Source: an uncultured Gammaproteobacteria bacterium (GTDB lineage Bacteria; Patescibacteriota; Patescibacteriia; UBA11705; JABHMO01). From it: DNA of 64,000 nt. The stretch spans positions 154,697 through 218,696 of the forward strand of contig CAZPYM010000002.1 in NCBI GenBank assembly GCA_964590105.1, in the 5' to 3' direction. This document shows, piece by piece, positions 1-64,000 of this stretch. A program made the translations under genes and the position numbers. Each line of letters starts with the position of its first letter. Positions within the stretch are counted from its first letter, which is position 1. The notes under the pieces are model-generated. The model did not search any database and had not been told where the DNA came from. It saw only the letters and a program-made list of their open reading frames with translations.

Positions 1-276
1 ACCGCGGGTGATGGTTTTATGAATTCCGAAACACCATTCTTGTCCGTCTCCGCGGCAAGGCACGACGAGAATGCGGTGCGATGCTTTGTGTTCGGTAATG
101 GAATCCTCAATTTCATAAACTGCGCAATTCTCCGGAGAAACAGCTGCGTGCGCGCCGAGAAAATCACTTAATCCCGGCAATTCAGCAGTGAGATTTTCCA
201 TTGATTGTTTAATTGATGCTGGGACCATATCCCGGTGAAGTCGGCACTGCAGTAACCCCTGAATATTAAACTCCAT
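1..276 (-). CDS. Hypothetical protein, N-terminal part (gene continues beyond the window start). Higher-GC gene with GGAGA SD and TTGACA-17-TAGGAT promoter on the minus strand.
   Basis: Manual reverse-complement translation from ATG at 276 (MEFNIQGLLQCRLHRDMVPASIKQSM...) runs without a stop to position 1. AAGGAGAAAAATG on the minus strand. No family recognised. Confidence 0.4.
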   Translation of the reverse strand, partial: MEFNIQGLLQCRLHRDMVPASIKQSMENLTAELPGLSDFLGAHAAVSPENCAVYEIEDSITEHKASHRILVVPCRGDGQEWCFGIHKTITRG

Positions 277-332
277 TTTTCTCCTTGCATTTGTTGGACT
301 GTTAAAGGAACAAAAAACAATGGAACGTTTTT

Positions 333-361
333 ATCCTATCACATAGTTTTGTTTTTGTCAA
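333..361 (-). promoter_or_regulatory. Sigma70-like promoter TTGACA-17-TAGGAT for the partial gene at 1..276.
   Basis: The minus strand reads TTGACAaaaacaaaactatgtgaTAGGAT, ~55 nt upstream of the ATG. Confidence 0.4.
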
Positions 362-497
362 AGGGTGATTAGATTGCAAACCAAAAGCCACCCTTTTTAT
401 GGATGACTTTTGTTATTCGCTTTTGCGTTGTTTCGCGTTTAGTTTGGCGCCTACCTGCCGAAATTTCAATGTAGGCAGGTCGTTCCGCGTGTTTCCT

Positions 498-2150
<1,653 letters not shown>

Positions 2151-2175
2151 TTATTTTATTTACTAATTAATAAAA

Positions 2176-2463
2176 TTATTCAACGATTGCCAGAACGTCG
2201 TCTTCTTTTAAAACTAAGTATTCCTGTTCGTCGACCTTGATTTCATTGGGAGAGTATTTTGTGAAGAGAATTTTATCTCCTTGTTTCACAGACATCGGTA
2301 ATCGAGTGCCGCTGTCAGTCAGCTTGCCAGGACCCACGGCGATTACTTCGCCTTGCTCCGGTTTTTCCTTGTTTACAGTGTCCGGAAGAATAATTCCTGA
2401 AGTTGTTTTTTCTTCTTTTGAGATCGGCTTAACGATCAGATGGTCATTGAGGGGCTTTAACAT
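2176..2463 (-). CDS. groS: Co-chaperonin GroES (10 kDa chaperonin).
   Basis: The ORF track gives 143 aa. The conserved GroES body starts at the internal Met (MLKPLNDHLIVKP...), giving ~95 aa from ATG at 2463. Confidence 0.92.
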   Translation of the reverse strand: MLKPLNDHLIVKPISKEEKTTSGIILPDTVNKEKPEQGEVIAVGPGKLTDSGTRLPMSVKQGDKILFTKYSPNEIKVDEQEYLVLKEDDVLAIVE

Positions 2464-2815
2464 ATTAAATACATGATTACTGATTTGTACTGATATGCCG
2501 ATAGAGGGCGTTGAGAGGCGGAAGAAGATAGAATGAAAAATTAGATTCGCTATCTTCCTTAGTCTTCTATATCTTCCCCAGCCCCTTCCCCCTTTCCCGT
2601 ATAGCAAGTAAAATCAACAGATCAAATATTATTATAATTATTGATTAATATTACATTAAATAATTAGCAAAAGTCAAGTGGCCTGTCAAGGGGTTGTGGC
2701 GGCGGATTTTACGAAATATTGACAAGCATATTTGGTTTTTTTGCTCGGCGGGCTGGTGGTGGGATTCATTGCTTACTTTCTCGAGGAGCAATTGGCTCCG
2801 GCGGAAAAATAATAA

Positions 2816-2847
2816 AGAGCTCGGTTAATAGACCGGCTCTTTTTTCT
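2816..2847. terminator. Bidirectional intrinsic terminator (hairpin agagctcgg-ttaatag-accggctct plus T-run).
   Basis: GC-rich stem followed by tttttt. Lies just downstream of the minus-strand gene ending at 2860. Confidence 0.55.
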
Positions 2848-2859
2848 TGAAAAGCGAAT

Positions 2860-3423
2860 TTACTTTTTTGAGGATCTGATAATGTGGCGAAGTTGGCGGC
2901 GGTAGCTGAACCGGCGCAGAGGCGGGAACAACCATTCTGCCACGGTCATGAAGATGGCGGCGAATTGTTTCAGATCCTTCCGCGGGCTGCGGCCGGCGTC
3001 AAAGTCAATTCCCTGCACTTCGAATTCGCAGGGAAGACAGGCCTTGGCAATCAACCAGACTTTGCTTTGTCTGGTTTTCTCGCAAAAGACAATTGCGCGA
3101 CTGGCTTCCTGGCTATCTGCGACCTTTGCCGCCGCTTCCAGATTTTCCCAGCTGGTGATGGTTGTGCTGATCGGAAGGTAGATGAAAGCTCGGACGCACG
3201 AGATGCTGTCAAAAATGCGGCAGAGCAATCCCCGCATTTCATCAGCTTCGGATTTTTCAGGATAATGAATGTTTGTCCTGCCGCCGCACAAAACAATCGT
3301 GTGAATCAAGCGATCTGCGATCGTTTTCGCGACAACGGTCAAATAGCTTTTGTAATTGCCGTCTTTCAAAATATCCGGCGGGACGCCGTAGCCCATGATA
3401 ATGGCAATTGTTTGTCCTTTCAT
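2860..3423 (-). CDS. DUF218 / YdcF-SanA-ElyC family protein.
   Basis: The conserved body starts at the internal Met (MKGQTIAIIMGYGVPPD...) with GGAGGAAAAAATG upstream. Motif pattern fits DUF218. Family call from memory. Confidence 0.55.
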   Translation of the reverse strand: MKGQTIAIIMGYGVPPDILKDGNYKSYLTVVAKTIADRLIHTIVLCGGRTNIHYPEKSEADEMRGLLCRIFDSISCVRAFIYLPISTTITSWENLEAAAKVADSQEASRAIVFCEKTRQSKVWLIAKACLPCEFEVQGIDFDAGRSPRKDLKQFAAIFMTVAEWLFPPLRRFSYRRQLRHIIRSSKK

Positions 3424-3448
3424 TTTTTCCTCCTCGTTCAAAGAACGA

Positions 3449-4438
3449 TTATATATCTTTACTATAATAATCAAATAATTGCAAGTGCAGGCGGAGCAGG
3501 CGCTTGGCATTTTTTCTTCCGACGCACAGATCAACCAGGATAGAGCCGGTTAATCTTTCCAAAAGCATAATTGGAAAAATAGCGTCAAAATCGTTTTGTT
3601 TTTTTACCCACGGAATTCGCCGGTAATTTTCTCGCCAGTCTTCAATCAATTCAATTGCTTGAAGAGAAGAAGTTTTGTTCGGCAGGCGGAGCAGGCAGGC
3701 CCAGATATTGAAAGTCAGATCATAATATTTTGGCCGGAATCCCCAGAATAAGTTTGACATCAAAACAAATTTTCCTTTGTTAATAAAAATATCATTGGCC
3801 GACAAATGGCCGTGGCTAAAGATTAATGGGATCTGCTCGAAATGTTTATTTAGAATTTGTTCGAACCGGCTGACTCTTTTGCCCTGAATGTTCTGCGACC
3901 AGCATTTGTTATGCTTGGAAATTTTGGTCCAGTTGTTTAGCCGCTTGATTACCGCCGCTTTTGTGCAAAGATCGTTTTTCCACCAGGCTTGGGCTACGGT
4001 TTTTGTCCTGTATTCATTGTAAAAGCGGCAGAACATCTGCTTCTGTTTTTTATCGGCCAGGGGCATTAGAAAAATGTTTTTCAGAGGGATTCTTTCTAAA
4101 ATCAAAAAGCCGAATTTGTTCTTTGTATTCCATTTTTGGCCGGCGTAAACTTTTGGCAGGCGGATTCGGCGCGATTTATTGTTTTTTTGGAATTTTTCAA
4201 AAATTGTCATTTCGTCAATCTCCGGTCGCAGGCCTTGAATTTTTAAAATAGCTGGCTTGTTTTTGTAGGTTCCCGCGAAAATAATGCTGCCGATTTTATC
4301 TTTGTCATAAATAATGCCGCGCCAGATTTCTTTTTGAATATTAAATTTAGTTTTCGGAATAATAACAGCTAGCGCACTTTGCAATTTGAGCGAAAAATCT
4401 TTTTGCGTAAAATATTTCTCTGTAATTTTATTTGACAT
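3449..4438 (-). CDS. Protein-kinase-like / aminoglycoside-phosphotransferase-fold protein.
   Basis: 329 aa. Brenner-like motif HGHLSANDIF and a downstream YYDLTF (DxxxxN-like) typical of the APH/choline-kinase fold. The catalytic Asp position reads His. Confidence 0.45.
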   Translation of the reverse strand: MSNKITEKYFTQKDFSLKLQSALAVIIPKTKFNIQKEIWRGIIYDKDKIGSIIFAGTYKNKPAILKIQGLRPEIDEMTIFEKFQKNNKSRRIRLPKVYAGQKWNTKNKFGFLILERIPLKNIFLMPLADKKQKQMFCRFYNEYRTKTVAQAWWKNDLCTKAAVIKRLNNWTKISKHNKCWSQNIQGKRVSRFEQILNKHFEQIPLIFSHGHLSANDIFINKGKFVLMSNLFWGFRPKYYDLTFNIWACLLRLPNKTSSLQAIELIEDWRENYRRIPWVKKQNDFDAIFPIMLLERLTGSILVDLCVGRKNAKRLLRLHLQLFDYYSKDI

Positions 4439-4494
4439 GAAAAATATATAGGAGAAAATAATGGAAGCGGCTAATCCGCCAATTCGCTAATTCA

Positions 4495-4899
4495 CTAATC
4501 AACCAATTCTCGCGCCTCGTTTAAAACCGCCTCCACATTCGGCGCGCAGTTTTCCGGCAGAGAATTGATGTCAAACCAATCCCATTCTTTGATGTCGGCG
4601 CCAGGCTGAATTTCATTGATTCGTTCGGCTAAATAATGGATTAAAATCACTTGAGTTTTCGGGTCGTTCGGTTTCTGAACCATCATCGGCTTTAATGGTT
4701 TAATAATTTTTAGATCAATGCCCATTTCTTCCTTTGCCTCGCGTCGGCAGGCGGTTTCAAGCGAATCAAGTTCATTATCAAAATCAAAATTTTCCACCCG
4801 GCCGCCGGGAAATTTCCAAAAATTATCACCCCCATGTTTATTCAGTAGAACTTTGTTGTTTTCAATTATTACCGGACCGGAAGCGATTATAAAGTTCAT
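4495..4899 (-). CDS. NUDIX hydrolase.
   Basis: Nudix box GGRVENFDFDNELDSLETACRREAKEEMGIDL (GX5EX7REUXEEXGU pattern). Confidence 0.8.
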   Translation of the reverse strand: MNFIIASGPVIIENNKVLLNKHGGDNFWKFPGGRVENFDFDNELDSLETACRREAKEEMGIDLKIIKPLKPMMVQKPNDPKTQVILIHYLAERINEIQPGADIKEWDWFDINSLPENCAPNVEAVLNEARELVD

Positions 4900-6206
4900 A
4901 GGGTTTTGAAATTATTATTTTTGACTAACGATAAAACGATTGCGACGAGCATTATTCCAAAATAAAAACTCCACAAGTAGTGATCAAATAGGGCTAGGCC
5001 GGCCAGGGCGGCGAGACAGGTGAGCCCGGTCAGGCGTTCGGCGGACCAGGACACGCATTTGAATAGATTAAATAAAACATAAAAAACAAACAAAAGGATC
5101 GAGGCTAAGCCGAGAATCCCAAGCTCGGCAAAAATCAGCAGATAAGTATTGTGAATTGGCTGATAGTCCCAAGCCGATTTTGTTGAATCCTGCGAATAAA
5201 GCCGGACAACATAATTTCCAGGTCCGGTTCCGGTTAGCCAGGTAGATGTTAAAATTTGTCCTGCTTCGCCGTATTGTTCAACGCGCGTAACATTTGAAAT
5301 GTTTTCTACTCGGTTGCTTGACAGCGTTCTGGTTAAAATCAGCTCGGGAAATGAAACCGTGAAAACTACAAAAATAAATAAGGCGATCAGCGCGAATTTG
5401 GCTGAAGCCTTATTTAAGACAATGTTTTTTCTGGACAAGAAAGTAAGAATGATTATGCCGACAACAAAAGATAAAATTGCAGCCCGGGATAAAGTCGTCA
5501 TTAAGCCAAGAAAGTTAACAACAAAAACCAAGCGCAGAAGATTTTGCGGTTTTTTCGTTTTGATGATTGAATACAGGCCGATGATTAAAATTAAACCGAT
5601 AACTAAAAATCCTGCTAAAATATTCGGATGGGGCAATGAGCCGAAACTTCTGAGCCACCTTAAATTTTCCAGCTGAACAACCGGCACCCCGAGCGTTTCA
5701 GGATTTTGTCCAGCCATTCCCAGCCATTTGTTGGCAAATATTTCTTGCGTCATGAATTGTTGGATGGCCAAGATGCTTTGCAAAAGACCGCCTAAAATAA
5801 TTGCCCAGGAAAATTTTTGCCAATCAAGTTTCATCGCCGCTATTATGGCGAATAGAGCCGCCGCCATAATTAAGTGGCTGAATTTATAAAATGCAAGTTG
5901 CGGGTTTAAAGCAAGAAAGCAAGAAAGCGAGACGAGTAAGAGAATTAGGACTAACAAAAACACTCGTCTTAATTGTTTTTTTGTTTTTTTGATTTCCTGA
6001 TTTTTTACCAATCGCGCGATTGCGTAAACAATCGATAAAATAAGGATTAACCCAAATAACAATTCCGTCGCATACAAACTGAAAGTGCCGTATTCCCATT
6101 TTTCTCCGTTTAAAAATCCCTGCTGGTAGATCCAGCGGGTTTGCAGTGGCAGTAGAAAAATGAAAGTGTATAATAGCCATTCTATTGTTTGTTTGAGATG
6201 TCGCAT
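4896..6206 (-). CDS. O-antigen ligase / Wzy-like polytopic membrane protein.
   Basis: 436 aa, >10 predicted TM segments, loop architecture typical of the O-antigen polymerase/ligase family. Family call is tentative. Confidence 0.5.
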   Translation of the reverse strand: MRHLKQTIEWLLYTFIFLLPLQTRWIYQQGFLNGEKWEYGTFSLYATELLFGLILILSIVYAIARLVKNQEIKKTKKQLRRVFLLVLILLLVSLSCFLALNPQLAFYKFSHLIMAAALFAIIAAMKLDWQKFSWAIILGGLLQSILAIQQFMTQEIFANKWLGMAGQNPETLGVPVVQLENLRWLRSFGSLPHPNILAGFLVIGLILIIGLYSIIKTKKPQNLLRLVFVVNFLGLMTTLSRAAILSFVVGIIILTFLSRKNIVLNKASAKFALIALFIFVVFTVSFPELILTRTLSSNRVENISNVTRVEQYGEAGQILTSTWLTGTGPGNYVVRLYSQDSTKSAWDYQPIHNTYLLIFAELGILGLASILLFVFYVLFNLFKCVSWSAERLTGLTCLAALAGLALFDHYLWSFYFGIMLVAIVLSLVKNNNFKTL

Positions 6207-6380
6207 ATTATGAATAGGGCGGAATTGCGCTGTTGTGGGGGTTCAAAATCCTGAACCTTTACAACGCGGCGCGTTTTTATGTCTTGACCTGGCCGCCTTT
6301 TCTTGTTAACATAATAAGGCTTTTGTTGTTGTTTGACAATAAATCTCTCGACTGCGCTCGAGATCTATGAGGAGGGAAAA

Positions 6381-6782
6381 ATGTTTTATGCCCAGATAGC
6401 TTTTTTTTCGGTATTCTCCCTGTTCGCCGCGTGCGGCAGTTCCGCGAACAAGTCGGAAAGCAAAAAAGACGTTGACCCGGTGTTGCGGCAAACAGCTGAT
6501 GAAGCGTCGTGCGATCGGTTTGCCGAGGGCGAAGTCAAAGTGTTGAGGCGCGCTCAGACGCTCATGTGCCTGAACAATGGCGACGCCGGTGTTGTGCTGG
6601 AGCTGGCTTCAGAGCCGAGCGAGGACAGCGGCACGAAGATTGTTTACGATCTGCCTGCGCGTGGTTCGCAAAAATTCACCTTGCCCTTTATTGACGGATT
6701 TACAGTTAATGATATTTACGCTCGCCTTGATCGCGGCGAATGGCGCAAATTGTGCCGGGGAAGTAATCCGGCCGAAGAATAA
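6381..6782 (+). CDS. Small lipoprotein with 4 Cys. High-GC cassette.
   Basis: Start at the internal Met preceded by GAGGAGGGAAAAATG. Lipobox LFAAC-G. GC visibly higher than the backbone. No family recognised. Confidence 0.55.
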   Translation: MFYAQIAFFSVFSLFAACGSSANKSESKKDVDPVLRQTADEASCDRFAEGEVKVLRRAQTLMCLNNGDAGVVLELASEPSEDSGTKIVYDLPARGSQKFTLPFIDGFTVNDIYARLDRGEWRKLCRGSNPAEE

Positions 6783-6818
6783 ACTTATAGTCGATTGATC
6801 GCAATATCCGTAATACAA

Positions 6819-6845
6819 CTTCCGAACGCATTCGGGAGTTTTTTG
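6819..6845 (+). terminator. Intrinsic terminator cttCCGAAcgcaTTCGGgagTTTTTT. Near-identical copy at 13196..13225.
   Basis: 5-6 bp GC stem plus U-run. ~30 nt nearly identical to the second copy. Confidence 0.6.
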
Positions 6846-6869
6846 TTGAATAAAGTATTTCTGCCCGGC

Positions 6870-6898
6870 TTGACAGCGCAGATTTTTTCACTTATACT
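6870..6898 (+). promoter_or_regulatory. Sigma70-type promoter TTGACA-17-TATACT upstream of the radical-SAM gene.
   Basis: TTGACA at 6870-6875, 17-nt spacer, TATACT at 6893-6898. SD GAAGGAGG 6 nt before ATG at 6962. Confidence 0.55.
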
Positions 6899-6961
6899 GT
6901 TTTATTCTGATTGCACTTTGACAAGTCGATTCATTAACCTTTGGCAGAAGGAGGATAGGCA

Positions 6962-8326
6962 ATGCCGAGGAAGCAGCAGTTTGAAGTTGACGGCGTGAGG
7001 CACGCCACTATCAATGGTCATCGCTTTCATTTGCGGTGGACTGATCCGGGGAAAGATAATTTTCTCTGGATTGACGGCAAGCAGCCGCCATTGATACTGG
7101 ATCAGACAGCGGCAGATTTTGTCGCGCATTTGATTGACGCCATGTGGCTATTTCAGACCGGCGCGGGAGACAATTCTGCCCAAGTGATTAGACATGTTGT
7201 AGACAAAATGTATGACTGCTACGGGCGATCATCGATCATTCGAAAAAAGCGGGTCACAAGGGCCAGGATTGAAGCGGATTTCCAGCGGATTTTCGGCATG
7301 CTTATGGCGGTGGCCGACAGCGGTTGTCCGTATGAATCCGGGCTTGATTCCAAGGAGATCAATTATGGCGTCTGGGCGGCGCCGGCGCGCATGGATCTGG
7401 CAGTGACGTATCGATGCAATCTGCAGTGTAGCAAATGCTATCTTGGCGAGCGTAGCTCGCCGGATATGCCATTCGAATCATGGTTGGAAGTCTACAAAAG
7501 GCTTTGGGAAATCGGCATTTCACAGGTGGTGTTCACCGGAGGGGAGCCTTTGCTTCGTCCGGACATTGTGCAGTTGGTGTCCGAGGCAGACGAATTTGTC
7601 ACCGGGCTTATCACCAATGGAACAGAGCTCGCCCGGTTGGCACAGCCGTTGCGCGACGCCAGCCTGGATTATGTCCAGGTGACGATTGAATCTGCTTTCC
7701 CAACGGTTCACGATCTGATGACACAGACGCCCGGTTCATTGATGAAGACAATGGCCGGCATCAGGGCGGCGGTTGAGTGTGGATTACAGGTGGTGACCAA
7801 TACAACTCTGACAAAAGAGAATGCTGATGGTTTTTGCCGGCTTTTGCGCCAGTTAGAAGGACTCGGCGTGAAAAATGTCGCTTGCAACACGCTCATTTGC
7901 AGCGGACGCGGCACATATCATCGCATGCAGAATGGTCTTTCTGATGCAGAATTGCTCGCCGTAATCAAGCCGGCGCTGGCTGTGGCAAGAGACCTTGGTC
8001 AGAATCTGCAGTGGTATTCGCCGACCTGTTATAATCAGGGTGTGAATCCGATTGAGCTGGGCTTTGGCGTGAAGGCGTGTTCAGCCGCAGCTCACAACAT
8101 GATGGTTGGGCCGGATGGCGAAGTGTTTCCGTGCCAGTCATGGCCGAAATCGGTTGGAAACATCTTGCTGAATAGCTGGCCGGCAATCTGGGAACATCCC
8201 ACGTGCGTGGCTTTGCGCAATCACGAAATGGCGCCCGCGGCTTGCCGCGATTGCGAGCATTTGTCCGTCTGTGGCGGAGGATGCCCGCTCGACAAGGACG
8301 CGCGTCTCGGCGAGGTGAAGTCATGA
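6962..8326 (+). CDS. Radical SAM / SPASM-domain protein with ~130 aa N-terminal (RRE-like) extension. Putative peptide/protein-modifying maturase.
   Basis: CNLQCSKC (CX3CX2C, Cys152/156/159). C-terminal Cys cluster C-X2-C-X5-C-X3-C (CRDCEHLSVCGGGC) plus upstream CNTLICSG / CYNQG / CSAAAH, typical of the SPASM twitch. Stop overlaps the next start (ATGA). Confidence 0.85.
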   Translation: MPRKQQFEVDGVRHATINGHRFHLRWTDPGKDNFLWIDGKQPPLILDQTAADFVAHLIDAMWLFQTGAGDNSAQVIRHVVDKMYDCYGRSSIIRKKRVTRARIEADFQRIFGMLMAVADSGCPYESGLDSKEINYGVWAAPARMDLAVTYRCNLQCSKCYLGERSSPDMPFESWLEVYKRLWEIGISQVVFTGGEPLLRPDIVQLVSEADEFVTGLITNGTELARLAQPLRDASLDYVQVTIESAFPTVHDLMTQTPGSLMKTMAGIRAAVECGLQVVTNTTLTKENADGFCRLLRQLEGLGVKNVACNTLICSGRGTYHRMQNGLSDAELLAVIKPALAVARDLGQNLQWYSPTCYNQGVNPIELGFGVKACSAAAHNMMVGPDGEVFPCQSWPKSVGNILLNSWPAIWEHPTCVALRNHEMAPAACRDCEHLSVCGGGCPLDKDARLGEVKS

Positions 8327-9294
8327 ACAAGAGCATACTGGCGCTGCTGGCTTTTTGCCTGGCCCTGCCTGCGACAAAAGCGTTGGCCGGCGATACCGGC
8401 ACATACGAAATTCTGGATTACAGGGTCAATCTGACGCCGCGCGCTGACGGCACGGTGGATATTGACTATTATCAGAAATGGGCAGTGACCGGCGGGCACA
8501 TTCCATGGATTACGGTCGGCCTGCCGAACAGCGATTACGAAATCAAGAAAAGTTCAGGCAATGCCGCCTCCATCAAGCCGGCCAATAGCGGCGGTTGGAG
8601 CGGTGTTCGTCTGGATCTAGACCGGGATTATCAGCCGGACGAGACATTTGAGGTGAACTTTTCCATTGTTCAGACCAAGTTGTTCTGGGCTGATGAAGAA
8701 AAGTATTACCTCGCATACACTCCGGGCTGGTATGATCAGGCTCCGGTTCATAACTTGGACGTAACGGTACGCTTTTTTGCCAAGCTGGAATCGGTCACGG
8801 CCGAGCCGGAACCAAGCAAAAATGGCGATGAAACTTTGAGCTGGCAAACTTCGCTGGGCAAGGGCCAGAAGTTCAGCTTTGAGATTTCTTTTCCAAAGGC
8901 AGTGTTTGAGCAACCGATTTCGGAAGAAAATCTGAAAGATACTGGCGGAGTCGGTTGGTTGATCATCCTCATTATCTTCATTCTGCTAGTTGTCGTTATT
9001 ATTTTCCTCGCCGCCAGCGGAGTTTTTGGCGGGGGCGGATTTGGCGGCGGGGATGATGACGACGGGTACAGCGGTGGTAGCATTTTTTACGGTGGCGGCA
9101 GCGGAGGCGGATCTGGCGGTGGCGGCCGTTCAGCCGGCGGCGGAGGTGGCTTTGGCGGACGAACCAGTTCGTGCGCCTGTGCCTGTGTATCCTGCGCCTG
9201 TGCTTGCGCTTGCGCCGGCGGCGGCGGGGCTGGTTGCGACCGCAAAGCCAAGCATCTGTGTCCTGTTTGCAATCAAACAAGGGCAGAGAGCTAG
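8323..9294 (+). CDS. DUF2207-like exported membrane protein with Gly-rich tail extended by a (Cys-Ala)n repeat and a CxxC end.
   Basis: The start overlaps the rSAM stop (ATGA). Signal peptide MNKSILALLAFCLALPATKALA. ~200 aa ectodomain resembling the DUF2207 N-domain (TYEILDYRVNLTPRADGTVDIDYY...). One TM (WLIILIIFILLVVVIIFLAA). Tail GGGGFGGGDDDDGYSGG...GGGGGFGGRTSSCACACVSCACACACAGGGGAGCDRKAKHLCPVCNQTRAES. Confidence 0.7.
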   Translation: MNKSILALLAFCLALPATKALAGDTGTYEILDYRVNLTPRADGTVDIDYYQKWAVTGGHIPWITVGLPNSDYEIKKSSGNAASIKPANSGGWSGVRLDLDRDYQPDETFEVNFSIVQTKLFWADEEKYYLAYTPGWYDQAPVHNLDVTVRFFAKLESVTAEPEPSKNGDETLSWQTSLGKGQKFSFEISFPKAVFEQPISEENLKDTGGVGWLIILIIFILLVVVIIFLAASGVFGGGGFGGGDDDDGYSGGSIFYGGGSGGGSGGGGRSAGGGGGFGGRTSSCACACVSCACACACAGGGGAGCDRKAKHLCPVCNQTRAES

Positions 9295-9367
9295 CCGGAT
9301 TACGGCTAAATAGAAAACAATTCCCTGGACCTAGTTAAGTTCAGGGAGTTTTATTTGTATGGGACAC

Positions 9368-9396
9368 TTGACAAATTATAAGTTTCTTTATATGAT
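9368..9396 (+). promoter_or_regulatory. Sigma70-type promoter TTGACA-17-TATGAT.
   Basis: Consensus hexamers with a 17-nt spacer, ~50 nt upstream of ATG 9445 (SD AAGGGAGG). Confidence 0.5.
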
Positions 9397-9444
9397 TTTA
9401 TAATTACCCGAACATTGACAACTGACAAATTAAGGGAGGGTTTA

Positions 9445-10647
9445 ATGCAAAAGCTTAGTGTTGTGCTATTGCTGATTGCGGGCGCTGTTTTTACCGGCTG
9501 CAGTGAACAGCTGGGGGCGCTCGGAGGAACGTTTGCGCGTTCTTTGCTTTTCGTGCTTCCGTTTATCGCAGTCATGATTGGCATTATTTTTGCAATGAAC
9601 AAATGGATCGTTGATAGCCGCGGCGCAACAAATGAAAGACTTTGTTCAGCTGTCGGCGTTGTTAGTTTTCCGGTTTTGTTTTTCGTAGCCTTTTACTTGT
9701 ACTGGGGCTGGAGCTGGTGGGTCATCGGCGCCGCTTTTTTGCTCGGCGGGCCAATCGGCTGGTTCAGCTATACGCTCGATGAGCTTTTGGTAGAATTTTG
9801 GGAAAATCGAGTTGTTACCCTGCCGGGACTTGTCGGGTTGATTCTTGGAGGCGCGGTGATTGTCTCGTTTTTTACCGGCATTTGGCTGGAAGGCGATATG
9901 TATGTAACGAACAAGGCCTGTTCAGCTCGGGCAGTGGTTGAAAGATATAGCGAGACCTGCACCAAGGACGATGATGGGGTTCGTAGCTGTTCCGATTCCT
10001 GGGATTACTACTATCATGTTGACCGAATTGCTGATGGTTGGCAATTGCCTTCCCTGGAAAAAGGAAGAGATTACCAGCTCGGTCGCGGTGATTATGGCCG
10101 AGAAGACCGAGTTAGATTAGAATCATATTTTCTGATTGGCGGGCAGTTTTATTCTGAAGAACAAAAGCAATGGACAGAGTTTCGTTGGCTTGTTCTGAAA
10201 AAAAAGATCCCGGTGGAGTTGAGGCAGGTGCAACACATCCGCAGCAACTTTTACGGGAATCCGGCTGAAAACGCAGGCGCTGTTAGCGAGCCGGCGCCAT
10301 TGCCGGAGAGTGTGGCGGCAAGGGTGTTGACCGGTGATGATCTGCCGCCCGGATCAACAACAATGAAAGCCATTTCAATTGTTTGGGATACGGTTAAGCT
10401 ACTTTTTTCAGAAGAAGAATATAGGGGAATATTGTATATCTTCTTATGTGTTTTTGCATTAATTGGAACGCTGGCATTTTTTGTGCCGGTAACAAGGCCT
10501 TCAGTAGCGGCATTTACGAGTTGTTTTTTCATAATCGCTCTAATTGCAGTAATGATTATTGCGGCCAGAACCGGCAGTCTTGGTTCCGGCAGACGCCGGC
10601 GTTCTTCCGGCGGCGGCGGATTTGGTGGAAGAACGTTTACGCGTTAG
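9445..10647 (+). CDS. Polytopic membrane lipoprotein with Gly-rich C-terminal tail (GGGGFGGRT). Possible paralogous partner of the DUF2207-like protein.
   Basis: Start at the internal Met (MQKLSVVLLLIAGAVFTGC lipobox) with SD AAGGGAGGGTTTAATG. Predicted 3-4 N-terminal TMs, a ~200 aa soluble domain and 2 C-terminal TMs. Ends ...RRRRSSGGGGFGGRTFTR, the same motif as the preceding protein. Confidence 0.6.
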   Translation: MQKLSVVLLLIAGAVFTGCSEQLGALGGTFARSLLFVLPFIAVMIGIIFAMNKWIVDSRGATNERLCSAVGVVSFPVLFFVAFYLYWGWSWWVIGAAFLLGGPIGWFSYTLDELLVEFWENRVVTLPGLVGLILGGAVIVSFFTGIWLEGDMYVTNKACSARAVVERYSETCTKDDDGVRSCSDSWDYYYHVDRIADGWQLPSLEKGRDYQLGRGDYGREDRVRLESYFLIGGQFYSEEQKQWTEFRWLVLKKKIPVELRQVQHIRSNFYGNPAENAGAVSEPAPLPESVAARVLTGDDLPPGSTTMKAISIVWDTVKLLFSEEEYRGILYIFLCVFALIGTLAFFVPVTRPSVAAFTSCFFIIALIAVMIIAARTGSLGSGRRRRSSGGGGFGGRTFTR

Positions 10648-10657
10648 GGAGGTGATA

Positions 10658-11230
10658 ATGCGAAAAACATGTTTTCTGTTTGTCTTTTTGGCATTGCTAT
10701 TTAATGCTTGCTCTAAGGATGAGCAGGCTGATCAGCAGATGCCGGAAGCATCAAAGTACGGAGACCAAGCGCGGGTTCTCACGGGAGAGCCGGCGTTTCC
10801 GGCGCTGGAAAAAAGTTGGATTATTGACAAAGCCAATGCGGTTTCATTAGAAGTTGAAAGGACCGCCGATGCCGTTTTGCAGTCATTGCAGGACGACGGA
10901 TTGGCTGAAGTTGTTGTGTTAATTATCACAGGGGTGAAAAAGCCCGGTGACTATGCTACTCAATACGGACGTTTTCTTCAACTGGGCAAAGCAGGGCCGG
11001 CTTCGGACGGAGGAAACAGAGGCATTGTCTGGTTGGTCAGACCGGATGCTGATGAAAAAATGACCATCTCGGTTGGTCGCGGACTGCCCGGTTTTACCTC
11101 GCAGGACTATGGCGAGATTATGGACGCCGTGGGTGATTATTGTCAGTTCAACAATTATGACAAATGCGTGCAGAGACTCGCGGAAAAGACCAGTGAGGTT
11201 TTGCGCCGGCTGCAAAAAGTCAAACCCTAA
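10658..11230 (+). CDS. TPM-domain-like (DUF477/YgcG-type) lipoprotein.
   Basis: Start at the internal Met with SD GGGAGGTGATAATG. Lipobox LFNAC. Segment GIVWLVRPDADEKMTISVGRGLPGFTSQDYGEIMDAV resembles the TPM core. Family call is tentative. Confidence 0.45.
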   Translation: MRKTCFLFVFLALLFNACSKDEQADQQMPEASKYGDQARVLTGEPAFPALEKSWIIDKANAVSLEVERTADAVLQSLQDDGLAEVVVLIITGVKKPGDYATQYGRFLQLGKAGPASDGGNRGIVWLVRPDADEKMTISVGRGLPGFTSQDYGEIMDAVGDYCQFNNYDKCVQRLAEKTSEVLRRLQKVKP

Positions 11231-11252
11231 ATGCGACAAGGAGGCAAACCGC

Positions 11253-11900
11253 ATGAAAAAGGGAACAATCATTCTTCTCGCAGTGCTCGGAGTCTTCATT
11301 CTCGGCGGTGTGTCCATGTGCAGTTCTGTGGTGGGCGTGTGGAACACGCTCAACAGCAACTACCAGGGCGTGCAGGCCGGCAAATCGCACTACGGTGCGG
11401 CGCTCGACATCGTGCCGGAAAAGATCAAGGGAGTGTGGCAGCTCTCTGATCAGTATTTGGATCACGAATCCGACACATTCAAGATGGTGGCGGCGGCTAG
11501 GAGCGGACTGCTCCAATCCATCGATGGTTTCAAAAAGGCTGAGCAGGGCGGCGCTTCTGATGCGGACATGCTGAAGAATGGCCAGGGCGTCATGGACATG
11601 TTCAACAAGTTCAAGGATGCTAGCCTGGCAGTCAATGTGCAGATCGAGGCCTATCCGCAGCTTCGTGGCGCGGAAACAACCAAGACGGCCATGCGGGCAG
11701 TCGAGGAAGGCGTCAATGAAATCAAGACGGCGCTGGACGACTGGATCGCGTCCATCAAGGTGTACAATGAGTATCGCGGCAGCGCCTGGCCATCCATTCT
11801 TGGAGGATTTATGGCCAAGTTCCCGGTCGAGATTCCCTACTACGAAGCGGAAAGGACAAAGCTCAATATCGATGAGCTGAATCCAAAAAGCAACAAGTAG
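11253..11900 (+). CDS. LemA family protein.
   Basis: Start at the internal Met (MKKGTIILLAVLGVFILGG...) with SD AAGGAGG. N-terminal TM, then WNTLNSNYQGVQAGKSHYGAALDIVPEKIKGVWQL... consistent with LemA (PF04011). Family call from memory. Confidence 0.65.
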   Translation: MKKGTIILLAVLGVFILGGVSMCSSVVGVWNTLNSNYQGVQAGKSHYGAALDIVPEKIKGVWQLSDQYLDHESDTFKMVAAARSGLLQSIDGFKKAEQGGASDADMLKNGQGVMDMFNKFKDASLAVNVQIEAYPQLRGAETTKTAMRAVEEGVNEIKTALDDWIASIKVYNEYRGSAWPSILGGFMAKFPVEIPYYEAERTKLNIDELNPKSNK

Positions 11901-11996
11901 CGCCCTCGTGCGCTAAATAAAAATATCTTCCAGAGAACGTTCTGGGAGATTTTTTGTTAGACAAAGAAGCTTAATTTGAACTAAAATCGCGCGCCA

Positions 11997-12025
11997 TTGA
12001 CATTTCTATATAATTTTGCTATAGT
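11997..12025 (+). promoter_or_regulatory. Sigma70-type promoter TTGACA-17-TATAGT.
   Basis: Consensus hexamers. SD GGAGGTGGAGACATG at 12064. Confidence 0.5.
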
Positions 12026-12063
12026 TAATTGTTGTCATTTGACAATTTAACGGAGGTGGAGAC

Positions 12064-12597
12064 ATGGTTACTCTAGCAATCATTTTCGTCGTTGGGCTGT
12101 TTGGATTGGCCGCGAGCCTTTGTTATTTGTTTTTTAGCAACAGAGTACATTCGGGCGTCAGCCTGGCGATAATTTCCTTGCTTGCTTCTCTTTTGATTCT
12201 GTTATTTGCCGGCTTTAATCTGATTAGTCAGAATCTTGATCTTAAGTCGGAGGAGGAAAGTCCGCGCGTCGAGGAAGGTGAGCCAGTTGAGCTGAATCCT
12301 TCGGGTTGCGTGCTTGAATGGAAAGATTTGCGAATCGTAGGAAACTACGGCGCGATCACGGTTGCAAATAAGTCGAATGCCGACGTTGAAGTCTGGGTGT
12401 CTGCGACCGGCATGAGCCTACAGGCAAAGCTGGAACCCAAGCGCGGCATCCGTCTTCGTTCCGGCGTGAGGTTTCCGGAAACAGACATGGCCTGGACAGT
12501 GAAGCTCTCGACCGGCGAGAGCCGAAGCTTCGACTTCTTGAATTGTTTGCCGCTTGCTTGCGATCTTCAACCAGCATATGGGCTGGAACGGGAATAG
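12064..12597 (+). CDS. Hypothetical membrane-anchored protein (2 N-terminal TMs plus ~110 aa domain).
   Basis: ORF with strong SD. High GC. No recognisable family. Confidence 0.5.
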   Translation: MVTLAIIFVVGLFGLAASLCYLFFSNRVHSGVSLAIISLLASLLILLFAGFNLISQNLDLKSEEESPRVEEGEPVELNPSGCVLEWKDLRIVGNYGAITVANKSNADVEVWVSATGMSLQAKLEPKRGIRLRSGVRFPETDMAWTVKLSTGESRSFDFLNCLPLACDLQPAYGLERE

Positions 12598-12606
12598 GAG
12601 GACAAC

Positions 12607-12900
12607 ATGGGCGAAATATTCCTGCTGTGGTTTGGCCGTTTGTGCCTGCTGTTGGTAGGGCTGGCGGTTGTCTGGTGGTTCAGGCAGTCGTGCGGAGACA
12701 TTTGGTCAAGCGTTGAAGAACGGATTCCAGTTTTGGCGCTCGGCCTTTTCGCTCTGGTGATTTGCGCGCTGACCTTTGCACCGCCTCGAATCAACTATTT
12801 GAAGTATCCGCCGGTAATCAGAGCCATGAACGCGCCGGCGCCTGATCAGATCTCACGATGTCTTGAAGGGAAAATCAACATTCCGATTTGTCGGAAATAG
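12607..12900 (+). CDS. Small hypothetical membrane protein (2 TM).
   Basis: SD ATAGGAGGACAACATG. Hydrophobic segments. High GC. Confidence 0.4.
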   Translation: MGEIFLLWFGRLCLLLVGLAVVWWFRQSCGDIWSSVEERIPVLALGLFALVICALTFAPPRINYLKYPPVIRAMNAPAPDQISRCLEGKINIPICRK

Positions 12901-12910
12901 AAGGGGGCCC

Positions 12911-13180
12911 ATGGTTTCCATGTATATTACTCTTGCGTGGTTAATGATCATTGTGACTTTGTTTTTGGCTTTGGGCGCGTGGAGCTATTGGAGTGAACCG
13001 CCCGAACCGGCAAAAGCAATTTTTTGCGGATTGCTGGCGACAGCACTCCTTCTCCTGGCTGGAGTTTTCTTTGTGCGCGCGCAGAATGAGCAGAAAAAGA
13101 TAAAGGCGGCTATGCTAGAGGTGGAAGACACCGTCATCCATGAAGACCTGCTGGACGTCAAAAGCAGGCAACTTCCATAA
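12911..13180 (+). CDS. Small hypothetical membrane protein (2 TM).
   Basis: Internal Met start preceded by AAGGGGGCCCATG. Two hydrophobic helices. Confidence 0.35.
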   Translation: MVSMYITLAWLMIIVTLFLALGAWSYWSEPPEPAKAIFCGLLATALLLLAGVFFVRAQNEQKKIKAAMLEVEDTVIHEDLLDVKSRQLP

Positions 13181-13195
13181 TTCAATGAATAAAAA

Positions 13196-13225
13196 CTTCC
13201 CGAACGCATTCGGGAGTTTTTTTTG
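13196..13225 (+). terminator. Intrinsic terminator cttCCCGAAcgcaTTCGGGagTTTTTTTT. Right-hand copy of the island boundary repeat.
   Basis: Stem-loop plus U-run. Near-identical to 6819..6845. Confidence 0.6.
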
Positions 13226-13260
13226 TTACGAATTACGAATCTGCTACGAATCTACGTATC
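13225..13260. repeat. TACGAAT heptamer array (gttacgaattacgaatctgctacgaatctacgtatc). Second copy lies upstream of nusA at 16842..16888.
   Basis: ~35-nt near-identical block at two loci 3.6 kb apart. Confidence 0.6.
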
Positions 13261-14196
13261 ACTATTAATAATAATACTTGCGGTTGAGTTCCATTTTTGA
13301 AGGATTTCCAGCCGCGTATCTTTGTCGTGGAATTTCAACACTTTGTCGTTGATAACAACGTTGGTGTTGTTTTGCTTTGCCAGTTCGCGCAAGTGACGAG
13401 GAAGAACTTTTAGCTGAAATTTTTTAGCCAGAGATTCAGCCCAAAAAAATAATTTGCAATTTAGAGCGCCTTCGGAAATTTTTTGAGTCAGTGGCCGCGC
13501 CTTGATCTGCCAGCGGGCATTTGTTTGCACGGGAAAATAATTTGGCAGATATTTTTTGGTCCAAATATTGGCCTGAAAAAAGTTGTTGATTAATTCCGGT
13601 CGGCCGCAAACCGGCACGAATTGGTTTAGCCAGTAAATAAAGTGTACGTCATTTTCATAAGCCAGCGACTGGAGATTTAAATTGTCTTCGGTAATGTAAA
13701 AGCTCAGACAGATTTTGTCTTTTTGTGATTTGACGGTCGGTCTTTGGCGGAGCAATTTCATGGCCAAAACGCAAAAAAGTCTGGCGGTCCAGATTTTATT
13801 TCTGGCGCAAATAATTGTCAGGTCGATGTCGCTGCCTTCGCGCGCGTTTTGATAAGCCAGATTATTGCAAATAAAAATTGCCCGAACATAGGGCAGTCGA
13901 TTGAGTAGCTGGATATATTTTTTTGCTTTTTTTATTTTCGCCTGGGCCAGTAAATATTTTTTCTTTCTTTCAAAAACAATATTGTCCTTGCGTTTTAAAA
14001 AATAAAATCCTTCGTTTGAGCCGAGGATTTTTTCATTAAGCAGATTATCCAGAGCGAAATTAACTTCATTTAGGGAATAATTTGTTTCCGGCTGCCAGAG
14101 ATTTTTCCATATTTCCCAGCCGGTCAGAGGAAAATCAAAAATATTAAAATACGAAATGGTTCTTAAGATTGTTTTTTCTAGGCTTCTCTCTTGCAT
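13252..14196 (-). CDS. Nucleotidyltransferase-fold hypothetical protein.
   Basis: 314 aa. GSDIDLTI motif typical of the pol-beta-like NTase fold. Confidence 0.45.
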   Translation of the reverse strand: MQERSLEKTILRTISYFNIFDFPLTGWEIWKNLWQPETNYSLNEVNFALDNLLNEKILGSNEGFYFLKRKDNIVFERKKKYLLAQAKIKKAKKYIQLLNRLPYVRAIFICNNLAYQNAREGSDIDLTIICARNKIWTARLFCVLAMKLLRQRPTVKSQKDKICLSFYITEDNLNLQSLAYENDVHFIYWLNQFVPVCGRPELINNFFQANIWTKKYLPNYFPVQTNARWQIKARPLTQKISEGALNCKLFFWAESLAKKFQLKVLPRHLRELAKQNNTNVVINDKVLKFHDKDTRLEILQKWNSTASIIINSDT

Positions 14197-14495
14197 ACGC
14201 TGGCGGCTTCTTCCATGGGCGCGCGTTCGGGCTGTTTCATCGCATGTCTGATCTGGCTGGCCTCGACATTGTCTTCCACGATGACTTTTTCTCCGGTGAT
14301 TTTTACAATTTGCTCGGGCGCGATCAGTAGTTCCGAGCTGGTGGCAAAGAATTTGCTTTTGACTACAATATATTTGGAAATGCTGTGTCCGTCAATTTCA
14401 ATTGACAGATCGCAAACCCGGCCCAATAAAATTCCACTTTGAGTTTCCACGGGAAGCTTTTTTAGCTTACTGTAGTGAAGTTGCATAGTTGCCAA
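14178..14495 (-). CDS. PRC-barrel domain protein.
   Basis: 105 aa. LLGRVCDLSIEIDGHSISKYIVVK pattern resembles the PRC barrel (YlmC/YmxH-like). Confidence 0.45.
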   Translation of the reverse strand: MATMQLHYSKLKKLPVETQSGILLGRVCDLSIEIDGHSISKYIVVKSKFFATSSELLIAPEQIVKITGEKVIVEDNVEASQIRHAMKQPERAPMEEAASVCKREA

Positions 14496-14538
14496 ATTAC
14501 CTGATTACTTAATTACCAAAGTACTCATTAATTAAGTT

Positions 14539-15372
14539 TTATTCTTTAAGTTGTTTGGGGTCGCCGTGGTCGCCGGTATTTGTGTTTTCCTTGGAGTCTG
14601 AATCTGCGGTTTGTTTCTTCTCCTCGAATTTGTTTTTCGGCGGAATAATTTCCATAGCAGCTGGCGCGTCTTTTTTGAACATGAACTTTTGCTGAATGCT
14701 GGTAAAGACAGTTGTCAAAAACCAATAAAAGGTTAAGCCGCCCGGGAGGCTCATGCCAATTAAAATTGTCATGAAGGGCATGAAGTATTGCATGCTTTTA
14801 TTCATGTTGGCCAACATTCCTTCGTCTTTTGCTCCCTTGTCTTTGATCTTTGGTTTTTTGGTGGAAAGCATCTGTGTCTGAATGTATTGAGCCGCGCCTG
14901 CCAAAATAGCCAGACCGAGACTCGGCACGGCCATATCCAGAAAACCAAAAGCGATTGGATTAATGTGCCCCGGGTTTTTTACAAATGAATAAAGCAGTTC
15001 AAAATGTTCGCTGGTCAGACCAACTCGAAAGGCGCGGTAAACAGCAATTAAAAATGGAAACTGGATCAGGAGCGGCAGGCAGGAAGATAGAGGATTGACC
15101 TTTTGCTCTTTGTAAAGCTTCATGGTTTCAGCCGCCAGTTTTTCTTTGCTGTCTTTGTACTGTTTTTTTAGGGCATCCATTTTTGGCTGGAGATCCTGAA
15201 GCGTCTTTTGCGAACGAACCGCTTGCAGACTTAGGGGCATCAAAACCAGCTTGATTAAAACTGTAAGACAGATAATAGCCAGCCCGATATCATTGCCCGG
15301 AACAATATTATAAAAATAAATCAGTAAATTGTATATTGGTTCGTAAAGAATAGTATTAAATAGTTGAATCAT
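14539..15372 (-). CDS. yidC: Membrane protein insertase YidC (short form).
   Basis: 277 aa with 5 TMs and conserved YidC/Oxa1 core motifs. C-terminal basic tail. Confidence 0.85.
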   Translation of the reverse strand: MIQLFNTILYEPIYNLLIYFYNIVPGNDIGLAIICLTVLIKLVLMPLSLQAVRSQKTLQDLQPKMDALKKQYKDSKEKLAAETMKLYKEQKVNPLSSCLPLLIQFPFLIAVYRAFRVGLTSEHFELLYSFVKNPGHINPIAFGFLDMAVPSLGLAILAGAAQYIQTQMLSTKKPKIKDKGAKDEGMLANMNKSMQYFMPFMTILIGMSLPGGLTFYWFLTTVFTSIQQKFMFKKDAPAAMEIIPPKNKFEEKKQTADSDSKENTNTGDHGDPKQLKE

Positions 15373-15431
15373 AGAAAATCTTGGTTAGCCCGCGCCTAGA
15401 AAGCACTGCGTTTTGTTTTTGTTTAAAGCTT

Positions 15432-16838
15432 TTATTCTGCAATAGGGATTTCTTCCTGCGGAGTGTCAGCTGTTTTAGCCGGTTTGGCCTTTTTTTTGGC
15501 AGGGGTTTTTTTCTTTTTCTTTGGTTTTTCCTCTTTTACTTCCTCTTCCGTCGCTTTTTGTTCCGGCTCTTCCCCAGGCAGCGCTCCTTCGATTTTTACT
15601 TCTCCTTCCGGTGTTGCTTCGGCGATTTCTGTTTCCGCTTCTAATTCTTTTATGTTAATTTTCCAGCCGGTTAGCCTCGAAGCAAGGCGGACATTTTGTC
15701 CGGCGCGTCCGATAGTCAGAGAAAGCTGATCTTGAGGAACAGTGACAATCGCGGTTTTTTCTTTTTCATCCAGTTCAACTCTGGTGATTTTTGCGGGAAG
15801 CAGGGCATTGGCCAGATATTTTACGGGATTGTCATTATATTCAATGATATCGATTTTTTCACCGCCAAGTTCATGAATGATCGTTTGTATTCTGGCGCCT
15901 CTCTGGCCAATACAAGATCCAATCGGATCAATAGACTCGTCATCAGTATGAACAGCGATCTTTGTGCGACTGCCGGCCTCCCTGGCAATTGTTTTGATGG
16001 TGATGACGCCGCTTGCAACTTCCGGAATTTCCAGTGAGAAAAGCATTTTTACAATTTCAGGATGCGCGCGCGAAACAATTATTTCTGGACCGCGGGTGGT
16101 TAGAGAAACGCTTTCAATATATACTTTGACGCGATCGCCGATTTTGTAGCGTTCAGTGCGGATTTGTTCCTGAGGTGGCAGAATGGCGGAAGTTTTGTCG
16201 AGATCAATTATAACATTGCGGCCGTCAAATTTTTGGACCATGCCCGTGACTATTAATCCTTGTTTTTCTTTGTACTCCTGATATACCACGTTTCTTTCAG
16301 CTTCACGCAGTTTCTGAATAATCACCTGCTTGGCTGTCTGCGCGGCCATGCGACCAAAGTCGCCGGGAATTTCAAGTTTAGTTTTGACAAAGTCGCCGAT
16401 TTTATAACTTTTTTTTATTTGTTTTGCGTCTGACAATTGGATCTCAGTGCGCGGATTAAAATGTCTGGCTTCCTCATCTTCGCCAAGCTCTGCCTGCTCT
16501 CGTTCTGTTTCCGCGGCGCGATCTTCTCTTATCTTTTTTAACTCTTCGGCAGTAATTTCGCCTTTGGTGATTTTTTCTTTTAATTCTTCTCTTTCCAGTT
16601 TTATTCTTTCCATCTCGGCCAATTCTTCCGGCGTCAAATCTTCCACTATTTCCTTGACGTCAAAGATTTTGATTTTATTGGTTTCCAAATCAAATTCAGC
16701 CTGAATGTTTTGTGTCTTGTCGCCAAAATCTTTTCGGAAAGCTGCAGCAAGGGCGGAGTTTATTGTTTCCAAAACAGAGTCTTCGCTAAGACCTTTTTCA
16801 GCGCAAATTTGTTTTACGACTTGCTTGATATTATCCAT
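15432..16838 (-). CDS. nusA: Transcription termination/antitermination factor NusA with Lys-rich C-terminal tail.
   Basis: 468 aa. N-terminal domain, S1 and two KH domains, then a KK-rich low-complexity C-terminus. Confidence 0.92.
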   Translation of the reverse strand: MDNIKQVVKQICAEKGLSEDSVLETINSALAAAFRKDFGDKTQNIQAEFDLETNKIKIFDVKEIVEDLTPEELAEMERIKLEREELKEKITKGEITAEELKKIREDRAAETEREQAELGEDEEARHFNPRTEIQLSDAKQIKKSYKIGDFVKTKLEIPGDFGRMAAQTAKQVIIQKLREAERNVVYQEYKEKQGLIVTGMVQKFDGRNVIIDLDKTSAILPPQEQIRTERYKIGDRVKVYIESVSLTTRGPEIIVSRAHPEIVKMLFSLEIPEVASGVITIKTIAREAGSRTKIAVHTDDESIDPIGSCIGQRGARIQTIIHELGGEKIDIIEYNDNPVKYLANALLPAKITRVELDEKEKTAIVTVPQDQLSLTIGRAGQNVRLASRLTGWKINIKELEAETEIAEATPEGEVKIEGALPGEEPEQKATEEEVKEEKPKKKKKTPAKKKAKPAKTADTPQEEIPIAE

Positions 16839-16841
16839 ATT

Positions 16842-16888
16842 GTTACGAATTACTAATCAGCTACGAATCTACGAATGGCTATGAATGT
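16842..16888. repeat. TACGAAT heptamer array immediately upstream of the nusA start codon.
   Basis: gttacgaattactaatcagctacgaatctacgaatggctatgaatg. Ends 4 nt from the nusA ATG (minus strand). Confidence 0.6.
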
Positions 16889-17148
16889 TGATAGCGATTT
16901 TGTAAAATAGTAGGTGAATTTATAATTGGTGGTTTTAAAAAAAACACTAGTTTAATTATCATAAACTAGCTTACTATGAAAGTATAGCAGGCTAATTAAA
17001 TTTTGTCCATAATGAAAGGTCTTGTCAAGCGGATTTAATTGTGTTAAAGTAGTTCTAGTTTAATAAATTAAGGGTATTCTGCGTTACGACCATTAATTTT
17101 AGCGAACTTCTATTTTGCTAGAATTACAGAATATCAACTCATTTTCAT

Positions 17149-17673
17149 ATGTCACAGCATTATGAATTAGTCTACATTGTCCCGATTAAATATTTGGACG
17201 ATGAGCTGCAAACGATTACTCAGTCAGTAAATGGACTAATTAAGAAATTTGTCGGAGAAATTGTTCTGGAAAGTTCATTGGGTCGACAACGCCTAGCCTA
17301 TCCCATTAATCAAGTTCATCAGGGCACTTACAATGTTGTTGAATTTGATATGAACGAAGAAGAGATAAAAAAGTTCAGCCGGGAACTCGGCATGGTGCCG
17401 GAAGTTTTGCGCTTTTTAATTATTTGCAAAAAGGTAAAGACTGAAAAGGAAATCAAAAAAGAAGAGCAAATTAAAGCCGGGATGAGGCGCGCCAAAGAAG
17501 AAGAGTTGGCCAAGATAGAAGAAGAAGACAAGGGCGGAATGAAAAAACTGGCCGAAGCGCCAACCCCGACTGCAGAATCAAAGCCGGAGAAAATAAAACA
17601 AGAAGCCAAAAAAACTTCCCTTGAAGAGTTGGACAAAAAATTAGACGAAATTTTGAGCGACGATATATTATAA
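17149..17673 (+). CDS. rpsF: 30S ribosomal protein S6 with charged C-terminal extension.
   Basis: MSQHYELVYIV... bS6 fold. Acidic/Lys-rich tail. Confidence 0.9.
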   Translation: MSQHYELVYIVPIKYLDDELQTITQSVNGLIKKFVGEIVLESSLGRQRLAYPINQVHQGTYNVVEFDMNEEEIKKFSRELGMVPEVLRFLIICKKVKTEKEIKKEEQIKAGMRRAKEEELAKIEEEDKGGMKKLAEAPTPTAESKPEKIKQEAKKTSLEELDKKLDEILSDDIL

Positions 17674-17678
17674 TAAAT

Positions 17679-17744
17679 AGTAAGTAGTGAGTAGTGAGTA
17701 GTAAGTAGTGAGTTAACTCACCACTCACCACTCACCATTCACCA
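17679..17744 (+). promoter_or_regulatory. Long imperfect hairpin built from tandem heptamers (AGTGAGT x5 / CTCACCA x4) between rpsF and ssb.
   Basis: ~22 of 26 positions pair. No U-run follows. Confidence 0.5.
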
Positions 17745-17750
17745 AATCAT

Positions 17751-18233
17751 ATGGATTTAAACAGAGCCATGATTATTGGGCGCCTGACTCGTGATCCGGA
17801 GGCGCGAACTACACCGCAGGGGACAGCGGTTGCCAGTTTTTCAGTAGCTACAAATTTTATCTGGGTTGATCAAAACGGCCAGCGCCAGGAAAAAGTCGAG
17901 TATCACAATGTGGTTGTTTGGCGCAAGCTGGCCGACATTTGCACTCAATATTTGCGCAAGGGAAGCAAGGTTTATCTGGACGGCCGTCTGCAAACGCGCG
18001 ATTGGGAAGGGCAGGATGGCGTCAAGAGGTATCGGACTGAAATCGTTGCTGACAACATGATCATGCTTGACCGAGCTGATGCCGGGTCTCGTCCAGCCAC
18101 TCCATTTTCAGCGCCGACAGCACCGGTTAGCGGGCCTCAGATTTCAGAGTTTCCTGGCACGGAAATTCCAGTGAGCGGTAGCGAGAGCGATAACGCAGAT
18201 GACGAAATTAAAATTGAAAACATTCCATTCTAA
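17751..18233 (+). CDS. ssb: Single-stranded DNA-binding protein.
   Basis: OB-fold N-terminus, Gly/Pro-rich linker, acidic ...DDEIKIENIPF tip. Confidence 0.9.
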   Translation: MDLNRAMIIGRLTRDPEARTTPQGTAVASFSVATNFIWVDQNGQRQEKVEYHNVVVWRKLADICTQYLRKGSKVYLDGRLQTRDWEGQDGVKRYRTEIVADNMIMLDRADAGSRPATPFSAPTAPVSGPQISEFPGTEIPVSGSESDNADDEIKIENIPF

Positions 18234-18315
18234 TTAAATTCAGGACAGGGAATTTATACCGGATAATAATACATTGATCCGGTCTGGCGGGAAGATTTTC
18301 TTTCCCCCAGTTCAA

Positions 18316-18564
18316 ATGAAATCCCGGTTCTCTGATAATATGAAACCCACTACTCAAATCAAGGAAAAGAAATGTTATTTTTGCGACAACGGAATCAAGG
18401 AAATAGATTACAAAGATGGTCAGACACTCCGGAAATTTATTTCTTCTTACGCAAAGATAATGCCACGCCGAAGAACAAGACTTTGTTCCAAGCACCAACG
18501 AAAAATCGCCATGGCCATCAAACGCGCGCGCATTATGGCGATACTTCCTTTTGTAAACCGTTAA
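18316..18564 (+). CDS. rpsR: 30S ribosomal protein S18.
   Basis: KKCYFCDNGIKEIDYKDGQTLRKFIS...RRRTRLCSKHQRKIAMAIKRARIMAILPF. The start codon is uncertain: candidates at 18274, 18316 and 18340. Confidence 0.82.
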   Translation: MKSRFSDNMKPTTQIKEKKCYFCDNGIKEIDYKDGQTLRKFISSYAKIMPRRRTRLCSKHQRKIAMAIKRARIMAILPFVNR

Positions 18565-18650
18565 AATGCTTGATTTACTGATTTATTACGTGATATTACT
18601 GATTAGATATCGCGTAGTATCAGTTAAAATCATGTAGATCAAGTTTTTTT

Positions 18651-19214
18651 ATGCTAGACATTAGTCAAATTCGCCTTGGATCTGTAGTAAAGCACGATGG
18701 TGAACCATATGTGGTTACCTTGTGTAATCAAAAACAGGTCGGACGTGGCGGATCAATCAAAACAATAAAAATTAAAAACCTGATTTCCGGAAAAGTTCTG
18801 GAAAAAACTATTCAGGGCAATGAAAAAATGGCTGAGGCGGACTTGTCTCGTGGCCAAGCCACTTATTTATATTCTGACGGCGGCGAGGCGCATTTCATGG
18901 ATGCGGAAAGTTTTGAGCAGTTTAGTTTAAATAAGGAGAACATCGGCGCCGGAATTAATTTTTTAAAAGACGGAACAGAAGTTACTGTTTTGACTTTTGA
19001 AAGCAGGCCCGTCGCTATTCAGGTGCCGGTAAAAGTTGAATTGCGGGTGGAATCAGCTCCGCCGGCTGTCAAAGGCGACACCGCCGGAACCGCTACGAAA
19101 ACCATTACCCTTGAAACCGGCTATGAAGTCAATGCCCCGTTATTTATAAAAGAAGGCGATATAGTGAGAATCAATACGGAAACCGGGGGGTATGTAGAGA
19201 GAGTGAAAAGTTAA
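18651..19214 (+). CDS. efp: Elongation factor P.
   Basis: 187 aa with canonical EF-P sequence over three domains. Confidence 0.93.
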   Translation: MLDISQIRLGSVVKHDGEPYVVTLCNQKQVGRGGSIKTIKIKNLISGKVLEKTIQGNEKMAEADLSRGQATYLYSDGGEAHFMDAESFEQFSLNKENIGAGINFLKDGTEVTVLTFESRPVAIQVPVKVELRVESAPPAVKGDTAGTATKTITLETGYEVNAPLFIKEGDIVRINTETGGYVERVKS

Positions 19215-19311
19215 AAGGTAAAAGTTGAAATCCGAAAGTTGAAGGTTGAAAGATTGAAGTTGAGGGTCATGACTGTAGTAATTAAAAAAAGAAGATAAAA
19301 AAACATACAAA

Positions 19312-19342
19312 AACAACGCTCTCGCTCGGAGTGTTGTTTTTT
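19312..19342. terminator. Intrinsic terminator of the AACAAC...CGGAGTGTTGTT family (copy 1).
   Basis: aacaacgctctcgctcggagtgttgtttttt. Confidence 0.6.
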
Positions 19343-19346
19343 AATC

Positions 19347-19375
19347 TTGACAAAGTTAATAACTTTTGCTATACT
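19347..19375 (+). promoter_or_regulatory. Sigma70-type promoter TTGACA-17-TATACT.
   Basis: Perfect -35, 17-nt spacer, TATACT. SD CAGGAGGAGAGAATG at 19411. Confidence 0.55.
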
Positions 19376-19410
19376 TTTTTGTTCTGCAATTGGCAAACCA
19401 GGAGGAGAGA

Positions 19411-19650
19411 ATGGCTGAAATTACGCGCTTCGGAATAGACATAGCGGTCAATACTCATTTGGATGGCACGCGCATTCATTACCTGTTTGCGCAGGTTGTG
19501 CCGCAATTGAAGACTGATGATTCCGGAAACGTTGTGCCGGAACAGATTGAAAATTTCAGAAAATCTCTCCGCGCCGCCTCGCGTGAGGCGCCGGATGAAG
19601 TCACGGCAATGAAGTGCCGAAAGTTGTTGGCGTTCTTACGCCAATTCTAA
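19411..19650 (+). CDS. Small hypothetical protein (79 aa). High-GC cassette gene.
   Basis: Internal Met start with strong SD. Flanked by two family terminators. Noticeably GC-richer than neighbours. Confidence 0.45.
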   Translation: MAEITRFGIDIAVNTHLDGTRIHYLFAQVVPQLKTDDSGNVVPEQIENFRKSLRAASREAPDEVTAMKCRKLLAFLRQF

Positions 19651-19658
19651 AACCAATC

Positions 19659-19692
19659 AAAACAACACCCGCGCACGGAGTGTTGTTTTTTT
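19659..19692. terminator. Intrinsic terminator of the AACAAC...CGGAGTGTTGTT family (copy 2).
   Basis: aacaacacccgcgcacggagtgttgttttttt. Confidence 0.6.
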
Positions 19693-19695
19693 GTT

Positions 19696-20892
19696 TTATA
19701 TCACCTGATTCTTGCGAAGAATTGATAAAATGATTATTCCGGACGCAAGAGTTGTAAACGCTAAAACTGTCAGAGCCTCGCCAAGTGTATAAATATCGGC
19801 AATCCAGCCAATGACCGGGATGATTATCGCATACAACAATCTGCCGATAAAACTTTCTGCGGATAAAATAGTCGCTCTTATACCAGAGGTTGTCAGTTGG
19901 TTTATATAATCCGTCACGACTGCGTTTTTGAATCCCCTGACAAATTGCTGAATAAAACAGAACGAAAAACTGAAAAGAAAAACAAAATTGCTCATCAAGA
20001 AGTAACTTCCCGCGACAAGAAATATCAACATGGCCAGAGAATACTTTTGGCCAAGTTTCGCCTCAATTCTGTGCGCGTACTTTGATGAAAAAGCGGCGAC
20101 GATCTGGAATCCCGCGAAGACAAAACCAAAGTAAGCAATATCTAATCCTGAAAACTTGAAATACGGCTGATATAGCCACAAAGCTGATTGGTTGAACGCA
20201 TAAATAATTCCGGAATAGATAATGATCCACCTCAATTTTTTGTTTTCCGTAAGCGTGACTTTTATTACTTTTAATAATTCCCTGGCGTAACCTCGGTCAA
20301 AAATCAGTTTATGTCTTTTGGGTTCCTGCATTGAAAAGGTTAATGGAATCATTAGGGCAAAAAACGGGATTGAAGCATAAAGCGTGTATCTTAAATCTAT
20401 TTTTGCAATAAAACCACCGAGAACGCTTGATAATGCCAAGGCAATCATTCCGTAAAAAAGCGCATTACCCCATATCTTTTTGTAATTTTTTTCTTGGCCG
20501 AGATCTTGCAGGGTATCATAAACAAAGGCGGAGGCTGTTCCCGAGGTAAAAGAAACAGTCAAGGCAAAAAATATTTCCGCAATTAGAAATTGGAAAAAGT
20601 TGTGCCCGAGACTGTAGATGGCGATAGCGATCAAACCGGTTGCCGCCGCGATAATTAGAGTTTTTTTTCTGCCATAAACGTCGGCGAAATAGCCCGTTGG
20701 AATTTCAAGAATTACCGCGCAAATTGCAAAAATTGATTGCAAAATCATTACTTCTGTCAGAGACAAGCCGTTTTCCTGCCAGAATAGAACCATTATGGGT
20801 ACAGAAAAAAACATTCCCGCTAGAACCTTGTGCAAGTAAAATTTCCAAATGTTATTTTGCAGTTTATTTTTCTTTGCTTCCGGGTTATTCAT
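19696..20892 (-). CDS. MFS transporter.
   Basis: 12-TM pattern with a typical MFS loop motif between TM2 and TM3. A start at the internal Met (MNNPEAKK) avoids overlap with the downstream gene. Confidence 0.75.
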   Translation of the reverse strand: MNNPEAKKNKLQNNIWKFYLHKVLAGMFFSVPIMVLFWQENGLSLTEVMILQSIFAICAVILEIPTGYFADVYGRKKTLIIAAATGLIAIAIYSLGHNFFQFLIAEIFFALTVSFTSGTASAFVYDTLQDLGQEKNYKKIWGNALFYGMIALALSSVLGGFIAKIDLRYTLYASIPFFALMIPLTFSMQEPKRHKLIFDRGYARELLKVIKVTLTENKKLRWIIIYSGIIYAFNQSALWLYQPYFKFSGLDIAYFGFVFAGFQIVAAFSSKYAHRIEAKLGQKYSLAMLIFLVAGSYFLMSNFVFLFSFSFCFIQQFVRGFKNAVVTDYINQLTTSGIRATILSAESFIGRLLYAIIIPVIGWIADIYTLGEALTVLAFTTLASGIIILSILRKNQVI

Positions 20893-21415
20893 AAAGTGCA
20901 ATTTCTTTTTTAATTTGCTCAGCAATAATTTCAGGATTGTCATGTGAAAAAACAGTTATATCGCCAAGCCCTTTGTAGCTGTGAAATCGTTGAGTGAATT
21001 TTATTTTTTCCTTGTCTTCCGCTAGGCCGAAGCCTCTTGAAAGTTGTCTTTTGATCACAATCCGGAGACTTTCATCAAGAGACTCAGATGGTAGGAGCAA
21101 GATTGAAAAACCTGACTCTTTTAAGGTTTGTCTATGTTTTGAGGTTAATTTGTCAAGACCCTCATGGACTAAAAATCCGGAGGATAGAGCGAAAACAAAA
21201 TTTTTATAATTTTCGCTTAGAACCTTGTAAAATAGTTGAGAATTCTCAACGCAATATTTTTCATAACCATTATTATTTATGAAGGTGCCGACATTTTCAA
21301 CGCGATTGCAAAATTCGGCATCCAGGTCAATAAAATTATAGCCCAGCAATTTCGCTAAAATTATGCCGCAGGTCGTTTTGCCGACTCCGCCGGGGCCGAT
21401 TAAGAATATTTTCAT
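20885..21415 (-). CDS. Shikimate-kinase-like P-loop NTPase.
   Basis: Start at the internal Met (MKIFLIGPGGVGKTTCGIILAKLLGYNFIDLD). Walker A and an AroK-like N-terminus. Substrate unknown. Confidence 0.55.
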   Translation of the reverse strand: MKIFLIGPGGVGKTTCGIILAKLLGYNFIDLDAEFCNRVENVGTFINNNGYEKYCVENSQLFYKVLSENYKNFVFALSSGFLVHEGLDKLTSKHRQTLKESGFSILLLPSESLDESLRIVIKRQLSRGFGLAEDKEKIKFTQRFHSYKGLGDITVFSHDNPEIIAEQIKKEIALYE

Positions 21416-21419
21416 AGAA

Positions 21420-21437
21420 AAATTACAAATTACAGAT
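21420..21437. repeat. TACAAAT/TACAGAT heptamer pair 5 nt upstream of the kinase start. 15 nt are identical to the rbfA leader.
   Basis: aaattacaaattacagat. Exact 15-mer aaattacaaattaca is also at 49199-49213. Confidence 0.55.
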
Positions 21438-21443
21438 CCCCTC

Positions 21444-21477
21444 AAAACAACACCCGCGCTCGGAGTGTTGTTTTTTG
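21444..21477. terminator. Intrinsic terminator of the AACAAC...CGGAGTGTTGTT family (copy 3).
   Basis: aacaacacccgcgctcggagtgttgtttttt. Confidence 0.6.
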
Positions 21478-21497
21478 TTGAGTATAATTCGGCGCCG

Positions 21498-22190
21498 CTA
21501 AGCCGTTACCTTTTTCATATAGGCCAACCAAAAATTTCTTTTGTAGCTTTGTCCTTTGAATCTGGTATAGCTGGTTTTTTTCAGTAGTTTGATAATTTTA
21601 AAATATTTTGAATAAAGATTAATAAAATCCTGCCCAATAAAAACTCTTTCAATTAAATGCATATCTTCATTAACGTAAGTATCAGGCTCCGGTCCGGGGT
21701 TAATTTTGAGTAATGCTTTGGCGTTTTTGTCGCCTTCTTTGCACAAAGCTTTCACAAAAAAATAGCCGTTTTCTTTTAATACTCTATGCGTCTCAGATAA
21801 ATATATATACCTCTCTTTTTCATTTAATGAATTGGAAGAGGTGACGTCGAGCGCCAGATCAAATGTTGCGTCTTCAAACGGATATTCTGATCCGATATTA
21901 TGAAGTTTATAATCGACTTTAATTTCCAGCTCTTTGGCTCGGGATATTGCAAGGCCAATTGCCGTCTGGGATATTTCCAGGCCGGCAACTTTGTTGCCCA
22001 GTTCTGCTAAATAATTGGCATTTCGGCCGGTGCCGCACCCCAGATCCAGTATTGCCAGGTTTTCCGGTTTAATGTTTTCCTGCTTTTTTAAGAATTTCAA
22101 AAAGCGCAGTACATCCTTTTGCGGATTGCCTTCTTTTGTGACCAATTGTGGTCTTTGATATTCGTTTTCCCAGGCAGCGGTTTGAGGCAT
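21498..22190 (-). CDS. Class I SAM-dependent methyltransferase.
   Basis: ILDLGCGTGRNANYL motif I. 230 aa. Confidence 0.8.
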   Translation of the reverse strand: MPQTAAWENEYQRPQLVTKEGNPQKDVLRFLKFLKKQENIKPENLAILDLGCGTGRNANYLAELGNKVAGLEISQTAIGLAISRAKELEIKVDYKLHNIGSEYPFEDATFDLALDVTSSNSLNEKERYIYLSETHRVLKENGYFFVKALCKEGDKNAKALLKINPGPEPDTYVNEDMHLIERVFIGQDFINLYSKYFKIIKLLKKTSYTRFKGQSYKRNFWLAYMKKVTA

Positions 22191-22203
22191 AAGTTATACG
22201 CTG
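22126..22203. repeat. Left copy of a 78-bp direct repeat (methyltransferase start codon plus first 25 codons).
   Basis: 75 of 78 nt identical to 24305..24382. Confidence 0.85.
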
Positions 22204-22224
22204 TTGCGTGTTGTTATAAAATAA

Positions 22225-22872
22225 TTAATTTGAAGCTTTGGCCGGGTTAACTTTTATTTCGGCAGAACCATTGCCTATTTTTTTGTAGCCTGCCGGAAAG
22301 GTATCTGTATCCAGTTCCATTCCGGTCACGCAATCAATCCCTAGCCCATAACATGAATGAGTCTTTTTCATCTCGCGTTCCAACAACTCCTGCCGGTTTC
22401 TTTCCGTATAGTGTGGCTCAATGATGGTGTCTTTAATAATTCCTAACCCCCTGCGAAGAGTACTCTTGCCCTGGCCACTTGTCGATCGAAAATGAGTAGC
22501 CAGTACCTTGCCCCCTGCCGACTCTCCAATAATATATTGGGCATTCCGGATTAACTTTACCAGTTGTGGATTTGATTGGATTTTTTTTAGTAGATTTGCG
22601 CTGTTGCTTCCACCGCTAATAAAAATTAGTGGTGATTGGGCCTTGGCAATATCTTCTGTGTTTTGAGCATTAAGGTAATCTGCGCCTTTCAGATGAATGT
22701 ACTTATTGAACCAATCTCCCCGCCATTCAATATCACTTGATTCTGTTCTCGCGAAGGGGATATGCAGAATTTGTTTTGCTTTTAACTGCAGCATCACTTC
22801 TTCAATAAGTTTGAGTAGCGGTTCCACCTGACCTCGATTTACTTCCGCTCCCCCAAAGAGAAAAATTTTCAT
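22225..22872 (-). CDS. Peptidase S51 (dipeptidase E / cyanophycinase-like) family protein.
   Basis: IGESAGG nucleophile elbow. Class-I glutamine-amidotransferase-like fold pattern. Confidence 0.6.
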   Translation of the reverse strand: MKIFLFGGAEVNRGQVEPLLKLIEEVMLQLKAKQILHIPFARTESSDIEWRGDWFNKYIHLKGADYLNAQNTEDIAKAQSPLIFISGGSNSANLLKKIQSNPQLVKLIRNAQYIIGESAGGKVLATHFRSTSGQGKSTLRRGLGIIKDTIIEPHYTERNRQELLEREMKKTHSCYGLGIDCVTGMELDTDTFPAGYKKIGNGSAEIKVNPAKASN

Positions 22873-22985
22873 GGTTTTTACTGATTATTATTATTATTGT
22901 TTTGTTACGACGCACAACTTGGTATTAGGCGAAAGTGAGCGGAACAGAGTGGAGCGAAAGCGTAGCGTCCCCTTGAGGAGCTCTT

Positions 22986-23552
22986 TCAAAATTCAGCGAT
23001 AATCCAAAAACCGCCCCTTTTTCTTTTTTGATGATATCCAATCTTCATTGATTCGAGAAGTTTATTGAGTTTTACAGCTCTGATTTTTGGTTTATCTATT
23101 TTAGGATCAACCAAAGTAATATCATCATTCTTTATTGATTGGATCAATGACAAATGACCATGACCTTGTCCGTATAAAATTCTATTGTTAATACAAACCA
23201 TTATATCATTACCTTTCTTCAAGTTATCCATAATAAATTCCTTCGAATTTTCAACTTTTTCAACAGGATAATATGTTTCTTTTAGTTTAATATTATTCTT
23301 CAAAAATAATTTATTTATTGAATATTTTTCTTTATGGGTTTGCGTTCCATATTCTTCGTCTGGATCATCTTTAACAATAGCTTTTGTGAATAAATGGGCA
23401 TTTTTTGAAGAAACAACTAAACCCAATTGATTGCCAATTTCTTCTTGTGAGCCATGATCAATTTTTCTTCTATCTAAAATCATGGTTAAGCATGCTGGAC
23501 AACAGCAATGAGGCAATTGAGTAATTGGTTTATAGGGAGGTTTCTGGTCCAT
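22986..23552 (-). CDS. Standalone C39-like (papain-fold, double-glycine-type) cysteine peptidase domain protein.
   Basis: ITQLPHCCCPACLTMIL matches the C39 Q-x4-C-G-x-ACLxMxL catalytic Cys region. GHGHLSLI ... DDITLVDP supplies His/Asp. Confidence 0.5.
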   Translation of the reverse strand: MDQKPPYKPITQLPHCCCPACLTMILDRRKIDHGSQEEIGNQLGLVVSSKNAHLFTKAIVKDDPDEEYGTQTHKEKYSINKLFLKNNIKLKETYYPVEKVENSKEFIMDNLKKGNDIMVCINNRILYGQGHGHLSLIQSIKNDDITLVDPKIDKPKIRAVKLNKLLESMKIGYHQKRKRGGFWIIAEF

Positions 23553-23710
23553 AGAATTGAATATATTAATGGAAAGTTATAAATTTTTTGATTCGTTTTC
23601 TTATTGTAATTCATAAAAAGAAAAGGTAAAAATTTGGGTGGAGTAAACGAGGAAACTTAACTAATTTACCTTGTATTAAAGTCTTTTTTCAATTTTTTTC
23701 GTCGCCGAGC

Positions 23711-23738
23711 TTGACATATTGTTGGAATCTGTTATACT
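23711..23738 (+). promoter_or_regulatory. Sigma70-type promoter TTGACA-16-TATACT.
   Basis: Consensus hexamers. SD AGGGAGGGTAAGATG at 23795. Confidence 0.5.
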
Positions 23739-23794
23739 AAAAAGTTAGCAATTGTGCTGACAACCTTGTTAACGTTGTAGCAAGGGAGGGTAAG

Positions 23795-24226
23795 ATGGCA
23801 AAAGTGTCAGTAGAACGACGCGTCGAGCAGGTTTACAACGGCAGACACTACAAGGGCTACGTAAAGGTCGCCGATAGCAAATTCGACTATGAGCTCGTGT
23901 TCGGAGTTCCGATCGACAAAATGAAGCCGGTCAAGGATGAAAACGAGGTTCGCCGTCTCTTCCAGATCACGGTGAAGCGCGGTAACGTGAACATCGAGCT
24001 TACGAAGGAGGAATACGGCTTCTTTTTCTCGATGGTCGTGGAGTTGGCGGTAAAATTCTACAACAACCCGCAAACCAGAGTGATGGGTATGCTGGTTCAG
24101 GACAGAGGTCCGATGGCTGCCTTTGGTGCTTCCTGTTCGATCTGCATGACGAATAGCGGGTTGTGCGATTTTCCGTCGGAGCTTTGCGAGATGCTGAGTG
24201 CACCGAAGTTTGGTTGTACGTTCTAA
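23795..24226 (+). CDS. Hypothetical 143 aa protein with C-terminal six-Cys segment (GASCSICMTNSGLCDFPSELCEMLSAPKFGCTF). High-GC cassette gene.
   Basis: Strong SD plus consensus promoter plus terminator. GC clearly above the backbone. Confidence 0.5.
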   Translation: MAKVSVERRVEQVYNGRHYKGYVKVADSKFDYELVFGVPIDKMKPVKDENEVRRLFQITVKRGNVNIELTKEEYGFFFSMVVELAVKFYNNPQTRVMGMLVQDRGPMAAFGASCSICMTNSGLCDFPSELCEMLSAPKFGCTF

Positions 24227-24249
24227 GCAAGGAAATACCTTGCGCCCGA

Positions 24250-24287
24250 GCCCCTTGCGAAACACGTTTTCGCTTGGGGCTTTTTTC
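24250..24287 (+). terminator. Intrinsic terminator (gccccttgcgaaacacgttttcgcttggggc plus T-run).
   Basis: Long GC stem followed by tttttt. Confidence 0.65.
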
Positions 24288-24304
24288 TTAAAAAAAGAAT
24301 TATT

Positions 24305-24382
24305 TAATTTTTTTCTTTTGCGGATTGCCTTCTTTTGTGACCAATTGGGGTCTTTGATATTCGTTTTCCCAGGCGGCGGTTT
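24305..24382. repeat. Right copy of the 78-bp direct repeat (truncated 5' end of a methyltransferase gene, minus strand).
   Basis: Encodes MPQTAAWENEYQRPQLVTKEGNPQK then runs into unrelated sequence. 3 mismatches versus 22126..22203. Confidence 0.85.
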
Positions 24383-24440
24383 GGGGCATATAAGAACATT
24401 GCAATAATTTTTTATTTTTACGGCGGCGTTTCTCTTTTCG

Positions 24441-25061
24441 CTAGTTACTCACAATTTTAAAACTATTTTCCTTGACTACTACAGCTTGATTGTCCGAAAT
24501 TTTAATTACCTTGTATTTATAGTTTTGACGGTTCTGCAGGTTTTTATCAATTTTATCTTTGAAATTTTTGTCATCATAATGGGGCAAGACAACAAAATCA
24601 ACTAGTGCCAGACCATCATAAGATTTTAATTCAGGAGCTTCTTCTTGATTATCAATGTCTTTTGCTAATTCGGTACTCGGTCCCGCCAGAAGTGTGCCGG
24701 CGCTCGAACCGATATATGTGCCCCCTTTTCCTACAAAGGAAGTTACTATTTCATCAAAACCTGATTTCCTGGTCTCTTGTAATAAATAAAAAGTATTGCC
24801 TCCTGCCACAAAAATAATATCAACACCGGTTATTTCTTTTGAAAGTTGATTCTTTGTTTTGCCTTCCAAGTTGACGTCAATGACTTTAAACCCCAAGTCA
24901 ATCAGTTTGTCTCGGTCTGCCGTTACGAACCAGTTGTCCTTCAGTACATTTCCGGCAGTTGGGATGAAAGCGACCGTTAATTTGGCAGGAGGACAATCAA
25001 GCGATTCTACAAGTTTATTCAATGTGTTTCTGGCAACGGAAGCAAGGAAAAGATTTATCAT
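24441..25061 (-). CDS. Peptidase S51 family protein (divergent paralogue of 22225..22872).
   Basis: Start at the internal Met (MINLF...). IGSSAGT nucleophile elbow. Confidence 0.6.
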   Translation of the reverse strand: MINLFLASVARNTLNKLVESLDCPPAKLTVAFIPTAGNVLKDNWFVTADRDKLIDLGFKVIDVNLEGKTKNQLSKEITGVDIIFVAGGNTFYLLQETRKSGFDEIVTSFVGKGGTYIGSSAGTLLAGPSTELAKDIDNQEEAPELKSYDGLALVDFVVLPHYDDKNFKDKIDKNLQNRQNYKYKVIKISDNQAVVVKENSFKIVSN

Positions 25062-25111
25062 AATGGTCGTACAATAGAGTATGAGATGTAAACGAATTTC
25101 GTCTAACGTTT

Positions 25112-25217
25112 CGGCATATACGATGTTGCACGGGTGTATAATAGCCGACAGGCTACACCCGTGCAATATGGGCGGAGGTTTGCGGAGGTACGGAGCAAAC
25201 CGTAGCCGTATATGCCG
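25112..25217 (-). ncRNA. Candidate structured RNA element (closing stem plus two internal hairpins) in the leader of the S51 peptidase gene.
   Basis: P1 cggcatatacg/cgtatatgccg encloses hairpin gcacgggtgta...tacacccgtgc and hairpin ggtttgc...gcaaacc. Confidence 0.3.
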
Positions 25218-25242
25218 TGTTATATGATGTGCCATTAAATTT

Positions 25243-26337
25243 TTATCTTCCTCTTATCGTTTCATTTATATTCCTTTTTTGCAAAAAACCCCAAACTTTC
25301 TCTGCATAATCCCTTTTTTGTTCAGGAGTAGCATTTTTAATGTATAAAATCCTGTTGCCGATATTTCCGTTTAAAACCATTGTAAAAAAAGCAACAAAAT
25401 CATCATGGGTTGGGTGAGTTTTTTGAATTTCACCGATTACTTTTTTATCATCTGCTGTTTGCATTTCTTCCAGTTCAAGAAGACCCTCAACCCTGTCATA
25501 AAAGCTTTCAAGGACTTTATTTTCCCCATATATTTCAGTTTCAAGCTGGTGTGTAGCTTCGGAGGCTTCTTGATCGACCGCGATGCCAGTCGTATCAAAC
25601 TCTTTGTTTCCGTTCAATGCCGCTGCTACATTGCCTAAATATTGACGGCCAACAGCTTCTTTTGCTGGCATTGCAACAAAGTGAGAAAAAGTTGTATTCA
25701 CACCGTCGGCAAAATCTGCCTCTCTTGGGGTATATTCTTTGAGGCTACATTCAGTGGATGTTTCTGTGCCTTGATATCCTTCTAATGCTGTCCTTGGGAA
25801 TGTAAAAAAGAGATTATTGTTAGCGTCAAAATATGCCAGTGTGTCAGGCGACTGTTCTATAACTAAAAAAGCATGACCGGGCGCAGAAACAGCTACATGA
25901 TCAATCCCGTGTTCTTGTAAGAAAGTAGAGGCTATTAAAATTCTACCAGCACATTCTAGTTTCCCTTGCCTCATTGACTTAATCAATACTCCGTCCTTTG
26001 GTACATTTGGATCAGTCTGCTCCTCGTCCGAATCTCTTTTTAGTACTTTGAATAATTCGTGTGGCAGATTTTGCTGGTCAATTCCTTCAAGCTTTTTCTC
26101 AATTTGTTGGTATCGAGGCAATGATTTTGTTGCTTTTTTTAATTTTTCATTAAAATTATCTAGGTTCTCAGTTGATTCAATTTCAAGAGTATCCAAAACT
26201 GTGCTTTCAGTTTGTTTTCTTTTCTCTGGTGAGATTTCTTTTTGTACAACAGGTTGCTCAGCTTTTGGAATATCGGCAATAGGATTTTTTATTTGCTGTT
26301 CTGCTGTATCGGGATTTTTTGCATCTTCAATACCCAT
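25243..26337 (-). CDS. Hypothetical protein. Possible transglutaminase/papain-like Cys-His core.
   Basis: 364 aa. LECAGRILIAS...HVAVSAPGHAFLV...D spacing is suggestive only. Confidence 0.4.
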   Translation of the reverse strand: MGIEDAKNPDTAEQQIKNPIADIPKAEQPVVQKEISPEKRKQTESTVLDTLEIESTENLDNFNEKLKKATKSLPRYQQIEKKLEGIDQQNLPHELFKVLKRDSDEEQTDPNVPKDGVLIKSMRQGKLECAGRILIASTFLQEHGIDHVAVSAPGHAFLVIEQSPDTLAYFDANNNLFFTFPRTALEGYQGTETSTECSLKEYTPREADFADGVNTTFSHFVAMPAKEAVGRQYLGNVAAALNGNKEFDTTGIAVDQEASEATHQLETEIYGENKVLESFYDRVEGLLELEEMQTADDKKVIGEIQKTHPTHDDFVAFFTMVLNGNIGNRILYIKNATPEQKRDYAEKVWGFLQKRNINETIRGR

Positions 26338-26545
26338 ATTGATTGATTAAATCTGATAATTATATCATTTTTTGCTAAATAGAGCCATAAAAATTTAATG
26401 GCATTTCATATAACTTCTTTTATGCGAACAGGGTGAGTTCTGCGCTAAAAAAACACGTGTCCTCCGAAGCCTTGGCGAAGGGGGAATAAATAATTTGGTT
26501 ATCTTTATTCCAATAGTACCTTATGAGATTGGTTTAGTAAAGGCA

Positions 26546-26573
26546 CAAAAAAACACCCGAAAGGGTGTTTTTG
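26546..26573 (-). terminator. Intrinsic terminator downstream of recA (acacccgaaagggtgt with flanking A/T runs, bidirectional).
   Basis: Stem-loop plus T-run on both strands. Confidence 0.6.
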
Positions 26574-26593
26574 TATTGAATTAATCAAGGTTA

Positions 26594-27634
26594 TTATTGA
26601 TAAGCAGCGTTTTCTTCTTTTCTCTTTTGCGTCACCGCCGTCCAGATTTCCTTTTTTATTTTATCCATAAGCTTTGGGTTTTGCCGCAGATAGAGCTTGG
26701 CGGTTTCTCGGCCAACGCCCAGTTTTTCTTCGCCGTAAGAATATGAATTGCCGGCCTTGTCAATAATATCGTATTTCAGTCCGGTATCAATAACATCGCC
26801 GGAAATTGAAATGCCTTCATTATACATGATGTCAAATTCGCAGGCCTGAAACGGAGCGGCGACTTTGTTTTTTACCACTTTTGCCTTGACGCGGTTGCCG
26901 ATGGTGACTTCGCCTTTTTTAATCTGCGCGGCCCGGCGAACTTCAATCCTGACAGAGCTATAAAATTTGAGTGCCATGCCGCCGGTGGTTGTTTCCGGAT
27001 TGCCGAAAAATACGCCGATCTTTTGTCTAGTCTGATTGATAAATATTACTGTTGTCTTGGTTTTGCCGACAATGGCGGCCAGTTTTCGGAGCGCCTGGCT
27101 CATTAATCTGGCTTGAAGCCCCATGTGGCGGTCGCCCATTTCGCCTTCAATTTCAGCCTTTGGCGTTAAGGCGGCGACTGAATCAATTACGATTATATCC
27201 ATAGCGTTCGAGCGGACCAAAGTTTCAACTATTTCGAGCGCCTGCTCGCCGGTGTCCGGCTGGGAAATAAACATTTGATTGATGTCAATGCCGATTTTTT
27301 TGGAATAATCAGGATCAAGCGCGTGTTCGGCGTCAATAAAAGCGGCCGTACCCCCAGCTTTTTGCACTTCAGCTACAATATGCTGGGAAAGGGTTGTTTT
27401 GCCGGACGATTCTGGCCCATAGATTTCAATAATTCTACCGCGCGGCACGCCGCCGACTCCGAGCGCAATATCAAGAGAGATACTGCCGGTGGGAATAGCT
27501 TCCACGTTCATAGCTTGGGCTTCCCCCAGTCTCATAATGGCGCCGTCCCCGAATTTTTCCCTTATTTGCATAATCGCGTCTTCGGTGGCCTTGACTTTTT
27601 GGGTCTGTTCGTTTTCAGGCTGATTTTTTGACAT
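26594..27634 (-). CDS. recA: Recombinase RecA.
   Basis: 346 aa. GPESSGKTT Walker A and highly conserved RecA core. Confidence 0.97.
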
Positions 27635-27710
27635 ATTTGCTTTTCAGAAAATTAAGCATGGAACCTTTTCTGAAAAATTAATTGAGTATTGTTTTTTAGA
27701 AAAACCAGGA

Positions 27711-28409
27711 TTATTGAGCTTCTTCCGAAACAATCACTTGCCGATAGGCCACCTGTTCCTTGCTGTGTTTCTTCTGCGCTGATATTTTAATGATATTTAA
27801 ACCTTTTTGCAAATCAATGATTAGAGTGAAATTGCCCTGGTCGTCACTGAGTAGCGGGCGGTTGTTTATTTCGAGGCGCACTTCTTTTTCGGTTTGGCCT
27901 TGTATTTTTATCTGATGTTCGCTGGTAACAAAATTATCCGAAGGCGAAATGATGATCAATTCAGGCGGAGAAATTATTTTGTTCACTTCGAGGCCGATGT
28001 AGACGAAAACCGACAGGAGAATCAGGAAGATAATAAAATATTTAATGGTCCTGGGATTTAAAAATCGGTTCATTAATTGGTAAAAAGCAGATATGGTGTT
28101 TTTTTCTTTTTGTTTCTGTGTTTTGTAAAACAGATTTTTTTCTTTTTCGTACAGATCCATGACTGTGGCCGGATTGAGTCCAAGCAGATTGGCGTAGCTT
28201 TTTAAAATGTTTGCCGCATAGACATCGGCCGGCATTGATTGGTAATTATCAGCCTCCAGATAAGTCAGGTAGCGGACATTGATATTTATCATTTTGGCGG
28301 CTTTTTCTTTTGACAGTCCGATGCTATGCCGATGGTGCCGCAGTTTTTCTCCAAGGGTTTGAATGGTATTAATTTTTTTGCTGATAAATCCGGTCATAAA
28401 CAGTGGCAA
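27711..28409 (-). CDS. RodZ-like HTH (XRE) membrane protein.
   Basis: N-terminal HTH (LGEKLRHHRHSIGLSKEKAAKMININVRYLTYLE), a single TM and a C-terminal beta-rich domain. Confidence 0.55.
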   Translation of the reverse strand: MPLFMTGFISKKINTIQTLGEKLRHHRHSIGLSKEKAAKMININVRYLTYLEADNYQSMPADVYAANILKSYANLLGLNPATVMDLYEKEKNLFYKTQKQKEKNTISAFYQLMNRFLNPRTIKYFIIFLILLSVFVYIGLEVNKIISPPELIIISPSDNFVTSEHQIKIQGQTEKEVRLEINNRPLLSDDQGNFTLIIDLQKGLNIIKISAQKKHSKEQVAYRQVIVSEEAQ

Positions 28410-28446
28410 TCTATTTTATGCTTTTGTCTTTTGAAAACGCAAAGTC

Positions 28447-30891
28447 TTAATAAATTTCTTCGTCATCAGTTTGTCGAGGCGGTAAAGTTTTTTTCTTTTC
28501 CGATTCTTCGTCTTCGTTGTTATCATCATCTTCTTCGCCAAGTTCCGCTGTCTCATCTTCTTGAATATCCGCTGTTTCAGGTTCAGGTTCTTCTGTCGTA
28601 TCTTCTTGACCGGTCTCTGCTTCGTTTTCTTGTTCTTCTTCATAATCCGCCGGGGATTCGATATCATCAATTGATTCATTTTCAAAGCTGTTGTCAATTT
28701 CTTCTTCTTCGCTTTCTTCTTCATGAGTTGGTTCGTCCTCTTCTATTGCGTCATCAAAGTCAGAAGACGAGGATGATGATTTGTCGAGCAAAATATCTCG
28801 CGGTCTGGCGCCGTCCGCCGGGCCGACAATTCCCGCTTCTTCCATCAAATCAATCAGACGCGCGGCGCGCGCATAGCCGATTCTGAGTCTTCTCTGCAAT
28901 AGAGAAGCGGAAGCTTTGCCGGACTGCACTACCACTGATTTGGCTTCATTAAACAGATCATCGTCTCCGCCGCCTTTGAAATCAAAACTGGTCGGACTGC
29001 TGGGTTTGCTGGTGATTTCAACCTGATAGTCCGCTTCATTATTGCAGGCTTGTTTTAGAAAGTTCACCACGCGTTTGATTTCGTCATCGCTTACAAAAGC
29101 GCCCTGGAGACGGCGAGGTTTTGATGTTTGCGGAGTCATGAAAAGCATGTCACCCTTGCCAACGAGTTTTTCCGCTCCGGAGCTGTCCAATATTGTGCGC
29201 GAATCCATAAGGGAAGCCACGCTAAAAGCAATTCGACAGGGAATATTGGCCTTGATCAGGCCGGTGATGACATCTACTGACGGTCTTTGTGTTGCGACGA
29301 CCAGATGGATGCCAATGGCGCGAGCCATTTGAGTTAAGCGAATGATACAGCCCTCTACTTCAGCTGAAGCCGCGACCATTAAGTCCGCCAACTCGTCGAT
29401 AATAATTACGATATAAGGCATTTTTTCTTTGGCTGTCAAATTGTAGCTCGCAATATTGCGTTTCTTGTTTTTAGCAAGAATATCGAAACGTTTATCCATT
29501 TCGCTGATCGCCCAGCGCAGAGCATAGACTGTTTTTGTTACATCGGTAATGACCGGCGTCAGTAAGTGTGGGATGCCGTTGTAAATCGGGAATTCAACTC
29601 TTTTAGGATCAACAAGAATGAGCCGCATGGTGTCGGGATTGTTTTGATATAGCAAACTCATGATGATGGCGTTCAGGCAAACGCTTTTTCCGGATCCCGT
29701 GGCGCCGGCTACAAGCAAATGGGGCATTTGGCCAATGTCATCAACCCAGCATTTGCCGCTGACGTCTTTGCCAAGGGCGATAGTTAAATTGGTTTTACGA
29801 TTTTTAAATGACGGAGCTTCTAATATTTCTCTAACGCGTACAATAGCCGGTTTTTGGTTTGGAACTTCTACGCCGACCAGAGATTTGCCAGGTATCGGAG
29901 CTTCAATTCTAATCGGATGCGCGGCCATTGCCAGAGCCAGATCATTATTCAGCGCCGTGATTTTAGAAAGCTTAACTCCCTCGGCCGGCTTCAAAGTATA
30001 TTGAGTAACGGTTGGGCCGACCTGAACGGCGCCCATTTCAACTGGAATGTGAAAATTTTCCAGGGTCCGCTGAATTCTTTCCGTCCCGAGTTTTATGTCT
30101 CCGCTTGTTGGTTTTGATTTTCTGTTGTCAAGAAGACCAATCGGCAGGTCTATTTTTATTTTTGGATTGCGAATGCTGGGCGATGTTTCAGCTGATTCCT
30201 TGGATAATAATGATTTGGCAGTAAATTTTACATCCTGGACTTTTGTCTGCTTGTTATCTTCTTCATAGGTAGCTGTCTCGTTTTCATCTTCAATTTCCTC
30301 TTCTTCCTCGTCATCTTCAGGGTTTTCCGGGTTTTGATTTTTACTAAAGGGGAGTTGAAGCGCCTTGAAGACATTAGTTTTTGCAAATAGCGATTCAATG
30401 CTCGTATTGAACATTAATAGTGCGCTGGTTAATAAAAGGCCGATTAAAATAATAAGACCGGCCCAAAAACCAAGATAAAGAATCAGCGGATAGCTAATCA
30501 GGTAACCAACGATACCGCCGCCCAGCCCGCTAAAAGTTAATTCAAATGAATTATTAAAAGGAAGTTTTAAATGTAGAAGGCCGTGGATTACTAGAAAAAA
30601 TAAAATTGTTCCTATGTAATTTGAAATTGAAACATGATATTGACTTGGTCTTGCCAGAACATAACCAAGCCCAATTAAAATAAGGGGAACAATAAATCTT
30701 CCCCAGCCAAAGGCAATGCCAAAAGCCCAGTCAATATAAATTCCGGCAGTGCCCGCAACGCCCAGAAAACTCAGGACGCTGATTATTGCGACAATAAATA
30801 AAAACACGATTACAATGCCTTTTTTTGTTTCAGGGCTCAAGCTATAGTATTCAACTTCCTGATAGCGGCGCCTGTTTTTTCTTCTAGCCAT
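28447..30891 (-). CDS. ftsK: DNA translocase FtsK/SpoIIIE with ~110 aa hyper-acidic C-terminal extension after the gamma domain.
   Basis: 4-5 N-terminal TMs. Motor domain with GATGSGKS Walker A. Winged-helix gamma domain (LLQRRLRIGYARAARLID). Then an E/D-rich tail. Confidence 0.9.
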   Translation of the reverse strand: MARRKNRRRYQEVEYYSLSPETKKGIVIVFLFIVAIISVLSFLGVAGTAGIYIDWAFGIAFGWGRFIVPLILIGLGYVLARPSQYHVSISNYIGTILFFLVIHGLLHLKLPFNNSFELTFSGLGGGIVGYLISYPLILYLGFWAGLIILIGLLLTSALLMFNTSIESLFAKTNVFKALQLPFSKNQNPENPEDDEEEEEIEDENETATYEEDNKQTKVQDVKFTAKSLLSKESAETSPSIRNPKIKIDLPIGLLDNRKSKPTSGDIKLGTERIQRTLENFHIPVEMGAVQVGPTVTQYTLKPAEGVKLSKITALNNDLALAMAAHPIRIEAPIPGKSLVGVEVPNQKPAIVRVREILEAPSFKNRKTNLTIALGKDVSGKCWVDDIGQMPHLLVAGATGSGKSVCLNAIIMSLLYQNNPDTMRLILVDPKRVEFPIYNGIPHLLTPVITDVTKTVYALRWAISEMDKRFDILAKNKKRNIASYNLTAKEKMPYIVIIIDELADLMVAASAEVEGCIIRLTQMARAIGIHLVVATQRPSVDVITGLIKANIPCRIAFSVASLMDSRTILDSSGAEKLVGKGDMLFMTPQTSKPRRLQGAFVSDDEIKRVVNFLKQACNNEADYQVEITSKPSSPTSFDFKGGGDDDLFNEAKSVVVQSGKASASLLQRRLRIGYARAARLIDLMEEAGIVGPADGARPRDILLDKSSSSSSDFDDAIEEDEPTHEEESEEEEIDNSFENESIDDIESPADYEEEQENEAETGQEDTTEEPEPETADIQEDETAELGEEDDDNNEDEESEKKKTLPPRQTDDEEIY

Positions 30892-30985
30892 TTTGTTTGT
30901 TTAGAACTCAAAGACCCGAGATCTTTTGGCCTTATTGATCTTTTATTTTTATGTTTCTTCTATTCATTATTTTATCATACGGAGT

Positions 30986-31124
30986 TACAGATGTACAGAT
31001 TTTGGGGTCAGATATACAGATTTAGATCGTACAGATTGTACAGATTGAAGGTAGGCAAGGAACAAAGAAAAACTTCCAGAGCTAACCTTTATCCAACAGA
31101 TCTGTATAATCTGTATATCTGTGC
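30986..31124. repeat. Array of TACAGAT heptamers: 5 direct copies, the 10-bp palindrome ACAGATCTGT and 2 inverted copies.
   Basis: The heptamer count above, all within ~140 bp, 95-230 nt upstream of the ftsK start. Confidence 0.7.
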
Positions 31125-31136
31125 CATTTTAAAAAA

Positions 31137-31171
31137 CAAAGGGGGATGGCTCACACGGAGCCACCCCCTTT
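31137..31171. other. Strong hairpin aaagggggatggctc-acac-ggagccaccccctttg.
   Basis: 14-bp stem with one mismatch. No clear U-run. Confidence 0.4.
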
Positions 31172-31206
31172 GAAATTTAGGAGAGTTTTAGAAAAACCCC
31201 CCAAAT

Positions 31207-31406
31207 GAGTAGACAATTTTTCCGCAAGAAAGATTGAAAGATCAATTTATGTGTGCGGAAAAAGAGGAGAGAGATTCCCTCCAGGGGAATTTGTCTACTC
31301 GTTTCGAGGGTAAAAATAATTTGCAGAAAAGTGATGAGGAGGGCGTACGAGCTCATATTTGTTTATGAATTGTAGCCCAGCTTCTCTCCTCATCAGTTTT
31401 CTGCAA
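31207..31406. other. Structured AT-rich block with two long inverted-repeat pairs. MITE-like element or structured ncRNA candidate.
   Basis: Outer IR gagtagacaa(31207)/ttgtctactc(31291). Second IR ttgcagaaaagtgatgaggag(31321)/ctcctcatcagttttctgcaa(31386). Smaller hairpins inside. Confidence 0.3.
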
Positions 31407-31862
31407 ATCAGATTATTTATCAGCAAGAGGATGTAGAAGATAAATTACCGGATCGGACGGGCATAAATAAATATATAATTTAATAATTCCCTTGATCCGG
31501 CGTGTTGATGATAGAGTTGGGCCGACGATTTGGCGCGAGCCAAGCTGTTAGCCGCAATTCTTTTTCTCTCTCCTCCTACATCATTTTGCTGATAAAATGT
31601 TTATGCTTATTTTAATGAACTTAGTATTATAGCACATATTGAAAATCTTGTCAATAGGCGATGAATCGTTAGAGTGTTTATAGCTAAAATTAAACTAAAT
31701 AAAGTGTTATTGATTTATAGCAATATAAAGATAATTTGACAATTCATTTTTTTTGTATTATTCTATGTTGTGATATAGGTAATAAATTATCAAGCAGGAT
31801 TATTCCGGTTAAAATATTAGTAATTGTTTTGACCAATATAATCTTGTTTAGCTTCATTCTAT

Positions 31863-32435
31863 ATGTATTTAATACCAACTGTTATTGAAAAGTCTCATTA
31901 CGGCGAACGCGCTTATGATATATATTCACGTTTGCTGAAAGAACGAATTATTTTTATCGGCACGCCAATTGACGATCAAGTCGCCAATGCAGTAATCGCT
32001 CAACTTCTGTATTTGGAAAGTGAAGATCCGAAAAAGGACATTAAAATTTATATTAATACCCCCGGCGGATCAGTGACAGCCGGGCTCGCGATTTACGATA
32101 CAATGCAGTACATCAAGCCTGACGTGGTTACCATTTGCGTGGGCATGGCGGCGAGCATGGGATCAGTGCTTTTGACTGCCGGTGCCAAGGGCAAGCGCTA
32201 CGCCCTGCCGAATTCAAAAGTAATGATTCATCAGGTAATGGGCGGCACGCAGGGACAGGCGAGCGATATCAAAATACAAGCGGAAGAGATTTTGAAAGTA
32301 AAAGATAATTTGAATAAAATTTTAGCCAAGCATACCGGACATTCGCTCGAAAAAATTGAAAAAGATTCAGATCGCGATTATTACATGACAGCGGAAGACG
32401 CGAAAAAGTATGGCTTGATTGATAAAATAATTTAA
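31863..32435 (+). CDS. clpP: ATP-dependent Clp protease proteolytic subunit ClpP.
   Basis: 190 aa. Ser-His-Asp context ([12 protein letters not shown]). High conservation. Confidence 0.93.
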
Positions 32436-32448
32436 CTTCAGAAATAAA

Positions 32449-32483
32449 AAAAGAAAGCCGTTTGAATAAGCTTTCTTTTTTTG
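32449..32483 (+). terminator. Intrinsic terminator after clpP.
   Basis: aaagaaagccgtttgaataagctttcttttttt. Confidence 0.65.
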
Positions 32484-32659
32484 TCGGCGAATGATTCAGG
32501 CAACTGTCTTGTGCATAAACTATGGATAAGGTCTGAATAAGTTTAGCCTGGCTGGAAGTATCAAACTTTGGTATAATAATAGTAGTAGAAGAAGATGAGT
32601 GGTTATCATTATGAAGAGTGTCTGTAAATTTAGCAAAATTCAATAATTGTTGTCAGCTA

Positions 32660-32862
32660 TTGACAAAATTAATAGAGTCTGCTAAGATATATAGTCAGCT
32701 GTTATTGACTAATGTTACCGGATGGGATACATTAATATGAAAACCCCTTTTAATGGACAGACACGACAAGCATGGGATTTTTACTTTAGGTAAAATCAGG
32801 CTTCGCGCTCGATTTCGCCTGAGTAAAAATTTCTTGTCTGTCCGTTAAAGAGGGTTTTTTTA
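32660..32862 (+). ncRNA. Candidate small RNA: promoter TTGACA-17-TAAGAT (32660-32688), then a ~165-nt long imperfect hairpin ending in a U-run.
   Basis: Arms aaaaccccttttaatggacagacacgacaag / cttgtctgtccgttaaagagggttttttt with internal hairpins. Only an 18-codon ORF inside. Confidence 0.3.
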
Positions 32863-32866
32863 ATTC

Positions 32867-32900
32867 AAAAAAAACAGAGGAAATTTCTCTGTTTTTTTTA
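32867..32900. terminator. Bidirectional terminator (A-run, cagaggaaatttctctg, T-run) downstream of the VanW gene.
   Basis: Perfect 6-bp stem flanked by A8/T8. Confidence 0.6.
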
Positions 32901-32907
32901 TTGCAAT

Positions 32908-34842
32908 TTATTCCGGTTCTGTTGCCTGTTTGTCTGCTTCTTCACTATCAGCGTCAGTTGCGGCTTGTTCTTCGTTTGCCTGTTTCTCAAGTTCTAATTT
33001 TGCTTCTAATTCTTTTTGTTCGGGATCCACACCGACCAACCAAACTTCTTGCCAGGGAACATAGTGGCTGGACCAGGTAATTTTTTCCGGCTCTTGGCCT
33101 GTCTTTGTTATGTATTGATAGAAAACCGTATCAGCTCCATTGTGAGCATGTTCAGTTAGCTTTTTCTGGCCGGGCGCCAGTTCAGTGGTTTCGATTTCTT
33201 TGGCCGGGCCGGGCGTGGTGATATTAAAAATAGTCGGTTTCAAATATTTAACATTGGTGACCGAAGTTTGTCCTTCAAAGCTGACCTTGCGGCCGTCTTT
33301 TGTTCCCCAAAATTCAAACAATAAATTATTGCCCCAAATTTTGGACTGAATTAAAATGTAATTTTCAGTGTCATTGATGAATCTTACGTCCGGCCAGGGA
33401 TCGTAAACAGTGGCATCAGTTCCCGCTGGTTCGTAATAGCCGACTCGATAAGAATGATTACGTCGGGCAGTTATTTTTACTCCTGTTTGCAAGGCGGCCC
33501 GGAAAACGGTGGTGCCGATTTGACACAGCCCGCCGCCATATTCCGGAATTGTTGCATTCTTTTTTATAACTAATTCAGGTTTATAACCGCTTTGGCTGTC
33601 AACTTCGCCCAAAGTTTTCATAAGGGAAAACTCAGCGCCCGGTTCGATTAAAACACCATTCAGCGATGCGGCCCCGACGCCAATGTTGTGTATTCGGTTT
33701 TGCGGACTGCCGGAAAAATCTGACCAGCCGGAGCCGATCAGTTCTTTGATTCCGAGCTCATTGGTGCTGGCAACGGATATTTTCGGCTCAGTAATATTTA
33801 CGGTTAATTCAATCTCGTTGCTTTTTTCTTTTAATATTTTTTGTCTGGCAATTTCAAGGCTGTTTTCAATGTCAAGCGCTAGGCCTTTTTGGCTGGCTTG
33901 GAATTCAGTGACGCGGCTGTCTTTGATTTGAAGTTTGGCGTCTGCCGCCGGCTGATTAATCTTTTGCGCGATAGCCTCCATTTGGCCTCGAAGCATTTCG
34001 TCGTTTAAAATAATTGCAGGTTGTTCGTCGTCATTCAATCCAAGCCCGAGCCAGCGGGCATAATCTTCCCAGGTGACTGTCCAAGTTTCCTCTTTGTATT
34101 TAAATTTAATTTCCGGGATTAAAAGCAGGTCTTCAATAGTTGCCCTTTGCGACAGGGCCATTTCTTGGGTGATTTTTGGTTTTGCGTCACTGCGCGCTAA
34201 ATGCATTTTTGGATTTTCGAGTTTTTTGATTGAAGATTCCAGTGATTCAATTGCTTCGCTGAAATTAAATGTCTGACCAGCTTGCGGCGGAGAAAATGAT
34301 AATTCGTAAAGGTGTTGTTCCTTGTTAGTAATATTCAAAGCAATCTGTGCGTCTATGGGAAGTTTTTCCAAAATAAGAAATTCAGATTGCAGTTTTTGTC
34401 TGAGCAATGTTTTGTCGAATTGATAATCAAGCGGAATTTGTTTTTTTATAATGGGGAAAACTAATGTTTTGACGTATTTTTTTATGATTTTGTTGGCGTG
34501 GCCCTGGTTGAAAGCTTTTTCCACCAGACTGTCCAGGTTGAGGCTTAGAATTTCATTGTTCTGGTTTTCGATTTGTTTTTCTTCGTTTTCAAAATCAAAA
34601 GTAAATCCCTGACCGTAAACTTGTTTAAATTTTCCGCTGATAATATTCTGCGCCTGCGTTTTGGTCAGCCCGCCGACATAAACGTTGTCAATCATTATGC
34701 CGGGATAAATTTTGTTTTCATATTTATAAGCTAGCGCCGCCGCCGCGCCAATCAGCAGTAGGAAGATAATAAAAAAAATGGATAGGATTATGACTAACCA
34801 TTTTACAATCGGCTTGGAGGGCTTTTTGATCAGTGCTTCCAT
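32908..34842 (-). CDS. VanW family protein with N-terminal TM anchor.
   Basis: C-terminal region ...IPEYGGGLCQIGTTVFRAALQTG... typical of the VanW domain. Start taken at the internal Met to abut the upstream gene. Confidence 0.75.
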   Translation of the reverse strand: MEALIKKPSKPIVKWLVIILSIFFIIFLLLIGAAAALAYKYENKIYPGIMIDNVYVGGLTKTQAQNIISGKFKQVYGQGFTFDFENEEKQIENQNNEILSLNLDSLVEKAFNQGHANKIIKKYVKTLVFPIIKKQIPLDYQFDKTLLRQKLQSEFLILEKLPIDAQIALNITNKEQHLYELSFSPPQAGQTFNFSEAIESLESSIKKLENPKMHLARSDAKPKITQEMALSQRATIEDLLLIPEIKFKYKEETWTVTWEDYARWLGLGLNDDEQPAIILNDEMLRGQMEAIAQKINQPAADAKLQIKDSRVTEFQASQKGLALDIENSLEIARQKILKEKSNEIELTVNITEPKISVASTNELGIKELIGSGWSDFSGSPQNRIHNIGVGAASLNGVLIEPGAEFSLMKTLGEVDSQSGYKPELVIKKNATIPEYGGGLCQIGTTVFRAALQTGVKITARRNHSYRVGYYEPAGTDATVYDPWPDVRFINDTENYILIQSKIWGNNLLFEFWGTKDGRKVSFEGQTSVTNVKYLKPTIFNITTPGPAKEIETTELAPGQKKLTEHAHNGADTVFYQYITKTGQEPEKITWSSHYVPWQEVWLVGVDPEQKELEAKLELEKQANEEQAATDADSEEADKQATEPE

Positions 34843-34843
34843 A

Positions 34844-35065
34844 TTATTCGTTTTGCAGGATTTCATTGAGCACGTCCCTGGCTAACGTTTCCTGGCTTTC
34901 TGTTTTTGAACGATTCGGGAGCAAGGAAATTTCAAGAGCTTGTCCGGCCAAAGAATTTTTCGGCAACGCATTGATGGGTACGAATAATTTTTGGCTATCT
35001 TCGAAGATCAGAACGGCTTTGTCCTCTTCAATGCGATCAATTGTGGCTTGGATATTTTTTGGCAT
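34844..35065 (-). CDS. DUF3006-like small protein.
   Basis: 73 aa. IDRIEEDKAVLIFEDSQKLFVPINALPKNSLAGQALEISL matches the DUF3006 pattern. Family call from memory. Confidence 0.45.
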   Translation of the reverse strand: MPKNIQATIDRIEEDKAVLIFEDSQKLFVPINALPKNSLAGQALEISLLPNRSKTESQETLARDVLNEILQNE

Positions 35066-35087
35066 AGGTTCCGCTGTTTATTTTATT

Positions 35088-35585
35088 TTACTCAATTGTT
35101 CTGACTTTTATTTCCACTTTTTTTGCTTCCTCGCTTTTGGGCAAAGTAATTTTTAAAACGCCTTCTTTTAAAACTGCTTCAACTTCGCCGGATTTTACCG
35201 GCAGAGGCAGTATGATGCTACGGGAAAATTTTCCCCAGTAGCACTCCTGATAAAGATAATTTTTTTGCTCTGAAGTAAAGCCTTTGTGCCGCTCGCCGCG
35301 TATGGTCAGCACGTCTTTGTCAAGGCTGATATCAAGGCTGTCCGGTTGAACACCGGCCAGCGGAGTAACAACATACAGGTTGTCGGCGTCCTGAAAAATA
35401 TCAATTGACAGCTGGGCTTCTTCCGGAATGTCAATTTCCTCAGTCAGCGCCGGCGCAAAAAAATGTTCGCGCACGTTTGGATCATTGGTCGGCTTTGATT
35501 CGTGGTCGCTAAAAAATCTGTCTGACCGATAGTGATTTTCTAGCTCTTCCAGATGCTTGTGCCAATCGTGATTATTATCTTGCAT
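35088..35585 (-). CDS. Hsp20/alpha-crystallin small heat-shock protein.
   Basis: ACD core (DIFQDADNLYVVTPLAGVQPDSLDISLDKDVLTIRGERH...) plus C-terminal I-x-I-like segment. Confidence 0.85.
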   Translation of the reverse strand: MQDNNHDWHKHLEELENHYRSDRFFSDHESKPTNDPNVREHFFAPALTEEIDIPEEAQLSIDIFQDADNLYVVTPLAGVQPDSLDISLDKDVLTIRGERHKGFTSEQKNYLYQECYWGKFSRSIILPLPVKSGEVEAVLKEGVLKITLPKSEEAKKVEIKVRTIE

Positions 35586-35737
35586 ATTAATGAGGTAACG
35601 CGTTGAGATTTTTTATAATTCCAGTAAGAGAACTTTATTAACTTCGTTTATATTATATAATCATTTTTCAAAGAAAACAACTTTTCAATAAAAAAACCGC
35701 CGTAAAAATAATTATCGGACGGTTTTTTAAATAAAAA

Positions 35738-36064
35738 TTATTCAGTTGGTTCCGGTGCGCTGACGACAGGTTCCGCGCTGTGCTGGCTGGCCTTGAGAGC
35801 GTCTTTTAATGTTTTTCCGGCTTTGAATTTGACCACTTTGGTCGGTGGAATGGTGATTGATTCTGACGGTCTTTGCGGGTTGACGCCTTCTCTGCCTTTC
35901 CTGACGCGAGCGGAAAAAGTGCCGAATCCGGTTAGCGTAACTTCACCGCCGCCTTTGATCGTTTCAGTAATAGTGCTGGTCAGGCTTTCCAGCATGTCTT
36001 CTGCCTGTTTCTTTGTGACGCCGCATTTGTCTGCTAGGAGAGCGGCGAGTTCTGCTTTATTCAT
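35738..36064 (-). CDS. hup: DNA-binding protein HU with short C-terminal extension.
   Basis: MNKAELAALLADKCGVTKKQAEDMLESL...GFGTFSARVRKGREGVNPQRPSESITIPPTKVVKFKAGK. Confidence 0.9.
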   Translation of the reverse strand: MNKAELAALLADKCGVTKKQAEDMLESLTSTITETIKGGGEVTLTGFGTFSARVRKGREGVNPQRPSESITIPPTKVVKFKAGKTLKDALKASQHSAEPVVSAPEPTE

Positions 36065-36091
36065 AGGTACGTGGGTTATGTTAGATTATAT

Positions 36092-36898
36092 TTATACTTC
36101 AACGTCCAGTTTAATTCTTTCAATCTTTTGGGCCTTGCCTGTTTCTGGCTTAATTATAACAAAAACTCCGTCAACTTGGCAAGTGCCGGACTCGGGCAAT
36201 TCAAAAGCGGTCGGTAGCTGAGTGAAAAACTGCTTCACTACATTTTTCAAATCAACGCCCAGACTGGAATCTTTGTACCCGACCATGCCGGCGTCGGTAA
36301 TATAGGCGGTGCCGTTTTTTAGTATTTGTTCGTCAGCTGTTTGCACATGAGTGTGCGTGCCGATAACTGCGCTCACCTGGCCGTCAAAATATCTGGACAA
36401 GGTATTTTTTTCCGACGTGGCTTCCGCGTGAAAGTCAACAATGATGGCGCCGAATTCCTGAGTTTTGTTTTCATTCAAAATTTGTTCCAGCTTTTGAAAC
36501 GGGCAGTCAAAATTTTCTTTGAAAAAAACTCGGCCGATCAGATTAATAATCAAAATTTTGTAAACGCCAATTTCAATTATTTTGTAGCCTTCGCCCGGTA
36601 CTCCGGCCGGATAATTCGCCGGTCGGATCAAGGGAATTTTATTGGCTGACAAGATTTCATTTATTTCAGCTGAATTGGAAAAGATATGATTGCCTGAAGT
36701 AAAAAAATCAATACCCGCATGCAACATTTCCTGCAGGGTTTTTTCCGTTACTCCCTTGCCGTGCGCCAGATTTTCCGCATTGGCGATTATCAGGTCCGGC
36801 TTGTATTTTTTCTTTAGCTTGGGCAATGTTTCGGCCACAGCCTTTCGGCCGATTTTGCCGACAATGTCGCCGAGAAATAAGATTTTAATTTGAGGCAT
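36092..36898 (-). CDS. YmdB-like metallophosphoesterase (TIGR00282 family).
   Basis: Start at the internal Met (MPQIKILFLGDIVGKIGRKAV...). GNHIFS and HAEATSEK motifs. Confidence 0.78.
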   Translation of the reverse strand: MPQIKILFLGDIVGKIGRKAVAETLPKLKKKYKPDLIIANAENLAHGKGVTEKTLQEMLHAGIDFFTSGNHIFSNSAEINEILSANKIPLIRPANYPAGVPGEGYKIIEIGVYKILIINLIGRVFFKENFDCPFQKLEQILNENKTQEFGAIIVDFHAEATSEKNTLSRYFDGQVSAVIGTHTHVQTADEQILKNGTAYITDAGMVGYKDSSLGVDLKNVVKQFFTQLPTAFELPESGTCQVDGVFVIIKPETGKAQKIERIKLDVEV

Positions 36899-37025
36899 AT
36901 TTTTTCGTGCATTGATATTATATAAAATAGCTAAAAATAAAGCAATCCCTTGACAAATCTTATTCACATGGTAATTTAATTATCTGAAATCGTTTGTTTG
37001 ATGGCCCTTTGACAAGGAGGTCGCT

Positions 37026-37571
37026 ATGGCGAAAAACCAAGATGAAGATCGTGAAAAAAAGGGCTTCTGTATTTTGCCCTACATTGAAGGTCATTTCGTA
37101 CGCGACCATTGCGAGGCGAAATTAAGAATTTTCGTCGGGAACAACAAGAAAGACAGTTGTATTTTTTTTGAACTGGATGTTTGGACGGCGAAGGGTTTGT
37201 CCGCCGGGATGAGAGAGTTTTTCAAGGTGGTCTTAAATGTTGGAGAAGATAATTCTGGCCTGGTTGTCCTGTCGGCTGGCGAGGAGAACGTCGCGAAACT
37301 AGGATATCATTTCGTGATGTCCTGGCCGCCGGTGAAAGGGCGGGTGGAAATGCGAGACGTCATGACGATTGACGAGCTTCGTTATTTGGCTTGTGACGCA
37401 TTTTGCGAAATGAATGGGTTGACTGCCGCGGTTGCAGAAGATCAGGCCGCCGCTCCGCCGCTGGAAGACAATCCTTTTGCCGAGGAGGATGGTCGCTTGG
37501 CCGAGCCTCCGGATTTGCCGGCGGCGAGTTTGTCGAGAGAGGACGAGGATCGCGACTGCGATTCTCCGTGA
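37026..37571 (+). CDS. Hypothetical acidic protein. High-GC cassette gene.
   Basis: SD AAGGAGGTCGCTATG. cccTTGACAA motif twice upstream. Terminator follows. Confidence 0.45.
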   Translation: MAKNQDEDREKKGFCILPYIEGHFVRDHCEAKLRIFVGNNKKDSCIFFELDVWTAKGLSAGMREFFKVVLNVGEDNSGLVVLSAGEENVAKLGYHFVMSWPPVKGRVEMRDVMTIDELRYLACDAFCEMNGLTAAVAEDQAAAPPLEDNPFAEEDGRLAEPPDLPAASLSREDEDRDCDSP

Positions 37572-37583
37572 TTGATTCAATAG

Positions 37584-37614
37584 CGGGCGCTATCAATAGC
37601 GCCTGTTTTTTTTG
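37584..37614 (+). terminator. Intrinsic terminator (ggcgct-atcaat-agcgcc plus T8).
   Basis: Stem-loop plus long T-run. Confidence 0.6.
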
Positions 37615-37712
37615 TTTCCGAAACCAAAAGCAGCCGCTTCACCCGCGACTGCTTTTTATTTTCTTCACTATCATCAGTATATCAGTCCTGCCGTGGCGTG
37701 ATCAGTAATCAT

Positions 37713-39230
37713 TTATCTAGCGTATTCGATTACCCGATTCTCCCGAATAACCGTAACTTTAATCTCGCCGGGATATTTGAGTTCTTCTTCGATTTCTTTG
37801 GCAATATCCTGCGCCAGTTTTTCGGCCTGCATGTCTGAAATTTTACCCGGTTCCACAAACACGCGAACTTCGCGGCCGGCCTGAATGGCGTATGTCTTTT
37901 CCACGCCTTCATGACGTTTGGCAATGTTCTCCAGTTCATCCAGTCTTTGCAGATATCTTTCATAAGTATCTTTTCTGGCTCCCGGTCGCGCGCCGGAAAT
38001 GGCGTCAGCCACTTTGACAATAACTGATTCCAGAGTCGGCGGCTTGTCCTCATGATGATTCAGAATCGGTTGGATTATTTCATCAGGCAGATTAAATTTC
38101 TTGGCAATATCGCGTCCGATTTCTGGATGAGTGCCCTGAATCTCATGGTCAACAGCTTTACCAATATCGTGAAGAAAGCCCGCCTTTCTGGCCACGGCTA
38201 CATTGGCGCCAAGTTCCTGCGCCAACAGAGCGGAGAGATGCGCGACTTCAATTGAATGTTGCAAAACATTTTGGCCGTAGCTTGTTCTGTATTTCAGTCG
38301 GCCGACAATCTGCACCAGCTTTGGATCCAGGCCGGCAACGCCGACTTCGTAGCAAGCGTCTTCGCCGGCTTTTTTTATTTCTAGGGCGATTTCTTTTTTT
38401 GCTTCTTCAATAGCTTCTTCAATTCTCGCCGGATGAATGCGTCCGTCTAGAATTAATTTTTCCAGGGCGCGTTTGGCCACGTGCCTTCTGATCGGACTGA
38501 AGCCGGAAATGGTAATAACTTGCGGCGTGTCGTCAACTACAATTTCTACGCCGGTTAATTGTTCTATAGTGCGAATATTTCTTCCTTCGCGGCCGATGAT
38601 CCTGCCCTTCATTTCATCTGACGGCAGGTCAAGTACAGTAGTGGTAGCTTCAACCGCGTGATTCACTGAACAACGCTGAATAACCAGAGCCAGGCGTTTC
38701 TTGGCTTCGCGATCCAATTCAACGGAATTTTCTTCGTCCAGTTTTTTAATGCGGTTTAAGAGTACTTCTCCCATTTCTCGCTCTACATTTTCCAGGAGAA
38801 CTTTTTTGGCTTCTTCCTTATTTAAACCGGCGATTTTTTCTAATTTTTCCAACTGTTCTTTTTTAATTTGCAGAACCTGCTCTTTGATCTGTTCAATTTG
38901 CTTGCCTTTATCCTGGAGTTTAGTTGTTTTTGATTCCAGGTCTAATAATTTTTCATCAAAAAGAGTTTCTCTTTTTTCCAGCCTTGCCTGCATTGATTTT
39001 AATTCATTGCGTCGACTGGTTTCTTCTTTTTTGGCTTCATCAATGATTTCCAGCGCTTTGTCTTTGGCTGTAATCAAGATTTCTTTTTCTTTGGCTTTGG
39101 TCTCATTAATCAAGTTCTGCATCTTTGCTTCGAGCGACGCAGATTCAACCTGGGCAACTTTTTTTCTAATAAAATAGCCGATAATCAAACCGATTATCAG
39201 GCCGATTCCAATAGTGATCGGATACATCAT
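37713..39230 (-). CDS. rny: Ribonuclease Y.
   Basis: 505 aa. N-terminal TM, coiled coil, KH domain, HD domain (HDIGK). Confidence 0.92.
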   Translation of the reverse strand: MMYPITIGIGLIIGLIIGYFIRKKVAQVESASLEAKMQNLINETKAKEKEILITAKDKALEIIDEAKKEETSRRNELKSMQARLEKRETLFDEKLLDLESKTTKLQDKGKQIEQIKEQVLQIKKEQLEKLEKIAGLNKEEAKKVLLENVEREMGEVLLNRIKKLDEENSVELDREAKKRLALVIQRCSVNHAVEATTTVLDLPSDEMKGRIIGREGRNIRTIEQLTGVEIVVDDTPQVITISGFSPIRRHVAKRALEKLILDGRIHPARIEEAIEEAKKEIALEIKKAGEDACYEVGVAGLDPKLVQIVGRLKYRTSYGQNVLQHSIEVAHLSALLAQELGANVAVARKAGFLHDIGKAVDHEIQGTHPEIGRDIAKKFNLPDEIIQPILNHHEDKPPTLESVIVKVADAISGARPGARKDTYERYLQRLDELENIAKRHEGVEKTYAIQAGREVRVFVEPGKISDMQAEKLAQDIAKEIEEELKYPGEIKVTVIRENRVIEYAR

Positions 39231-39508
39231 ATTTATTCCTTGCTTTGTTTACAAGGAAGTTTTGTAGCAGAAGCGTAGTAGAAGATCAATAAAAATACCC
39301 CGTGCGTTATTCCGGAAAAACAGAAGATTGAATTGTAAGTTCCAAAATCTTCATGGAATTATATCTACCGGCAAAGGGTAGTGAAGTGGAATAGATTAAA
39401 GAAAAGCTAATTCTGGCTAAAACTTCCTATGCTTACAAAAGCAGATAGATTATTAATTATCTGTAAATCGAGTATAGCAAAGAGCCCCGCGCGTGTCAAT
39501 ATGGCAGA

Positions 39509-39537
39509 TTGACAAATATTTTATAAATTGTTAATAT
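39509..39537 (+). promoter_or_regulatory. Sigma70-type promoter TTGACA-17-TAATAT.
   Basis: Consensus -35 and spacing. SD AAAGGAGGAGAGATG at 39572. Confidence 0.5.
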
Positions 39538-39571
39538 GCAAAAAGTTTGTCAGCAACAAAAAGGAGGAGAG

Positions 39572-39874
39572 ATGGGCAAGAAAGGTAGAGACGAAGTAAT
39601 CCTTTTTATTGTTACAACTGGCGGCGCAGCTGGCATGGAAAAGGTCTGTTTCATGCTTGAATTTGATGAAGTGGAAAAACCACTGGTTCCGGTTGCCAAC
39701 GTGCATACGTATTTGAAAGGAATGGGTTACCGGCTGACCGGCCGTGCGGAAACTGAGCTGGCTATTCCGGTTGCGGCCATGATTCGACTGAAAGGAAAAG
39801 AAAAAGTAAGCAGGGAGGCGGAATTTACGCTGTCCGGTCAGGCAATCATGGAAATTTGGAAAAGACCTTCATAA
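39572..39874 (+). CDS. Hypothetical 100 aa protein. Moderately high-GC cassette gene.
   Basis: Internal Met start with strong SD. Terminator immediately downstream. Confidence 0.45.
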   Translation: MGKKGRDEVILFIVTTGGAAGMEKVCFMLEFDEVEKPLVPVANVHTYLKGMGYRLTGRAETELAIPVAAMIRLKGKEKVSREAEFTLSGQAIMEIWKRPS

Positions 39875-39879
39875 CTCAA

Positions 39880-39911
39880 AACCGACCCCGCAACAGCGGA
39901 GTCGGTTTTTC
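39880..39911. terminator. Intrinsic terminator (ccgaccccgcaacagcggagtcgg plus T-run).
   Basis: 8-bp GC stem and ttttt. Confidence 0.65.
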
Positions 39912-39924
39912 TATTTTCAGGAAG

Positions 39925-41178
39925 TTATTCTTTTGTTTCTTCTGCTTCTTTATCCTTTTTGTCTTCTTGCGCCTCTTTGTCATCCCGAGCGATCCCGCCT
40001 TTGGCGGGAGAGTCGAGGGATTCTTCAGCATCTCTATCTCCTTTAACTTCTTTATCTTCTTTTTCCGGCTTTTTGCCATCCATTGATTTGATGCTCAGTC
40101 CGAGCCGGTGTTCAGTAGGTTCAATGGAAACAATTCTGAATTTCATGGTGGTTCCTGGTACAGCAAAGCCTTCGGTAGAGTCAATTTTTTTGTCGGATAG
40201 TTCTGAAATATGCGCCAGTCCGTGAATATCTTCATCAAGTTGTACAAATAGTCCGAAGGGAGTTGCTTTCAGTATGATTCCCTCCACAACGTCGTCAACT
40301 TTGTATTTGTCGTGGATGTTTTCCCATGGATCTTTTTTCAGCTTTTTGCTTGACAAGAATATTTTTGAACCTTCGATTTTAATGATTTCTGCTTTTATCG
40401 CATCACCGACTTTAAATAGATCAGCCGGATTTTCAATTCTCTGCCAGGCTAGCTCTGAGATATGAATCAATCCTTCCAGCTTGTCGCCGAATTCCACGAA
40501 CACGCCAAAGTCAGTGACCGCAGTAATTGTTCCTTCCACTATTTCGCCTACGGAAAATTTGCCAAGCACGTCTTTTTGTGTTTCTTCCCAGGCCGCTTTT
40601 TCAGAAACAATCAGTTTTTCGTTTTCCGCATTGGCGTCTAGAACCTTGACAGGAAAACTTTGGCCGATATAGCTTTTCAATCTTTCCAAGATTTTATTCT
40701 TGTCGCCACCTTGAACGCGCGGGTAGAATTCCGGACTTAGCTGGGACACCGGCAAAAATCCGGGGACACTGTTGATCGTTACCAGGAGGCCGCCCTTATT
40801 GGCGTCAATGATTTTGGCCTGCACTGTTTCATTGCTGTCTTTTGATTTTTGTAAAGCTGACCAAGTGCGCTGATGCCCGGCGTAGCGGAAAGAGAGTTCC
40901 ATCTGGCCTTGTTCGTTTTCCAGTTCAATTACAGTGGCTTCTGTTTCGTCTCCGGATTTCAAACTGGCGAATTCATCGGATTCATTATAAAGTTCTTTGC
41001 CTCGGATAATGCCGGTAATAATTCCATTAAAATCAATTAGGACTTCTTTTTTTGAAGCAGATATAACTACGCCCTTGATAATATCGCCTTCTTTGGGCAG
41101 GGTTTTTATCGCCGCATCTTGCTCCAGTAGAGAATTCATGGGAGAAGCTGGATCTGGTTTTACAAATTTTTTAGCCAT
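39925..41178 (-). CDS. rpsA: 30S ribosomal protein S1 (four S1 domains) with charged C-terminal tail.
   Basis: Repeated S1 OB-fold motifs (GxV...G.FV.L..g..Gl.H.SE). KE/D-rich tail. Confidence 0.82.
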   Translation of the reverse strand: MAKKFVKPDPASPMNSLLEQDAAIKTLPKEGDIIKGVVISASKKEVLIDFNGIITGIIRGKELYNESDEFASLKSGDETEATVIELENEQGQMELSFRYAGHQRTWSALQKSKDSNETVQAKIIDANKGGLLVTINSVPGFLPVSQLSPEFYPRVQGGDKNKILERLKSYIGQSFPVKVLDANAENEKLIVSEKAAWEETQKDVLGKFSVGEIVEGTITAVTDFGVFVEFGDKLEGLIHISELAWQRIENPADLFKVGDAIKAEIIKIEGSKIFLSSKKLKKDPWENIHDKYKVDDVVEGIILKATPFGLFVQLDEDIHGLAHISELSDKKIDSTEGFAVPGTTMKFRIVSIEPTEHRLGLSIKSMDGKKPEKEDKEVKGDRDAEESLDSPAKGGIARDDKEAQEDKKDKEAEETKE

Positions 41179-41501
41179 TTTATTATTACTCCTTTCGTAA
41201 GTGTGGTTGCGAAGCTTTCTTTTGTAACAGCTTCCTTATAAAAAAGTCCACTCTAAGGTGGATTTTTGGTAAAATAAATTTTCCTAGATTAGAGTTATGA
41301 ATTAGATAAGATATTAAGGACTTTGATATCAATTGGTATTCTAGCTTATTAATAAATGATTGTCAAGGGTTTTACGGACGGCTTGAGCGCGGGCTGAATT
41401 GCAGGCAATCACAATTGATAAGTCAAGGGTGGCTTTTGTATTTACTTTTCTAAATAATTATGCTAAAATGTTTTTAGAAATTTACTAATATAATAAAAGA
41501 T

Positions 41502-42161
41502 ATGAACATTAGTTGGTTGGGGCATTCTTGTTTTAAAATGGAGGAAAAAATCGGTAGTCAATTGGTTACGATAATTACTGACCCTTATGATGACAGTGTC
41601 GGTTTTCGCCTGCCGAAAATGAAGGCGGACTTGGTTTCAGTCAGCCACGATCATTTTGATCATGCTAATTCGGCGGCAGTGTCGGGAATTGACAGCGCTT
41701 TGCCGATTGTAATTGACCGGCCGGGTGAATATGAAGTCAAGGGCGTGTTTGTCCAGGGCATTGGCGCTTATCATGACAAAAAACAGGGCGCAGAACGCGG
41801 TAAGTCAGTGATGTTTATGTTTGACATCGGCGGAATAAACGTCCTGCACTTGGGGGATCTTGGCACTACCCTGTCCGATCAGCAATTGGAAAAAATAGAC
41901 GATATTGATATTTTGCTGATCCCGGTCGGAGGTAATTATACGATCAATGCCAAAGAAGCGGCTGAAGTCGTGCGTCAGCTCGAGCCGCGGATTGTTATTC
42001 CAATGCACTACAAAATTCCAGGGCTTAAGATTGACATTGAGGGCGTGGAAAATTTCAAAAAAGAAATGGGTGGCAAAGCGGAAACATTAAATAAATTAAA
42101 AGTTAATAAAAAAGAATTGCCTCAAGATGAATGCCGGCTAGTACTTTTGGAAAAAACATAA
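41502..42161 (+). CDS. MBL-fold metal-dependent hydrolase (UPF0173-like).
   Basis: HDHFDH motif and conserved Asp/His downstream. Confidence 0.75.
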   Translation: MNISWLGHSCFKMEEKIGSQLVTIITDPYDDSVGFRLPKMKADLVSVSHDHFDHANSAAVSGIDSALPIVIDRPGEYEVKGVFVQGIGAYHDKKQGAERGKSVMFMFDIGGINVLHLGDLGTTLSDQQLEKIDDIDILLIPVGGNYTINAKEAAEVVRQLEPRIVIPMHYKIPGLKIDIEGVENFKKEMGGKAETLNKLKVNKKELPQDECRLVLLEKT

Positions 42162-42179
42162 ACATAAAAATAAAAATAT

Positions 42180-42554
42180 ATGAAGGAAAAAGATCCAAAT
42201 GCCAAATATTTAACTCTGTGGTTGTGCGTGATTGTTTCCGCCGGCATAATTTTTTCCGGCTGGCTGTTTTCTGTTAAGTACAATTTTAAAAAGATTAATG
42301 ACCAGATGCAGAACAATGGAGCGACTATAGAGAAAGCAACTGCCGAGATGGAAGATATGTTTGCTGGGATGAATGTGCAGCTGGAAAAAGCTTCCGAGCA
42401 ATTGAAGGAAGTTGAAAAAAACCTGGGAGAAGAGCCGGTTGAGCAGGCAATTAAACCTGCAGAGGAAATTACGGCAAGCGATGAAGTTGTTGTTCCAGCG
42501 GATCAAGATGTTACAAAAGACGAAGGCGTTGCGTTGGAGGAGCCCAAAGAATAA
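42180..42554 (+). CDS. Hypothetical membrane-anchored coiled-coil protein.
   Basis: One TM, then a charged helical region. Confidence 0.4.
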   Translation: MKEKDPNAKYLTLWLCVIVSAGIIFSGWLFSVKYNFKKINDQMQNNGATIEKATAEMEDMFAGMNVQLEKASEQLKEVEKNLGEEPVEQAIKPAEEITASDEVVVPADQDVTKDEGVALEEPKE

Positions 42555-42619
42555 TTAACAGATTATTAGCTTTACCTGTCAAATGGAGCGGGTAATTCTT
42601 GTTTACATAGACAAATAGT

Positions 42620-45130
42620 ATGAAAAAAAGTAATGAAAAAAAGAGCGAGCCAAAAGTGCCGGAGAAACCAAGAGACCAAATTGAGGATGTTTCGATTGTT
42701 GATGAAATGGAAAATAGTTATATTGACTACGCCATGTCGGTTATCGTTTCGCGTGCACTGCCTGATGTTCGCGATGGTTTGAAACCGGTTCACCGCAGAA
42801 TTCTTTATGCCATGTGGAATATCGGTTTGAAACCCAGCGCCAAATTTCGTAAATCAGCTACCGTGGTCGGTGAAGTGCTCGGCAAATATCATCCTCATGG
42901 CGATCAGGCTGTTTATGATTCTATGGCTAGAATGGCTCAGGATTTTAATATGCGCTACATGCTTGTTCACGGCCAAGGTAACTTCGGCTCAATGGACGGT
43001 GATCGCCCGGCGGCAATGCGTTATACTGAAGCCAAATTGCGAGCGATTTCCGAGGAACTTTTGATTGATTTGGAAAAAGACACAGTTAATTTTATTCCCA
43101 ATTACGACGGCACGCAAAAAGAGCCGAGCGTCCTGCCGGCCAAATTGCCTCATTTGCTTTTGAATGGCAGTGTGGGGATCGCAGTTGGTATGGCGACAAA
43201 AATTCCGCCGCATAATCTGACCGAAATTTGCGACGCGGTCTGCCATCAAATTGACAATCCTGATTGCGAGGCGGAGAGTTTGATGGAATACATCAAGGGC
43301 CCTGATTTCCCGACCGGCGGAATTATTTATGATACCGAAGAAATCAAAAGAGCGTATACCACGGGCAAAGGCAAGATCGTAATGCGCGGTAAAACTGAAA
43401 TTGTTGAAGAAAAACAAGGCCAATTTAGAATTATAATTTCAGAAATTCCTTATCAAGTAAATAAGGCTACTTTATTGGAAAAAATTGCTGAATTCGTCAA
43501 AATTAAAAGGTTGGAAGGTATAAAGGACGTGCGCGACGAGTCAAATAAAGAAGGCGTGCGCATTGTCATTGAGCTGAAGCGTGACGCTTATCCGAAAAAA
43601 GTATTGAACAGGCTGTTCAAGTTGACGCCGCTCCAAAGTAATTTTGACGTTAATATGCTGGCGCTCACAGGCGACCTCCAACCAAAGGTGATGAATTTAA
43701 AAGATATTCTGGGCTATTATTTGGAACATCGGAAGGAAGTGGTGCGACGGCGGACAGCTTTTGAATTAAGAAAAGCAGAAGAGCGGGCGCATATTTTGGA
43801 GGGATTGAAAAAAGCCATTGATAATATTGACGCCATTATTAAATTAATTAAAAAATCAAAAGACAGAGAAACCGCCAAACAAAATTTAATTAAGCAATTT
43901 AAATTTACCGAAGTGCAGGCAGTGGCGATTTTGGAAATGCGTTTGCAAAATTTGGCCAATCTCGAAAGAATAAAAATTGAAGACGAGCTAAAAGAGAAAA
44001 AACAAACAATCAAGGAGCTGAAAGAATTATTATCGTCTGAAAAGAGAATATTGGGAGTGATTAAGTCCGAGTTGATTGAGATCAAGGAAAAATTTGGTGA
44101 TGAACGCAAGACAAAAATAATAAAATCAGCGGTCGGTGAATTTTCACAAGAAGATTTAGTGCCCAATGAACCGATGTTGGTCATGGTGACGCATGATGGG
44201 TATATTAAAAGAATGCCTGTTGATACTTTCAAAGTTCAACAGCGCGGCGGCAAGGGCGTGATCGGATTGACAACAAAAGAAGAAGACGTGGTGGATCTAT
44301 TATTTAGCACCACAACTCATAATAATTTACTGTTCTTTACTTCGGTCGGCCGAGTGTTTCGCTTGAAAGCTTATGAATTGCCGATTGGCCAGAGGACAGC
44401 CAAGGGACAGGCGCTGGTAAACTTTTTGCAGCTGGGTCCTGACGAAAAAGTAACTGAGATATTGCCGATCAAAGATCAAACTGCGATGAAATATCTTTTC
44501 ATGGCAACGGAAAACGGCACGATCAAAAAAACACCGATTGAAGACTTTAATAATGTTAGGCGTTCCGGTCTGATCGCTATTAAACTTAAACCTGCCGATC
44601 GCTTGCGCTGGGTGAGTCTGACTGACGGCACAAAAGAAATAATGCTTATTTCCGCGCGTGGCCAGGCAATCAGATTTAGTGAAGAAGATGCCAGAGCAAT
44701 GGGTAGAACAGCTTCCGGTGTGAGAGGAATGAGACTCAAGCAGGGAGACAAATTGGTTGGCGTCGGCCTAATCAGTCCGGACAAAGCCAAGGAACTGCAG
44801 GTTTTAACCATTTCTGAAAATGGTTTTGGCAAACGCACTGATCTGGAGTTTTATAAAGTGCAAAATCGTGGCGGCGGCGGCATCAGAACATTGAAAGTTT
44901 CAACCAAGACAGGGAAAGTTGTTAAAGGCCTGGTAATTAATAAGGCGGAGAGCATTGAAGATGATATTTTGGTTATTTCAAATCACGGTCAAGCTATTCG
45001 CATGCCATATAAAACAATTAGCGAGCTCGGAAGAGACACGCAGGGCGTGCGCCTGATGCGATTCAAGGAAGCCGGCGACGCGGTGGCGACTTTTTCCAAA
45101 ATGATAACAGAAGCAAAAAAACGGGAATAA
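42620..45130 (+). CDS. gyrA: DNA gyrase subunit A.
   Basis: 836 aa. AMRYTEAKL active-site Tyr region, QRDR motifs, C-terminal beta-pinwheel repeats. Confidence 0.97.
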
Positions 45131-45159
45131 AGTAAGGCGGTAAAAATATAATTAGATAA

Positions 45160-45198
45160 AAAGTCAGGCGGGCCCTCGAAGGCCGCCTGACTTTTTAA
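45160..45198 (+). terminator. Intrinsic terminator after gyrA.
   Basis: agtcaggcgggccctcgaaggccgcctgactttttt. Confidence 0.75.
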
Positions 45199-45374
45199 AT
45201 TTTGCTGTTTCGGCCCCCCCGCTTTTTGATGATTTCAGGACGGCCATTTTTATCTAAAATTGCGGATTTAATTATGGCTAGATTGACAAAACTAGAAAAG
45301 TATGAAAGGATAGAACATCAATGGATGAATGTAACCTTTGATCAGGGAGGAAAAAATGGAAAAAAGCTGAAGTT

Positions 45375-45625
45375 GATGTGGCGGTGGTGGAATCAGAACT
45401 TTGAAAGTTTCAAGTAAAACAGGAAAGGTAATTCGAGGTGTTGTTGTTGATAAGGAAGAAAATAAAGATTTAGATATTTTAGTAATTTCTTAGAAAGGTC
45501 AAGTAATTAGATTACCATTCAAGAGTATTAGTGAGCTTGGTCGTGATACGCAAGGTGTGCGATTGATGAGATCTAAATAAGCTGGAGATACTGTTGTGAC
45601 TTTTTCACAAATTGTTGGCGAAGGT
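45375..45625 (+). pseudogene. Decayed duplicate of the gyrA 3' end (last ~85 codons) with in-frame stops.
   Basis: Aligns colinearly with gyrA 44868..45112. Reads ...[65 protein letters not shown]... versus gyrA ...[67 protein letters not shown]... Confidence 0.75.
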
Positions 45626-45670
45626 GATGTGAAAAGGCAGAAATTGAATTGGGTAAAAAGTAAATTAGAT

Positions 45671-45705
45671 AAAAAAAAAGAACAAGTTACTTGTTCTTTT
45701 TTTAT
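45671..45705. terminator. Bidirectional terminator (A8-agaacaagttacttgttct-T7).
   Basis: Perfect 7-bp stem flanked by A and T runs. Confidence 0.6.
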
Positions 45706-45760
45706 TTATTAAAAAGAAAGAGGCCAATCGTTTTAGATTGACCTCAATGTTGGCAGGTGG

Positions 45761-46012
45761 TTATGAGTGGAAGAGCTCCACTGTGGCAGGGCTACCAAAA
45801 CGGCTAGATAGGAAAAACTTCCAGGCCCCTTCTTCTTCCATCAGATACCCTTCACTGCGAAGGATATAAGATTTTTCCCCTTTTCTTTTTATAATCCTAA
45901 CTACACGATCAATTCTTTCGTCGGTTTCGTAAGCGAATGGCTTGATAGATGTTTTTACTTCATCGCCCAGTTTTGGAGTGTACATCAGATCTCCTTTTAA
46001 GAAGAGAACCAT
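45761..46012 (-). CDS. Hypothetical small protein.
   Basis: ORF only. Directly downstream of 46047..46877 on the same strand. Confidence 0.3.
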   Translation of the reverse strand: MVLFLKGDLMYTPKLGDEVKTSIKPFAYETDERIDRVVRIIKRKGEKSYILRSEGYLMEEEGAWKFFLSSRFGSPATVELFHS

Positions 46013-46046
46013 GCTAAATTTTCTTAACTTGGTTCAGTGTTAAATA

Positions 46047-46877
46047 CTAGAAACCGTGTTCTTTTAACCACGCCAGAACTTTTGGCGATTTTTCACTTTT
46101 TCCGCAGTCTGGCAAATCTCCGATGACTGCTTTTATTCCTGCGGCTTTAATGCAACCCTCAAGAATTTCACGCGGTACAGAACCTGTGCCTTGTGATGTA
46201 CCACTGAAGATTATTTTCCCATCTTCTTCGTGAGCATATCCACCTCCGATAATGGCGTCGTGACCCTTTCCATCCTTAAAAGATTTTGAAGCAAATTCGT
46301 CTTTTGTAAGTTCAATAGCATATTCCAAAATCGATGAATGACGAAATGCGTCCAGGATGAATAGTTTCACTTCATGCTCAGCAAAAGCCACGATAAATCT
46401 TTTCGCTGACCGTTCTTTGTGGTATCTATCCGTAAAATCAATAAAAGCTTTCTTTTTGAATACAATATCTCCTTTTCGTAATCTGTCTGCACTTTTTCTG
46501 ACCAAAGTTTTTCTTCTTAAAGATATTTCTTCTTTAATCAAGAAAAAGTGAATTTCCGTTAGTGGATCCTTGGATCCTAGAATCCTCATGTAGTCATCCG
46601 CTTTTCTCTCTGATTTTCCCCTTGATTTTTTCAGTTCAAGAAATTTATCAATTAATTTCTTTGTGGTCAATCTCGCAAAGCCAGTGTCAAAACCCCTTAG
46701 AAAGATGACCTCTTCCAGGAAGGCGGCTACTTCTTCTGTCGTTACTTCCGACAGATCTACTTCTTTTATGACTTTGATTAAGTCGTCCAAGGATAATTCC
46801 AGGACCGGGTCAGATACGTCCGGAATTTCTACTCCACGGCACCTGAGACTTGCGATCGTTTCAGATATAAATTTCAT
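46047..46877 (-). CDS. Hypothetical protein (276 aa).
   Basis: Long ORF. No family recognised. C-terminal GGGYAHEEDGKIIFSGTSQGTG Gly-rich loop. Confidence 0.45.
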   Translation of the reverse strand: MKFISETIASLRCRGVEIPDVSDPVLELSLDDLIKVIKEVDLSEVTTEEVAAFLEEVIFLRGFDTGFARLTTKKLIDKFLELKKSRGKSERKADDYMRILGSKDPLTEIHFFLIKEEISLRRKTLVRKSADRLRKGDIVFKKKAFIDFTDRYHKERSAKRFIVAFAEHEVKLFILDAFRHSSILEYAIELTKDEFASKSFKDGKGHDAIIGGGYAHEEDGKIIFSGTSQGTGSVPREILEGCIKAAGIKAVIGDLPDCGKSEKSPKVLAWLKEHGF

Positions 46878-47056
46878 AGTCGCTCCATGTCTTTTTGTTG
46901 TTAAGGATCAGATTTTTATCTTACAAGTGCATTATAACATTAAATTCTCAAATTGTCAATGATTGTGTCGTAATAATTTGACAACAATTTTTTACTTATT
47001 TATAATGTTTATATGGCTATATTTGTTTTTTTGTATAAAATATTTAACTTAATTCT

Positions 47057-47854
47057 ATGAATGATTTATTCTCAATACAAAGTTTATTAAAAGAATTCTC
47101 TTTTTCTGATTCTGAAGCAAGAATTTATTTGGCAATTTTATCTTTAGGCAAAGCTAAAGCAGCGGAAATTGCCATTAAGGCTGATTTAAATAGAACTGCA
47201 GTTTACTCAAGTTTGGAGGGATTAATACAGCGAGGTTTTGTAGCGAAGGTTGAAGTTAATAAAACTTTCCATTTTATGGCTGTTTCACCAACGGAGCTGG
47301 CTACGAAGTTCCAAAGTTTAACTGATGATTTTAAAACTGTTGTGCCTGAGCTAGAGGCTCTGAATAAAGTTGATCGTGAACGACCAATAGTAGAAATTAG
47401 CGAATCACAAATTGGTTATTATAAAGTTTACGAAGAAATTTCCAATTTGCCACAAGACGGTGTTTTTCGAGTGATAGAGGGAAAAGAATCATATTTGCAT
47501 GAGTTGGGGCTTTTGTCTGATCAACAGCTGAATAATTTTTTTAGCAAATTAATTCAAAAGAATATTAAGACGAAAGGGATTTTTACTCGTGAATCTTTGG
47601 GTATCCCTAATTTAAAATTAAATCAGGAAAACTTGGCGTTGGATAAGCAAAGAGATTGGGATATCAAGGTGTTGGATAAAGAAATTTTGCCTTTAGAAGA
47701 TTTAGCTTTGATTTATGGCAATAGAGTTTCATTTTTGTTTCCCAAGTTGTCATTAGTGGTGACTATTCGTCATCAGGCTTTAGTTGATATTTTAATCGCC
47801 ATGTTTGATTGTATTTTTTATTTTGCTGAGGCGGTTCCAGCTCCATGGAAATGA
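47057..47854 (+). CDS. TrmB-family transcriptional regulator.
   Basis: N-terminal wHTH SDSEARIYLAILSLGKAKAAEIAIKADLNRTAVYSSLEGLIQRGFV. Confidence 0.6.
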   Translation: MNDLFSIQSLLKEFSFSDSEARIYLAILSLGKAKAAEIAIKADLNRTAVYSSLEGLIQRGFVAKVEVNKTFHFMAVSPTELATKFQSLTDDFKTVVPELEALNKVDRERPIVEISESQIGYYKVYEEISNLPQDGVFRVIEGKESYLHELGLLSDQQLNNFFSKLIQKNIKTKGIFTRESLGIPNLKLNQENLALDKQRDWDIKVLDKEILPLEDLALIYGNRVSFLFPKLSLVVTIRHQALVDILIAMFDCIFYFAEAVPAPWK

Positions 47855-47901
47855 ACGTACCCAAAAACAAAGCCGGTGAGCTTTGTTTTTGGTTTGCGAA
47901 A

Positions 47902-48849
47902 CTATTGGCTAATTATCCTCCAGCTGTTTTCGGATTTTTTTAGTTTTCCTCTGATTGTAAAGCCGGCTGCTTTGGCATGTCCGCCGCCGCCAAATTTTTG
48001 CGCCAATTGAGAAACATCAATATTGTCTTTGATTGTGCGCAGGCTACATTTAATGAAGCCGTCTTCAGTCTCGCGGATAACAATAATTATGTTTGCTTCG
48101 TACAGAGTGGTTAAAAAATTAGCCATGCCCTCGAAAACTTCCGGCATGATGGCGTCTTCCTTGCTGATTATCGCGGAAACCACTTTATATTTCGAATTGA
48201 ATTGCAATTGCGAAAGGATTTTCCCCCAGACCCTGAGTGCTTCGGGGCTGTTTTTCTTCCAGGTGTTGCGAATTATTTGTTTGATATTCGCACCGTGCTG
48301 AAGTAGTTCCGAAGCCGCGGACATGGCGCTTTTGGTTGTGCCGGCATTGGTAAAGTAGGTGGTGTCGGTGATTATGCCAATGAGAAGACAGGTGCAGATT
48401 TGCTTGGTCAATGGAATGGAATTGTTTTTTAACAAACGATATACGATTTCCGCAGTGGCGCTCGCCGGTTCAACAATATTCAAATTGCCGTAATGCGGAT
48501 TTGTCTGATGATGATCAATGTTTATAATAGGTAGATAATCTTTTACTTCGATCAACTTTTCAGATAGTCCTGTTTGCGAGGTGTCGCCGCAATCCAGGCA
48601 AATCAGCAAATCAAAGTCGCGCAGATTAATGTTTTCGTTCTGATAAGTAAAGCGGGCGAGTTCTAAAAAATCGAGCATTTGTGGCACAGGATCAGGATAG
48701 TGTATTAGAACTTTTTTTTGCAGACTTTCAATATACAAAGCCAGCGCGCCGGCTGATCCCATTGTGTCGGCATCAGGATTGCGGTGGCAAAGAAGAAGTA
48801 TGTTTTTGCTTTGATTGATTTGAGAAAATAATTTTTCAGAATTGTTCAT
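47902..48849 (-). CDS. DHH/DHHA1 phosphoesterase (NrnA-like).
   Basis: LLCHRNPDADTMGS (DHH motif I-II), DHH, GGGHAKAAG (DHHA1). Confidence 0.8.
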   Translation of the reverse strand: MNNSEKLFSQINQSKNILLLCHRNPDADTMGSAGALALYIESLQKKVLIHYPDPVPQMLDFLELARFTYQNENINLRDFDLLICLDCGDTSQTGLSEKLIEVKDYLPIINIDHHQTNPHYGNLNIVEPASATAEIVYRLLKNNSIPLTKQICTCLLIGIITDTTYFTNAGTTKSAMSAASELLQHGANIKQIIRNTWKKNSPEALRVWGKILSQLQFNSKYKVVSAIISKEDAIMPEVFEGMANFLTTLYEANIIIVIRETEDGFIKCSLRTIKDNIDVSQLAQKFGGGGHAKAAGFTIRGKLKKSENSWRIISQ

Positions 48850-48854
48850 AAAAC

Positions 48855-49187
48855 TTAATTGTTCAGATCGTCCAGAGTTTGATAAATCTCGCTCGCGGTT
48901 TGTTCTGTGTCGTCCAGAACAAAGTTTAGCCTTGGCGTGAATTTGAGCTTGATTTTTTTGCCGAGAAGACCCTGAGTTTCGTGGCGGTTATTTACTAAAA
49001 ATTTTATTCCTTCCTCCGCCTTGCTAAAAGGCAGAACGCTGACAAACACTTTGGCTGTTTTTAGATCACTGCCACAGTCAAGTCTGGTGATTGTCAGGAA
49101 AAAATCAAAAGGCACTTCTAGGTTTTGAGAAATGATTTCTGCCAGCGCCTTTTGCAGCATGGAATTTACTTGGAGTATTCGGGACAT
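48855..49187 (-). CDS. rbfA: Ribosome-binding factor A.
   Basis: 110 aa. KH-like RbfA pattern (...TITRLDCGSDLKTAKVFVSVL...). Confidence 0.82.
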   Translation of the reverse strand: MSRILQVNSMLQKALAEIISQNLEVPFDFFLTITRLDCGSDLKTAKVFVSVLPFSKAEEGIKFLVNNRHETQGLLGKKIKLKFTPRLNFVLDDTEQTASEIYQTLDDLNN

Positions 49188-49195
49188 AAAAGGAA

Positions 49196-49216
49196 AACAA
49201 ATTACAAATTACAAAT
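49196..49216. repeat. TACAAAT heptamer tandem (acaaattacaaattacaaatg) 10 nt upstream of the rbfA start.
   Basis: Exact 15-mer shared with 21420-21434. Confidence 0.55.
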
Positions 49217-49331
49217 GCTCTATGTTCTATGATATATGAGTCAAGGTGTTATATTAGTTCATTATAGCAAACCTGTCAAGATTTAGAAGCGTGTTTTGTT
49301 TGGCGTAAAATAAGAGGAAGATTAATAATCA

Positions 49332-49360
49332 TTGACAAAAATATTTTTTAATGGTATGCT
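49332..49360 (+). promoter_or_regulatory. Sigma70-type promoter TTGACA-17-TATGCT.
   Basis: Consensus hexamers. SD CAAGGAGGTACACCATG at 49403. Confidence 0.55.
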
Positions 49361-49402
49361 CCCTCAGTTAGGGATTGTCCCTGTATTTCAAGGAGGTACA
49401 CC

Positions 49403-49900
49403 ATGAAGAAGGTTTATCTGTTTGTTTTCGCTCTGATACTGGTTGGTTTTTCTTCAGCTTCGGCCGGGGAGAACAAATCCTTTACCGGGTACATCCAGGT
49501 GGATGACAACTGGAAGGATGTGCGAATCCTCCGTAACGTGGCCTTCAGTCCCGACGGGACAAAGATGCGCGTTGTTGAGAGGGTGGAGACCATGCTGGTC
49601 GAATGGGTTCGTTCCGACATGGGGCGGTGGATCTTCCGGTCGGTAGTGGAGAACGGCGTCTGGTTCGACCAAATCGTGGTTGAGAAAGACAAGACTGTCT
49701 GGGCCGAGAAAATCGGCGATGGTGGCGACAAGATTTTCCGTTTCGAAGCAACGCGCGTGACGGAAGGCGTGGACAAATGCTACAACTACCGTTGCGGTGC
49801 GATCTACCAAGTCGAGGCAATTCCCTCGTCCTGCAAGTGGAATGGGCCGGGGGGGGGCTGTACGATTTCAGAAGATGACAAGAAGAGCCTTGTGAAGTAG
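49403..49900 (+). CDS. Secreted hypothetical protein (signal peptide, 4 Cys near the C-terminus). High-GC cassette gene.
   Basis: MKKVYLFVFALILVGFSSASA signal. C-terminal CYNYRCG...SCKWNGPGGGCT. GC visibly above the backbone. Confidence 0.5.
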   Translation: MKKVYLFVFALILVGFSSASAGENKSFTGYIQVDDNWKDVRILRNVAFSPDGTKMRVVERVETMLVEWVRSDMGRWIFRSVVENGVWFDQIVVEKDKTVWAEKIGDGGDKIFRFEATRVTEGVDKCYNYRCGAIYQVEAIPSSCKWNGPGGGCTISEDDKKSLVK

Positions 49901-49904
49901 TTTA

Positions 49905-49947
49905 CGACCAAGCAGGGTTGGCTCAATGAGCCGAGCCTGTTTTTTTA
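49905..49947 (+). terminator. Intrinsic terminator after the secreted-protein gene.
   Basis: ggctcaatgagcc / cagg...cctg hairpins plus T7. Confidence 0.55.
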
Positions 49948-49993
49948 ATATGAACGTTGAAAAATTTCTGCAAATGAATTATGCTGGAGAAGT

Positions 49994-51349
49994 ATGAAAA
50001 GTTTGCTTAAAAAATTTATTCCTAGGGCGGCATTGAATTTTTACCACAAATCACTGGCAATTTTGTCAGCGTTTGTTTATGGTTTTCCAAGCAACAAAAT
50101 GATTGTTGTCGGCGTTACCGGCACCAATGGAAAATCAACTACAGTTGCTTTGATCGCCAAGGTTTTGGAATCGGGCGGCGCAGGAGTGGGCGCGACTTCA
50201 ACGGTTGGTTTTAAAATTGCGGATAAAGAATGGCTGAACGATAAAAAAATGACAATGCTCGGCCGATTTCAGTTGCAAAAACTCTTGAAGAAAATGGCTC
50301 AAGCCGGATGCAAGTATGCTGTGCTTGAAGTTTCGTCAGAAGGGATTAAGCAGTATCGTCATTTGGGTATTAATTTTGATTATGCGGTTTTTACAAATTT
50401 AACGCCGGAGCACTTAGAGTCGCATGGCGGATTTGATAATTATAAGCGGGCGAAAGGGGAATTGTTTCAGCACTTAACAAAACGTAAAAAAATAATAAAA
50501 CAATCCCTCACCCCGTCCTCCGTCGTCACGCCGGATGACCCAGAAGTGAAAAAGACGGCTATTGTGAATATTGACGACAAGCACGCGGAATATTTTTTGA
50601 CATTTTCGGCGGATAAAAAAATTAAATTTTCCGTAAAAAATGAAAATGCAGATTTGATAGCGAAAAATATTCAGGTTTCAACGGCGGGTACGTCATTTGA
50701 AATTAACGATAAAAAAATAAATCTAAAACTAATCGGAGCTTTTAATGTTGAAAACGCTTTGCCGGCAATTGCGGTTGGAATTGAAGAGGGAATTGCTCTG
50801 GAAAAAATAAAACAAGGATTGGAATCTGTAAAAGTTGTTCCCGGGCGAATGGAAGCGATTGATGAAGGCCAGCCTTTCTCTGTGCTTGTTGATTATGCGC
50901 CGGAGCCGGCGTCGATGGGAAAGCTCTATGAAACGATAATTTTGATCAACCAATCAACCAATCAACCAATCAACCAAATTATCCACGTTCTTGGTTCATG
51001 CGGTGGCGGTCGGGACAAGGCGCGCCGGCCTGTTCTCGGCAAAATGGCAGGGAAAAATTCTGACATTGTAGTTGTCACAAACGAAGATCCGTATGATGAC
51101 GATCCAATGGAAATAATTGATCAGGTTGCGGCGGGGGCGCTTGAAGTCGGAAAAAAGCTAAATGAAAATTTATTTAAAATATTAGACCGCAAGCAGGCGA
51201 TTGAAAAAGCATTAAGCCTGGCAAAACAAGGTGATCTGGTTTTAGTTACCGGCAAAGGTTCTGAACAGCGCATGGCGGTGGCCGGTGGGAAATATGTGGA
51301 GTGGGATGATAGAAGTATAATTAGGGAAATTTTGTCAAGGGCAAATTAA
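49994..51349 (+). CDS. murE: Mur ligase, MurE-like UDP-N-acetylmuramoyl-tripeptide synthetase.
   Basis: VGVTGTNGKSTT P-loop, DYAPEP, LGSCGGGRD (FGcGGdRD-like). Contains an in-frame octanucleotide tandem repeat. Confidence 0.78.
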   Translation: MKSLLKKFIPRAALNFYHKSLAILSAFVYGFPSNKMIVVGVTGTNGKSTTVALIAKVLESGGAGVGATSTVGFKIADKEWLNDKKMTMLGRFQLQKLLKKMAQAGCKYAVLEVSSEGIKQYRHLGINFDYAVFTNLTPEHLESHGGFDNYKRAKGELFQHLTKRKKIIKQSLTPSSVVTPDDPEVKKTAIVNIDDKHAEYFLTFSADKKIKFSVKNENADLIAKNIQVSTAGTSFEINDKKINLKLIGAFNVENALPAIAVGIEEGIALEKIKQGLESVKVVPGRMEAIDEGQPFSVLVDYAPEPASMGKLYETIILINQSTNQPINQIIHVLGSCGGGRDKARRPVLGKMAGKNSDIVVVTNEDPYDDDPMEIIDQVAAGALEVGKKLNENLFKILDRKQAIEKALSLAKQGDLVLVTGKGSEQRMAVAGGKYVEWDDRSIIREILSRAN

Positions 51350-51599
51350 GGTAGGGGCGGCACGGTCTTGACTAATTTTACACAAGAACTTTTATCCACA
51401 CAAAAAGCTTGACAAGTGTGTGTATATTTGATAGTCTTTAGAAGACTAAGCTTCTATAACCCCTCGGGGAAACTTGACCTCGCGACCCATAGTCGGAGGA
51501 TCCGGTTTCATCAAAATAAATGTTAGAGGGATTTGCCAAACCAAACTCAAATTAATAATTACAACCCCGGCCCCATGCGGGAGGGGAAATATTTTATTT

Positions 51600-54500
51600 A
51601 TGTCAAAAAGCAACCTTGTCCGAAAGTGTTTTTCCAAATCATACGAGCTGGAAGTGCCTGATTTGATTGAGGTTCAAAAAAATTCATACAATTGGTTTTT
51701 AAAGGAAGGCCTAAATGAACTTTTGTCTGAACTTTCGCCAATCGTGGATATTTCCGACAAAGGGTTGGAATTGTTTTTCGAGGATTACTATTTGGATGAG
51801 CCAAAGTTTGACGAAAGCACTTGTAAAGAAAAAAATATTACTTACGAAGCGCCGCTACGGGTAAAAGTTAGATTGAGTAATACCAAGACCAAGAAAAAAG
51901 AAACGCAGGAAATATTTTTGGGTGATTTTCCGTTAATGACCGAGAGAGGAACGTTCATTATTAATGGTATTGAAAGAGTAATCGTATCGCAGATTATCCG
52001 TTCCGCCGGTGTTTTCTTCACTTCAAATTTTATCCGAGAAAAAAATAGAGTTTTTTATGGTGCGAAAATTATCCCAAATAGGGGCGCCTGGTTGGAATTT
52101 GAAACAGATGCCAATAATGTAATCTGGGTAAAGATCGATCGAAAAAGAAAAGTTTCAGCCACTGCTCTCTTGCGCGCTTTTGGTTTGGAAACCGACGAGC
52201 AACTGCTTAGTGCTTTTAGGGAAGTCGATAATCATCCGGATATTAAATACATCGAGGCTACTCTAGCCAAAGATGCTTCAAAAAATCAGGATGATGGATT
52301 AATAGAGGTTTATAAAAGGATTAGACCTGGCGACATGGCGACCGCTGACAATGCCAAGTCTCTTATTTTTGCCATGTTTTTTAATTTTGACCGTTATGAT
52401 TTTGGCAACGTGGGAAGATATAAACTGAACCAAAGATTTAATACTGAATATAAATTAGACGAGGAAAACCGGAAATTAAAAATGGAAGACGTGCTCAACG
52501 TAATCAAAGAAATCATTCGTTTAAATAACAGCCAGGAGTTGTCTGATGATATCGATCACCTGGGTAATCGAAGAATTCGCGCAATCGGTGAATTGATTCA
52601 AAATAAATTCCGCGTTGGTTTGGCTCGGATGGAGAGAATTGTGAAAGATAGAATGAGCACCATGGATCCGACGACGCTTACCCCTTCAAAATTAATAAAC
52701 GCGCGCCCGGTCATCGGCGTTGTCCGTGAATTTTTTATGTCTTCGCAGTTGTCGCAATTCATGGATCAGACCAATCCGTTGTCAGAGCTTGAACACAAAA
52801 GGAGAATCTCAGCCATGGGCCCCGGCGGTTTGTCGCGCGAAAGAGCTGGTTTCGAAGTGCGTGATGTGCATACTACTCACTATGGCAGAATTTGCCCGAT
52901 CGCCACGCCTGAAGGTCCGAATATCGGGCTGGTGGGGCATCTCGCGAGTTATGCCCTGGTCAATGAATATGGTTTTATTGAAACGCCTTATTTTCGGGTA
53001 AAACATAAGATATTAAAGGACATGAAAGATCCAGTTAGCGGGCAGGTTTTAAAAAAGGGAACAGAGGTTTTGGGCGGTGATCTGCAAAAGAGCGCTATTT
53101 CAGCTAATGAATTAAGAGATAATATTGAAAACTGGGTATCGAGCGACGTAGTTTATTTAAATGCTTTGAAAGAAGAAAAAACAATAACAACTTCATACAC
53201 GACTGATAGAGAAGAAAAAACTGGAATAATTTTAAAGGAAAAATTGGACGTTCGTTGTTTTGGAAAGCCAACGATTGAATCTGTTTACAAAATTGACTAC
53301 ATGGATGTGTCGTCAAACCAGATTGTGAGCGTGGCTACATCCCTGATCCCTTTTCTTGAACATGATGACGCGGTTCGCGCTCTTATGGGAACAAATATGC
53401 AACGTCAGGCAGTACCTTGCGTTAAACCAGAAGCGCCGATAGTAGGTACTGGTATGGAGGCGATTGCCGCTCGTGATTCCGGCCATTGCATTATTGCTGA
53501 TACTGAGGGCCAAATTGTCGCTTGCCAGGGAGATCGGATTGATTTTTTAACTAAAAAAGGAGAACTTAAAATATATCATTTGAATAAGTTTGTTTGTTCA
53601 AATGCTTCTACCAGCATTAATCAAAGACCAATCGTTCACGTGGGCGATAAGATAAAAAAGGGTGATGTTATGGCGGATGGCCCGGCTATTGACGGCGGTG
53701 AATTGGCGCTCGGCCAAAACGTTTTGGTGGCTTACATGGCTTGGGGCGGCTACAACTATGAGGATGCGATAATTGTTTCTGAGAATATGGTCAAGAATGA
53801 TCGTTATTCGTCAGTTCATATTGAAAATTATACTATTGATGTTCGCGATACAAAGTTGGGACCGGAAATGGTAACAGCAGACATTCCAAATATTTCAGAA
53901 GAAAAATTGAAAAATCTGGATGCTGAGGGCGTGGTCCGTGTCGGCGCCACAGTAAAGTCGGGTGACATTCTGGTCGGCAAGATTACGCCGAAAGGAGAAA
54001 CAGAATTGTCAGCTGAAGAAAAATTGCTAAAAGCAATTTTCGGCGAAAAAGCCAGAGATGTCCGCGATACTTCACTCCGCCTGGAACACGGAGAGCACGG
54101 AAAAGTTGTTGACATAAAAATCTTTTCGCAGGAAAACGGCGACAAACTGTCTCCCGGAGTGATTAAATCAATTCAGATTACAATTGCTAATTTGAGAAAA
54201 ATTCAAGTGGGAGATAAATTGGCCGGCCGTCATGGAAATAAAGGTGTGATTTCCAAGATTGTGCCAATCGAAGATATGCCATTTATGGATGACGGTACTC
54301 CGATTGATGTTATCTTAACGCCTCTTGGCATTGCTTCTCGTATGAACCTGGGTCAAGTCTTGGAAACGCATTTGGGTTTGGCGGCAAAGAAATTGGGCTA
54401 TCATGTAGCGACGCCGGTGTTAAATGGAATTTCAGAAAAAACCATTGCCGAGGAATTGGCTCGAGCTGGTTATTCAGTTGACGGAAAATTAACTTTATAT

Positions 54501-54941
54501 AACGGAAAAACAGGTGAGGCGTTTGAAAATCTGATTACGGTCGGCTACAACTATATCCTCAAATTGAATCATATGGTCGAGGACAAGATTCATCAACGTT
54601 CGATCGGTCCATATTCTCTTATTACCCAGCAGCCGCTCGGCGGCAAGGCTCAGTTCGGCGGCCAGCGTTTCGGTGAAATGGAAGTTTGGGCGCTCGAAGG
54701 ATATGGAGCTGCTCACATGCTGCAAGAAGTTTTGACCATTAAGTCAGACGATGTGCTCGGCAGGGCCAAAGCTTATGAATCAATTATCAAAGGCGAACCG
54801 ATTAAACGGCTGAATGTGCCGGAATCATTTAATGTTTTGATTAGAGAATTAAAAGGACTTTGTTTGGATGTGGAACTTTTGAAAGATGGTAAAAAGGTCA
54901 CTATTGACGATGTAGACGAAAAAGTAGAGAGCGATAAATAA
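51600..54941 (+). CDS. rpoB: DNA-directed RNA polymerase subunit beta.
   Basis: Start at the internal Met (MSKSNLVRKCFSKSYELEVPDLIEVQKNSYNWFL). Conserved beta motifs throughout (e.g. GDKLAGRHGNKGV). Confidence 0.97.
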   Translation: MSKSNLVRKCFSKSYELEVPDLIEVQKNSYNWFLKEGLNELLSELSPIVDISDKGLELFFEDYYLDEPKFDESTCKEKNITYEAPLRVKVRLSNTKTKKKETQEIFLGDFPLMTERGTFIINGIERVIVSQIIRSAGVFFTSNFIREKNRVFYGAKIIPNRGAWLEFETDANNVIWVKIDRKRKVSATALLRAFGLETDEQLLSAFREVDNHPDIKYIEATLAKDASKNQDDGLIEVYKRIRPGDMATADNAKSLIFAMFFNFDRYDFGNVGRYKLNQRFNTEYKLDEENRKLKMEDVLNVIKEIIRLNNSQELSDDIDHLGNRRIRAIGELIQNKFRVGLARMERIVKDRMSTMDPTTLTPSKLINARPVIGVVREFFMSSQLSQFMDQTNPLSELEHKRRISAMGPGGLSRERAGFEVRDVHTTHYGRICPIATPEGPNIGLVGHLASYALVNEYGFIETPYFRVKHKILKDMKDPVSGQVLKKGTEVLGGDLQKSAISANELRDNIENWVSSDVVYLNALKEEKTITTSYTTDREEKTGIILKEKLDVRCFGKPTIESVYKIDYMDVSSNQIVSVATSLIPFLEHDDAVRALMGTNMQRQAVPCVKPEAPIVGTGMEAIAARDSGHCIIADTEGQIVACQGDRIDFLTKKGELKIYHLNKFVCSNASTSINQRPIVHVGDKIKKGDVMADGPAIDGGELALGQNVLVAYMAWGGYNYEDAIIVSENMVKNDRYSSVHIENYTIDVRDTKLGPEMVTADIPNISEEKLKNLDAEGVVRVGATVKSGDILVGKITPKGETELSAEEKLLKAIFGEKARDVRDTSLRLEHGEHGKVVDIKIFSQENGDKLSPGVIKSIQITIANLRKIQVGDKLAGRHGNKGVISKIVPIEDMPFMDDGTPIDVILTPLGIASRMNLGQVLETHLGLAAKKLGYHVATPVLNGISEKTIAEELARAGYSVDGKLTLYNGKTGEAFENLITVGYNYILKLNHMVEDKIHQRSIGPYSLITQQPLGGKAQFGGQRFGEMEVWALEGYGAAHMLQEVLTIKSDDVLGRAKAYESIIKGEPIKRLNVPESFNVLIRELKGLCLDVELLKDGKKVTIDDVDEKVESDK

Positions 54942-54968
54942 TTACATTATTTAATAACAAAATAATTT

Positions 54969-57900
54969 ATGAGTTTAGAAAGCTTAAAAATAAATGACTT
55001 TGACGCCATTAAACTCAAACTAGCGTCGCCGTCAGATATTCGCTCTTGGTCGCACGGTGAAGTTGCCAGGCCGGAGACTATCAATTACCGGACGCAAAAG
55101 CCGGAAAAAGATGGACTTTTTTGCGAAAAAATATTCGGACCAAGCAAAGATTGGGAGTGTTATTGCGGCAAATATAAAAAAATTCGGTACAAAGGAATTG
55201 TTTGCGACAAATGCGGAGTGGAAGTTACCCGGGCAGTGGTCAGGCGTCAGCGCATGGGCCACATCGAACTCGCCGTGCCGGTTTCTCATATTTGGTTTTT
55301 GCGGGGTATTCCGTCAAAGATCGGCTTAGTGCTGGACTTATCAATTCAAAAATTGGAAAAAGTTATTTATTTTGCCAGTTTTATCGTCACGGACGTGAAT
55401 GAAGAATTGCGCAAACAAGAACTAGAAAACCTGCGCAAAGAATTGAAATCAAAGCAAAAATCTTTGCAGGCCCAATTGAGCCAGCAAGTGGACAATCTTG
55501 ACCAGAACAAAGAGCTCAGTTTCGGCGACAGAAAACAGGCGGTCAAGCAAGCAACAGAAGAAAATGAAAAATTACTGGATGAACTTAATCAGGATTTCAC
55601 AGAAACGGAAAAAGAGCTCAAAGAATTGAAGCCGCTGAAAATAATTTCAGAAGTTGAATATCATGATATTTCTTTAAAATACGGACATGTTTTTGAAGCG
55701 GGAATTGGCGCGGAAGCTATTAGTAAATTATTGGAAAGGGTTGACCTTGTTAAAGCGATCAGTGAATTGACGGAAGAATTAAAGGAAGATAAGGGTTCGA
55801 AAAAGAAAAAATTAATTAATCGTGTTAAGTTACTGAGGAGTTTGAAAAGGAATAATATCAAGCCGGAGCAAATGATTTTAGCGGCTTTGCCTGTAATCCC
55901 TCCGGATTTGCGGCCAATGGTACCGCTCGACGGCGGACGATATGCCACTTCGGATTTAAACGATTTATATAGAAGAGTTATTTCCCGTAATAATCGGTTA
56001 AAAAGACTTTTGGAATTAAATGCGCCGGAAGTTATTGTCAGAAATGAAAAACGAATGTTGCAGGAAGCGGTTGACGCTTTGATCGATAATTCCGCCAGAC
56101 AGAGCAAAACTACCACTGCCTCGACTGGGCAAAAAAGAAAGCTAAAATCAATTGCTGATTATTTAAAAGGTAAACGCGGACGATTTAGACAAAATCTTCT
56201 TGGTAAGAGAATCGATTATTCAGGACGAAGCGTAATTGTCATTGGTCCTGAATTGCGTTTGCACCAATGCGGTTTGCCAAAGAAAATGGCGCTGGAATTA
56301 TTCAAACCGTTTGTTATCTGCGAATTAATTAAAAAAGAATACGTGCACAATATCCGGAGCGCTAATCGTTTTATTGAGGCGGACAGACCGGAAGTGTGGG
56401 ATATTTTGGAAAATATTATCAAAGGAGCGCATGTGCTTTTGAATCGCGCCCCGACCTTGCATCGACTTGGCATTCAGGCTTTTCAGCCGATCTTGATCGA
56501 GGGGCGAGCTATTCAGCTGCATCCTCTAGTTTGCTCGGCTTTTAATGCTGACTTTGACGGTGACCAGATGGCCGTGCATGTTCCCCTGACTGAAGAAGCC
56601 AAAAAAGAAGCCCGTGAAATGATGTTGGCCAGCAAGAATTTGCTAAAACCAGCGACCGGCAACTCGATTGTTACGCCGACCATGGATATGGTTTGGGGCA
56701 CTTATCATGTTACTTCTTATACCAAGGAGCAAACGCCGGCAAAAATCTTTTGCAGTGTCAAAGAGGCAAAGCTTGCTTATGATGTGCGCAAAATTTCTAT
56801 TCGTCAAATTATAAAAGTCAGGGTAAATAAAGACGAGCTAGGCCGAAAAGTTAAGGGTGAATTTTTGGAAACATCGCTCGGTCGAATATTGTTTAATAAT
56901 TTATTGCCGGACAAGATGCCATATTACAATGAGGTGATTGATAAAAAGAAAATGGCAATAATTGTTCAGCTGGCGTTGGAATTTTACGGTTTTGATGAAA
57001 CTGCCAAAGCTTTAGATAGAATCAAGGATTTTGGCTTCAAACAATTGACTAAAGCCGGATTTTCTTGGGGCATGAATGATTTACCGACAGTCAGCGGAAA
57101 GAAAAGTTTGTTGGATCAGGGATTAAAAGAAGTTGAAGCAGTGCAAGGTCAGTATGAAGACGGGCTTCTGACCAATGATGAGCGTTACAGCAAAGTAATT
57201 GAAATTTGGACCAGGACAAAAGACGATGTGACTAAACTCAGTCAGGGAATTCTAGAACCGGATGGATCAGTTCATACGATGATCAGTTCGGGCGCTCGCG
57301 GTTCGTGGGGACAGCTTGCTCAGATGGTCGGAATGAAGGGGTTGGTAACCAATCCGGCCGGACAGATTATTGAATTACCTGTCAAAGCCAGTTTTAAAGA
57401 AGGTTTCTCAGCCTTGGAATATTACATTTCTACTCATGGAACGCGTAAGGGTTTGTCCGATACCGCCCTGCGTACAGCCAATGCCGGTTATCTGACCCGC
57501 AGACTGGTTGACGTGGCCCAAGATTTGGTGATTAGGGAAAAAGATTGCGGTGACGAAAAGGGTCGCATTATTACAAAGGAAGACAGTGATAAAATGGGCC
57601 TAAACTTTATTGAGAGAATCGTTGGCCGGCACATAATTGATTCTATAAAAGATCCTAAAACCGGAAAAGTGCTTGTCAAAAAAGGAAGTTTAATCACTGA
57701 AGAAATAGCTAGAAAATTAGAAAAAATTGATTTGGCGTCGGTAAAAATACGTTCTCTTCTGACCTGCAAATTGTCGCAGGGAGTGTGTCAAAAATGCTAT
57801 GGATTTGACCTAGCCTACAATCGTCTTGTTGAAATTGGTACAGCCGTCGGCATTATTGCCGCGCAAAGTATTGGCGAGCCTGGAACTCAGCTTACCATGA

Positions 57901-58880
57901 GAACTTTCCATACAGGTGGTGTAGCCGGAGGCGGAGATATTACTCAGGGTTTGCCGCGCGTAGAAGAAATTTTTGAAGCGCGTCCGCCAAAGAAAAAAGC
58001 CTTGATTTCCGAGGTCGCAGGCCTGGTTTCCATTGAAGAGCAGGCCAGAACTATTCAGGGTCCGAAAGGAGAAATCATTGCCAGAACTTCATTTGGTCAG
58101 CGGGTAGTTCGAATTCACCACGATGAAGTGGAAGAAGATGTCTATAGTCTAAAACCGGAATTCAAGCTGAAAGTGGCAGATGGCGAGCTAGTCAATGAAA
58201 AGGGAACGCTCTATCTTGACGCGGAAAAGCAAAAGGTCAAAGCAAAACGTTATGGCAAGATTGTGCTCACCGAAAATCAATTGAGGGTTGTGTCGGCCGC
58301 GGAACAAGTAAGAGAATACTTAATTTCTCCGGGAACAGTTTTGTGGGTAAAAGATGGCGATTTGATTGAAAAAGGAGCTCAATTGACCGAAGGCAGTCTG
58401 GATTTGAATCAGTTGCACAAGATTAGGGGCAAGAAAGCTGTGCAAGACTACATTCTAAAGGAAATTCAATATATTTATTCTTCACAGGGACAAAAGCTAA
58501 ACGACAAACATGTTGAATTAATTTCCCGGCAAATGTTTTCCCGCGTTTATGTCGAGACTTCCGGTGACACGGAATTATTGGAAGGAGAAATAGTGGAAAA
58601 ATCAGCCTTTGAAATTGCCAACAAGAATTTAAAGAAAGGCGAAAATCCGGCTAAGGGAGATGAAATATTTTTGGGAATTTCCAAGGTTTCATTGTCAACC
58701 AACAGTTTTTTGTCAGCTGCTTCTTTCCAGGAAACCGCCAAGGTGTTGATCAATGCGGCTATTACCGGCAAGATTGACAGACTGGAAGGTCTAAAAGAAA
58801 ATGTTATCATCGGCCGGCTGATTCCTGCCGGTACGGGGTACCGTCCGACAATAGAACCAGAAGAAAAGCCTACGGAATAA
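54969..58880 (+). CDS. rpoC: DNA-directed RNA polymerase subunit beta'.
   Basis: Zn-finger CYCGKYKKIRYKGIVCDKCGVEV, NADFDGDQMAVH catalytic motif. 1303 aa. Confidence 0.97.
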   Translation: MSLESLKINDFDAIKLKLASPSDIRSWSHGEVARPETINYRTQKPEKDGLFCEKIFGPSKDWECYCGKYKKIRYKGIVCDKCGVEVTRAVVRRQRMGHIELAVPVSHIWFLRGIPSKIGLVLDLSIQKLEKVIYFASFIVTDVNEELRKQELENLRKELKSKQKSLQAQLSQQVDNLDQNKELSFGDRKQAVKQATEENEKLLDELNQDFTETEKELKELKPLKIISEVEYHDISLKYGHVFEAGIGAEAISKLLERVDLVKAISELTEELKEDKGSKKKKLINRVKLLRSLKRNNIKPEQMILAALPVIPPDLRPMVPLDGGRYATSDLNDLYRRVISRNNRLKRLLELNAPEVIVRNEKRMLQEAVDALIDNSARQSKTTTASTGQKRKLKSIADYLKGKRGRFRQNLLGKRIDYSGRSVIVIGPELRLHQCGLPKKMALELFKPFVICELIKKEYVHNIRSANRFIEADRPEVWDILENIIKGAHVLLNRAPTLHRLGIQAFQPILIEGRAIQLHPLVCSAFNADFDGDQMAVHVPLTEEAKKEAREMMLASKNLLKPATGNSIVTPTMDMVWGTYHVTSYTKEQTPAKIFCSVKEAKLAYDVRKISIRQIIKVRVNKDELGRKVKGEFLETSLGRILFNNLLPDKMPYYNEVIDKKKMAIIVQLALEFYGFDETAKALDRIKDFGFKQLTKAGFSWGMNDLPTVSGKKSLLDQGLKEVEAVQGQYEDGLLTNDERYSKVIEIWTRTKDDVTKLSQGILEPDGSVHTMISSGARGSWGQLAQMVGMKGLVTNPAGQIIELPVKASFKEGFSALEYYISTHGTRKGLSDTALRTANAGYLTRRLVDVAQDLVIREKDCGDEKGRIITKEDSDKMGLNFIERIVGRHIIDSIKDPKTGKVLVKKGSLITEEIARKLEKIDLASVKIRSLLTCKLSQGVCQKCYGFDLAYNRLVEIGTAVGIIAAQSIGEPGTQLTMRTFHTGGVAGGGDITQGLPRVEEIFEARPPKKKALISEVAGLVSIEEQARTIQGPKGEIIARTSFGQRVVRIHHDEVEEDVYSLKPEFKLKVADGELVNEKGTLYLDAEKQKVKAKRYGKIVLTENQLRVVSAAEQVREYLISPGTVLWVKDGDLIEKGAQLTEGSLDLNQLHKIRGKKAVQDYILKEIQYIYSSQGQKLNDKHVELISRQMFSRVYVETSGDTELLEGEIVEKSAFEIANKNLKKGENPAKGDEIFLGISKVSLSTNSFLSAASFQETAKVLINAAITGKIDRLEGLKENVIIGRLIPAGTGYRPTIEPEEKPTE

Positions 58881-58931
58881 TGCTTGCCCGGCGGAGGTCG
58901 GGAATATTGAATATATTAATAACACTTCATT

Positions 58932-60869
58932 ATGAACAAATATGGAATAATTAAAAACCTGGTATTTTTTGTCATTATCTTTTTGTTCATTGCCAGCGTC
59001 TTCAGCTTATATAATGTTTCTGATCATGAGGTGGCGGATATTGACATTCAAAAGATGATTGAGGAAATCAATCAGGAGCAGGTACAAAAAATTTCAATCG
59101 AAGGCAGTATTTTGCAGCTGACGCTCAATGACGGCACCAAGCAAAAACTAAAAAAGGAAACTTCGGAATCGTTTTCAGAGCTGTTGAATAATTTCAAAGT
59201 TGCTGAAGACAAAATGAAAAAGTTTTCAATTGAAGTAAAGGAAGAAAGCGGCTTCAGTTATTGGATGGCGTCTTTATTGCCCTTTCTGATCCCGCTTTTG
59301 TTTATCGGCGGATTTATTTGGTATATGATGCGCCAGGTGCAGGGAGCGAACACGCGGGCAATGGGGTTTGGCCAGAGCCAGGCGAGGCAAATCAAGCCGA
59401 ACGGCAAAGATAAAGTCACCTTCAAAGATGTGGCTGGAGTAAAAGAAGCGAAAGAAGAATTAAAAGAAATTGTTGAATTTCTAATGCATCCGAAAAAATT
59501 TACTTCTCTCGGCGCCAAGATTCCCAAGGGCGTACTTCTCATGGGTGCGCCAGGCACCGGCAAAACAATGCTGGCCAAGGCTGTTGCCGGAGAAGCGGAT
59601 GTGCCATTTTTCACTATTTCCGGTTCAGAATTCGTGGAAATGTTTGTGGGCGTTGGAGCGTCAAGGGTTAGAGATTTATTCAAAAAAGCAAAAAAGAATT
59701 CTCCATGCATTATTTTTATCGATGAAATAGACGCTGTCGGACGGCAGAGAGGAACAGGACTTGGCGGATCGCATGATGAGCGCGAGCAGACGTTGAATCA
59801 GATCTTGGTTGAAATGGACGGCTTTGATCCCAATACTAATGTTATTGTAATGGCTGCGACAAACCGGCCGGATGTTCTTGATCCGGCGCTGCTCAGACCG
59901 GGCAGATTTGACCGGCGCGTAATTCTGGATTTGCCTGACATCAATGACCGAGAAGAGATTTTGAATGTGCATTCTAAGAAAAAGCCCTTGGCAAAAGAAG
60001 TGGATATTCGTCAGATAGCCGAACGCACACCCGGATTTTCCGGTGCTGACCTGGCCAACTTATTTAATGAAGCGGCGATTTTGACCGCCAGAAGAGACAA
60101 GAAAAAAATTACGCAGGATGAATTGGTTGAAAGCATTGAAAAGGTAATGCTCGGACCCGAGCGGAAGAGTCATATCTTGTCAGTTGAAGAGAAAAGGATT
60201 ACCGCGGTCCACGAAGCTGGGCATGCTCTTGTTTCTCATGTTTTGCCGCATGCGGATCCGGTGCACAAAGTTTCAATTATTTCCCGCGGACGAGCGGCCG
60301 GATATACCATGAATTTGCCGGAAAAAGAAAGGTATTTGCATCGAAAATCAGAATATATTGATAGTTTGGCAGTTTTACTGGCCGGGCATATTGCGGAAAA
60401 ACTTGAATTTGGCGAAGTGACAACTGGCGCGTCCAATGATTTGCAGCGCGCCACGGAGATAGCCCGCAGTTTAATCACCCAATTTGGCATGAGCGAAAAT
60501 TTGGCGCCGCGAGTTTACGGCGAAAAAGAAGAATTGGTTTTCCTTGGCCGCGATATCCGCGAACAGCGCAATTATTCTGAAAAAGTGGCGGAAGAAATTG
60601 ACGCCGAGATTGACGCCATGGTTCGCGTAGCCGCCAAAACAGCGGAAAAAGTCATTACGGAAAACAAGGAGAAGATGGATAAAATTGTGGCTAAACTTCT
60701 GAAAGACGAGACAATTGAAAAGAATGAATTTTTGGCTCTTATGGGAGTGAAGGTGGAAGAAGCAAAAGAAGAGAGCGGTGCTGAAAAATCCCTCGACGCT
60801 ACCGCCAAAGGCGAGATCGCTCAGGAGGATAAAGATATTAAAGAAGATAAAGAGGTGAAAGAAGTTTGA
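58932..60869 (+). CDS. ftsH: ATP-dependent zinc metalloprotease FtsH with charged C-terminal tail.
   Basis: 2 TMs, AAA module (GAPGTGKT), HEAGHA zinc motif. Confidence 0.95.
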
Positions 60870-61076
60870 AGTTGATATATTGAATGCGATAAAATAAAAA
60901 ACAGGCTGCCTTGTGGAAAGCAGCTTGTTTTTTATTGTTGATAATTAAGTGGACAACATTTTCATTGTTTTGTAAAAACGTGGTATAATTAAACAAGGTT
61001 AAGTAATGTTATTAACAGCAAGTAAAATTAATTTATTATTTTTTTAATTTTTTATTTTAATATCTAATTAGCCAAT

Positions 61077-62093
61077 ATGGAAACAATTTACCGTTTAATT
61101 TTAAGGAAGGCGCTGAAAATCAGCTGGAAAAATAAATGGCTGTGGGTGTTGGGGTTTTTCGCGGCGGTGATCGGCAATGGCAGTGTTTATGAAGCGCTAC
61201 TGCGCGGGTTTAACAATATTTCAGAGGGACGCTCGGTGTTTTATACTTTTCGTGAATATTTGGAATCAGGAATTTTCGGTATGATTTCCTGGGCAAAATT
61301 ATCAGCGCTCTGGGAAAGCGATGCCAGCGCCTTTGGTTTGGGTATCTTTACCATTTTGCTCATGATGTGCCTTCTTGCAATTTTAATTACGCTTGGCGTG
61401 ATTGGCCAGGGCGGCGTGGTCAGCGCGGTTATCAATCTGGATGAAGACAAAAAGCCGTCTATGAAATCCAGTTTTCGCGTGGGAGTCGAACGCTTTTGGC
61501 CGATTCTGGAATTAAACGTAATGACCAAAGTTGTATTGCTCGGATTTTTACTGTTCCTTGCTTACCTCGTCTCGCTCCTCACCTTTACCAGCGAAGCGGC
61601 CTACAATTTTGTCTATGTGCTTGCGTTCATAGTTTTTGTTATACTAGGCATAATAATTTATTTTTTAACGATCTACGGCACGGCCTACGTGATTTTGCGA
61701 GGCAAGGGATCCTTTGGAGCGCTTAAATCCGCTTGGCGTTTGTTTTCCAAGCACGTACTGCTGAATTTGGAAATGGGATTATTATTATTTGTGGTAAATA
61801 TAGTAGTTGCGATCCTCTTCTTTTTACTTAACTTTATGATTTTATCGCCAATCTTCGTGCTCTATTTGCTGTTTCTTTTTTCCGGGGTGAAAATCATTAC
61901 TTCAATCCTAATGTTTATAATGTTGGTGATTTTTGCGGTGACTATTTTTGCCGTAGGTTCATGGTGGAGCTCTTTTCAGCTGGGTGTCTGGGCAATCTTG
62001 TTTGAAGAATTGGAATTAAAAGGAGGCAAATCAAAAGTTCAAAGATGGTTCGAACTGGCCGGCGAAAAAATTAAAAGCAAAAAGGCTAAATAA
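61077..62093 (+). CDS. Hypothetical polytopic membrane protein (6-7 TM).
   Basis: Hydrophobicity pattern only. Confidence 0.45.
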   Translation: METIYRLILRKALKISWKNKWLWVLGFFAAVIGNGSVYEALLRGFNNISEGRSVFYTFREYLESGIFGMISWAKLSALWESDASAFGLGIFTILLMMCLLAILITLGVIGQGGVVSAVINLDEDKKPSMKSSFRVGVERFWPILELNVMTKVVLLGFLLFLAYLVSLLTFTSEAAYNFVYVLAFIVFVILGIIIYFLTIYGTAYVILRGKGSFGALKSAWRLFSKHVLLNLEMGLLLFVVNIVVAILFFLLNFMILSPIFVLYLLFLFSGVKIITSILMFIMLVIFAVTIFAVGSWWSSFQLGVWAILFEELELKGGKSKVQRWFELAGEKIKSKKAK

Positions 62094-62189
62094 AATTTCA
62101 GCACAAGCGATCCTCCACGCTTGGAGGGGGCAAAATAAAAACAAAAAAGCAGAATCGCTTGAAAAGGCGGCTCTGTTTTTTTAAAAAAG

Positions 62190-63338
62190 TTATTGCTTTT
62201 TAAGTCTGTAAATATTTCGAATAATTTTTTGATCCGGCCTGGAATATTCCCATGATTCAATGATTTTTAGGCTCCGGGGCAACAGGCCGTGAAGATCAAA
62301 TTGATATAGGCGTCCATTGATTCTAAATGTTGGAATGACCATGATAATTGTTCCGCTTGGCTTCAGAATCGTGGCCATTGATTTTATCGCCGGGCGATAA
62401 AGTTTTGTGAGTTCACTGATGATATGCAGTAGAAAACTTTCCGGCTCATGCCCTTTTAGCGGCGGGCCGAGATATGGTTCGGTGATTATAGCATCCATTG
62501 AAGCGGGTTTAATTTTTTCAACCAAATGTTCGATCGGGCAAAGCAAAATTTTCGCTCGGCTAAACGGTAAATTGTTTTCCTTGGCAATTCCGGCCAGCCA
62601 GTCAAGATTTTCTTGGGTGTCTTTGGTGGCTTTTTTGCTGGCATCTGCACCGATCACATTTTTGTGGCCAAGAAAAATCGCCTGCTGCAGAATCGTGCCC
62701 GAGCCACAAAATGGGTCAAGCAAAGATTGTTTCGGGTCTGTCCCGGCCAGATTTACCATGATTTGCGCTAGTTTGAGGGGCAGCATGCCGGAGAAATCAT
62801 CGCGCGCCGGCCGGCCGAAATCCAGTTTAGAAAAAAGTTCAAAAGGCTGAACCGCCAAAGTTTGGCCGACAAAAGTTTGATTGTCAAAACGCAGAATAGC
62901 AAGTTCAATTCCGTTTTTGCCAAGTAAATTTTTTTGTACTACCACGGAACTTAATGGTGAAATTTTGCTGGCTACAAACCTGGCTTTGGCGCCTTGATTT
63001 TTCAGCAAAGATTTTATTTGCCGGCCGATTTTGTCAACGTCAATATTTAAATTGTAGGGGCTCACTCCAAATCGGATTTTTTCTTTTGAGTCAGGAATGA
63101 ATTTAGCCAGATCAGCGGCGGACAAGCTTTTTAGTGGGCCATTGATTTTCCCTATTTTAATAGTGCCGGCTAGCTGACGAATCAGTGCGGCATGTTCAAT
63201 CGTCTGATCAATATTTAAAATTACAAAATCTACTTGTTCCGTAATTACTTGGAATTTGATATTGAGCTGTTCGAATTTTGCCTCAATTTCAGCTTTTGAC
63301 AGCTCGGGGTGATTGCCCAGGGTAAAAAAATATTGCAT
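62190..63338 (-). CDS. THUMP-domain RNA (m2G/Trm11-RlmL-like) methyltransferase.
   Basis: DPFCGSGTIL (motif I) and TEPYLG (motif IV-like) preceded by a THUMP-like N-terminal region. Confidence 0.55.
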   Translation of the reverse strand: MQYFFTLGNHPELSKAEIEAKFEQLNIKFQVITEQVDFVILNIDQTIEHAALIRQLAGTIKIGKINGPLKSLSAADLAKFIPDSKEKIRFGVSPYNLNIDVDKIGRQIKSLLKNQGAKARFVASKISPLSSVVVQKNLLGKNGIELAILRFDNQTFVGQTLAVQPFELFSKLDFGRPARDDFSGMLPLKLAQIMVNLAGTDPKQSLLDPFCGSGTILQQAIFLGHKNVIGADASKKATKDTQENLDWLAGIAKENNLPFSRAKILLCPIEHLVEKIKPASMDAIITEPYLGPPLKGHEPESFLLHIISELTKLYRPAIKSMATILKPSGTIIMVIPTFRINGRLYQFDLHGLLPRSLKIIESWEYSRPDQKIIRNIYRLKKQ

Positions 63339-63600
63339 ATATAAAAGACTGCAGAGCTATTGTGATCGGCAAACTGTTTCAGAATATCATGAGGAGAGAA
63401 ATTTCACTGAAGAACATGGTTTTTCAGCGTAATATTCCAAAGGGGTTTGTCTTTCATTAATTTACTCTGCAGCCTCCACTATTATTGTACAGAAAACAAT
63501 GAAAATGTCAATAGCAAAATGATTGTCCAATAGTTGACGTTTTGCGCGTATTTTGCTAGAATATAAGCAATCGGATGAAACAATGGATTAGCTTCGCGAT

Positions 63601-63716
63601 AGGAAAAGAAGCGAGAAGAAAGACGTGAGAAGTGAGACGTGACAGTTAAACGTATATTTTCTCTCTTTTCTTCCCCTATTTCCTTTCCTGATCCTTTATC
63701 TTCTTTATCCTTTTCG
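63601..63716 (+). promoter_or_regulatory. Purine-tract / pyrimidine-tract long hairpin in the infB leader.
   Basis: ggaaaagaagcgagaagaaagacgtgagaagtgagacg ... tctctcttttcttcccctatttcctttcctgatcctttatcttctttatcc. Confidence 0.35.
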
Positions 63717-63723
63717 ATTATTT

Positions 63724-64000
63724 ATGAATATTTCAGAACTAGCTAGAAAATTAAGAGTCAACACAGCGGATCTGCGCGACAAATTGCCGGAGCTTGGTTT
63801 TGATATTGGGCAGAAAGCTATTAAAATTGATGACAAATTAGCTTCTAGAATAGTTCGCTCTTGGTGGGAATTCCAAGATAGACAAAAACAAAAGCAAGCT
63901 TATGAGAAAATTACCACCAAAGATGAAAAAGGTCAGGTGATTATTGATAAAAAAGTTGAAATGCCTGGAGTTCTGACAGTCAAGGATTTTGCGGCGCTTC
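63724..64000 (+). CDS. infB: Translation initiation factor IF-2, N-terminal part (continues beyond the window).
   Basis: MNISELARKLRVNTADLRDKLPELGFDIGQKAIKIDDKLASRIV matches the IF2_N domain. A second IF2_N-like segment (GVLTVKDFAA) begins at the window end. Confidence 0.65.
   Translation, partial: MNISELARKLRVNTADLRDKLPELGFDIGQKAIKIDDKLASRIVRSWWEFQDRQKQKQAYEKITTKDEKGQVIIDKKVEMPGVLTVKDFAAL

Follow-up and report, generated by a model that had tools for sequence, protein, structure and literature searches.

The 64-kb window, by which we mean the whole 64,000-nt stretch of DNA analyzed, carries a run of nine open reading frames (g1 to g9) between positions 6230 and 13226. All nine lie on the + strand, as a sequence-only reading of this DNA had stated, and are arranged with their associated signals as follows.

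6381 to 6782, + strand: g1, 133-aa lipoprotein-like protein, a backbone gene
6822 to 6844, + strand: left copy of the 23-nt repeat CCGAACGCATTCGGGAGTTTTTT, doubling as the terminator hairpin after g1
6870 to 6898, + strand: promoter-like P1, TTGACA-17-TATACT (11/12), upstream of g2-g3
6962 to 8326, + strand: g2, 454-aa radical-SAM/SPASM enzyme with an RRE-like N-terminal domain (residues ~10-125)
8323 to 9294, + strand: g3, 323-aa single-pass membrane protein and probable substrate, in ATGA overlap with g2, comprising a signal peptide (residues 1-22), beta-sandwich ectodomain (24-195), TM helix (210-231), Gly-rich cytoplasmic linker (232-282), and Cys-Ala motif (283-316)
9169 to 9270, + strand: coding region of the g3 tail motif S-CACAC-VS-CACACACA-GGGGAGC-x[RK]K-xxH-xCPxC, near-invariant in homologues
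9319 to 9396, + strand: terminator-like hairpin (9319-9350), then promoter-like P2 (9368-9396, 11/12)
9445 to 10647, + strand: g4, 400-aa polytopic lipoprotein-like membrane protein ending in ...GGGGFGGRTFTR
10658 to 11230, + strand: g5, 190-aa TPM-domain lipoprotein (PF04536, 2e-11)
11253 to 11900, + strand: g6, 215-aa LemA-family protein (PF04011, 2.8e-10) with an N-terminal TM helix (residues 5-23)
11925 to 12025, + strand: terminator-like hairpin (11925-11950), then promoter-like P3 (11997-12025, 11/12, with a TG extension)
12064 to 13180, + strand: g7 (12064-12597, 177 aa), g8 (12607-12900, 97 aa), and g9 (12911-13180, 89 aa), with two predicted TM helices each
13197 to 13222, + strand: terminal hairpin terminator, including the right copy of the 23-nt repeat (13200-13222)

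The three near-consensus promoters read from the sequence were recovered as 11/12 matches starting exactly at 6870, 9368, and 11997, each placed after a terminator-like hairpin, and the terminator proposed for the end of the block corresponds to the hairpin at 13197-13222. A GGAGG-type SD had been assigned to every gene of the block; this held for seven of the nine, g3 having GAGG and g9 AAGGGGG instead. Backbone genes were said almost never to carry an SD, and indeed only 4 of 46 backbone ORFs had a 5-mer SD when any in-frame start within the first 80 codons was allowed.

The proposed identity of g2 was confirmed by matches to the radical SAM superfamily (PF04055, 1e-21, above the Pfam gathering threshold) and to SPASM (PF13186, 3.5e-9, 37.2 bits versus a cut-off of 21.5). 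The radical-SAM cluster motif CX3CX2C is formed by C152/C156/C159, while the SPASM cysteines comprise C373-x13-G-x4-C391 and a CX2CX5CX3C motif at C428/C431/C437/C441, with the cysteines of all three elements invariant. Because no cysteine follows C441, the usual final SPASM ligand would need another source. In the predicted model, the N terminus folds as a beta3-alpha3 domain (strands at residues 12-46, then helices at 48-120), and residues 19-120 align to the region of a paralogue called PqqD by Pfam, although Pfam PqqD itself had no match in g2. SuiB, the best structural match, aligned to the model over 351 residues versus ~270 to 285 for enzymes lacking an RRE; SkfB and CteB were in the top ten, anSME was among the top matches, and NifB was also present. 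Against the named rSAM/SPASM equivalogs (PqqE, NirJ, AhbD, GeoRSP, ScmE, StsB, SbtM, SkfB, MftC, ACGX, and WgkB), g2 scored at best 99 bits, with NCBIfam cut-offs of 265 to 650, and its Firmicutes and archaeal relatives likewise fell below the equivalog cut-offs. An anti-phage defense system or phage cargo was also considered and rejected, the sole match to PADLOC defense-system models being generic similarity to pVip rSAM cores (51 bits) and IMG/VR viral contigs returning no relative.

The ATGA coupling of g3 to the rSAM gene was found as described. The C-terminal motif of g3 was present in 116 of 116 non-fused proteins among the best 120 homologues and internal in the other four, which are TPM fusions, while the ectodomains of homologues sharing it were only ~50% identical. 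The motif occurs once in the 64-kb window (chance expectation, 0). When homologues were sought with the ectodomain and TM helix, leaving the tail unused, at least three consecutive CA units were found in 92 of 108 full-length N-domain representatives. The ~34-residue tail holds ten conserved cysteines and one histidine, among which are CxC repeats and, at the end, H-x-C-P-x-C; its alanines A292, A294, A296, and A298 vary no more than the cysteines do. In g3 homologues, the TM helix is followed by basic residues. Six fusion cluster representatives, in which TPM is joined to a g3-like protein, have the order ectodomain-TM-tail-TM-TPM, an arrangement that connects TPM with g3 and indicates a cytoplasmic tail. 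The Chloroflexi and Methanomassiliicoccales proteins have ...CACACACACAGGGR as their C terminus. The ectodomain has invariant motifs, including DTGTY and GGHIPWITVG; its likeness to Ost1/ribophorin I and to the N-terminal beta-domain of M1 aminopeptidases is at the level of fold only (6 to 14% identity, no catalytic domain). Description of g3 as DUF2207-like had to be abandoned: PF09972 did not match g3 at E<=0.1 or any of 44 close family members at E<=1, and one distant Lachnospiraceae relative reached 18.7 bits, below the 24.4 cut-off. Pfam signals in the g3 family were limited to weak matches to Cys-rich families.

Among the downstream genes, g4 carries the Gly tail it had been predicted to share with g3; its terminal motif is also found in g3, ahead of the Cys-Ala run, and the tail-coding DNA of the two genes is 74 to 90% identical. 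Both domain calls that followed were upheld, g5 matching TPM over profile positions 1-122 of 125 (44.4 bits versus a cut-off of 22.1) and g6 matching LemA (40.7 bits versus 26.2), but the Gly-rich tail attributed to g5 is missing from it. In eight other loci (L002, L003, L005, L008-L011, and L066), a TPM gene is kept after the g3-like gene and LemA occupies fourth place in the conserved cassette. The three tiny membrane proteins expected at the end of the block are g7 to g9, although g7, at 177 aa, is not tiny; none of them matched a Pfam or NCBIfam family above threshold. Neither g4 nor g7 to g9 was found in the cassette of any other lineage, with g8 (83% identity) and g9 (47%) recurring only in the closest relative, L055, where they also adjoin the flanking gene f314. 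Within the island, g7 to g9 are accessory genes specific to the lineage.

A GTDB scan was seeded with the tail pattern and so cannot alone demonstrate a universal tail; in it, the rSAM and tail protein genes were adjacent and co-oriented in 46 of 48 species loci; of the two exceptions, one was cut by a contig end and the other had the rSAM gene ~2 kb away. The tail protein also lay directly downstream in all six distinct loci retrieved through the rSAM alone. Start/stop overlaps between the two genes were frequent, and the pair was spread over many bacterial phyla and the archaeal Methanomassiliicoccales. Divergence of the rSAM core and of the ectodomain, compared as pairwise distances, was correlated (r=0.84, Mantel p=0.001, 44 pairs), a relationship for which shared organismal phylogeny is a confounder. 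What is conserved as a unit is the pairing of the rSAM with the Cys-Ala tail; TPM and LemA follow in one subfamily only. LemA, TPM, DUF2207, and rSAM had been read as one module, of which the linkage of rSAM to the Cys-tail protein stands and the general membership of TPM and LemA does not. The suggestion that such an rSAM partner had gone undescribed was likewise sustained: the g2-g3 pair is widespread, yet neither a model in Pfam or NCBIfam nor a paper in the searchable literature was found to cover it.

LemA-DUF2207 pairs have been reported to recur (PMC12631010). The locus resembles LemA-TPM(YgcG)-DUF2207 neighborhoods in having g5 as TPM and g6 as LemA, and g3 and g4 are built like typical YgcG/DUF2207 proteins, with a signal peptide, an ectodomain, a TM helix, and a Gly-rich tail. 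It differs from them in that g3 is not matched by PF09972, the Gly tail is extended by a Cys-Ala segment, and a radical-SAM enzyme is present in addition. No paper tying rSAM to LemA, TPM, or DUF2207 was found.

From sequence, the most likely role of g2 is to modify the g3 tail post-translationally. As we picture it, g2 would be a cytoplasmic radical-SAM/SPASM maturase with an N-terminal RRE-like peptide-recognition domain, and g3, presumably translated in coupling with it, would hold its ectodomain outside the cell and its Gly-rich Cys-Ala tail inside. The RRE-like domain would bind this tail, and the Cys-Ala repeat would then be modified through 5'-deoxyadenosyl radical chemistry and auxiliary Fe-S clusters. 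The likeliest product would be Cys-S-to-carbon thioether cross-links of the sacti-/ranthipeptide type, with the invariant alanines as acceptors; we put this chemistry forward tentatively, rating it somewhat below an even prospect. The modified tail would stay on the membrane protein. In the TPM/LemA subfamily, g3, the TPM lipoprotein g5, and LemA (g6) may form a cell-envelope complex, joined here by g4 and g7 to g9. Adjacency and co-divergence would be expected equally of an operon whose proteins interact with no modification taking place.

The layout of g2 is predicted to resemble the RRE-rSAM-SPASM layout of sacti-/ranthipeptide systems (AlbA/SboA, SkfB/SkfA, CteB/SCIFF, and PapB/PapA) and of SuiB/SuiA, in which, as here for the probable substrate g3, the substrate gene is adjacent and co-oriented and encodes a Cys-rich C-terminal target. 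The Cys-rich substrates of AlbA, SkfB, CteB, and PapB gain thioether cross-links. However, these substrates are short leader-core peptides, whereas g3 exceeds 300 aa and combines a TM helix with an ectodomain that is folded and secreted. Unlike those systems, the g2-g3 pair has no conserved protease or exporter, and its strictly alternating Cys-Ala repeat fits no NCBIfam precursor or maturase model (best ~100 bits versus cut-offs of 265 to 650). QhpD/QhpC and anSME/sulfatase offer a second comparison, being rSAM/SPASM enzymes that act on cysteines of a lasting functional protein, as proposed for g2-g3; QhpD installs thioether cross-links on a protein subunit. In contrast to these, the locus lacks a quinoprotein or sulfatase context, and the g3 tail contains no copy of C-x-[PA]-x-R, the motif targeted by anSME. 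The substrates of QhpD and anSME are exported after modification, whereas the modified segment of g3 would remain cytoplasmic.

The strongest competing explanation, which we nevertheless consider unlikely, is that the tail is a metal or Fe-S site, either metallothionein-like or a cluster scaffold, and that g2 builds or loads a metallocofactor or uses the tail as a redox partner, with no covalent cross-link being made. CxC repeats are classic metal-binding motifs, and the density of cysteines in the tail, together with its histidine and terminal H-x-C-P-x-C, would suit such a site, as would the ~seven thiols of the alternating cysteines that an extended strand would set on one face. The weak matches to Cys-rich families, the presence of NifB among the structural matches of g2, and the anaerobic appearance of all hosts found point the same way; some SPASM-type enzymes, NifB among them, serve in cofactor assembly. 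However, simple metal ligation would need no alanines as invariant as the cysteines, the predicted layout of g2 is that of peptide maturases, with RiPP maturases as its best structural matches, and no metal transporter or chaperone is conserved near the pair.

We think it quite improbable that g3 is a giant RiPP precursor, whose tail core is modified by g2 and cleaved off to yield a small bioactive Cys-rich peptide that is released or exported, leaving the rest of g3 as a membrane-tethered leader. A C-terminal core beside a maturase with a predicted RRE is indeed the RiPP arrangement, the Chloroflexi and Methanomassiliicoccales proteins stop right after the motif, and a MacB/FtsX-type ABC transporter lies within 0.2 to 3 kb in a few Firmicutes loci. 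Yet across ~50 loci no protease or exporter was conserved with the pair, the supposed leader is a folded ectodomain with invariant motifs, and the tail forms an internal loop before a TM helix and TPM domain in the six fusion representatives. The tail is, moreover, cytoplasmic, and the window encodes no export route for it.

The GC shift ascribed to the block was borne out: 6230-13226 has 50.9% GC versus 41.4% in the remainder of the 64-kb window and is the sole multi-kb stretch there at or above ~0.48. The mean GC3 was also shifted, at 0.57 for island ORFs versus 0.435 for backbone ORFs (sd 0.074, n=46), and the GC of g4 and g7 to g9, which are not Gly-rich, was 48 to 51%. In ten related loci (L056-L065), the flanking order NusA-YidC-PRC-f314 / Wzy-NUDIX is kept and g2 to g9 are absent, so g2-g9 represents an insertion, and the junction in L055 is shared with the island site. 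A perfect 23-nt direct repeat brackets g2 to g9, its copies 6378 bp apart and the only two exact ones in the window. Horizontal acquisition, as first proposed, is therefore supported by the empty sites, by the contrasts in GC, GC3, and SD use, and by the repeat, and the suggested check of relatives showed that the block is not conserved core. Of the boundaries placed at ~6.2 and ~13.2 kb, the left one marks a compositional step from ~6.25 kb, but synteny and the repeat set the insertion edge at ~6.84 kb, after g1. Accordingly, g1, which had been counted as island cargo and matched no Pfam or NCBIfam model, is excluded: in L056 and L057, both lacking g2 to g9, homologues (24 to 34% identity) with the same orientation occupy the corresponding place between f314 and Wzy. 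No integrase, transposase, or tRNA was present to account for the insertion. In three other low-GC contigs too, the rSAM/tail cassette exceeds its flanks by 7 to 13 GC points, and part of the GC excess of the block may stem from the encoded proteins or from repeated transfers.

It is very hard to credit the block as an assembly chimera, or as a native region whose GC is raised by Gly-, Ala-, and Cys-rich proteins, even with its metagenome origin, its lack of mobility genes and tRNA, and the cassette's elevated GC elsewhere, since independent assemblies (L001 and L068-L073), which come from different samples and were made with different pipelines, contain both junctions, and the syntenic relatives without g2 to g9, the GC3 shift, the GC of the genes that are not Gly-rich, and the flanking repeat all stand against it. 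The g2-g9 block is a ~6.4-kb horizontally acquired block with the hallmarks of a genomic island except for mobility genes. It lies in a small, low-GC genome that makes little use of SD sites and whose gene content suggests Patescibacteria, where one of two convergent housekeeping-flank genes borders it on each side. We consider it probable that this acquired island carries an rSAM maturase together with its tail substrate.

We are evenly balanced on the broader proposal that an integral membrane protein has its cytoplasmic, alternating Cys-Ala tail converted by a RiPP-type radical-SAM/SPASM maturase and keeps the resulting structure, covalently cross-linked or cofactor-bearing, on itself, which would be an unrecognized and widespread class of post-translational modification. 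If true, an envelope-sensing or membrane-organizing complex of anaerobic bacteria and some archaea would have a modified "foot" inside the cell, and the pair would open a first way into the function of the enigmatic Gly-tailed modules of LemA/TPM/YgcG type.

GC content was 50.9% across positions 6230-13226 and 41.4% in the remaining 57 kb of the window, and mean GC3 was 0.57 in the block versus 0.435 (sd 0.074) for the 46 backbone ORFs, bearing out the GC shift described in the sequence-only reading, whose interpretation of the block was largely right. The window held no second multi-kb stretch of comparable GC. Two backbone ORFs (49403-49900 and 37026-37571) differed from their neighbours in having a GC3 of 0.69 and 0.56, respectively, and a GGAGG site. 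All nine forward-strand ORFs claimed for the block were present.

Genes of the block, in window coordinates
g1, 6381-6782, forward strand, small lipoprotein
g2, 6962-8326, forward strand, radical-SAM/SPASM enzyme (radical SAM and SPASM in Pfam)
g3, 8323-9294, forward strand, membrane protein with a Cys-Ala tail, in ATGA overlap with g2
g4, 9445-10647, forward strand, protein with a Gly-motif C-terminus
g5, 10658-11230, forward strand, TPM protein (Pfam)
g6, 11253-11900, forward strand, LemA protein (Pfam)
g7, 12064-12597, forward strand, protein without a Pfam match
g8, 12607-12900, forward strand, protein without a Pfam match
g9, 12911-13180, forward strand, protein without a Pfam match

The radical SAM and SPASM, TPM and LemA calls all scored above Pfam gathering thresholds. 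No Pfam matches were obtained for g1, g3, g4, or g7-g9, and the proposed DUF2207-like identity of g3 was rejected on this basis. NCBIfam held no model for g3, and g2 fell far below every equivalog cut-off. A GGAGG core lay upstream of seven of the nine genes, the exceptions being g3 (GAGG) and g9 (AAGGGGG); a 5-mer Shine-Dalgarno (SD) site was found in just 4 of 46 backbone ORFs, permissive search included. Most backbone genes in the window had no recognisable SD. Promoter-like sites were located exactly where predicted, at 6870, 9368, and 11997, each agreeing with the consensus at 11 of 12 positions, with a terminator-like hairpin ahead of each and a final hairpin at 13197-13216. These positions divide the block into g1 with its terminator and three promoter-to-terminator units, g2-g3, g4-g6, and g7-g9.

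The block interrupts a conserved gene order. To its left were the housekeeping genes GroEL, GroES, NUDIX, and Wzy_C, and to its right a 314-aa gene (f314), a PRC-barrel protein, YidC, NusA, S6, and SSB. Gene content and the relatives that carry names point to Patescibacteria as the probable host lineage. Querying metagenomes with f314 returned eleven related loci, ten of which (L056-L065) kept the order NusA-YidC-PRC-f314 followed by Wzy-NUDIX and lacked g2-g9, f314 and Wzy being adjacent or separated by at most ~1 kb. This empty-site comparison upheld the claim of horizontal acquisition. The sole gene between f314 and Wzy in L056 and L057 was a g1 homologue in the same orientation, so g1 is a backbone gene; it is fast-evolving, with 24-34% identity to the relatives' homologues versus ~54% for neighbouring genes. 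Hence, the insertion starts at ~6.84 kb, not at 6230 as initially drawn. The g1 positional orthologues (window 6381-6782, L056 1724-2182, L057 10969-11394) were richer in GC than their surroundings in all three genomes. In the closest relative, L055 (f314 61% identical), g9 and g8 adjoined f314 with the same GC step, and the insertion is thus common to at least one sister lineage.

Genes g2-g9 were bracketed exactly by two perfectly matching, directly repeated 23-nt copies of CCGAACGCATTCGGGAGTTTTTT, at 6822-6844 and 13200-13222. Each copy folds as a terminator hairpin, and the 64-kb window had no further exact copy; at the same junction L055 carried a hairpin that was related to this one but not identical. 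No integrase or transposase genes were found in the window, nor were Rfam families at gathering score or tRNA genes, and so it holds no tRNA integration site or riboswitch. An assembly chimera was excluded, since one or both junctions recurred in independent contigs that came from multiple samples and different pipelines (JGI, ENA, and Logan); two of these contigs (L068 and L069) spanned the whole block. A defence system (PADLOC) and a phage origin were also rejected, relatives being absent from viral contigs in the latter case. The GC of homologous cassettes exceeded that of their flanks by 7 to 13 points in three low-GC contigs (L003, L005, and L066) and equalled flank GC in Zixibacteria, Krumholzibacteria, and Aminicenantes. 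This pattern suggests repeated cassette transfer into low-GC genomes, and protein-composition constraints may contribute to the GC excess. The cassette of rSAM, tail protein, TPM, and LemA occupied three different housekeeping contexts in L003, L005, and L066.

The g2-g3 pair proved to be no peculiarity of the island but widespread from Patescibacteria to Methanomassiliicoccales. Homologues were abundant (g2 ~60% identical, g3 ectodomain ~50%), with named representatives in Desulfobacterales, Krumholzibacteria, Zixibacteria, Latescibacteria, Aminicenantia, Planctomycetes, Verrucomicrobia, and Patescibacteria. We scanned GTDB, one genome per species, using a tail-pattern seed and then ectodomain similarity as confirmation. 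The 48 loci recovered added Dehalococcoidia, Chloroflexi, and the archaeal Methanomassiliicoccales to the range, along with numerous Lachnospiraceae and Oscillospiraceae from rumen and gut. The proposed neighbourhood of the enzyme and a g3-type protein recurred in other genomes, a same-strand adjacent g2-family gene being present in 46 of the 48 loci; one of the two exceptions was ended by a contig edge, and the other had the rSAM gene ~2 kb off. Conversely, when loci were retrieved by rSAM only, the tail protein was directly downstream in all six distinct loci. Pairwise rSAM-core distances were correlated with those of the ectodomains (r=0.84, Mantel p=0.001, 44 pairs), indicating that g2 and g3 travel and diverge together.

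Beyond the pair, clustering of neighbouring ORFs revealed nothing universal. TPM and LemA followed the pair solely in the window's own subfamily (L002, L003, L005, L008-L011, and L066); of the module proposed as a conserved unit, the rSAM and Cys-Ala-tail pair was retained and the TPM and LemA portion was restricted to that subfamily. Neither g4 nor g7 was found in other loci, and g8 and g9 occurred elsewhere only in L055. Two tail-bearing paralogues surrounded one rSAM gene in Lachnospiraceae/Clostridium loci L021 (4044-8146), L023 (2001-6120), and L036 (6911-9548), and one enzyme may, judging by this arrangement, serve several substrates. A few Firmicutes loci (L016, 8086-11378; L017; L021; L023) had an ABC ATPase at a distance of 0.2 to 3 kb from the pair, accompanied in L016 by a MacB/FtsX-type permease, too sporadically for ABC genes to count as conserved. 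In Chloroflexi loci L045, L046, and L050, the active rSAM gene was followed by a paralogue that keeps the PqqD/RRE region (the peptide-recognition domain of RiPP maturases) and has lost CX3CX2C, a pseudo-rSAM. In L050 (10007-11182 and 11175-11936), genes for a class I SAM methyltransferase and then for an MFS transporter come after these two. A conserved protein of ~120 aa preceded the tail protein in these three loci and in Methanomassiliicoccales locus L049, where no pseudo-rSAM paralogue was detected.

The Cys-Ala tail motif is among the most strongly conserved short sequences in the proteins examined. Among the 120 best g3 homologues, all 116 non-fused proteins ended in GGGGGFGG-x3-S-CACAC-V[SAG]-CACACACA-GGG[GA]AGC-x[RK]K-xx-H-x-C-P-x-C, and the other four were TPM fusions carrying the same motif internally. 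Residues C291-A298 (CACACACA), G299, G300, A303, G304, C305, K308, C313, and C316 were invariant in a 44-sequence alignment. The Firmicutes form was ...(CA)n-GGGRAGC[ST]xKDFY, while Chloroflexi and archaea encoded a protein of ~570 aa terminating in ...CACACACACAGGGR. Seeding with the ectodomain and TM helix, tail left out, against 1.84 billion cluster representatives retrieved 393 relatives at E<=1e-3. Among the best 150 of these, a run of (CA)>=3 was present in 92 of 108 full-length proteins, and the other 16 included several that looked frameshifted or degenerate. A tail-only query, 54 aa of low complexity that the word index handles poorly, gave 57 candidates and one match. Firmicutes members (L014, 6929-8242, and Lachnospiraceae kin) had two insertions separating the TM region from the Cys-Ala run, a zinc-ribbon and a conserved S-[SD]-P-N-T-[YF]-x-x-V segment; the latter could be an enzyme-recognition sequence. 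At its C-terminus g4 has GGGGFGGRTFTR, the Gly motif found ahead of the Cys-Ala run of g3 and encoded by similar DNA; g3 and g4 may have a partner in common, or both may use the RRE.

The predicted structure of g2 (pLDDT 77.5) comprised four short strands (12-46), three helices (48-120), and then the rSAM barrel and SPASM domain. Although the Pfam PqqD model did not match g2, hhalign aligned residues 19-120 to the Pfam PqqD region of the Chloroflexi-locus paralogue lacking CX3CX2C. From the modelled structure and this indirect homology, the N-terminal domain is read as a probable RRE and g2 as a probable RRE-rSAM-SPASM enzyme. The g3 model had a signal peptide with cleavage before an invariant DTGTY, a confident beta-sandwich at 24-195 (pLDDT above 90), one TM helix at 210-231, and a disordered tail; the resemblance of the ectodomain to Ost1/ribophorin I and to the N-domains of M1 aminopeptidases was confined to the fold. 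Homologues had basic residues after the TM helix, and six independent fusion representatives showed the order ectodomain-TM-tail-TM(lipobox)-TPM. Together with the signal peptide and single TM helix, these features place the tail in the cytoplasm, a predicted topology that puts it within reach of an oxygen-sensitive Fe-S enzyme. The fusions also tie TPM functionally to g3.

The best-supported reading is that g2 would act on, and modify, the Cys-Ala tail of g3. The logic of the pair would be that of a sacti-/ranthipeptide or QhpD-type maturase and its substrate. RRE-rSAM-SPASM enzymes (AlbA, SkfB, CteB, PapB, and QhpD) put thioether cross-links on Cys-rich substrates, and the alanines match the cysteines in their invariance, which would be expected of acceptors rather than spacers. 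For both reasons thioether cross-links are the favoured product if modification occurs, at a likelihood we would place somewhat short of even. The main rival has the tail binding a metal or cluster. Release of the tail as a cleaved RiPP is unlikely, since the fusions position it internally, against a released C-terminal peptide, and no protease or exporter is conserved with the pair. Alternating epimerisation (PoyD/EpeE type) had no specific support, and anSME-type formylglycine formation was set aside because no C-x-[PA]-x-R sequence occurs in the tail. LemA and DUF2207 are noted to pair recurrently, LemA has been suggested to restructure membranes, and a streptococcal DUF2207 protein is noted to have a stress and biofilm phenotype (PMC12631010). 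On these grounds, an envelope-homeostasis or sensing role for the g3-TPM-LemA assembly is a sensible guess, but only a guess.

The pair belonged to no curated family in Pfam or NCBIfam, where the tail motif likewise had no model, and in literature outside subscription journals nothing tied radical SAM/SPASM enzymes to LemA, TPM, YgcG, DUF2207, or CACACA, the text matches being author names or PCR primers. The enzyme class and logic are familiar; the substrate class, motif, and envelope-module context are new. Radical-SAM/SPASM maturases are known chiefly from small secreted peptides, whereas the conserved partner here is a membrane protein. The island itself, with empty- and filled-site relatives at hand, is a clean case of a reduced low-GC genome gaining genes. 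If the enzyme modifies the tail, RiPP-type enzymes would gain a new class of substrate, LemA/TPM/Gly-tail membrane modules would acquire a testable biochemical entry point, and (CA)n-GGG[GR]AGC would serve as an annotation motif for hundreds of protein clusters.

What the first reader, a model, noticed from the sequence alone, without database searches (positions are those of the whole stretch)
6962..8326. Radical-SAM enzyme has RiPP-maturase-like architecture (N-terminal ~150 aa extension before CX3CX2C, C-terminal SPASM)
The CX3CX2C cysteines sit at ~152/156/159, not near the N-terminus as in anSME- or PqqE-type enzymes. They are preceded by a ~130 aa domain, and RiPP recognition elements sit in that position in sactisynthases (AlbA Cys129/133/136) and ranthipeptide/QhpD-type maturases. 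The C-terminus carries the full SPASM seven-Cys pattern (CX2CX5CX3C plus upstream Cys). The combination suggests a peptide- or protein-modifying rSAM rather than a cofactor-biosynthesis enzyme.
Basis: inference. Interest (0 to 1): 0.65.

Follow-up and report, generated by a model that had tools for sequence, protein, structure and literature searches.

The report
Radical SAM maturase with cysteine-tail partner
The flagged gene is a real radical-SAM/SPASM enzyme with a peptide-maturase-like front domain, and it is always paired with a membrane protein whose inner tail carries a nearly invariant cysteine-alanine motif, which is probably what the enzyme modifies and which I found described nowhere.

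Summary
ORF 6962-8326 (+) encodes a 454-aa radical SAM/SPASM protein. CX3CX2C lies at Cys152/156/159, CX2CX5CX3C at 428-441, and a 145-aa N-terminal domain is as conserved as the catalytic core.

The AlphaFold model gives that domain a strand-strand-strand-helix-helix-helix order. Its only notable structural match is the lasso-peptide leader-binding domain TbiB1, and that match is weak. The whole model matches the peptide maturases SkfB, SuiB and CteB best.

The stronger result lies outside the finding's coordinates. The enzyme gene overlaps (ATGA) gene 8323-9294, a 323-aa single-pass membrane protein. Its cytoplasmic, glycine-rich tail ends in SCACACVSCACACACAGGGGAGCxRK..HxCPxC.

- A homologue follows the enzyme gene in 86 of 87 loci, in at least ten bacterial phyla and in Methanothrix.
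- CACACACA-GG..AGC-x-[RK]-K is invariant in 166 distinct tails, although 72 DNA versions use every synonymous codon.
- TPM and LemA genes follow in about 55% of loci. No protease or exporter is conserved.

Best reading: the enzyme modifies this tail, most likely by cysteine-based cross-links. The pairing is shown; the chemistry is inferred. Pfam, NCBIfam, PDB sequences and the searched literature do not describe the pair.

The parts
6870..6898 (+). sigma-70-like promoter (TTGACA-17-TATACT, 11/12) ahead of the rSAM gene; consensus match only
6962..8326 (+). radical SAM/SPASM enzyme, 454 aa
6962..7375 (+). family-specific N-terminal domain (aa 1-138), predicted strands 12-17, 20-25, 33-37, 40/44-46 and helices 48-64, 72-87, 100-120; RRE-like order. 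Universally conserved H14, T16, R21, H23, L24, R25, L35, W36, L46, A50, A51, I58, D106
7325..7330 (+). invariant Cys122-Pro123 in the linker between the N-terminal domain and the core; role unknown
7415..7438 (+). CX3CX2C (Cys152/156/159), the SAM-cluster motif
8078..8284 (+). SPASM region: C373-X12-G-X4-C391 and C428-X2-C431-X5-C437-X3-C441; no downstream Cys
8323..9294 (+). partner gene, 323-aa type-I membrane protein; its ATG overlaps the rSAM stop codon (tcATGAac)
8323..8391 (+). signal peptide (aa 1-23, ...ALA|GDTGTY)
8392..8949 (+). conserved extracytoplasmic domain (aa 24-209), essentially Cys-free in the family (the window copy's only Cys outside the tail is Cys12, in the signal peptide); no Pfam, NCBIfam or PDB relative
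8950..9030 (+). single transmembrane helix (about aa 210-236)
9031..9168 (+). cytoplasmic Gly-rich linker with conserved Y249-x-G-G-x-I-F-Y-G and GGGGGFGGR segments; candidate recognition ('leader-like') sequence (inference)
9169..9270 (+). Cys/Ala motif S283-CACACVSCACACACAGGGGAGC-DRK-AKH-L-CPVC316; proposed substrate site
9319..9350 (+). terminator-like hairpin (12 bp) plus T-tract closing the two-gene unit
9445..10647 (+). window-specific membrane protein (400 aa from the ATG; lipoprotein-type signal) ending in RRRRSSGGGGFGGRTFTR; absent from all other loci
10658..11230 (+). TPM-domain protein with a lipoprotein-like signal; accessory gene present in 49 of 87 loci
11250..11900 (+). LemA-family membrane protein; accessory gene present in 47 of 87 loci

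Best explanation
This is a two-gene post-translational modification module. The radical SAM/SPASM enzyme (6962-8326) is made together with a single-pass membrane protein (8323-9294). That protein has a signal peptide, an extracytoplasmic domain, one transmembrane helix and a roughly 85-aa positively charged, glycine-rich cytoplasmic tail. The tail ends in the motif SCACACVSCACACACAGGGGAGCxRK..HxCPxC.

I propose that the enzyme's N-terminal RRE-like domain docks on the variable glycine-rich or juxtamembrane part of the tail. The radical SAM core with its auxiliary clusters would then modify the invariant Cys/Ala stretch. By analogy with SkfB, CteB, AlbA and QhpD, the most likely chemistry is intramolecular Cys-sulfur-to-carbon (thioether) cross-links. 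The modified tail would stay attached to the membrane protein and would work with the extracytoplasmic TPM and LemA proteins where these are present.

Shown here: the enzyme class, the conserved N-terminal domain, the obligate gene pairing, the motif's invariance, and the topology (by hydropathy and charge). Inferred: that the tail is the substrate, that the N-terminal domain does the recognition, and the chemistry itself.
For: Enzyme class: Radical_SAM and SPASM Pfam hits with all cluster cysteines.

Architecture: the N-terminal domain is as conserved as the core. Its predicted order is strand-strand-strand-helix-helix-helix. Its top fold hit is the RRE TbiB1 bound to its leader peptide. The whole model matches SkfB, SuiB, CteB and TigE best.

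Pairing: the stop and start codons overlap as ATGA, and one promoter-like site and one terminator-like site bracket just these two genes. A tail-protein homologue lies directly downstream in 86 of 87 loci, and the one exception is a contig end. Reciprocal look-ups starting from three tail proteins all find the rSAM directly upstream.

Motif: CACACACA-GG..AGC-x-[RK]-K is invariant in 166 distinct tails. The taxa include Zixibacteria, Krumholzibacteria, Patescibacteria, Acidobacteriota, Planctomycetota, Armatimonadota, Dehalococcoidia, Bacillota, a Betaproteobacteria MAG and Methanothrix. The 72 DNA versions use all synonymous codons.

Topology: the tail has a mean net charge of +7.5 and about 10 Cys, while the ectodomain has about 0.1 Cys. 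This places the motif in the cytoplasm with the enzyme.

Co-variation: between clades with and without the GGGGFGG segment, the N-terminal domain's consensus identity is 42%, against 63-64% for the core and SPASM regions. This fits a recognition domain that tracks the variable part of the tail.
Against: No biochemical data exist, and no enzyme-tail complex model could be made. The RRE assignment rests on topology and one weak Foldseek hit (E 0.05). HMM and profile comparisons with PqqD found nothing significant.

Dense CXC repeats also resemble metal-thiolate binding sequences (my own knowledge), so the tail could bind metal or Fe-S without covalent modification. The canonical last SPASM cysteine is missing. 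No NCBIfam maturase model comes near its cut-off, so the chemistry cannot be transferred by homology. Acceptor residues typical of ranthipeptides (Asp, Asn, Thr) are absent from the invariant core.
Confidence: 0.55

Rival explanations
1. The tail is the substrate, but the chemistry is not thioether formation. Other radical SAM/SPASM reactions are possible: epimerisation of Ala or Cys, oxidation of Cys to a formylglycine-like residue, C-C cross-linking or backbone rearrangement.
For: NCBIfam hits are equally weak (55-99 bits) to families with very different chemistry: NirJ, AhbD, PqqE, ScmE, WgkB, StsB, SbtM and MftC. anSME also appears among the fold matches. The invariant Ala and Gly residues, not only Cys, suggest that the backbone or the small side chains matter.
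Against: With ten cysteines in 34 residues the tail looks most like the thioether-type substrates (SCIFF, sactipeptides; my own knowledge). The top fold matches include the thioether synthases SkfB and CteB.
Confidence: 0.17
2. The Cys/Ala tail is a metal- or iron-sulfur-binding scaffold. The rSAM enzyme would assemble, insert or remodel an inorganic or organometallic cluster on it. Alternatively, the tail would hand electrons or sulfur to the enzyme rather than being covalently modified.
For: CXC repeats with a terminal H-x-C-P-x-C knuckle resemble metal-thiolate and rubredoxin-type ligand sets (my own knowledge; motif). All carriers are anaerobe-type lineages. A NifB entry is among the weaker fold matches (7bi7).
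Against: The enzyme has a RiPP-maturase-like front domain rather than a scaffold-type architecture. The H-x-CPxC part is missing in the Bacillota loci and in part of the Dehalococcoidia loci, while the CACAC core is kept. Invariant Ala at every second position is not needed for metal binding alone.
Confidence: 0.13
3. The enzyme acts on a non-protein substrate such as a lipid, cell-envelope precursor or cofactor. The membrane protein would only anchor or regulate it.
For: By sequence the closest solved chains include BlsE, PqqE and MoaA, which (except PqqE) act on small molecules. TPM and LemA neighbours suggest an envelope function.
Against: This does not explain an invariant 25-residue Cys/Ala motif under strong purifying selection. 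It also does not explain the N-terminal domain or the better full-length fold matches to peptide maturases. No biosynthetic genes for a small molecule are conserved nearby.
Confidence: 0.08
4. It is a classical secreted RiPP: the C-terminal Cys-rich peptide is cut off the membrane protein after modification and exported.
For: The architecture is that of RiPP maturases. One Acidobacteriota locus has three tandem 'precursor' genes, as many RiPP clusters do.
Against: No peptidase or ABC exporter is conserved among 79 loci. The 'precursor' has a conserved 190-aa ectodomain and a transmembrane helix. In some genomes the motif is internal, fused upstream of a TPM domain.
Confidence: 0.04

Closest known systems
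CteB / SCIFF (ranthipeptide) and other Cys-rich-peptide rSAM/SPASM maturases such as PapB (the ACGX-repeat system is recalled from memory only)
   Same: A radical SAM/SPASM enzyme with an N-terminal RRE-type domain sits next to a gene encoding a cysteine-dense target sequence. CteB is among the fold matches (5why/5wgg).
   Different: The target here is the cytoplasmic tail of a 323-aa signal-peptide-bearing membrane protein, not a ~45-aa peptide. The motif (CACACVSCACACACAGGGGAGC) differs. No NCBIfam maturase model reaches its cut-off (about 55-99 bits against 265-725). TPM and LemA are the associated genes, and no protease or exporter is conserved.
SkfB and AlbA-type sactipeptide synthases
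   Same: SkfB is the best structural match (6efn, E 1e-15). The CX3CX2C motif is displaced about 100-150 residues from the N-terminus. Ala can be a sactionine acceptor (my own knowledge).
   Different: SkfB was aligned at 19% identity. There is no short precursor with a leader and no bacteriocin-type immunity or export genes. The SkfB NCBIfam model scores 55.7 bits against a cut-off of 300.
SuiB (streptide Lys-Trp cross-link) and TigE
   Same: Full-length fold alignments of 466-490 columns cover the N-terminal domain, the core and the SPASM region. Weak SPASM sequence matches exist.
   Different: Identity is 14%. The substrates of these enzymes are short peptides with different chemistry.
QhpD / QhpC and anSME (protein-modifying SPASM enzymes)
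   Same: The concept is the same: a SPASM enzyme modifies cysteine-containing segments of a protein that keeps its function afterwards. This comparison rests on my own knowledge.
   Different: No specific sequence relationship was found. anSME and PqqE lack the N-terminal domain. No sulfatase or amine dehydrogenase genes are nearby.
LemA / TPM (YgcG-like) envelope gene pairs
   Same: TPM (PF04536) and LemA (PF04011) genes follow the pair in the window and in about 55% of loci. The tail protein shares the TM-plus-Gly-rich-tail build, and JGI names some tail-protein homologues YgcG.
   Different: Ordinary LemA/TPM cassettes are not known to include a radical SAM enzyme or a Cys/Ala motif (my own knowledge; nothing found).

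Membership tests
Radical SAM superfamily (PF04055) | CX3CX2C cluster motif within a partial TIM-barrel core; Pfam score above the gathering cut-off | tested here: met
   Cys152/156/159; PF04055 at 78.2 bits against 29.5
SPASM subgroup (PF13186) | C-terminal CX9-15GX4C ... CX2CX5CX3C | tested here: met
   C373-X12-G386-X4-C391 and C428/431/437/441; PF13186 at 37.2 bits against 21.5
SPASM subgroup (PF13186) | seventh canonical Cys downstream of CX3C | tested here: not met
   No Cys after residue 441 in the window protein or the family consensus. Conserved Cys308 and Cys356 may substitute (inference).
RRE-dependent RiPP maturases (sacti-/ranthipeptide synthase type) | N-terminal PqqD-like RRE fold (three strands plus three helices) | tested here: inconclusive
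RRE-dependent RiPP maturases (sacti-/ranthipeptide synthase type) | adjacent short precursor peptide with leader and core | tested here: not met
   The adjacent gene encodes a 323-aa membrane protein, and the Cys motif lies in its C-terminal tail.
RRE-dependent RiPP maturases (sacti-/ranthipeptide synthase type) | thioether (S-C) cross-link formation | not testable with these tools
   Needs mass spectrometry or NMR of the co-expressed product.
Named NCBIfam rSAM/SPASM equivalogs (NirJ, AhbD, PqqE, ScmE, GeoRSP, WgkB, StsB, SbtM, MftC, SkfB) | score at or above the curated cut-off | tested here: not met
   Best is 99.3 bits against a cut-off of 515 (NirJ). All shown hits score 55-99 bits against cut-offs of 231-725.
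   A 145-aa conserved N-terminal domain is present. No pqq, sulfatase or moa genes are conserved nearby.
DUF2207 (idea for the tail protein's ectodomain) | Pfam PF09972 match | tested here: not met
   None of the 35 members scanned hit it at E <= 10 among the 25 families shown.
LemA / TPM cassette (neighbouring genes) | PF04011 and PF04536 matches above the gathering cut-off | tested here: met
   LemA 40.6 bits against 26.2; TPM 44.4 bits against 22.1

The most novel reading that the evidence does not exclude
The enzyme builds a previously unknown protein-derived structure on the cytoplasmic tail of a membrane protein. This could be a ladder of cross-linked cysteines, or a cysteine-bound metal-sulfur centre. 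It would be conserved from Patescibacteria to Methanothrix and functionally coupled to the enigmatic LemA/TPM envelope proteins. That would be a new class of post-translational modification and a first mechanistic handle on LemA/TPM cassettes.
Probability: 0.25. Interest if true: 0.85.

Novelty: new variant of a known kind. Interest (0 to 1): 0.68.

Why it matters
Radical SAM/SPASM enzymes paired with cysteine-rich targets have repeatedly yielded new chemistry. Here the target is unusually well defined. It is a 25-residue motif that does not vary across at least ten bacterial phyla and one archaeal genus, all uncultured or anaerobic lineages, including genome-reduced Patescibacteria that keep few non-essential genes.

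The target is the tail of a membrane protein, not a secreted peptide. The product is therefore more likely a built-in structural, redox or metal site than an antibiotic.

The hypothesis can be tested directly by co-expressing two genes and measuring one mass spectrum. A positive result could also give the first functional clue for the widespread LemA/TPM gene pairs.

Tried and rejected
- Pfam and NCBIfam scans of the tail protein, its C-terminal 58 residues and the enzyme's N-terminal domain gave no meaningful hit.
- I suspected the tail protein's ectodomain was DUF2207-like because of its 'Y.I..Y.V.L.P..DG.V' look. A Pfam scan of 35 members did not support this; only weak CBM_4_9 and Fn3-like hits appeared.
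- PDB sequence searches with the N-terminal profile and the tail-protein profile found nothing.
- hhalign of the N-terminal alignment against K. pneumoniae PqqD (recalled from memory, 98-99% confirmed) and against a PqqD alignment gave Prob < 1%. It did pick the beta3-alpha1 'L(N/D)xTAA' segment.
- An HMM search of the N-terminal domain over 1.84 billion representative proteins gave 36 hits. The strong ones are full-length or fragmentary members of the same family, and a few weak hits near the threshold fall in long multi-repeat proteins. No other RRE-bearing family was linked.
- A PADLOC scan gave only generic viperin-type rSAM similarity, so there is no link to a defence system.
- The window's 400-aa membrane protein is not a paralogue of the tail protein.
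- Six literature searches and one paper check found no description of the pair or the motif.

Full report
**Observation.** The ORF at 6962-8326 (+) is real. It is 454 aa and has an AGGAGG ribosome-binding site 7 nt before the ATG. CX3CX2C lies at Cys152/156/159 and CX2CX5CX3C at Cys428/431/437/441. Pfam places Radical_SAM at residues 148-296 (E 1e-21) and SPASM at 373-432 (E 3.5e-9). Nothing matches residues 1-145.

NCBIfam alignments show that these 145 residues are an extension relative to PqqE, where query residue 139 aligns to profile position 4. They occupy the place of the N-terminal domains of SkfB and StsB. Conserved Cys308 and Cys356 bring the total of conserved non-SAM-cluster cysteines to eight.

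**The family.** More than 2,500 homologues were found. The best 120 are 56-65% identical to the window protein over 90-100% of its length. They come from Desulfobacterales, Zixibacteria, Krumholzibacteria, Latescibacteria, Aminicenantes, Acidobacteriota, Planctomycetota and Patescibacteria. All are named only 'radical SAM protein'. Mean column identity in the N-terminal domain (0.77 for residues 1-60, 0.68 for 61-145) equals that of the core (0.74). No curated NCBIfam model comes near its cut-off; the best is 99 bits against 515. A scan of one genome per GTDB species added Armatimonadota, Dehalococcoidia, Bacillota, a Betaproteobacteria MAG and Methanothrix/Methanosarcinales. All of these are metagenome-assembled genomes.

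**Is the N-terminal domain an RRE?** AlphaFold2 on a 53-sequence alignment gave pLDDT 82 and pTM 0.81. It predicts strands at 12-17, 20-25, 33-37 and 44-46, then helices at 48-64, 72-87 and 100-120. The isolated domain gave the same order. That is the order of PqqD-type recognition elements.

- Foldseek of the full model against PDB ranks SkfB first (E 1e-15), then SuiB. BlsE and PqqE follow, ahead of CteB and TigE, with MoaA and anSME lower. The SuiB, CteB and TigE alignments span 460-490 columns.
- The only notable Foldseek hit of the isolated domain is TbiB1, a lasso-peptide RRE solved with its leader (E 0.05, probability 0.96, TM 0.51 on the target).
- Sequence methods give nothing. This holds for Pfam scans of 25 members, PDB sequences, NCBIfam and an HMM search of 1.84 billion representative proteins, which returned 36 hits that link to no other RRE family.
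- hhalign against PqqD aligns FLWIDGKQPPLILDQTAADFVA with ILYPEGMAKLNETAAAILE, the beta3-alpha1 junction, but without significance.

I therefore rate the RRE assignment as plausible, not established.

**The partner.** The rSAM stop codon overlaps the start of the next gene (tcATGAac). That gene (8323-9294) encodes a 323-aa protein with these parts:

- a signal peptide;
- a conserved, cysteine-free domain of about 190 aa, beginning DTGTY;
- one transmembrane helix;
- a glycine-rich stretch (YSGGSIFYG ... GGGGGFGGR);
- the ending SCACACVSCACACACAGGGGAGCDRKAKHLCPVC.

Searching the ORFs of the 87 loci then held with the window's island proteins found a homologue of this protein directly downstream of the enzyme in 86. 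The exception is a contig end. Every intact copy carries a form of the motif. In 166 distinct tails, CACACACA is invariant at all eight positions, followed by GG(1-4 residues)AGC-x-[RK]-K. About 88% continue with H-x-C-P-x-C.

The 72 distinct DNA versions of the CACACACAGG segment use every synonymous codon at every position. The conservation is therefore at the protein level and does not come from a DNA repeat. Three look-ups starting from tail proteins all found the enzyme immediately upstream.

Hydropathy and charge place the tail in the cytoplasm. The tail has a median length of 84 aa, net charge +7.5, 30% Gly and about 10 Cys. The ectodomain has about 0.1 Cys. The tail protein has no Pfam, NCBIfam or PDB-sequence relative.

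**Surroundings.** In the window the module lies in a compositional island from about 6400 to 13200. Its GC is 0.46-0.585, against about 0.40 in the flanking housekeeping genes (GroEL/GroES and others). Consensus scans show a promoter-like site at 6870-6898 and a terminator-like hairpin at 9319-9350 that bracket exactly the enzyme-tail pair. A second unit (9368-11950) carries a window-specific membrane protein, a TPM-domain protein and a LemA protein. A third (11997-13216) carries three small membrane ORFs.

TPM and LemA follow the pair in 49 and 47 of 87 loci. They are missing in the Dehalococcoidia and in some Planctomycetota loci. Some genomes fuse the tail protein to the TPM protein. Clustering the neighbours in 79 loci showed no conserved protease, exporter or second maturase.

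**Mechanism.** The enzyme class, the obligate pairing, the invariant motif and the cytoplasmic location of the motif are shown. From these I infer that the tail is the enzyme's substrate.

The N-terminal domain probably recognises the more variable part of the tail. Between clades whose tails have or lack the GGGGFGG segment, the N-terminal consensus is only 42% identical, against 63-64% for the core and SPASM parts.

The chemistry is inferred by analogy with the structurally closest enzymes. Cysteine-to-carbon thioether cross-links are most likely. The CXC repeats could instead be a metal or Fe-S ligand set, or the enzyme could do other radical chemistry. I give the substrate relationship about 0.7 and thioether chemistry about 0.3-0.35.

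**Comparison and novelty.** It works like an RRE-type rSAM/SPASM peptide maturase (CteB/SCIFF, SkfB, SuiB). It fails the membership tests for any named family: scores are far below cut-offs and there is no short leader-core precursor. Conceptually it is closer to protein-modifying SPASM enzymes such as QhpD/QhpC, but with a new target and new companions.

Searches of Pfam, NCBIfam (June 2026), PADLOC, PDB sequences and the paper library found no description of the pair or the motif. Much of the literature is not in that library, so the pair may still have been described elsewhere. I class it as a new variant of a known kind.

Noticed in passing
window 6400-13200: A compositional island (GC 0.46-0.585 against about 0.40 in the flanks) holds all nine + strand genes between housekeeping genes on the - strand. 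This suggests horizontal acquisition of the whole cassette. No tRNA gene was found in the window; integrase genes and flanking repeats were not looked for.
   Followed up: partly
window 6817-6840, 9319-9350, 11925-11950, 13197-13216: Four terminator-like hairpins divide the island into units. Each unit starts with an 11/12 sigma-70-like promoter (6870, 9368, 11997). The hairpins at 6817 and 13197 share the core TTCC(C)GAACGCATTCGGGAG, so the island may have been built from repeated modules.
   Followed up: no
window 9445-10647: A 400-aa multi-pass membrane protein with a lipoprotein-type signal ends in RRRRSSGGGGFGGRTFTR. This is the same GGGGFGGR segment that precedes the Cys/Ala motif in the tail protein, but without the cysteines. 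It has no homologue in any of the other 87 loci.
   Followed up: partly
window 12064-13180: Three small predicted membrane ORFs (177, 97 and 105 aa) form their own promoter-terminator unit at the end of the island. They have no family hits and are not conserved in other loci.
   Followed up: partly
L031:7254-10303: An Acidobacteriota MAG carries three tandem tail-protein paralogues after a single rSAM gene. Each has the full Cys/Ala motif.
   Followed up: no
P0177 (L091:5001-6515); L082:7461-9497; L086:7413-9272: These are fusions of the tail protein to the TPM protein. The Cys/Ala motif is then internal and is followed by a lipoprotein-type hydrophobic segment and the TPM domain. The motif therefore need not be C-terminal, and the fusion argues for a physical link between the tail protein and TPM.
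   Followed up: partly
L047-L074 (Dehalococcoidia loci): This clade lacks the GGGGFGG segment and the TPM/LemA genes. It has a long charged insertion after the transmembrane helix and an extra CA unit (CACACACACAGGGAAGC). Most of these loci end the tail in H-x-C-x-x-C without the proline (for example HECRTC, HRCRQC); a subset (for example L055, L059, L060) has no second Cys pair at all.
   Followed up: no
window 7325-7330 (Cys122-Pro123 of the rSAM): An invariant Cys-Pro lies in the linker between the N-terminal domain and the core. It is conserved even in the most distant family members and lies outside all known cluster motifs.
   Followed up: no

Follow-up and report, generated by a model that had tools for sequence, protein, structure and literature searches.

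The known roles of radical SAM enzymes carrying a SPASM domain lie mainly in the maturation of small peptides, with a few soluble proteins as further substrates. In the sactipeptide systems SkfB/SkfA, AlbA/SboA and CteB/CteA the substrate is a small leader-core peptide with cysteines spaced as CxxxC, and in the SCIFF/ranthipeptide systems (TIGR03973-type) of anaerobes a conserved Cys-rich sequence, within a peptide of ~45 residues, is combined with one SPASM enzyme. A short Cys-containing repeat and a SPASM enzyme also make up TIGR04340/TIGR04341, the ACGX-repeat peptide and its radical SAM/SPASM enzyme, the targets being small peptides with a four-residue repeat. QhpD is a SPASM radical SAM enzyme that acts on a protein, QhpC, creating multiple Cys thioether bridges within it; QhpC stays in a functional complex and is not released. 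Among membrane gene clusters, those of the LemA/TPM/DUF2207 (YgcG-like) type encode YgcG-like proteins built from a signal peptide, a beta-sandwich ectodomain, a transmembrane helix and a Gly-rich cytoplasmic tail; we know of no ordinary member of these clusters with either a Cys-Ala core or an associated radical SAM enzyme.

Features of both kinds of system occur together in a gene pair located within the window, the 64,000-nucleotide stretch of DNA analysed here. A radical SAM/SPASM enzyme of 454 aa, the proposed maturase, is encoded on the + strand at 6962..8326 (Pfam Radical_SAM, PF04055, 1.1e-21; SPASM, PF13186, 3.5e-9), followed on the same strand, as are all features described below, by the gene for a 323-aa single-pass membrane protein with a Cys-Ala tail at 8323..9294, hereafter the tail protein. 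The sequence reads ATGA at 8323..8326, the enzyme stop overlapping the tail-protein start, with a Shine-Dalgarno-like GAGGTGA upstream of the ATG at 8323, an arrangement which indicates translational coupling. Thus, both the upstream SPASM radical SAM enzyme and the ATGA coupling described in the original prediction are borne out. We consider it rather probable that the pair constitutes a dedicated enzyme-substrate module for a Cys-centred modification of the tail.

Downstream of the pair are genes for a multi-pass membrane protein of 400 aa (9445..10647), a TPM-domain lipoprotein (10658..11230; Pfam TPM_phosphatase, 2e-11) and a LemA-family protein (11253..11900; Pfam LemA, 2.8e-10), the latter two being conserved operon partners in the close clade. 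The 9445..10647 product had been described as a paralogue of the tail protein sharing the motif GGGGFGGRT. The motif is indeed common to both proteins, but it is the sole peptide that they share, its codons differ and BLASTP comparison of the two products gives E = 0.5, and paralogy was therefore rejected. The gene is absent from 80/80 metagenome loci and hence, in this organism, is an insertion specific to the lineage that separates the tail-protein gene from TPM. PADLOC defence models detected a generic radical SAM likeness of the enzyme to viperins (51 bits) and returned zero matches for six other proteins scanned at the locus.

The tail protein terminates in ...SCACACVSCACACACAGGGGAGCDRKAKHLCPVCNQTRAES, or at greater length ...GGGGGFGGRTSSCACACVSCACACACAGGGGAGCDRKAKHLCPVCNQTRAES, as had been quoted for the 8323..9294 ORF. 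The final 41 residues contain 10 Cys, not the 12 originally counted, and because the ectodomain is devoid of Cys, those of the tail are every Cys of the mature protein. The core signature CACACACA-GGGG-AGC-DR-K (C291..K308; 9193..9246), with the peptide form CACACACAGGGGAGCDRK, is the proposed modification or recognition site. It is preceded by an accessory Cys module, CACAC (C284, C286 and C288; 9172..9186), which is conserved in the close clade and variable or absent in distant clades, and followed by a clade-specific H-x-C-P-x-C end (H311, C313 and C316; 9253..9270), possibly a metal-binding knuckle, in which C313 and C316 are invariant in the homologue alignment.

The core is maintained over a large family. 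When 5.8 billion proteins were searched, 974 of the scored candidates qualified as homologues at E <= 1e-3; the top 120 each have E < 1e-98, and almost all of them end in SCACACV[SAG]CACACACAGGGGAGC[SD][RK]KxxHxCPxC. The annotations of close homologues with a named source give Patescibacteria, Krumholzibacteria, Zixibacteria, Verrucomicrobia, Desulfobacterales and Thermoleophilia. Among 1.84 billion representatives at 50% identity, searched exhaustively with a profile, 706 clusters were detected at E <= 1e-3, 407 of them at E <= 1e-10, and the signature CACACACA-GGG-x-AGC-x-x-K is present in 131 of the 150 best representatives. The 19 representatives without the motif are mostly fragments; P0264, P0306 and P0316 are full-length family members which lack it. 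Position frequencies, with the end of the final CA run as anchor, were obtained from the 123 of these 150 representatives that match a stricter pattern and give the consensus CACACACA-GGG-[R/G/A]-A-G-C-x-x-K, in which the four Cys are conserved at 93-100%, GGG at 94-98%, the A at 90%, the G at 96%, the C of AGC at 96% and the K at 92%. Outside the core the cytoplasmic part is variable, with lineage-specific modules upstream (CACACVS, CAHSS or CVSS) and lineage-specific ends downstream, HxCPxC in the window clade being replaced by KDFY in Firmicute relatives. Some relatives keep a GGGASGSW-type tail ahead of the CA module, and the Chloroflexi and Methanomassiliicoccales versions end exactly at ...(CA)nGGGR. 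A rough estimate assuming ~1% Cys and 9% Ala puts the chance expectation of CACACACA at ~0.15 occurrences in the 2.4e11 residues searched; judged from the sequences, recurrence of the Cys-Ala motif in many phyla and across hundreds of protein clusters is more than chance. Viral contigs scanned for the motif gave 0 matches. A small stand-alone peptide bearing the motif was not detected among 111 motif-bearing ORFs, which, save for one frameshift fragment, are at least 309 aa from stop to stop.

The tract had also been interpreted as a near-perfect tandem of hexanucleotides whose copy number could alter in frame by slippage, in which case it would act as a contingency locus with the Cys-Ala number varying within the population. 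As claimed, TGCGCCTGTGC is present twice, at 9172 and 9193, and the number of CA units in the last run varies from 2 to 5 across distant lineages, mostly 4 or 5, as do the accessory modules. The repeat is weak at the DNA level, however, Tandem Repeats Finder giving a single report (9191..9220, period 6, 79% matches, score 32) and the CA run in the window being broken by GTA TCC (Val-Ser). Cys codons (TGC/TGT) and Ala codons (GCC/GCT/GCG/GCA) are mixed within the run and, in the DNA of 7 homologue loci compared, differ synonymously among loci. These mixed, locus-specific codons indicate that the DNA is not a clean repeat, and an identical peptide encoded by synonymously varying codons suggests selection on the peptide. 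In addition, the CA run is identical in five assemblies of the organism, the window and four independent ones, with no variation in hexamer copy number among them, and the same 3+4 CA arrangement is kept by nearly all 120 close homologues, which were compared as protein sequences only. Slippage-driven variation is thus extremely improbable. The differences in CA number among distant lineages represent slow evolutionary change, not contingency variation, and on the evidence of these alignments the Cys-Ala tail is a strictly conserved peptide signature and not a slippage-prone repeat.

Linkage between the tail and the enzyme was determined in two sets of loci, 49 genome loci picked solely by the tail-protein patterns CACACACA and [DE]FTPGWY[DE], and 80 metagenome loci picked by the enzyme patterns CSAAAHNM and PARMDLA[VIL]T. 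A homologue of the window enzyme directly adjoins the tail gene in 48/49 genome loci, nearly always immediately upstream, with the upstream enzyme genes abutting or overlapping the tail-protein gene; the 49th locus (L017) begins inside the tail-protein gene and has no upstream room. In the metagenome loci, the tail protein is encoded directly downstream of the enzyme in 69/80, 10 run off the contig end and 1 is without it, corresponding to 69/70 loci with downstream room. The exception (L122) encodes an enzyme orthologue followed by unrelated lipoproteins, with no adjacent tail protein. All-against-all clustering of the flanking ORFs of the 49 genome loci identified the enzyme and the tail protein as the only families conserved throughout, and no conserved protease or exporter/transporter was found among these ORFs. 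The order enzyme, tail protein, TPM and LemA occurs in 44/80 metagenome loci, TPM following the tail protein in 48/80 and LemA being the fourth gene in 44/80. Three loci contain two tail-protein genes per enzyme, reminiscent of the multiple precursors of RiPP clusters. Among the hosts of the genome loci are Krumholzibacteria, Zixibacteria, Aminicenantes, Chitinivibrionia, Dehalococcoidia, Lachnospiraceae, Oscillospiraceae, Chloroflexi and Methanomassiliicoccales.

The enzyme has the features expected of its class together with a conserved N-terminal extension. The CxxxCxxC radical SAM cluster motif (C152, C156 and C159; 7415..7438) is invariant in the alignments of both orthologues and diverse homologues, and the SPASM motif C373-x12-G386-x4-C391 ... 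C428-x2-C431-x5-C437-x3-C441 (8078..8284) corresponds to invariant columns of the orthologue alignment, in which C308, C313 and C356 of the enzyme are also invariant. The Pfam SPASM match covers residues 373-432 and SPASM is matched in 42/42 diverse homologues. Orthologues share 56-64% identity over 97-99% of the length, the first 140 residues included. In the AF2 model of the enzyme (mean pLDDT 75) this N-terminal domain (aa 1-140; 6962..7381) comprises E12-17, E20-25, E33-37, E44-46, H48-64, H72-87 and H100-118, four strands and then three helices, which is the topology of a RiPP recognition element (RRE), a PqqD-related winged-helix domain in which three helices come after three strands, and the residue H23 is invariant across the 42 diverse homologues. 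The domain is therefore a candidate peptide-recognition (RRE/PqqD-like) domain. Since PqqD matches were sub-threshold, occurring in 3/42 diverse homologues (best E = 6e-4, 20.5 bits vs a cutoff of 23.4), and the domain of the window enzyme gave no PqqD/RRE match in Pfam or the PDB, the RRE assignment suggested by the model is likely rather than proven.

The closest structural match of the enzyme is SkfB, a RiPP maturase; two further structural neighbours of the enzyme, BlsE and the lipid-modifying GDGT-MAS, act on non-peptide substrates. Named families are not reached at the sequence level. The best NCBIfam radical SAM/SPASM equivalog is NirJ, at 99 bits vs a cutoff of 515, and all 25 matches listed of 65 matching families, among them NirJ, ScmE, AhbD, PqqE and GeoRSP, are far below their cutoffs; among the same 25, the equivalogs WgkB, StsB, SbtM, SkfB and MftC are likewise not reached, the sactipeptide models StsB and SkfB scoring 88 vs a cutoff of 625 and 56 vs 300, respectively. 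SCIFF/ranthipeptide models do not match the tail protein at E <= 0.01 and, like the ACGX enzyme model, are absent from the 25 enzyme matches listed of the 65.

The tail protein has an architecture that would place its Cys-rich segment in the same compartment as the enzyme. A putative signal peptide (aa 1-23, ...KALA|GD; 8323..8391) is indicated by a hydrophobic N-terminus, an AF2 helix at residues 3-14 and an AxA site before the invariant DTGTY. It is followed by a Cys-free extracytoplasmic beta-sandwich (aa 27-191; 8401..8895) modelled with pLDDT above 90, a transmembrane helix (aa 210-231; 8950..9015), also an AF2 helix, with R/K just after it in homologues, and a Gly-rich cytoplasmic linker with conserved YSGGxIFYGG and GGGGGFGGR in the alignment and pLDDT below 50 (9028..9168). 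In the AF2 model, which was built from 25 sequences, residues 239-317 of the tail are predicted to be disordered with pLDDT below 50, as expected of a substrate segment. In the natural fusions P0047 and P0057, a lipobox/TM segment and then an extracytoplasmic TPM domain come after the tail, which thereby forms an internal loop, and in some Firmicute relatives Zn-ribbon domains are located between the TM helix and the tail. From the order of signal peptide, ectodomain and single TM helix, the R/K residues after the helix, the TPM fusions and the Zn-ribbon relatives, we infer that the tail is cytoplasmic, in agreement with the topology first proposed. Conservation of the ectodomain is as strong as that of the tail in the homologue alignment.

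The protein had been termed DUF2207-like. Neither Pfam nor NCBIfam contains a model matching the tail protein, and the family profile, searched against PDB sequences, returned nothing. DUF2207 (PF09972) does not match the window protein at E <= 1, gives one match among ten diverse relatives (E = 0.042, 14.5 bits vs a cutoff of 24.4) and no match in two Chloroflexi/archaeal long forms. Membership is not detectable, all scores being below the gathering score in the window protein and in the relatives scanned, and the term therefore describes architecture and gene context, not a demonstrated family. In those respects the likeness to the LemA/TPM/DUF2207 clusters is close, as the build of the protein is that of YgcG-like proteins and TPM and LemA are encoded downstream.

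Comparison with the described peptide systems reveals a shared principle and several differences. Where sactipeptide maturases act on a small leader-core peptide, the Cys-rich segment here forms the tail of a 300-600-aa membrane protein, its cysteines are spaced CxCxCxC and not CxxxC, and the pair is accompanied by no conserved protease or exporter. The SCIFF motif is likewise other than the Cys-Ala core, and the targets of the ACGX enzyme, being small peptides, are unlike a membrane-protein tail. The proposed retention of the modified protein resembles QhpD/QhpC. The tail protein differs from QhpC, the gamma subunit of quinohemoprotein amine dehydrogenase, which is small, soluble and periplasmic, contains a quinone cofactor and is bridged from Cys to Asp/Glu, and no sequence relationship to QhpD/QhpC was detected here.

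Combined, these results make the tail the putative substrate of the coupled SPASM enzyme. This is strongly supported by the gene linkage, which is conserved in both directions over about 130 loci, and further by the architecture and fold of the enzyme and by the inferred topology. The original prediction had named the tail as the obvious candidate substrate; linkage, enzyme fold and topology agree with this, the substrate role itself being our inference from them. Several observations argue against an enzyme-substrate module, including the L122 enzyme orthologue without an adjoining tail protein, the three full-length family members without the motif, the lack of a significant PqqD/RRE match in the N-terminal domain of the window enzyme, and the fact that SPASM enzymes also take non-peptide substrates, as illustrated by BlsE and GDGT-MAS. 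The Cys run could, moreover, bind metal or an Fe-S cluster without modification. CxCxC patterns are classic thiolate-cluster ligands, as in metallothioneins, and a tail of this kind would be a metallothionein- or cluster-carrier-like module linked to the enzyme for another reason, for example as a membrane dock for the enzyme or as a donor or acceptor of clusters, the substrate of the enzyme then being a lipid or small molecule. The non-peptide enzymes among the structural neighbours and the mostly anaerobic hosts are consistent with such a role, and the HxCPxC end and the Zn-ribbons of relatives suggest metal binding by the cytoplasmic part in some lineages. Plain metal binding would, however, rarely need 18 nearly invariant residues including Ala, Gly and Lys, and the conserved N-terminal domain with RRE-like topology, the RiPP maturase as best structural match and the absence of any other conserved candidate substrate gene near the 49 genome loci also point away from it. 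We therefore regard an unmodified metal-binding tail as unlikely.

Other fates of a modified tail fit the data less well. An enzyme of this class paired with a Cys-rich segment is reminiscent of sactipeptide, ranthipeptide and SCIFF clusters, and the tail could accordingly be a RiPP precursor that is cut off after modification to give a free, Cys-rich peptide natural product, a fate which the original prediction had raised. Such release is very improbable given the absence of a conserved protease or exporter from the genome loci, the internal position of the tail ahead of a TM segment and TPM domain in the fusions, the equally strong conservation of the ectodomain, and a motif never carried by a small peptide in the 111 ORFs. 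It is also quite improbable that the enzyme is an anSME-type oxidase converting tail Cys to formylglycine instead of forming cross-links: anSMEs recognise a different motif and modify a single residue, the tail does not contain the C/S-x-P/A-x-R sulfatase motif, no sulfatase domain is present and, to our knowledge, anSMEs do not possess an N-terminal recognition domain.

Under the favoured reading, in which the tail is modified and retained, the tail protein would be exported through its signal peptide so that the beta-sandwich lies outside the cell, with one helix anchoring it in the membrane and the disordered, Gly-rich, Cys-bearing tail remaining in the cytoplasm. The radical SAM/SPASM enzyme, translated from the same mRNA, would bind the (Cys-Ala)4-GGG-x-AGC-x-x-K core, probably via its RRE-like N-terminal domain, and use Cys-centred radical chemistry to modify it after translation. 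The reaction would most plausibly introduce multiple intramolecular thioether cross-links, of either sactionine or ranthionine type, a speculative proposal drawn by analogy from the nearest structural relatives and from the sactipeptide, ranthipeptide and QhpD systems. Cross-linking would convert a floppy tail into a rigid, sulfur-rich and possibly metal-binding knot. The modified protein would then remain in the membrane and, in the window clade, may work with the TPM-domain lipoprotein and the LemA protein, a physiological role that is likewise speculative. More tentatively, (Cys-Ala)4-GGG-x-AGC-x-x-K may be a new radical SAM modification site at which the SPASM enzyme makes a sulfur-rich cofactor or cross-linked cage, such as a polythioether or a modified thiolate-metal centre; this is possible, although we lean against it. 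If it is true, LemA/TPM/YgcG-type membrane modules would gain a redox- or metal-active cytoplasmic end.

Full-text searches of the literature outside subscription journals returned no description of the motif or of the gene combination; Kaur et al. 2020 (PMC7159879) mention SPASM enzymes, in unrelated peptide systems. Pairing of a SPASM enzyme with a Cys-rich target is a known principle. What is new is the target, a membrane-anchored protein tail, together with the CxCxCxC-GGGxAGC signature and the TPM/LemA operon setting, so that here a SPASM enzyme is tied to an integral membrane protein by way of an almost invariant motif of 18 residues in the cytoplasmic tail. The pair is found in many bacterial phyla, with Lachnospiraceae and Oscillospiraceae as abundant gut carriers, and among archaea in Methanomassiliicoccales, an occurrence extending from gut Firmicutes to sediment phyla and archaea, with close relatives annotated as Patescibacteria. 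It represents a directly testable enzyme-substrate system which could reveal new Cys-centred radical chemistry, and it provides a first functional handle on the LemA/TPM/YgcG-type membrane gene clusters, which are very common in genomes.

The Cys-Ala-tailed membrane protein and the downstream TPM-domain lipoprotein are joined in single ORFs in four homologues recovered from protein searches (P0047, P0057, P0061 and P0268), and the Cys-Ala box of these fusions is therefore internal, with a membrane segment on each side, forming a loop predicted to be cytoplasmic. Zn_ribbon_TFIIB domains are inserted in three Firmicute relatives (P0282, P0298 and P0367), in which the transmembrane helix lies on one side of the insertion and the Cys-Ala box on the other. 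A distinct subtype of tail protein is found at six related loci from Chloroflexi and Methanomassiliicoccales (L044, L045, L048, L049, L051 and L053). This protein is ∼580 aa in length, has a large predicted cytoplasmic domain and terminates exactly in ...(CA)nGGGR. Its gene is followed by the SPASM enzyme gene together with those for another radical SAM protein and a class I methyltransferase.

A single radical SAM gene is accompanied by two Cys-Ala-tailed genes, either flanking it or located 3′ of it, at L020, L022 and L035, and the Cys-Ala run in the second copy at L035 is split, CACACACAGGGGGGCACAGSGRAGC. Among the 70 metagenome loci with room downstream, the enzyme orthologue at L122 (3917-5329, about 53% identity) is the only one that lacks a downstream tail protein, unrelated lipoproteins being encoded where it would stand. 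At L014 (10686-10949), the Cys-Ala box is out of frame with the protein body, a mismatch that probably reflects either a frameshift introduced in assembly or a pseudogene.

The operon and the small ORFs flanking it constitute a block of 49–57% GC at window 6300-13200, compared with about 35–45% in the flanks, a difference in base composition which suggests that the block is a horizontally acquired island. The left junction of the block, with its Wzy_C, NUDIX and Cpn10 genes, is also present on an independent JGI contig (L001). The flanking ORFs comprise a putative 133-aa lipoprotein 5′ of the operon (window 6381-6782) and three small membrane ORFs 3′ of it (window 12064-13180), for which no Pfam, NCBIfam or PADLOC match was obtained at curated cut-offs where scanned. 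Two of these ORFs, of 133 and 177 aa, served as queries, and neither was found at any of the 80 related metagenome loci.

A His-rich motif, RHATINGHRFHLR, lies in the first hairpin of the radical SAM/SPASM enzyme, at residues 14-25 (window 6962-7040). Across 42 diverse enzyme homologues, H23 shows no variation and H14 almost none, and the motif may represent a site of metal or substrate contact.

Follow-up and report, generated by a model that had tools for sequence, protein, structure and literature searches.

Short tandem arrays of a degenerate heptamer, ATYNGTA, stand shortly before the start codons of genes without a Shine-Dalgarno (SD) sequence in the 64,000-nucleotide stretch of DNA analyzed here (the window) and in related genomes. 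In intergenic spacers the arrays exceed what base composition predicts, they point in sense direction toward the gene that follows, and their units turn over between relatives. From these features we infer an origin by slippage and a role at the level of RNA, and we tentatively propose, with a probability of about 45%, that slippage-born simple sequence repeats (SSRs) are retained as leader modules of SD-less genes. The arrays bear on the question of how bacteria without SD pairing pick their start codons.

Genomic Context and Comparative Data Set

The window belongs to a Patescibacteria genome that resembles Falkowbacteria and Kuenenbacteria. In a NusA homologue search all relatives were Patescibacteria, labeled Falkowbacteria and Kuenenbacteria, with a top match of 80%, while a NusA scan of metagenomes returned 11 loci only, all of them distant. 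Exact-protein look-ups with nusA, VanW, Mur ligase and groES retrieved 13 contigs of the same genome, each matching the window at 100% identity. For comparison we used six relatives with conserved synteny and available gene calls (L346, L347, L349, L350, L351, and L352), which gives a small sample of 190 genes from seven genomes, covering one syntenic region plus the window; the motif ATYNGTA was defined post hoc. Gene names at the sites listed by an earlier note on this DNA were borne out by Pfam. Neither the window nor the fetched loci contain rRNA genes, tRNA and tmRNA genes are absent from the window, and Rfam produced no match to the window at gathering thresholds and nothing meaningful on the nusA leader (E ≤ 10) or the clpP-ftsK spacer (E ≤ 1).

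The nusA Leader

The most elaborate array precedes nusA, where the following features were located:

16981..17009, minus strand: predicted nusA promoter, TGGACA, 17 nt, TG-extended TATACT (10 of 12 matches, TG present)
16937..16969, minus strand: attenuator-like element, the conserved hairpin CTAGTTTATGATAATTAAACTAG of the leader with a U8 run behind it
16845..16930, minus strand: hairpin 2, imperfect, 86 nt, predicted by folding, with the heptamer array as 3′ arm; pairing stops 6 nt from the AUG
16844..16876, minus strand: nusA array, ATTCGTAG ATTCGTAG ctg ATTAGTA ATTCGTA, read from the sequence, ending 5 nt before the ATG at 16838

On the sense strand, positions 16888-16836 read GCC ATTCGTAG ATTCGTAG CTG ATTAGTA ATTCGTA ACAAT ATG, with four motif units matching at 16844, 16851, 16862, and 16870 and the ATG starting a NusA of 468 amino acids. 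An array ending 5 nt from the nusA start codon, as claimed by the earlier note, is thus present. Hairpin 2 has a predicted stability of -15.9 kcal/mol (z -4.75), which none of 200 shuffled sequences equaled; as an intrinsic terminator it was ruled out by the absence of a U-run on both strands.

The leader spans about 135 nt and the array lies some 95-135 nt downstream of the predicted promoter. Both the promoter (TGGACA-17-TGcTATACT) and the first hairpin with its U-run recur with hardly any change in nine or more related genomes. The CTAGTTTATGATAATTAAACTAG hairpin is identical in L001, L002, L003, L346, L347, and L349 and occurs as variants in L350-L352; this hairpin with its U8 run has no Rfam match. 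Since the conserved promoter and the hairpin with its U8 run stand upstream, the nusA array would lie inside the 5′ untranslated region (UTR), and because it follows both promoter and attenuator it is unlikely to be a promoter element. A second leader hairpin built from other sequences occupies the same position in L346 (z -3.6), L349 (z -2.0), and L350 (z -3.2), in the latter case with TACAGAT x3 paired to ATCTGTA/ATCAGTA x3.

Other Arrays in the Window

All further sites that had been listed exist in the sequence, several of them with corrections of detail:

13227..13251, minus strand: imperfect copy of the array at nusA, ATTCGTAG cag ATTCGTA ATTCGTA, in the 3′ UTR of the gene that closes the nusA operon
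21420..21437, minus strand: leader of the shikimate-kinase-like gene, ATCTGTA ATTTGTA ATTT, 2.6 units, between a terminator hairpin and the ATG at 21415
49196..49216, minus strand: rbfA leader, ATTTGTA x2.9, unstructured, 8 nt from the ATG and downstream of a TGCTATAAT box
2478..2494, minus strand: groES leader, ATCAGTA caa ATCAGTA, ending 14 nt from the true ATG at 2463
22879..22885, minus strand: S51 peptidase gene, a single ATCAGTA 6 nt from the ATG
30986..31047, minus strand: ATCTGTA copies upstream of ftsK, the proximal ones on a -35-like TGTACA, the distal ones forming the 3′ arm of a long hairpin
31100..31122, minus strand: TACAGAT copies that make up the 5′ arm of the inverted array before ftsK

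The near copy of the nusA array, previously placed at 13225-13260, is confirmed as a repeat of 54 nt with 83% identity (family D9, 13223-13276 versus 16840-16893). It has no start codon behind it and counts as a 3′-UTR copy because it directly follows the operon-final stop codon and is itself followed by a bidirectional terminator; it is absent at the orthologous sites of L346, L347, and L349. For the shikimate-kinase-like gene, which starts at ATG 21415 rather than at an upstream TTG, the site is correct and the gap to the ATG is 4 nt instead of the 5 nt given earlier. The rbfA sense strand reads ATTTGTA ATTTGTA ATTTGTT, 8 nt, ATG, so that here, too, the site holds and the spacing of 9 nt does not; the fold of this leader is inconspicuous (z +1.66). 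An exact 15-mer, TGTAATTTGTAATTT, is indeed common to the kinase and rbfA leaders. The two ATCAGTA copies before groES, whose true start is the second ATG, are separated by a 3-nt spacer, caa. At the S51 peptidase gene the motif is present, as a single copy at chance level and not as an array. The TACAGAT/ATCTGTA arrays upstream of ftsK were found as described, 94-230 nt from the ATG, and their hairpin is very stable (-40.2 kcal/mol, z -4.4).

Further arrays, several of them with other units, extend the picture to both strands; the one at efp is a family member that had been missed by the earlier note:

17678..17744, plus strand: inverted array TAGTGAG x5 / ACTCACC x4 in the rpsF/ssb spacer, ending 6 nt from the ssb ATG
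18576..18650, plus strand: hairpin (TACTGAT... / ATCATGTAGATCAAGT) in the rpsR/efp spacer, then U7 and the efp ATG
14495..14525, minus strand: 8-mer relatives of the motif, ATTAAGTA ATCAGGTA ATTTGGCA, before a PRC-barrel gene
4468..4508, minus strand: octamer array GATTAGTG AATTAGCG AATTGGCG GATTAGCC, 29 nt from the hyp329 ATG
42154..42178, plus strand: hexamer array AAACAT/AAAAAT, abutting the ATG at 42180

The ssb array differs from ATYNGTA in its unit and folds with -28.1 kcal/mol (z -6.1); an intrinsic terminator was ruled out here as well, a U-run being absent on both strands. The efp hairpin is similarly stable (-30.9 kcal/mol, z -7.3; z -5.6 in the L349 orthologue) and, given its U7 run, may be a plain terminator. 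No significant fold was found for the 8-mers at 14495..14525. The restriction to minus-strand genes suggested by the earlier note is an accident of the window, the arrays of ssb, efp, and hyp124 being located on the plus strand, with similar cases in relatives.

The ftsK and groES arrays speak for an element acting on DNA, namely -35/-10-like promoter parts of short-leader transcripts or operators of dimeric repressors, by analogy with the 7+3+7 heptads of CtsR at heat-shock genes. The conserved ftsK promoter is TGTACA-17-TGATAAAAT, and the last, proximal ATCTGTA copies overlap its -35-like TGTACA; the groES boxes have the 7+3+7 layout in the window and in L349, and inverted arrays in general resemble operators. 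We nevertheless regard a DNA-level function as very improbable. Extended -10 boxes stand upstream of the rbfA and groES arrays, and these arrays, together with that of nusA, follow good, conserved promoters at a distance of 60-130 nt. In TAATYN boxes the critical final T is frequently missing, and the distance from these boxes to the ATG is not constant; on these grounds and in view of the upstream promoters, -10 boxes of leaderless transcripts were rejected. Operators, moreover, should be conserved among relatives, while the groES boxes differ between L347 and L349, and orientation relative to the gene should be irrelevant to them. The promoter-element option of the earlier note is not supported for nusA, rbfA, and groES and holds in part at ftsK only.

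Abundance, Placement and Orientation

Across the window, ATYNGTA occurs near chance level (62 matches versus 48±6.8 in dinucleotide shuffles). The distribution is highly uneven: 33 of the 62 matches are intergenic, although intergenic sequence makes up 14.8% of the window, and this is about three times the expectation (11.4±3.2; maximum of 200 shuffles, 21). The arrays are real, and their occurrence is not random. Same-strand neighbors no more than 12 nt apart number 11 versus 0.19±0.42 expected, and a motif-free count of intergenic arrays with a period of 6-9 likewise gave 11 versus 1.0±0.9. In approximately 185 kb comprising the window and the six relatives, 18 of 18 ATYNGTA clusters are intergenic.

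A preference for start codons, the second condition named in the earlier note, is weak once the shortness of the spacers is allowed for: seven of 15 arrays lie near starts versus 4.2±1.3 expected from their own short spacers, which is barely significant (P = 0.045). Within 20 nt upstream of starts, 10 clusters in the seven genomes are sense and none is antisense (seven versus none in the relatives alone), and loci fetched after the hypothesis had been fixed in writing gave four versus none for clusters and 12 versus one for single matches. Orientation tracks the strand of the gene, on both strands, rather than that of the chromosome. A distant locus from the candidate phyla radiation (CPR), L006, carries the opposite orientation beside an ATG, which we count against the leader-module reading.

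For arrays of any unit, tandem spacers hold 25 versus 1.55±1.25 expected and divergent spacers 16 versus 1.41±1.16 (pooled, 41 versus about 3), whereas convergent spacers are not enriched (2 versus 0.54 expected) and with 0.53 arrays per kb remain at shuffle level, compared to about 2 per kb elsewhere. In long tandem spacers, arrays cluster near the stop codon as 5′ arms and near the start codon as 3′ arms, and about half of all arrays are hairpin arms instead of free single strands. Spacers of the relatives display heptamer periodicity (lag 7, z 5.8; lag 14, z 3.7).

Retention and Turnover in Relatives

Orthologous spacers in the six relatives often retain an array-armed hairpin while the unit changes. 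In the rpsF/ssb spacer, TAGTGAG/ACTCACC of the window (z -6.1) is replaced by AAATYCT in L347 (z -3.8) and by ATTTTAC in L349 (z -3.1), and the 18-nt spacer of L346 is devoid of an array. ATYNGTA arrays occur before rpsR in L347, before efp, Wzy, groES, and nusA in L349, before nusA and groES in L350 and before ssb and NUDIX in L352. L346, the closest relative with 80% NusA identity, has none. The family is retained at nusA and groES (window, L349, and L350) and at efp (window and L349), with changes confined to positions 3-4 in genomes that are only 72-75% NusA-identical. Window and L349 even have in common the ATCAGTA-3 nt-ATCAGTA arrangement before groES and the succession of ATCATGTAGATCAAGT, U run and ATG before efp. 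Copy numbers and units differ between genera, while same-genome assemblies are 100% identical and L347 and L348 are one SNP apart.

The turnover of units and the coexistence of several unit families argue against a sequence-specific regulator or an rRNA partner, and both of these options of the earlier note are weakened accordingly, as relatives keep array or hairpin but exchange the unit.

The same turnover is what neutral microsatellites would produce. Slippage-born heptamers would pile up in unconstrained sequence, including that before SD-less start codons, and would have no role; they would sit before the AUG by default because SD-less genes need no specific sequence there. The absence of any ATYNGTA array from L346, the multitude of unit families, the weak outcome of the within-spacer positional test and the report, as relayed by a later paper, that heptamers are the commonest class of long SSRs in prokaryotes (Mrazek, 2007, via PMC4679880) all agree with this explanation, as do the viral data presented below. 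Pure neutrality nonetheless sits poorly with three observations: the orientation rule (10 versus 0 next to starts, set by gene strand), the lack of enrichment in convergent spacers, and the fact that the nusA, groES, and efp leaders have kept the family with changes at positions 3-4 alone; we therefore consider it possible though unlikely.

Repeat Units in Viral Contigs

Exact 20-mers of ATTTGTA, of ATTCGTA and of two permuted controls were each found in 41 to >120 viral contigs, and contigs of phages and giant viruses commonly carry AT-rich heptamer arrays, whatever their unit. Because the permuted 20-mers match viral contigs as often or more often, the array units are not special, and the notion of ATTTGTA/ATTCGTA as a distinguished unit was rejected. 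ATTCGTA arrays, many per contig and forming both kinds of palindromes, occur in phage DNA of 55-67% GC, and in phage contig L243 units with an AATT core (ATTCGTA, ATTCCTA, and ATTCCCA) interconvert within arrays.

Shine-Dalgarno Use and Leader Structure

The earlier note had described the core genes of this genome as devoid of SD sequences. For core genes this is correct, and GGAG, GAGG or AGGA at positions -20..-4 does not occur before any of the array-bearing genes; the genome as a whole is not SD-free, since GGAGG precedes about 15 genes, which belong to the GC-rich island and to a set of small hypothetical genes. When leaders were folded and compared with shuffles, SD-less leaders (n = 108) proved more structured, with a mean z of -1.46 and 36% below -2, which was not true of SD-bearing ones (n = 31; mean z -0.26, 6% below -2). 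Where SD-less leaders are stable, base pairing ends 5-13 nt from the ATG in 67% of cases versus 37% of shuffles, and AAT occupies positions -3..-1 in 33 of 117 SD-less leaders. Terminators and the A-rich linker account for part of this fold pattern.

A reproducible leader consisting of a sense-oriented heptamer array or array-armed hairpin, A-rich linker and AUG precedes the SD-less genes nusA, groES, ssb, rpsR, efp, and rbfA, an architecture that SD-bearing genes of the same genomes do not possess. One way to read it, which strikes us as quite improbable, is that in this SD-poor clade related to Parcubacteria starts of core genes are marked by a local mRNA hairpin instead of the duplex of SD and anti-SD. 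Assembled and reassembled at little cost from inverted heptamer arrays, the hairpin would end 5-13 nt upstream of the A-rich linker and AUG, and might dock at the usual site of the SD helix, near the conserved h26, or act as a standby site or insulator. If so, evolution would have used heptamer arrays as raw material for a ribosome-binding signal based on structure.

An alternative ribosome-binding site that pairs with a 16S 3′ tail peculiar to the lineage, or a barrier of stop codons in three frames that halts stray translation from upstream just ahead of the true AUG, has the odds strongly against it. The lack of SD in core genes would suit either. The triplet GUA as a sharply placed SD substitute was rejected, as the positions of GTA in 117 SD-less leaders do not gather in a sharp peak, and the fixed sequence at a fixed distance that characterizes an SD-like element was not found, the array units being variable. 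Varied units also mean that one rRNA partner cannot suit all arrays, and GGAGG before about 15 genes implies a normal anti-SD. GUAAUC would presumably meet canonical GAUCAC only with an A-C mismatch, assuming a 16S tail of the E. coli type, from which that of the host may differ. On the other hand, the anti-SD motif is reported for only 48% of Parcubacteria and is thus missing in about half of them (PMC9297842). As to the barrier, every sense unit carries UAA or UAG by construction, a period of 7 or 8 covers all frames, and the TAACTGA repeats discussed below carry stops as well (PMC4679880). In arrays collected without bias, 15 of 21 sense units and nine of 21 antisense units contain a stop, an asymmetry that is not significant (nine versus three exclusive cases) and led us to reject the barrier; arrays in 5′ UTRs, furthermore, have no upstream reading frame to end.

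The arrays might also constitute a periodic platform for a single-strand RNA binder that reads GUA (or UAA/UAG) every 7-8 nt and controls initiation, the candidates being an oligomeric triplet reader of the TRAP/HutP type, a cold-shock or S1/KH-domain protein, or ribosomal protein S1. We hold this to be improbable, including the candidates. Conserved AU..GUA positions next to variable positions 3-4, the tolerance for spacers of 0-5 nt between units, and the presence of two to four units in sense orientation over the landing zone of the ribosome speak for such a binder; the window encodes an S1 protein with four domains, and a similar proposal was made for TAACTGA repeats (PMC4679880). Against it stand the many start-proximal arrays of unrelated units (ACTCACC, CTAGTCC, ATAATTC, and ATCCGCG), the half of the arrays that are locked in stems and the missing positional peak of GUA. 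A candidate binder, in particular a cognate oligomeric RNA-binding protein of the TRAP/HutP type, was not found among the gene calls of the window.

A Proposed Leader Module

Retention of slippage-born repeats as RNA leader modules would combine these observations as follows. The arrays belong to a family of AUYN(N)GUA repeats that is spread across the clade, with a period of 7-8, sometimes 10-11; its clusters are non-coding and enriched only in spacers that hold a gene start. Before the AUG of SD-less genes its members take sense orientation at a distance of 3-20 nt, and many of them are paired with an inverted UACNRAU array. Slipped-strand mispairing has presumably made and remodeled these repeats, now and then aided by copying from one locus to another, and they would persist as a start-proximal leader module at the RNA level. 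This module may be either a local hairpin or an unstructured AU-rich tract, and its end would lie 5-13 nt ahead of the A-rich linker, typically ..AAU, that leads to the AUG. For the nusA transcript, the predicted order is promoter, conserved hairpin with U8 attenuator, array hairpin, 5 nt, AUG. The likely effect would be on accessibility of the start site, stability of the mRNA 5′ end or intercistronic processing, probably with neither fixed-sequence pairing with rRNA nor a sequence-specific repressor. Of the translation-initiation enhancer considered in the earlier note, the start-proximal RNA leader element is supported indirectly by the sense bias of 10 versus 0, the non-coding nature of the clusters, the lack of enrichment in convergent spacers and the recurrence of the family in relatives; enhancement as such is not.

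The rbfA and kinase arrays are without a hairpin partner while others form strong stems, so that the arrays may not act by one single mechanism.

The ftsK arrays located on promoter DNA, the one 3′-UTR copy, the U7 run at efp, the barely significant proximity to starts, the post hoc choice of the motif and the abundance of such repeats in viral contigs were counted against the leader-module reading.

If the arrays affect initiation or mRNA stability, they provide concrete elements that can be mutated and a function for the class of TAACTGA and other heptanucleotide SSRs. If they are neutral, they record fast slippage-driven remodeling of leaders in reduced genomes and caution annotators against calling such repeats regulatory motifs.

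Comparison With Known Repeat Systems

Several established systems resemble the arrays in part. The STRR sequences of cyanobacteria are intergenic tandem heptamers, sometimes in long arrays. They coincide with the arrays described here in being intergenic tandem heptamers and differ in host and in the much greater length of their arrays. REP/BIME elements are short intergenic imperfect palindromes, genome-specific and known from proteobacteria, that can be terminators or mRNA stabilizers and reside mainly at the 3′ ends of genes. Some 8-mer units end in GTAG, which we take to be a resemblance to REP heads; unlike REP/BIME, however, the arrays are not enriched in convergent spacers (0.53 per kb versus about 2 per kb) and their arms are internally periodic, and no RAYT, IS200-type or Y1 transposase was detected by Pfam among the gene calls of the window. 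TRAP reads (G/U)AG with spacers of 2-3 nt and HutP reads UAG with 4-nt spacers, i.e., with a period of 7. Their operators are matched by a GUA/UAG triplet that recurs with a period of 7-8 within a leader and overlaps the initiation region; in contrast to them, units extend beyond one triplet and many arrays are base-paired.

In the papers searched, we found no description of such repeats or of the long-SSR class in CPR bacteria, nor these repeat strings, nor a study of SD use in Patescibacteria. Heptanucleotides dominate the long prokaryotic SSRs of the 5-11-nt class according to secondary accounts (Mrazek, 2007, via PMC4679880; also PMC4692102). As summarized there, slippage has been proposed as their origin, units that are not multiples of three are kept out of genes, and their phylogenetic occurrence is sporadic (PMC4679880). 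Like these SSRs, the arrays exceed composition (11 versus 1.0±0.9 between genes; 41 versus about 3 in pooled spacers). Unlike the arrays, the SSR class is connected in these accounts neither with start codons nor with the orientation of genes or the arms of hairpins.

The closest precedent for the ATYNGTA arrays are the TAACTGA direct repeats, heptamers known from marine Beggiatoaceae as well as from some cyanobacteria and Bacteroidetes (MacGregor, 2015; PMC4679880). They form sets of 2-6 tandem copies that are nearly all intergenic and stand in "forward" direction within a few nucleotides of starts, mostly before genes without a recognizable ribosome-binding site, ribosomal and other essential genes included; translational control has been proposed as their role, stop codons occur in the forward reading only, inverted sets account for one of 170 in Beggiatoa, and an RNA structure is not predicted for them (PMC4679880). 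TAACTGA itself is present in the window as seven single copies and in no tandem set. The similarities comprise tandem 7-nt units (nusA 4, rbfA 2.9, kinase 2.6, groES 2), sense orientation toward a nearby start (10 versus 0 clusters in seven genomes), stop codons confined to the forward reading and the absence of a canonical ribosome-binding site from the genes concerned. Unlike TAACTGA, the units are degenerate (ATTCGTA, ATTTGTA, ATCAGTA, and ATCTGTA) and several families coexist, copy numbers are low, the host belongs to the Patescibacteria, and arrays serve as the arms of significant hairpins at nusA, ssb, efp, and ftsK and in relatives.

Probable inserted segment and two classes of gene starts

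Two copies of a terminator bound a GC-rich part of the window:
6822-6844 and 13200-13222: exact direct repeats of 23 nt, CCGAACGCATTCGGGAGTTTTTT, bounding a 6.4-kb segment

The segment between these repeats (about 6845-13199) has a GC content of 50% and encodes radical-SAM/SPASM, LemA and TPM proteins as well as hypotheticals, all preceded by GGAGG sites. It is probably an inserted island because it is missing from the syntenic relatives L347, L349, L350 and L351. Across all gene starts of the window, and in the relatives too, housekeeping genes lack a Shine-Dalgarno site and exhibit an ..AAT ATG start context, while small hypothetical genes and those of the island carry a strong GGAGG at normal spacing. 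These two classes of gene starts suggest that two modes of initiation operate in one cell.

Repeats in the window, in a relative and in phage contigs

Further repeats lie within or beside other genes of the window:
50945-50977, plus strand: exact octamer ATCAACCA, 4.1 copies, within the Mur-ligase coding sequence
19294-19342, 19643-19691 and 21428-21476: terminator hairpin AAAACAACACYCSNGCGCGGGTGTTGTTTT, 35-49 nt, three copies
22116-22191 and 24315-24390: direct repeat, 76 nt, 96% identity
39945-40052 and 60757-60864: inverted similarity, 108 nt, 80%

The octamer array constitutes a potential frameshift hot spot in the Mur-ligase gene. Two of the three AAAACAACACYCSNGCGCGGGTGTTGTTTT copies flank the kinase-MFS gene pair. 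The 76-nt repeat adjoins both S51 peptidase paralogues and probably survives from a segmental duplication. The 108-nt inverted similarity concerns the S1 protein and FtsH, which have in common a C-terminal tail rich in lysine and glutamate that short repeats encode.

In the syntenic relative L349, a second family of leader repeats was found:
L349, before three genes: (A/T)ATCCGCG(T)T, period about 11, preceding an HTH_25 gene (1564), rpsR (8036) and a PRC-like gene (12508)

In phage contigs, ATTCGTA/TACGAAT arrays reach a density of ten per 10 kb, and most of them form inverted pairs. These arrays occur despite a GC-rich background, the GC content of the contigs amounting to 0.55-0.60 (L255, L223, L246, L260), 0.64 (L240, L249) and 0.41 (L230, L254). 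A single array in phage contig L243 strings together ATTCCTA, ATTCGTA and ATTCCCA units.

Structured leaders and spacers

The following elements and one additional gene were located in the window:
about 31130-31650, minus strand: stretch of ~480 nt in the clpP/ftsK spacer
31319-31408, minus strand: 23-bp hairpin inside this stretch
2500-2605, minus strand: long G-rich/C-rich hairpin in the groES leader
18274-18564, plus strand: rpsR (ribosomal protein S18; Pfam E=4.8e-23)
16937-17009, minus strand: conserved nusA leader, consisting of a -35/extended -10 promoter, the hairpin (A)GCTAGTTTATGATWWTTAAACTAGC and a U-run

The clpP-ftsK stretch has a perfect TTGACA-17-TATAAT promoter at one boundary and a strong terminator at the other, and blocks of it are kept in the relatives L346 and L347. 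Rfam, tRNA and tmRNA searches of the stretch returned nothing; it could be a structured RNA of a new type or a small-ORF locus.

In the groES leader, the hairpin is positioned between promoter-like TTGCTATAC and the ATCAGTA boxes, the whole leader folding at -38.5 kcal/mol (z -2.4); no CIRCE element is visible in it. The rpsR gene, placed between ssb and efp, is omitted from the public gene calls of the contig.

The nusA leader, with promoter, hairpin and U-run, also occurs upstream of nusA in the relatives L001, L002, L003, L346, L347 and L349-L352 and is kept in genomes with NusA identities as low as 57%. Its hairpin (A)GCTAGTTTATGATWWTTAAACTAGC is near-invariant across relatives, and Rfam holds no match for the leader. 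It looks like an attenuator not yet described. In Bacillus, autoregulation of NusA through a weak terminator is known.
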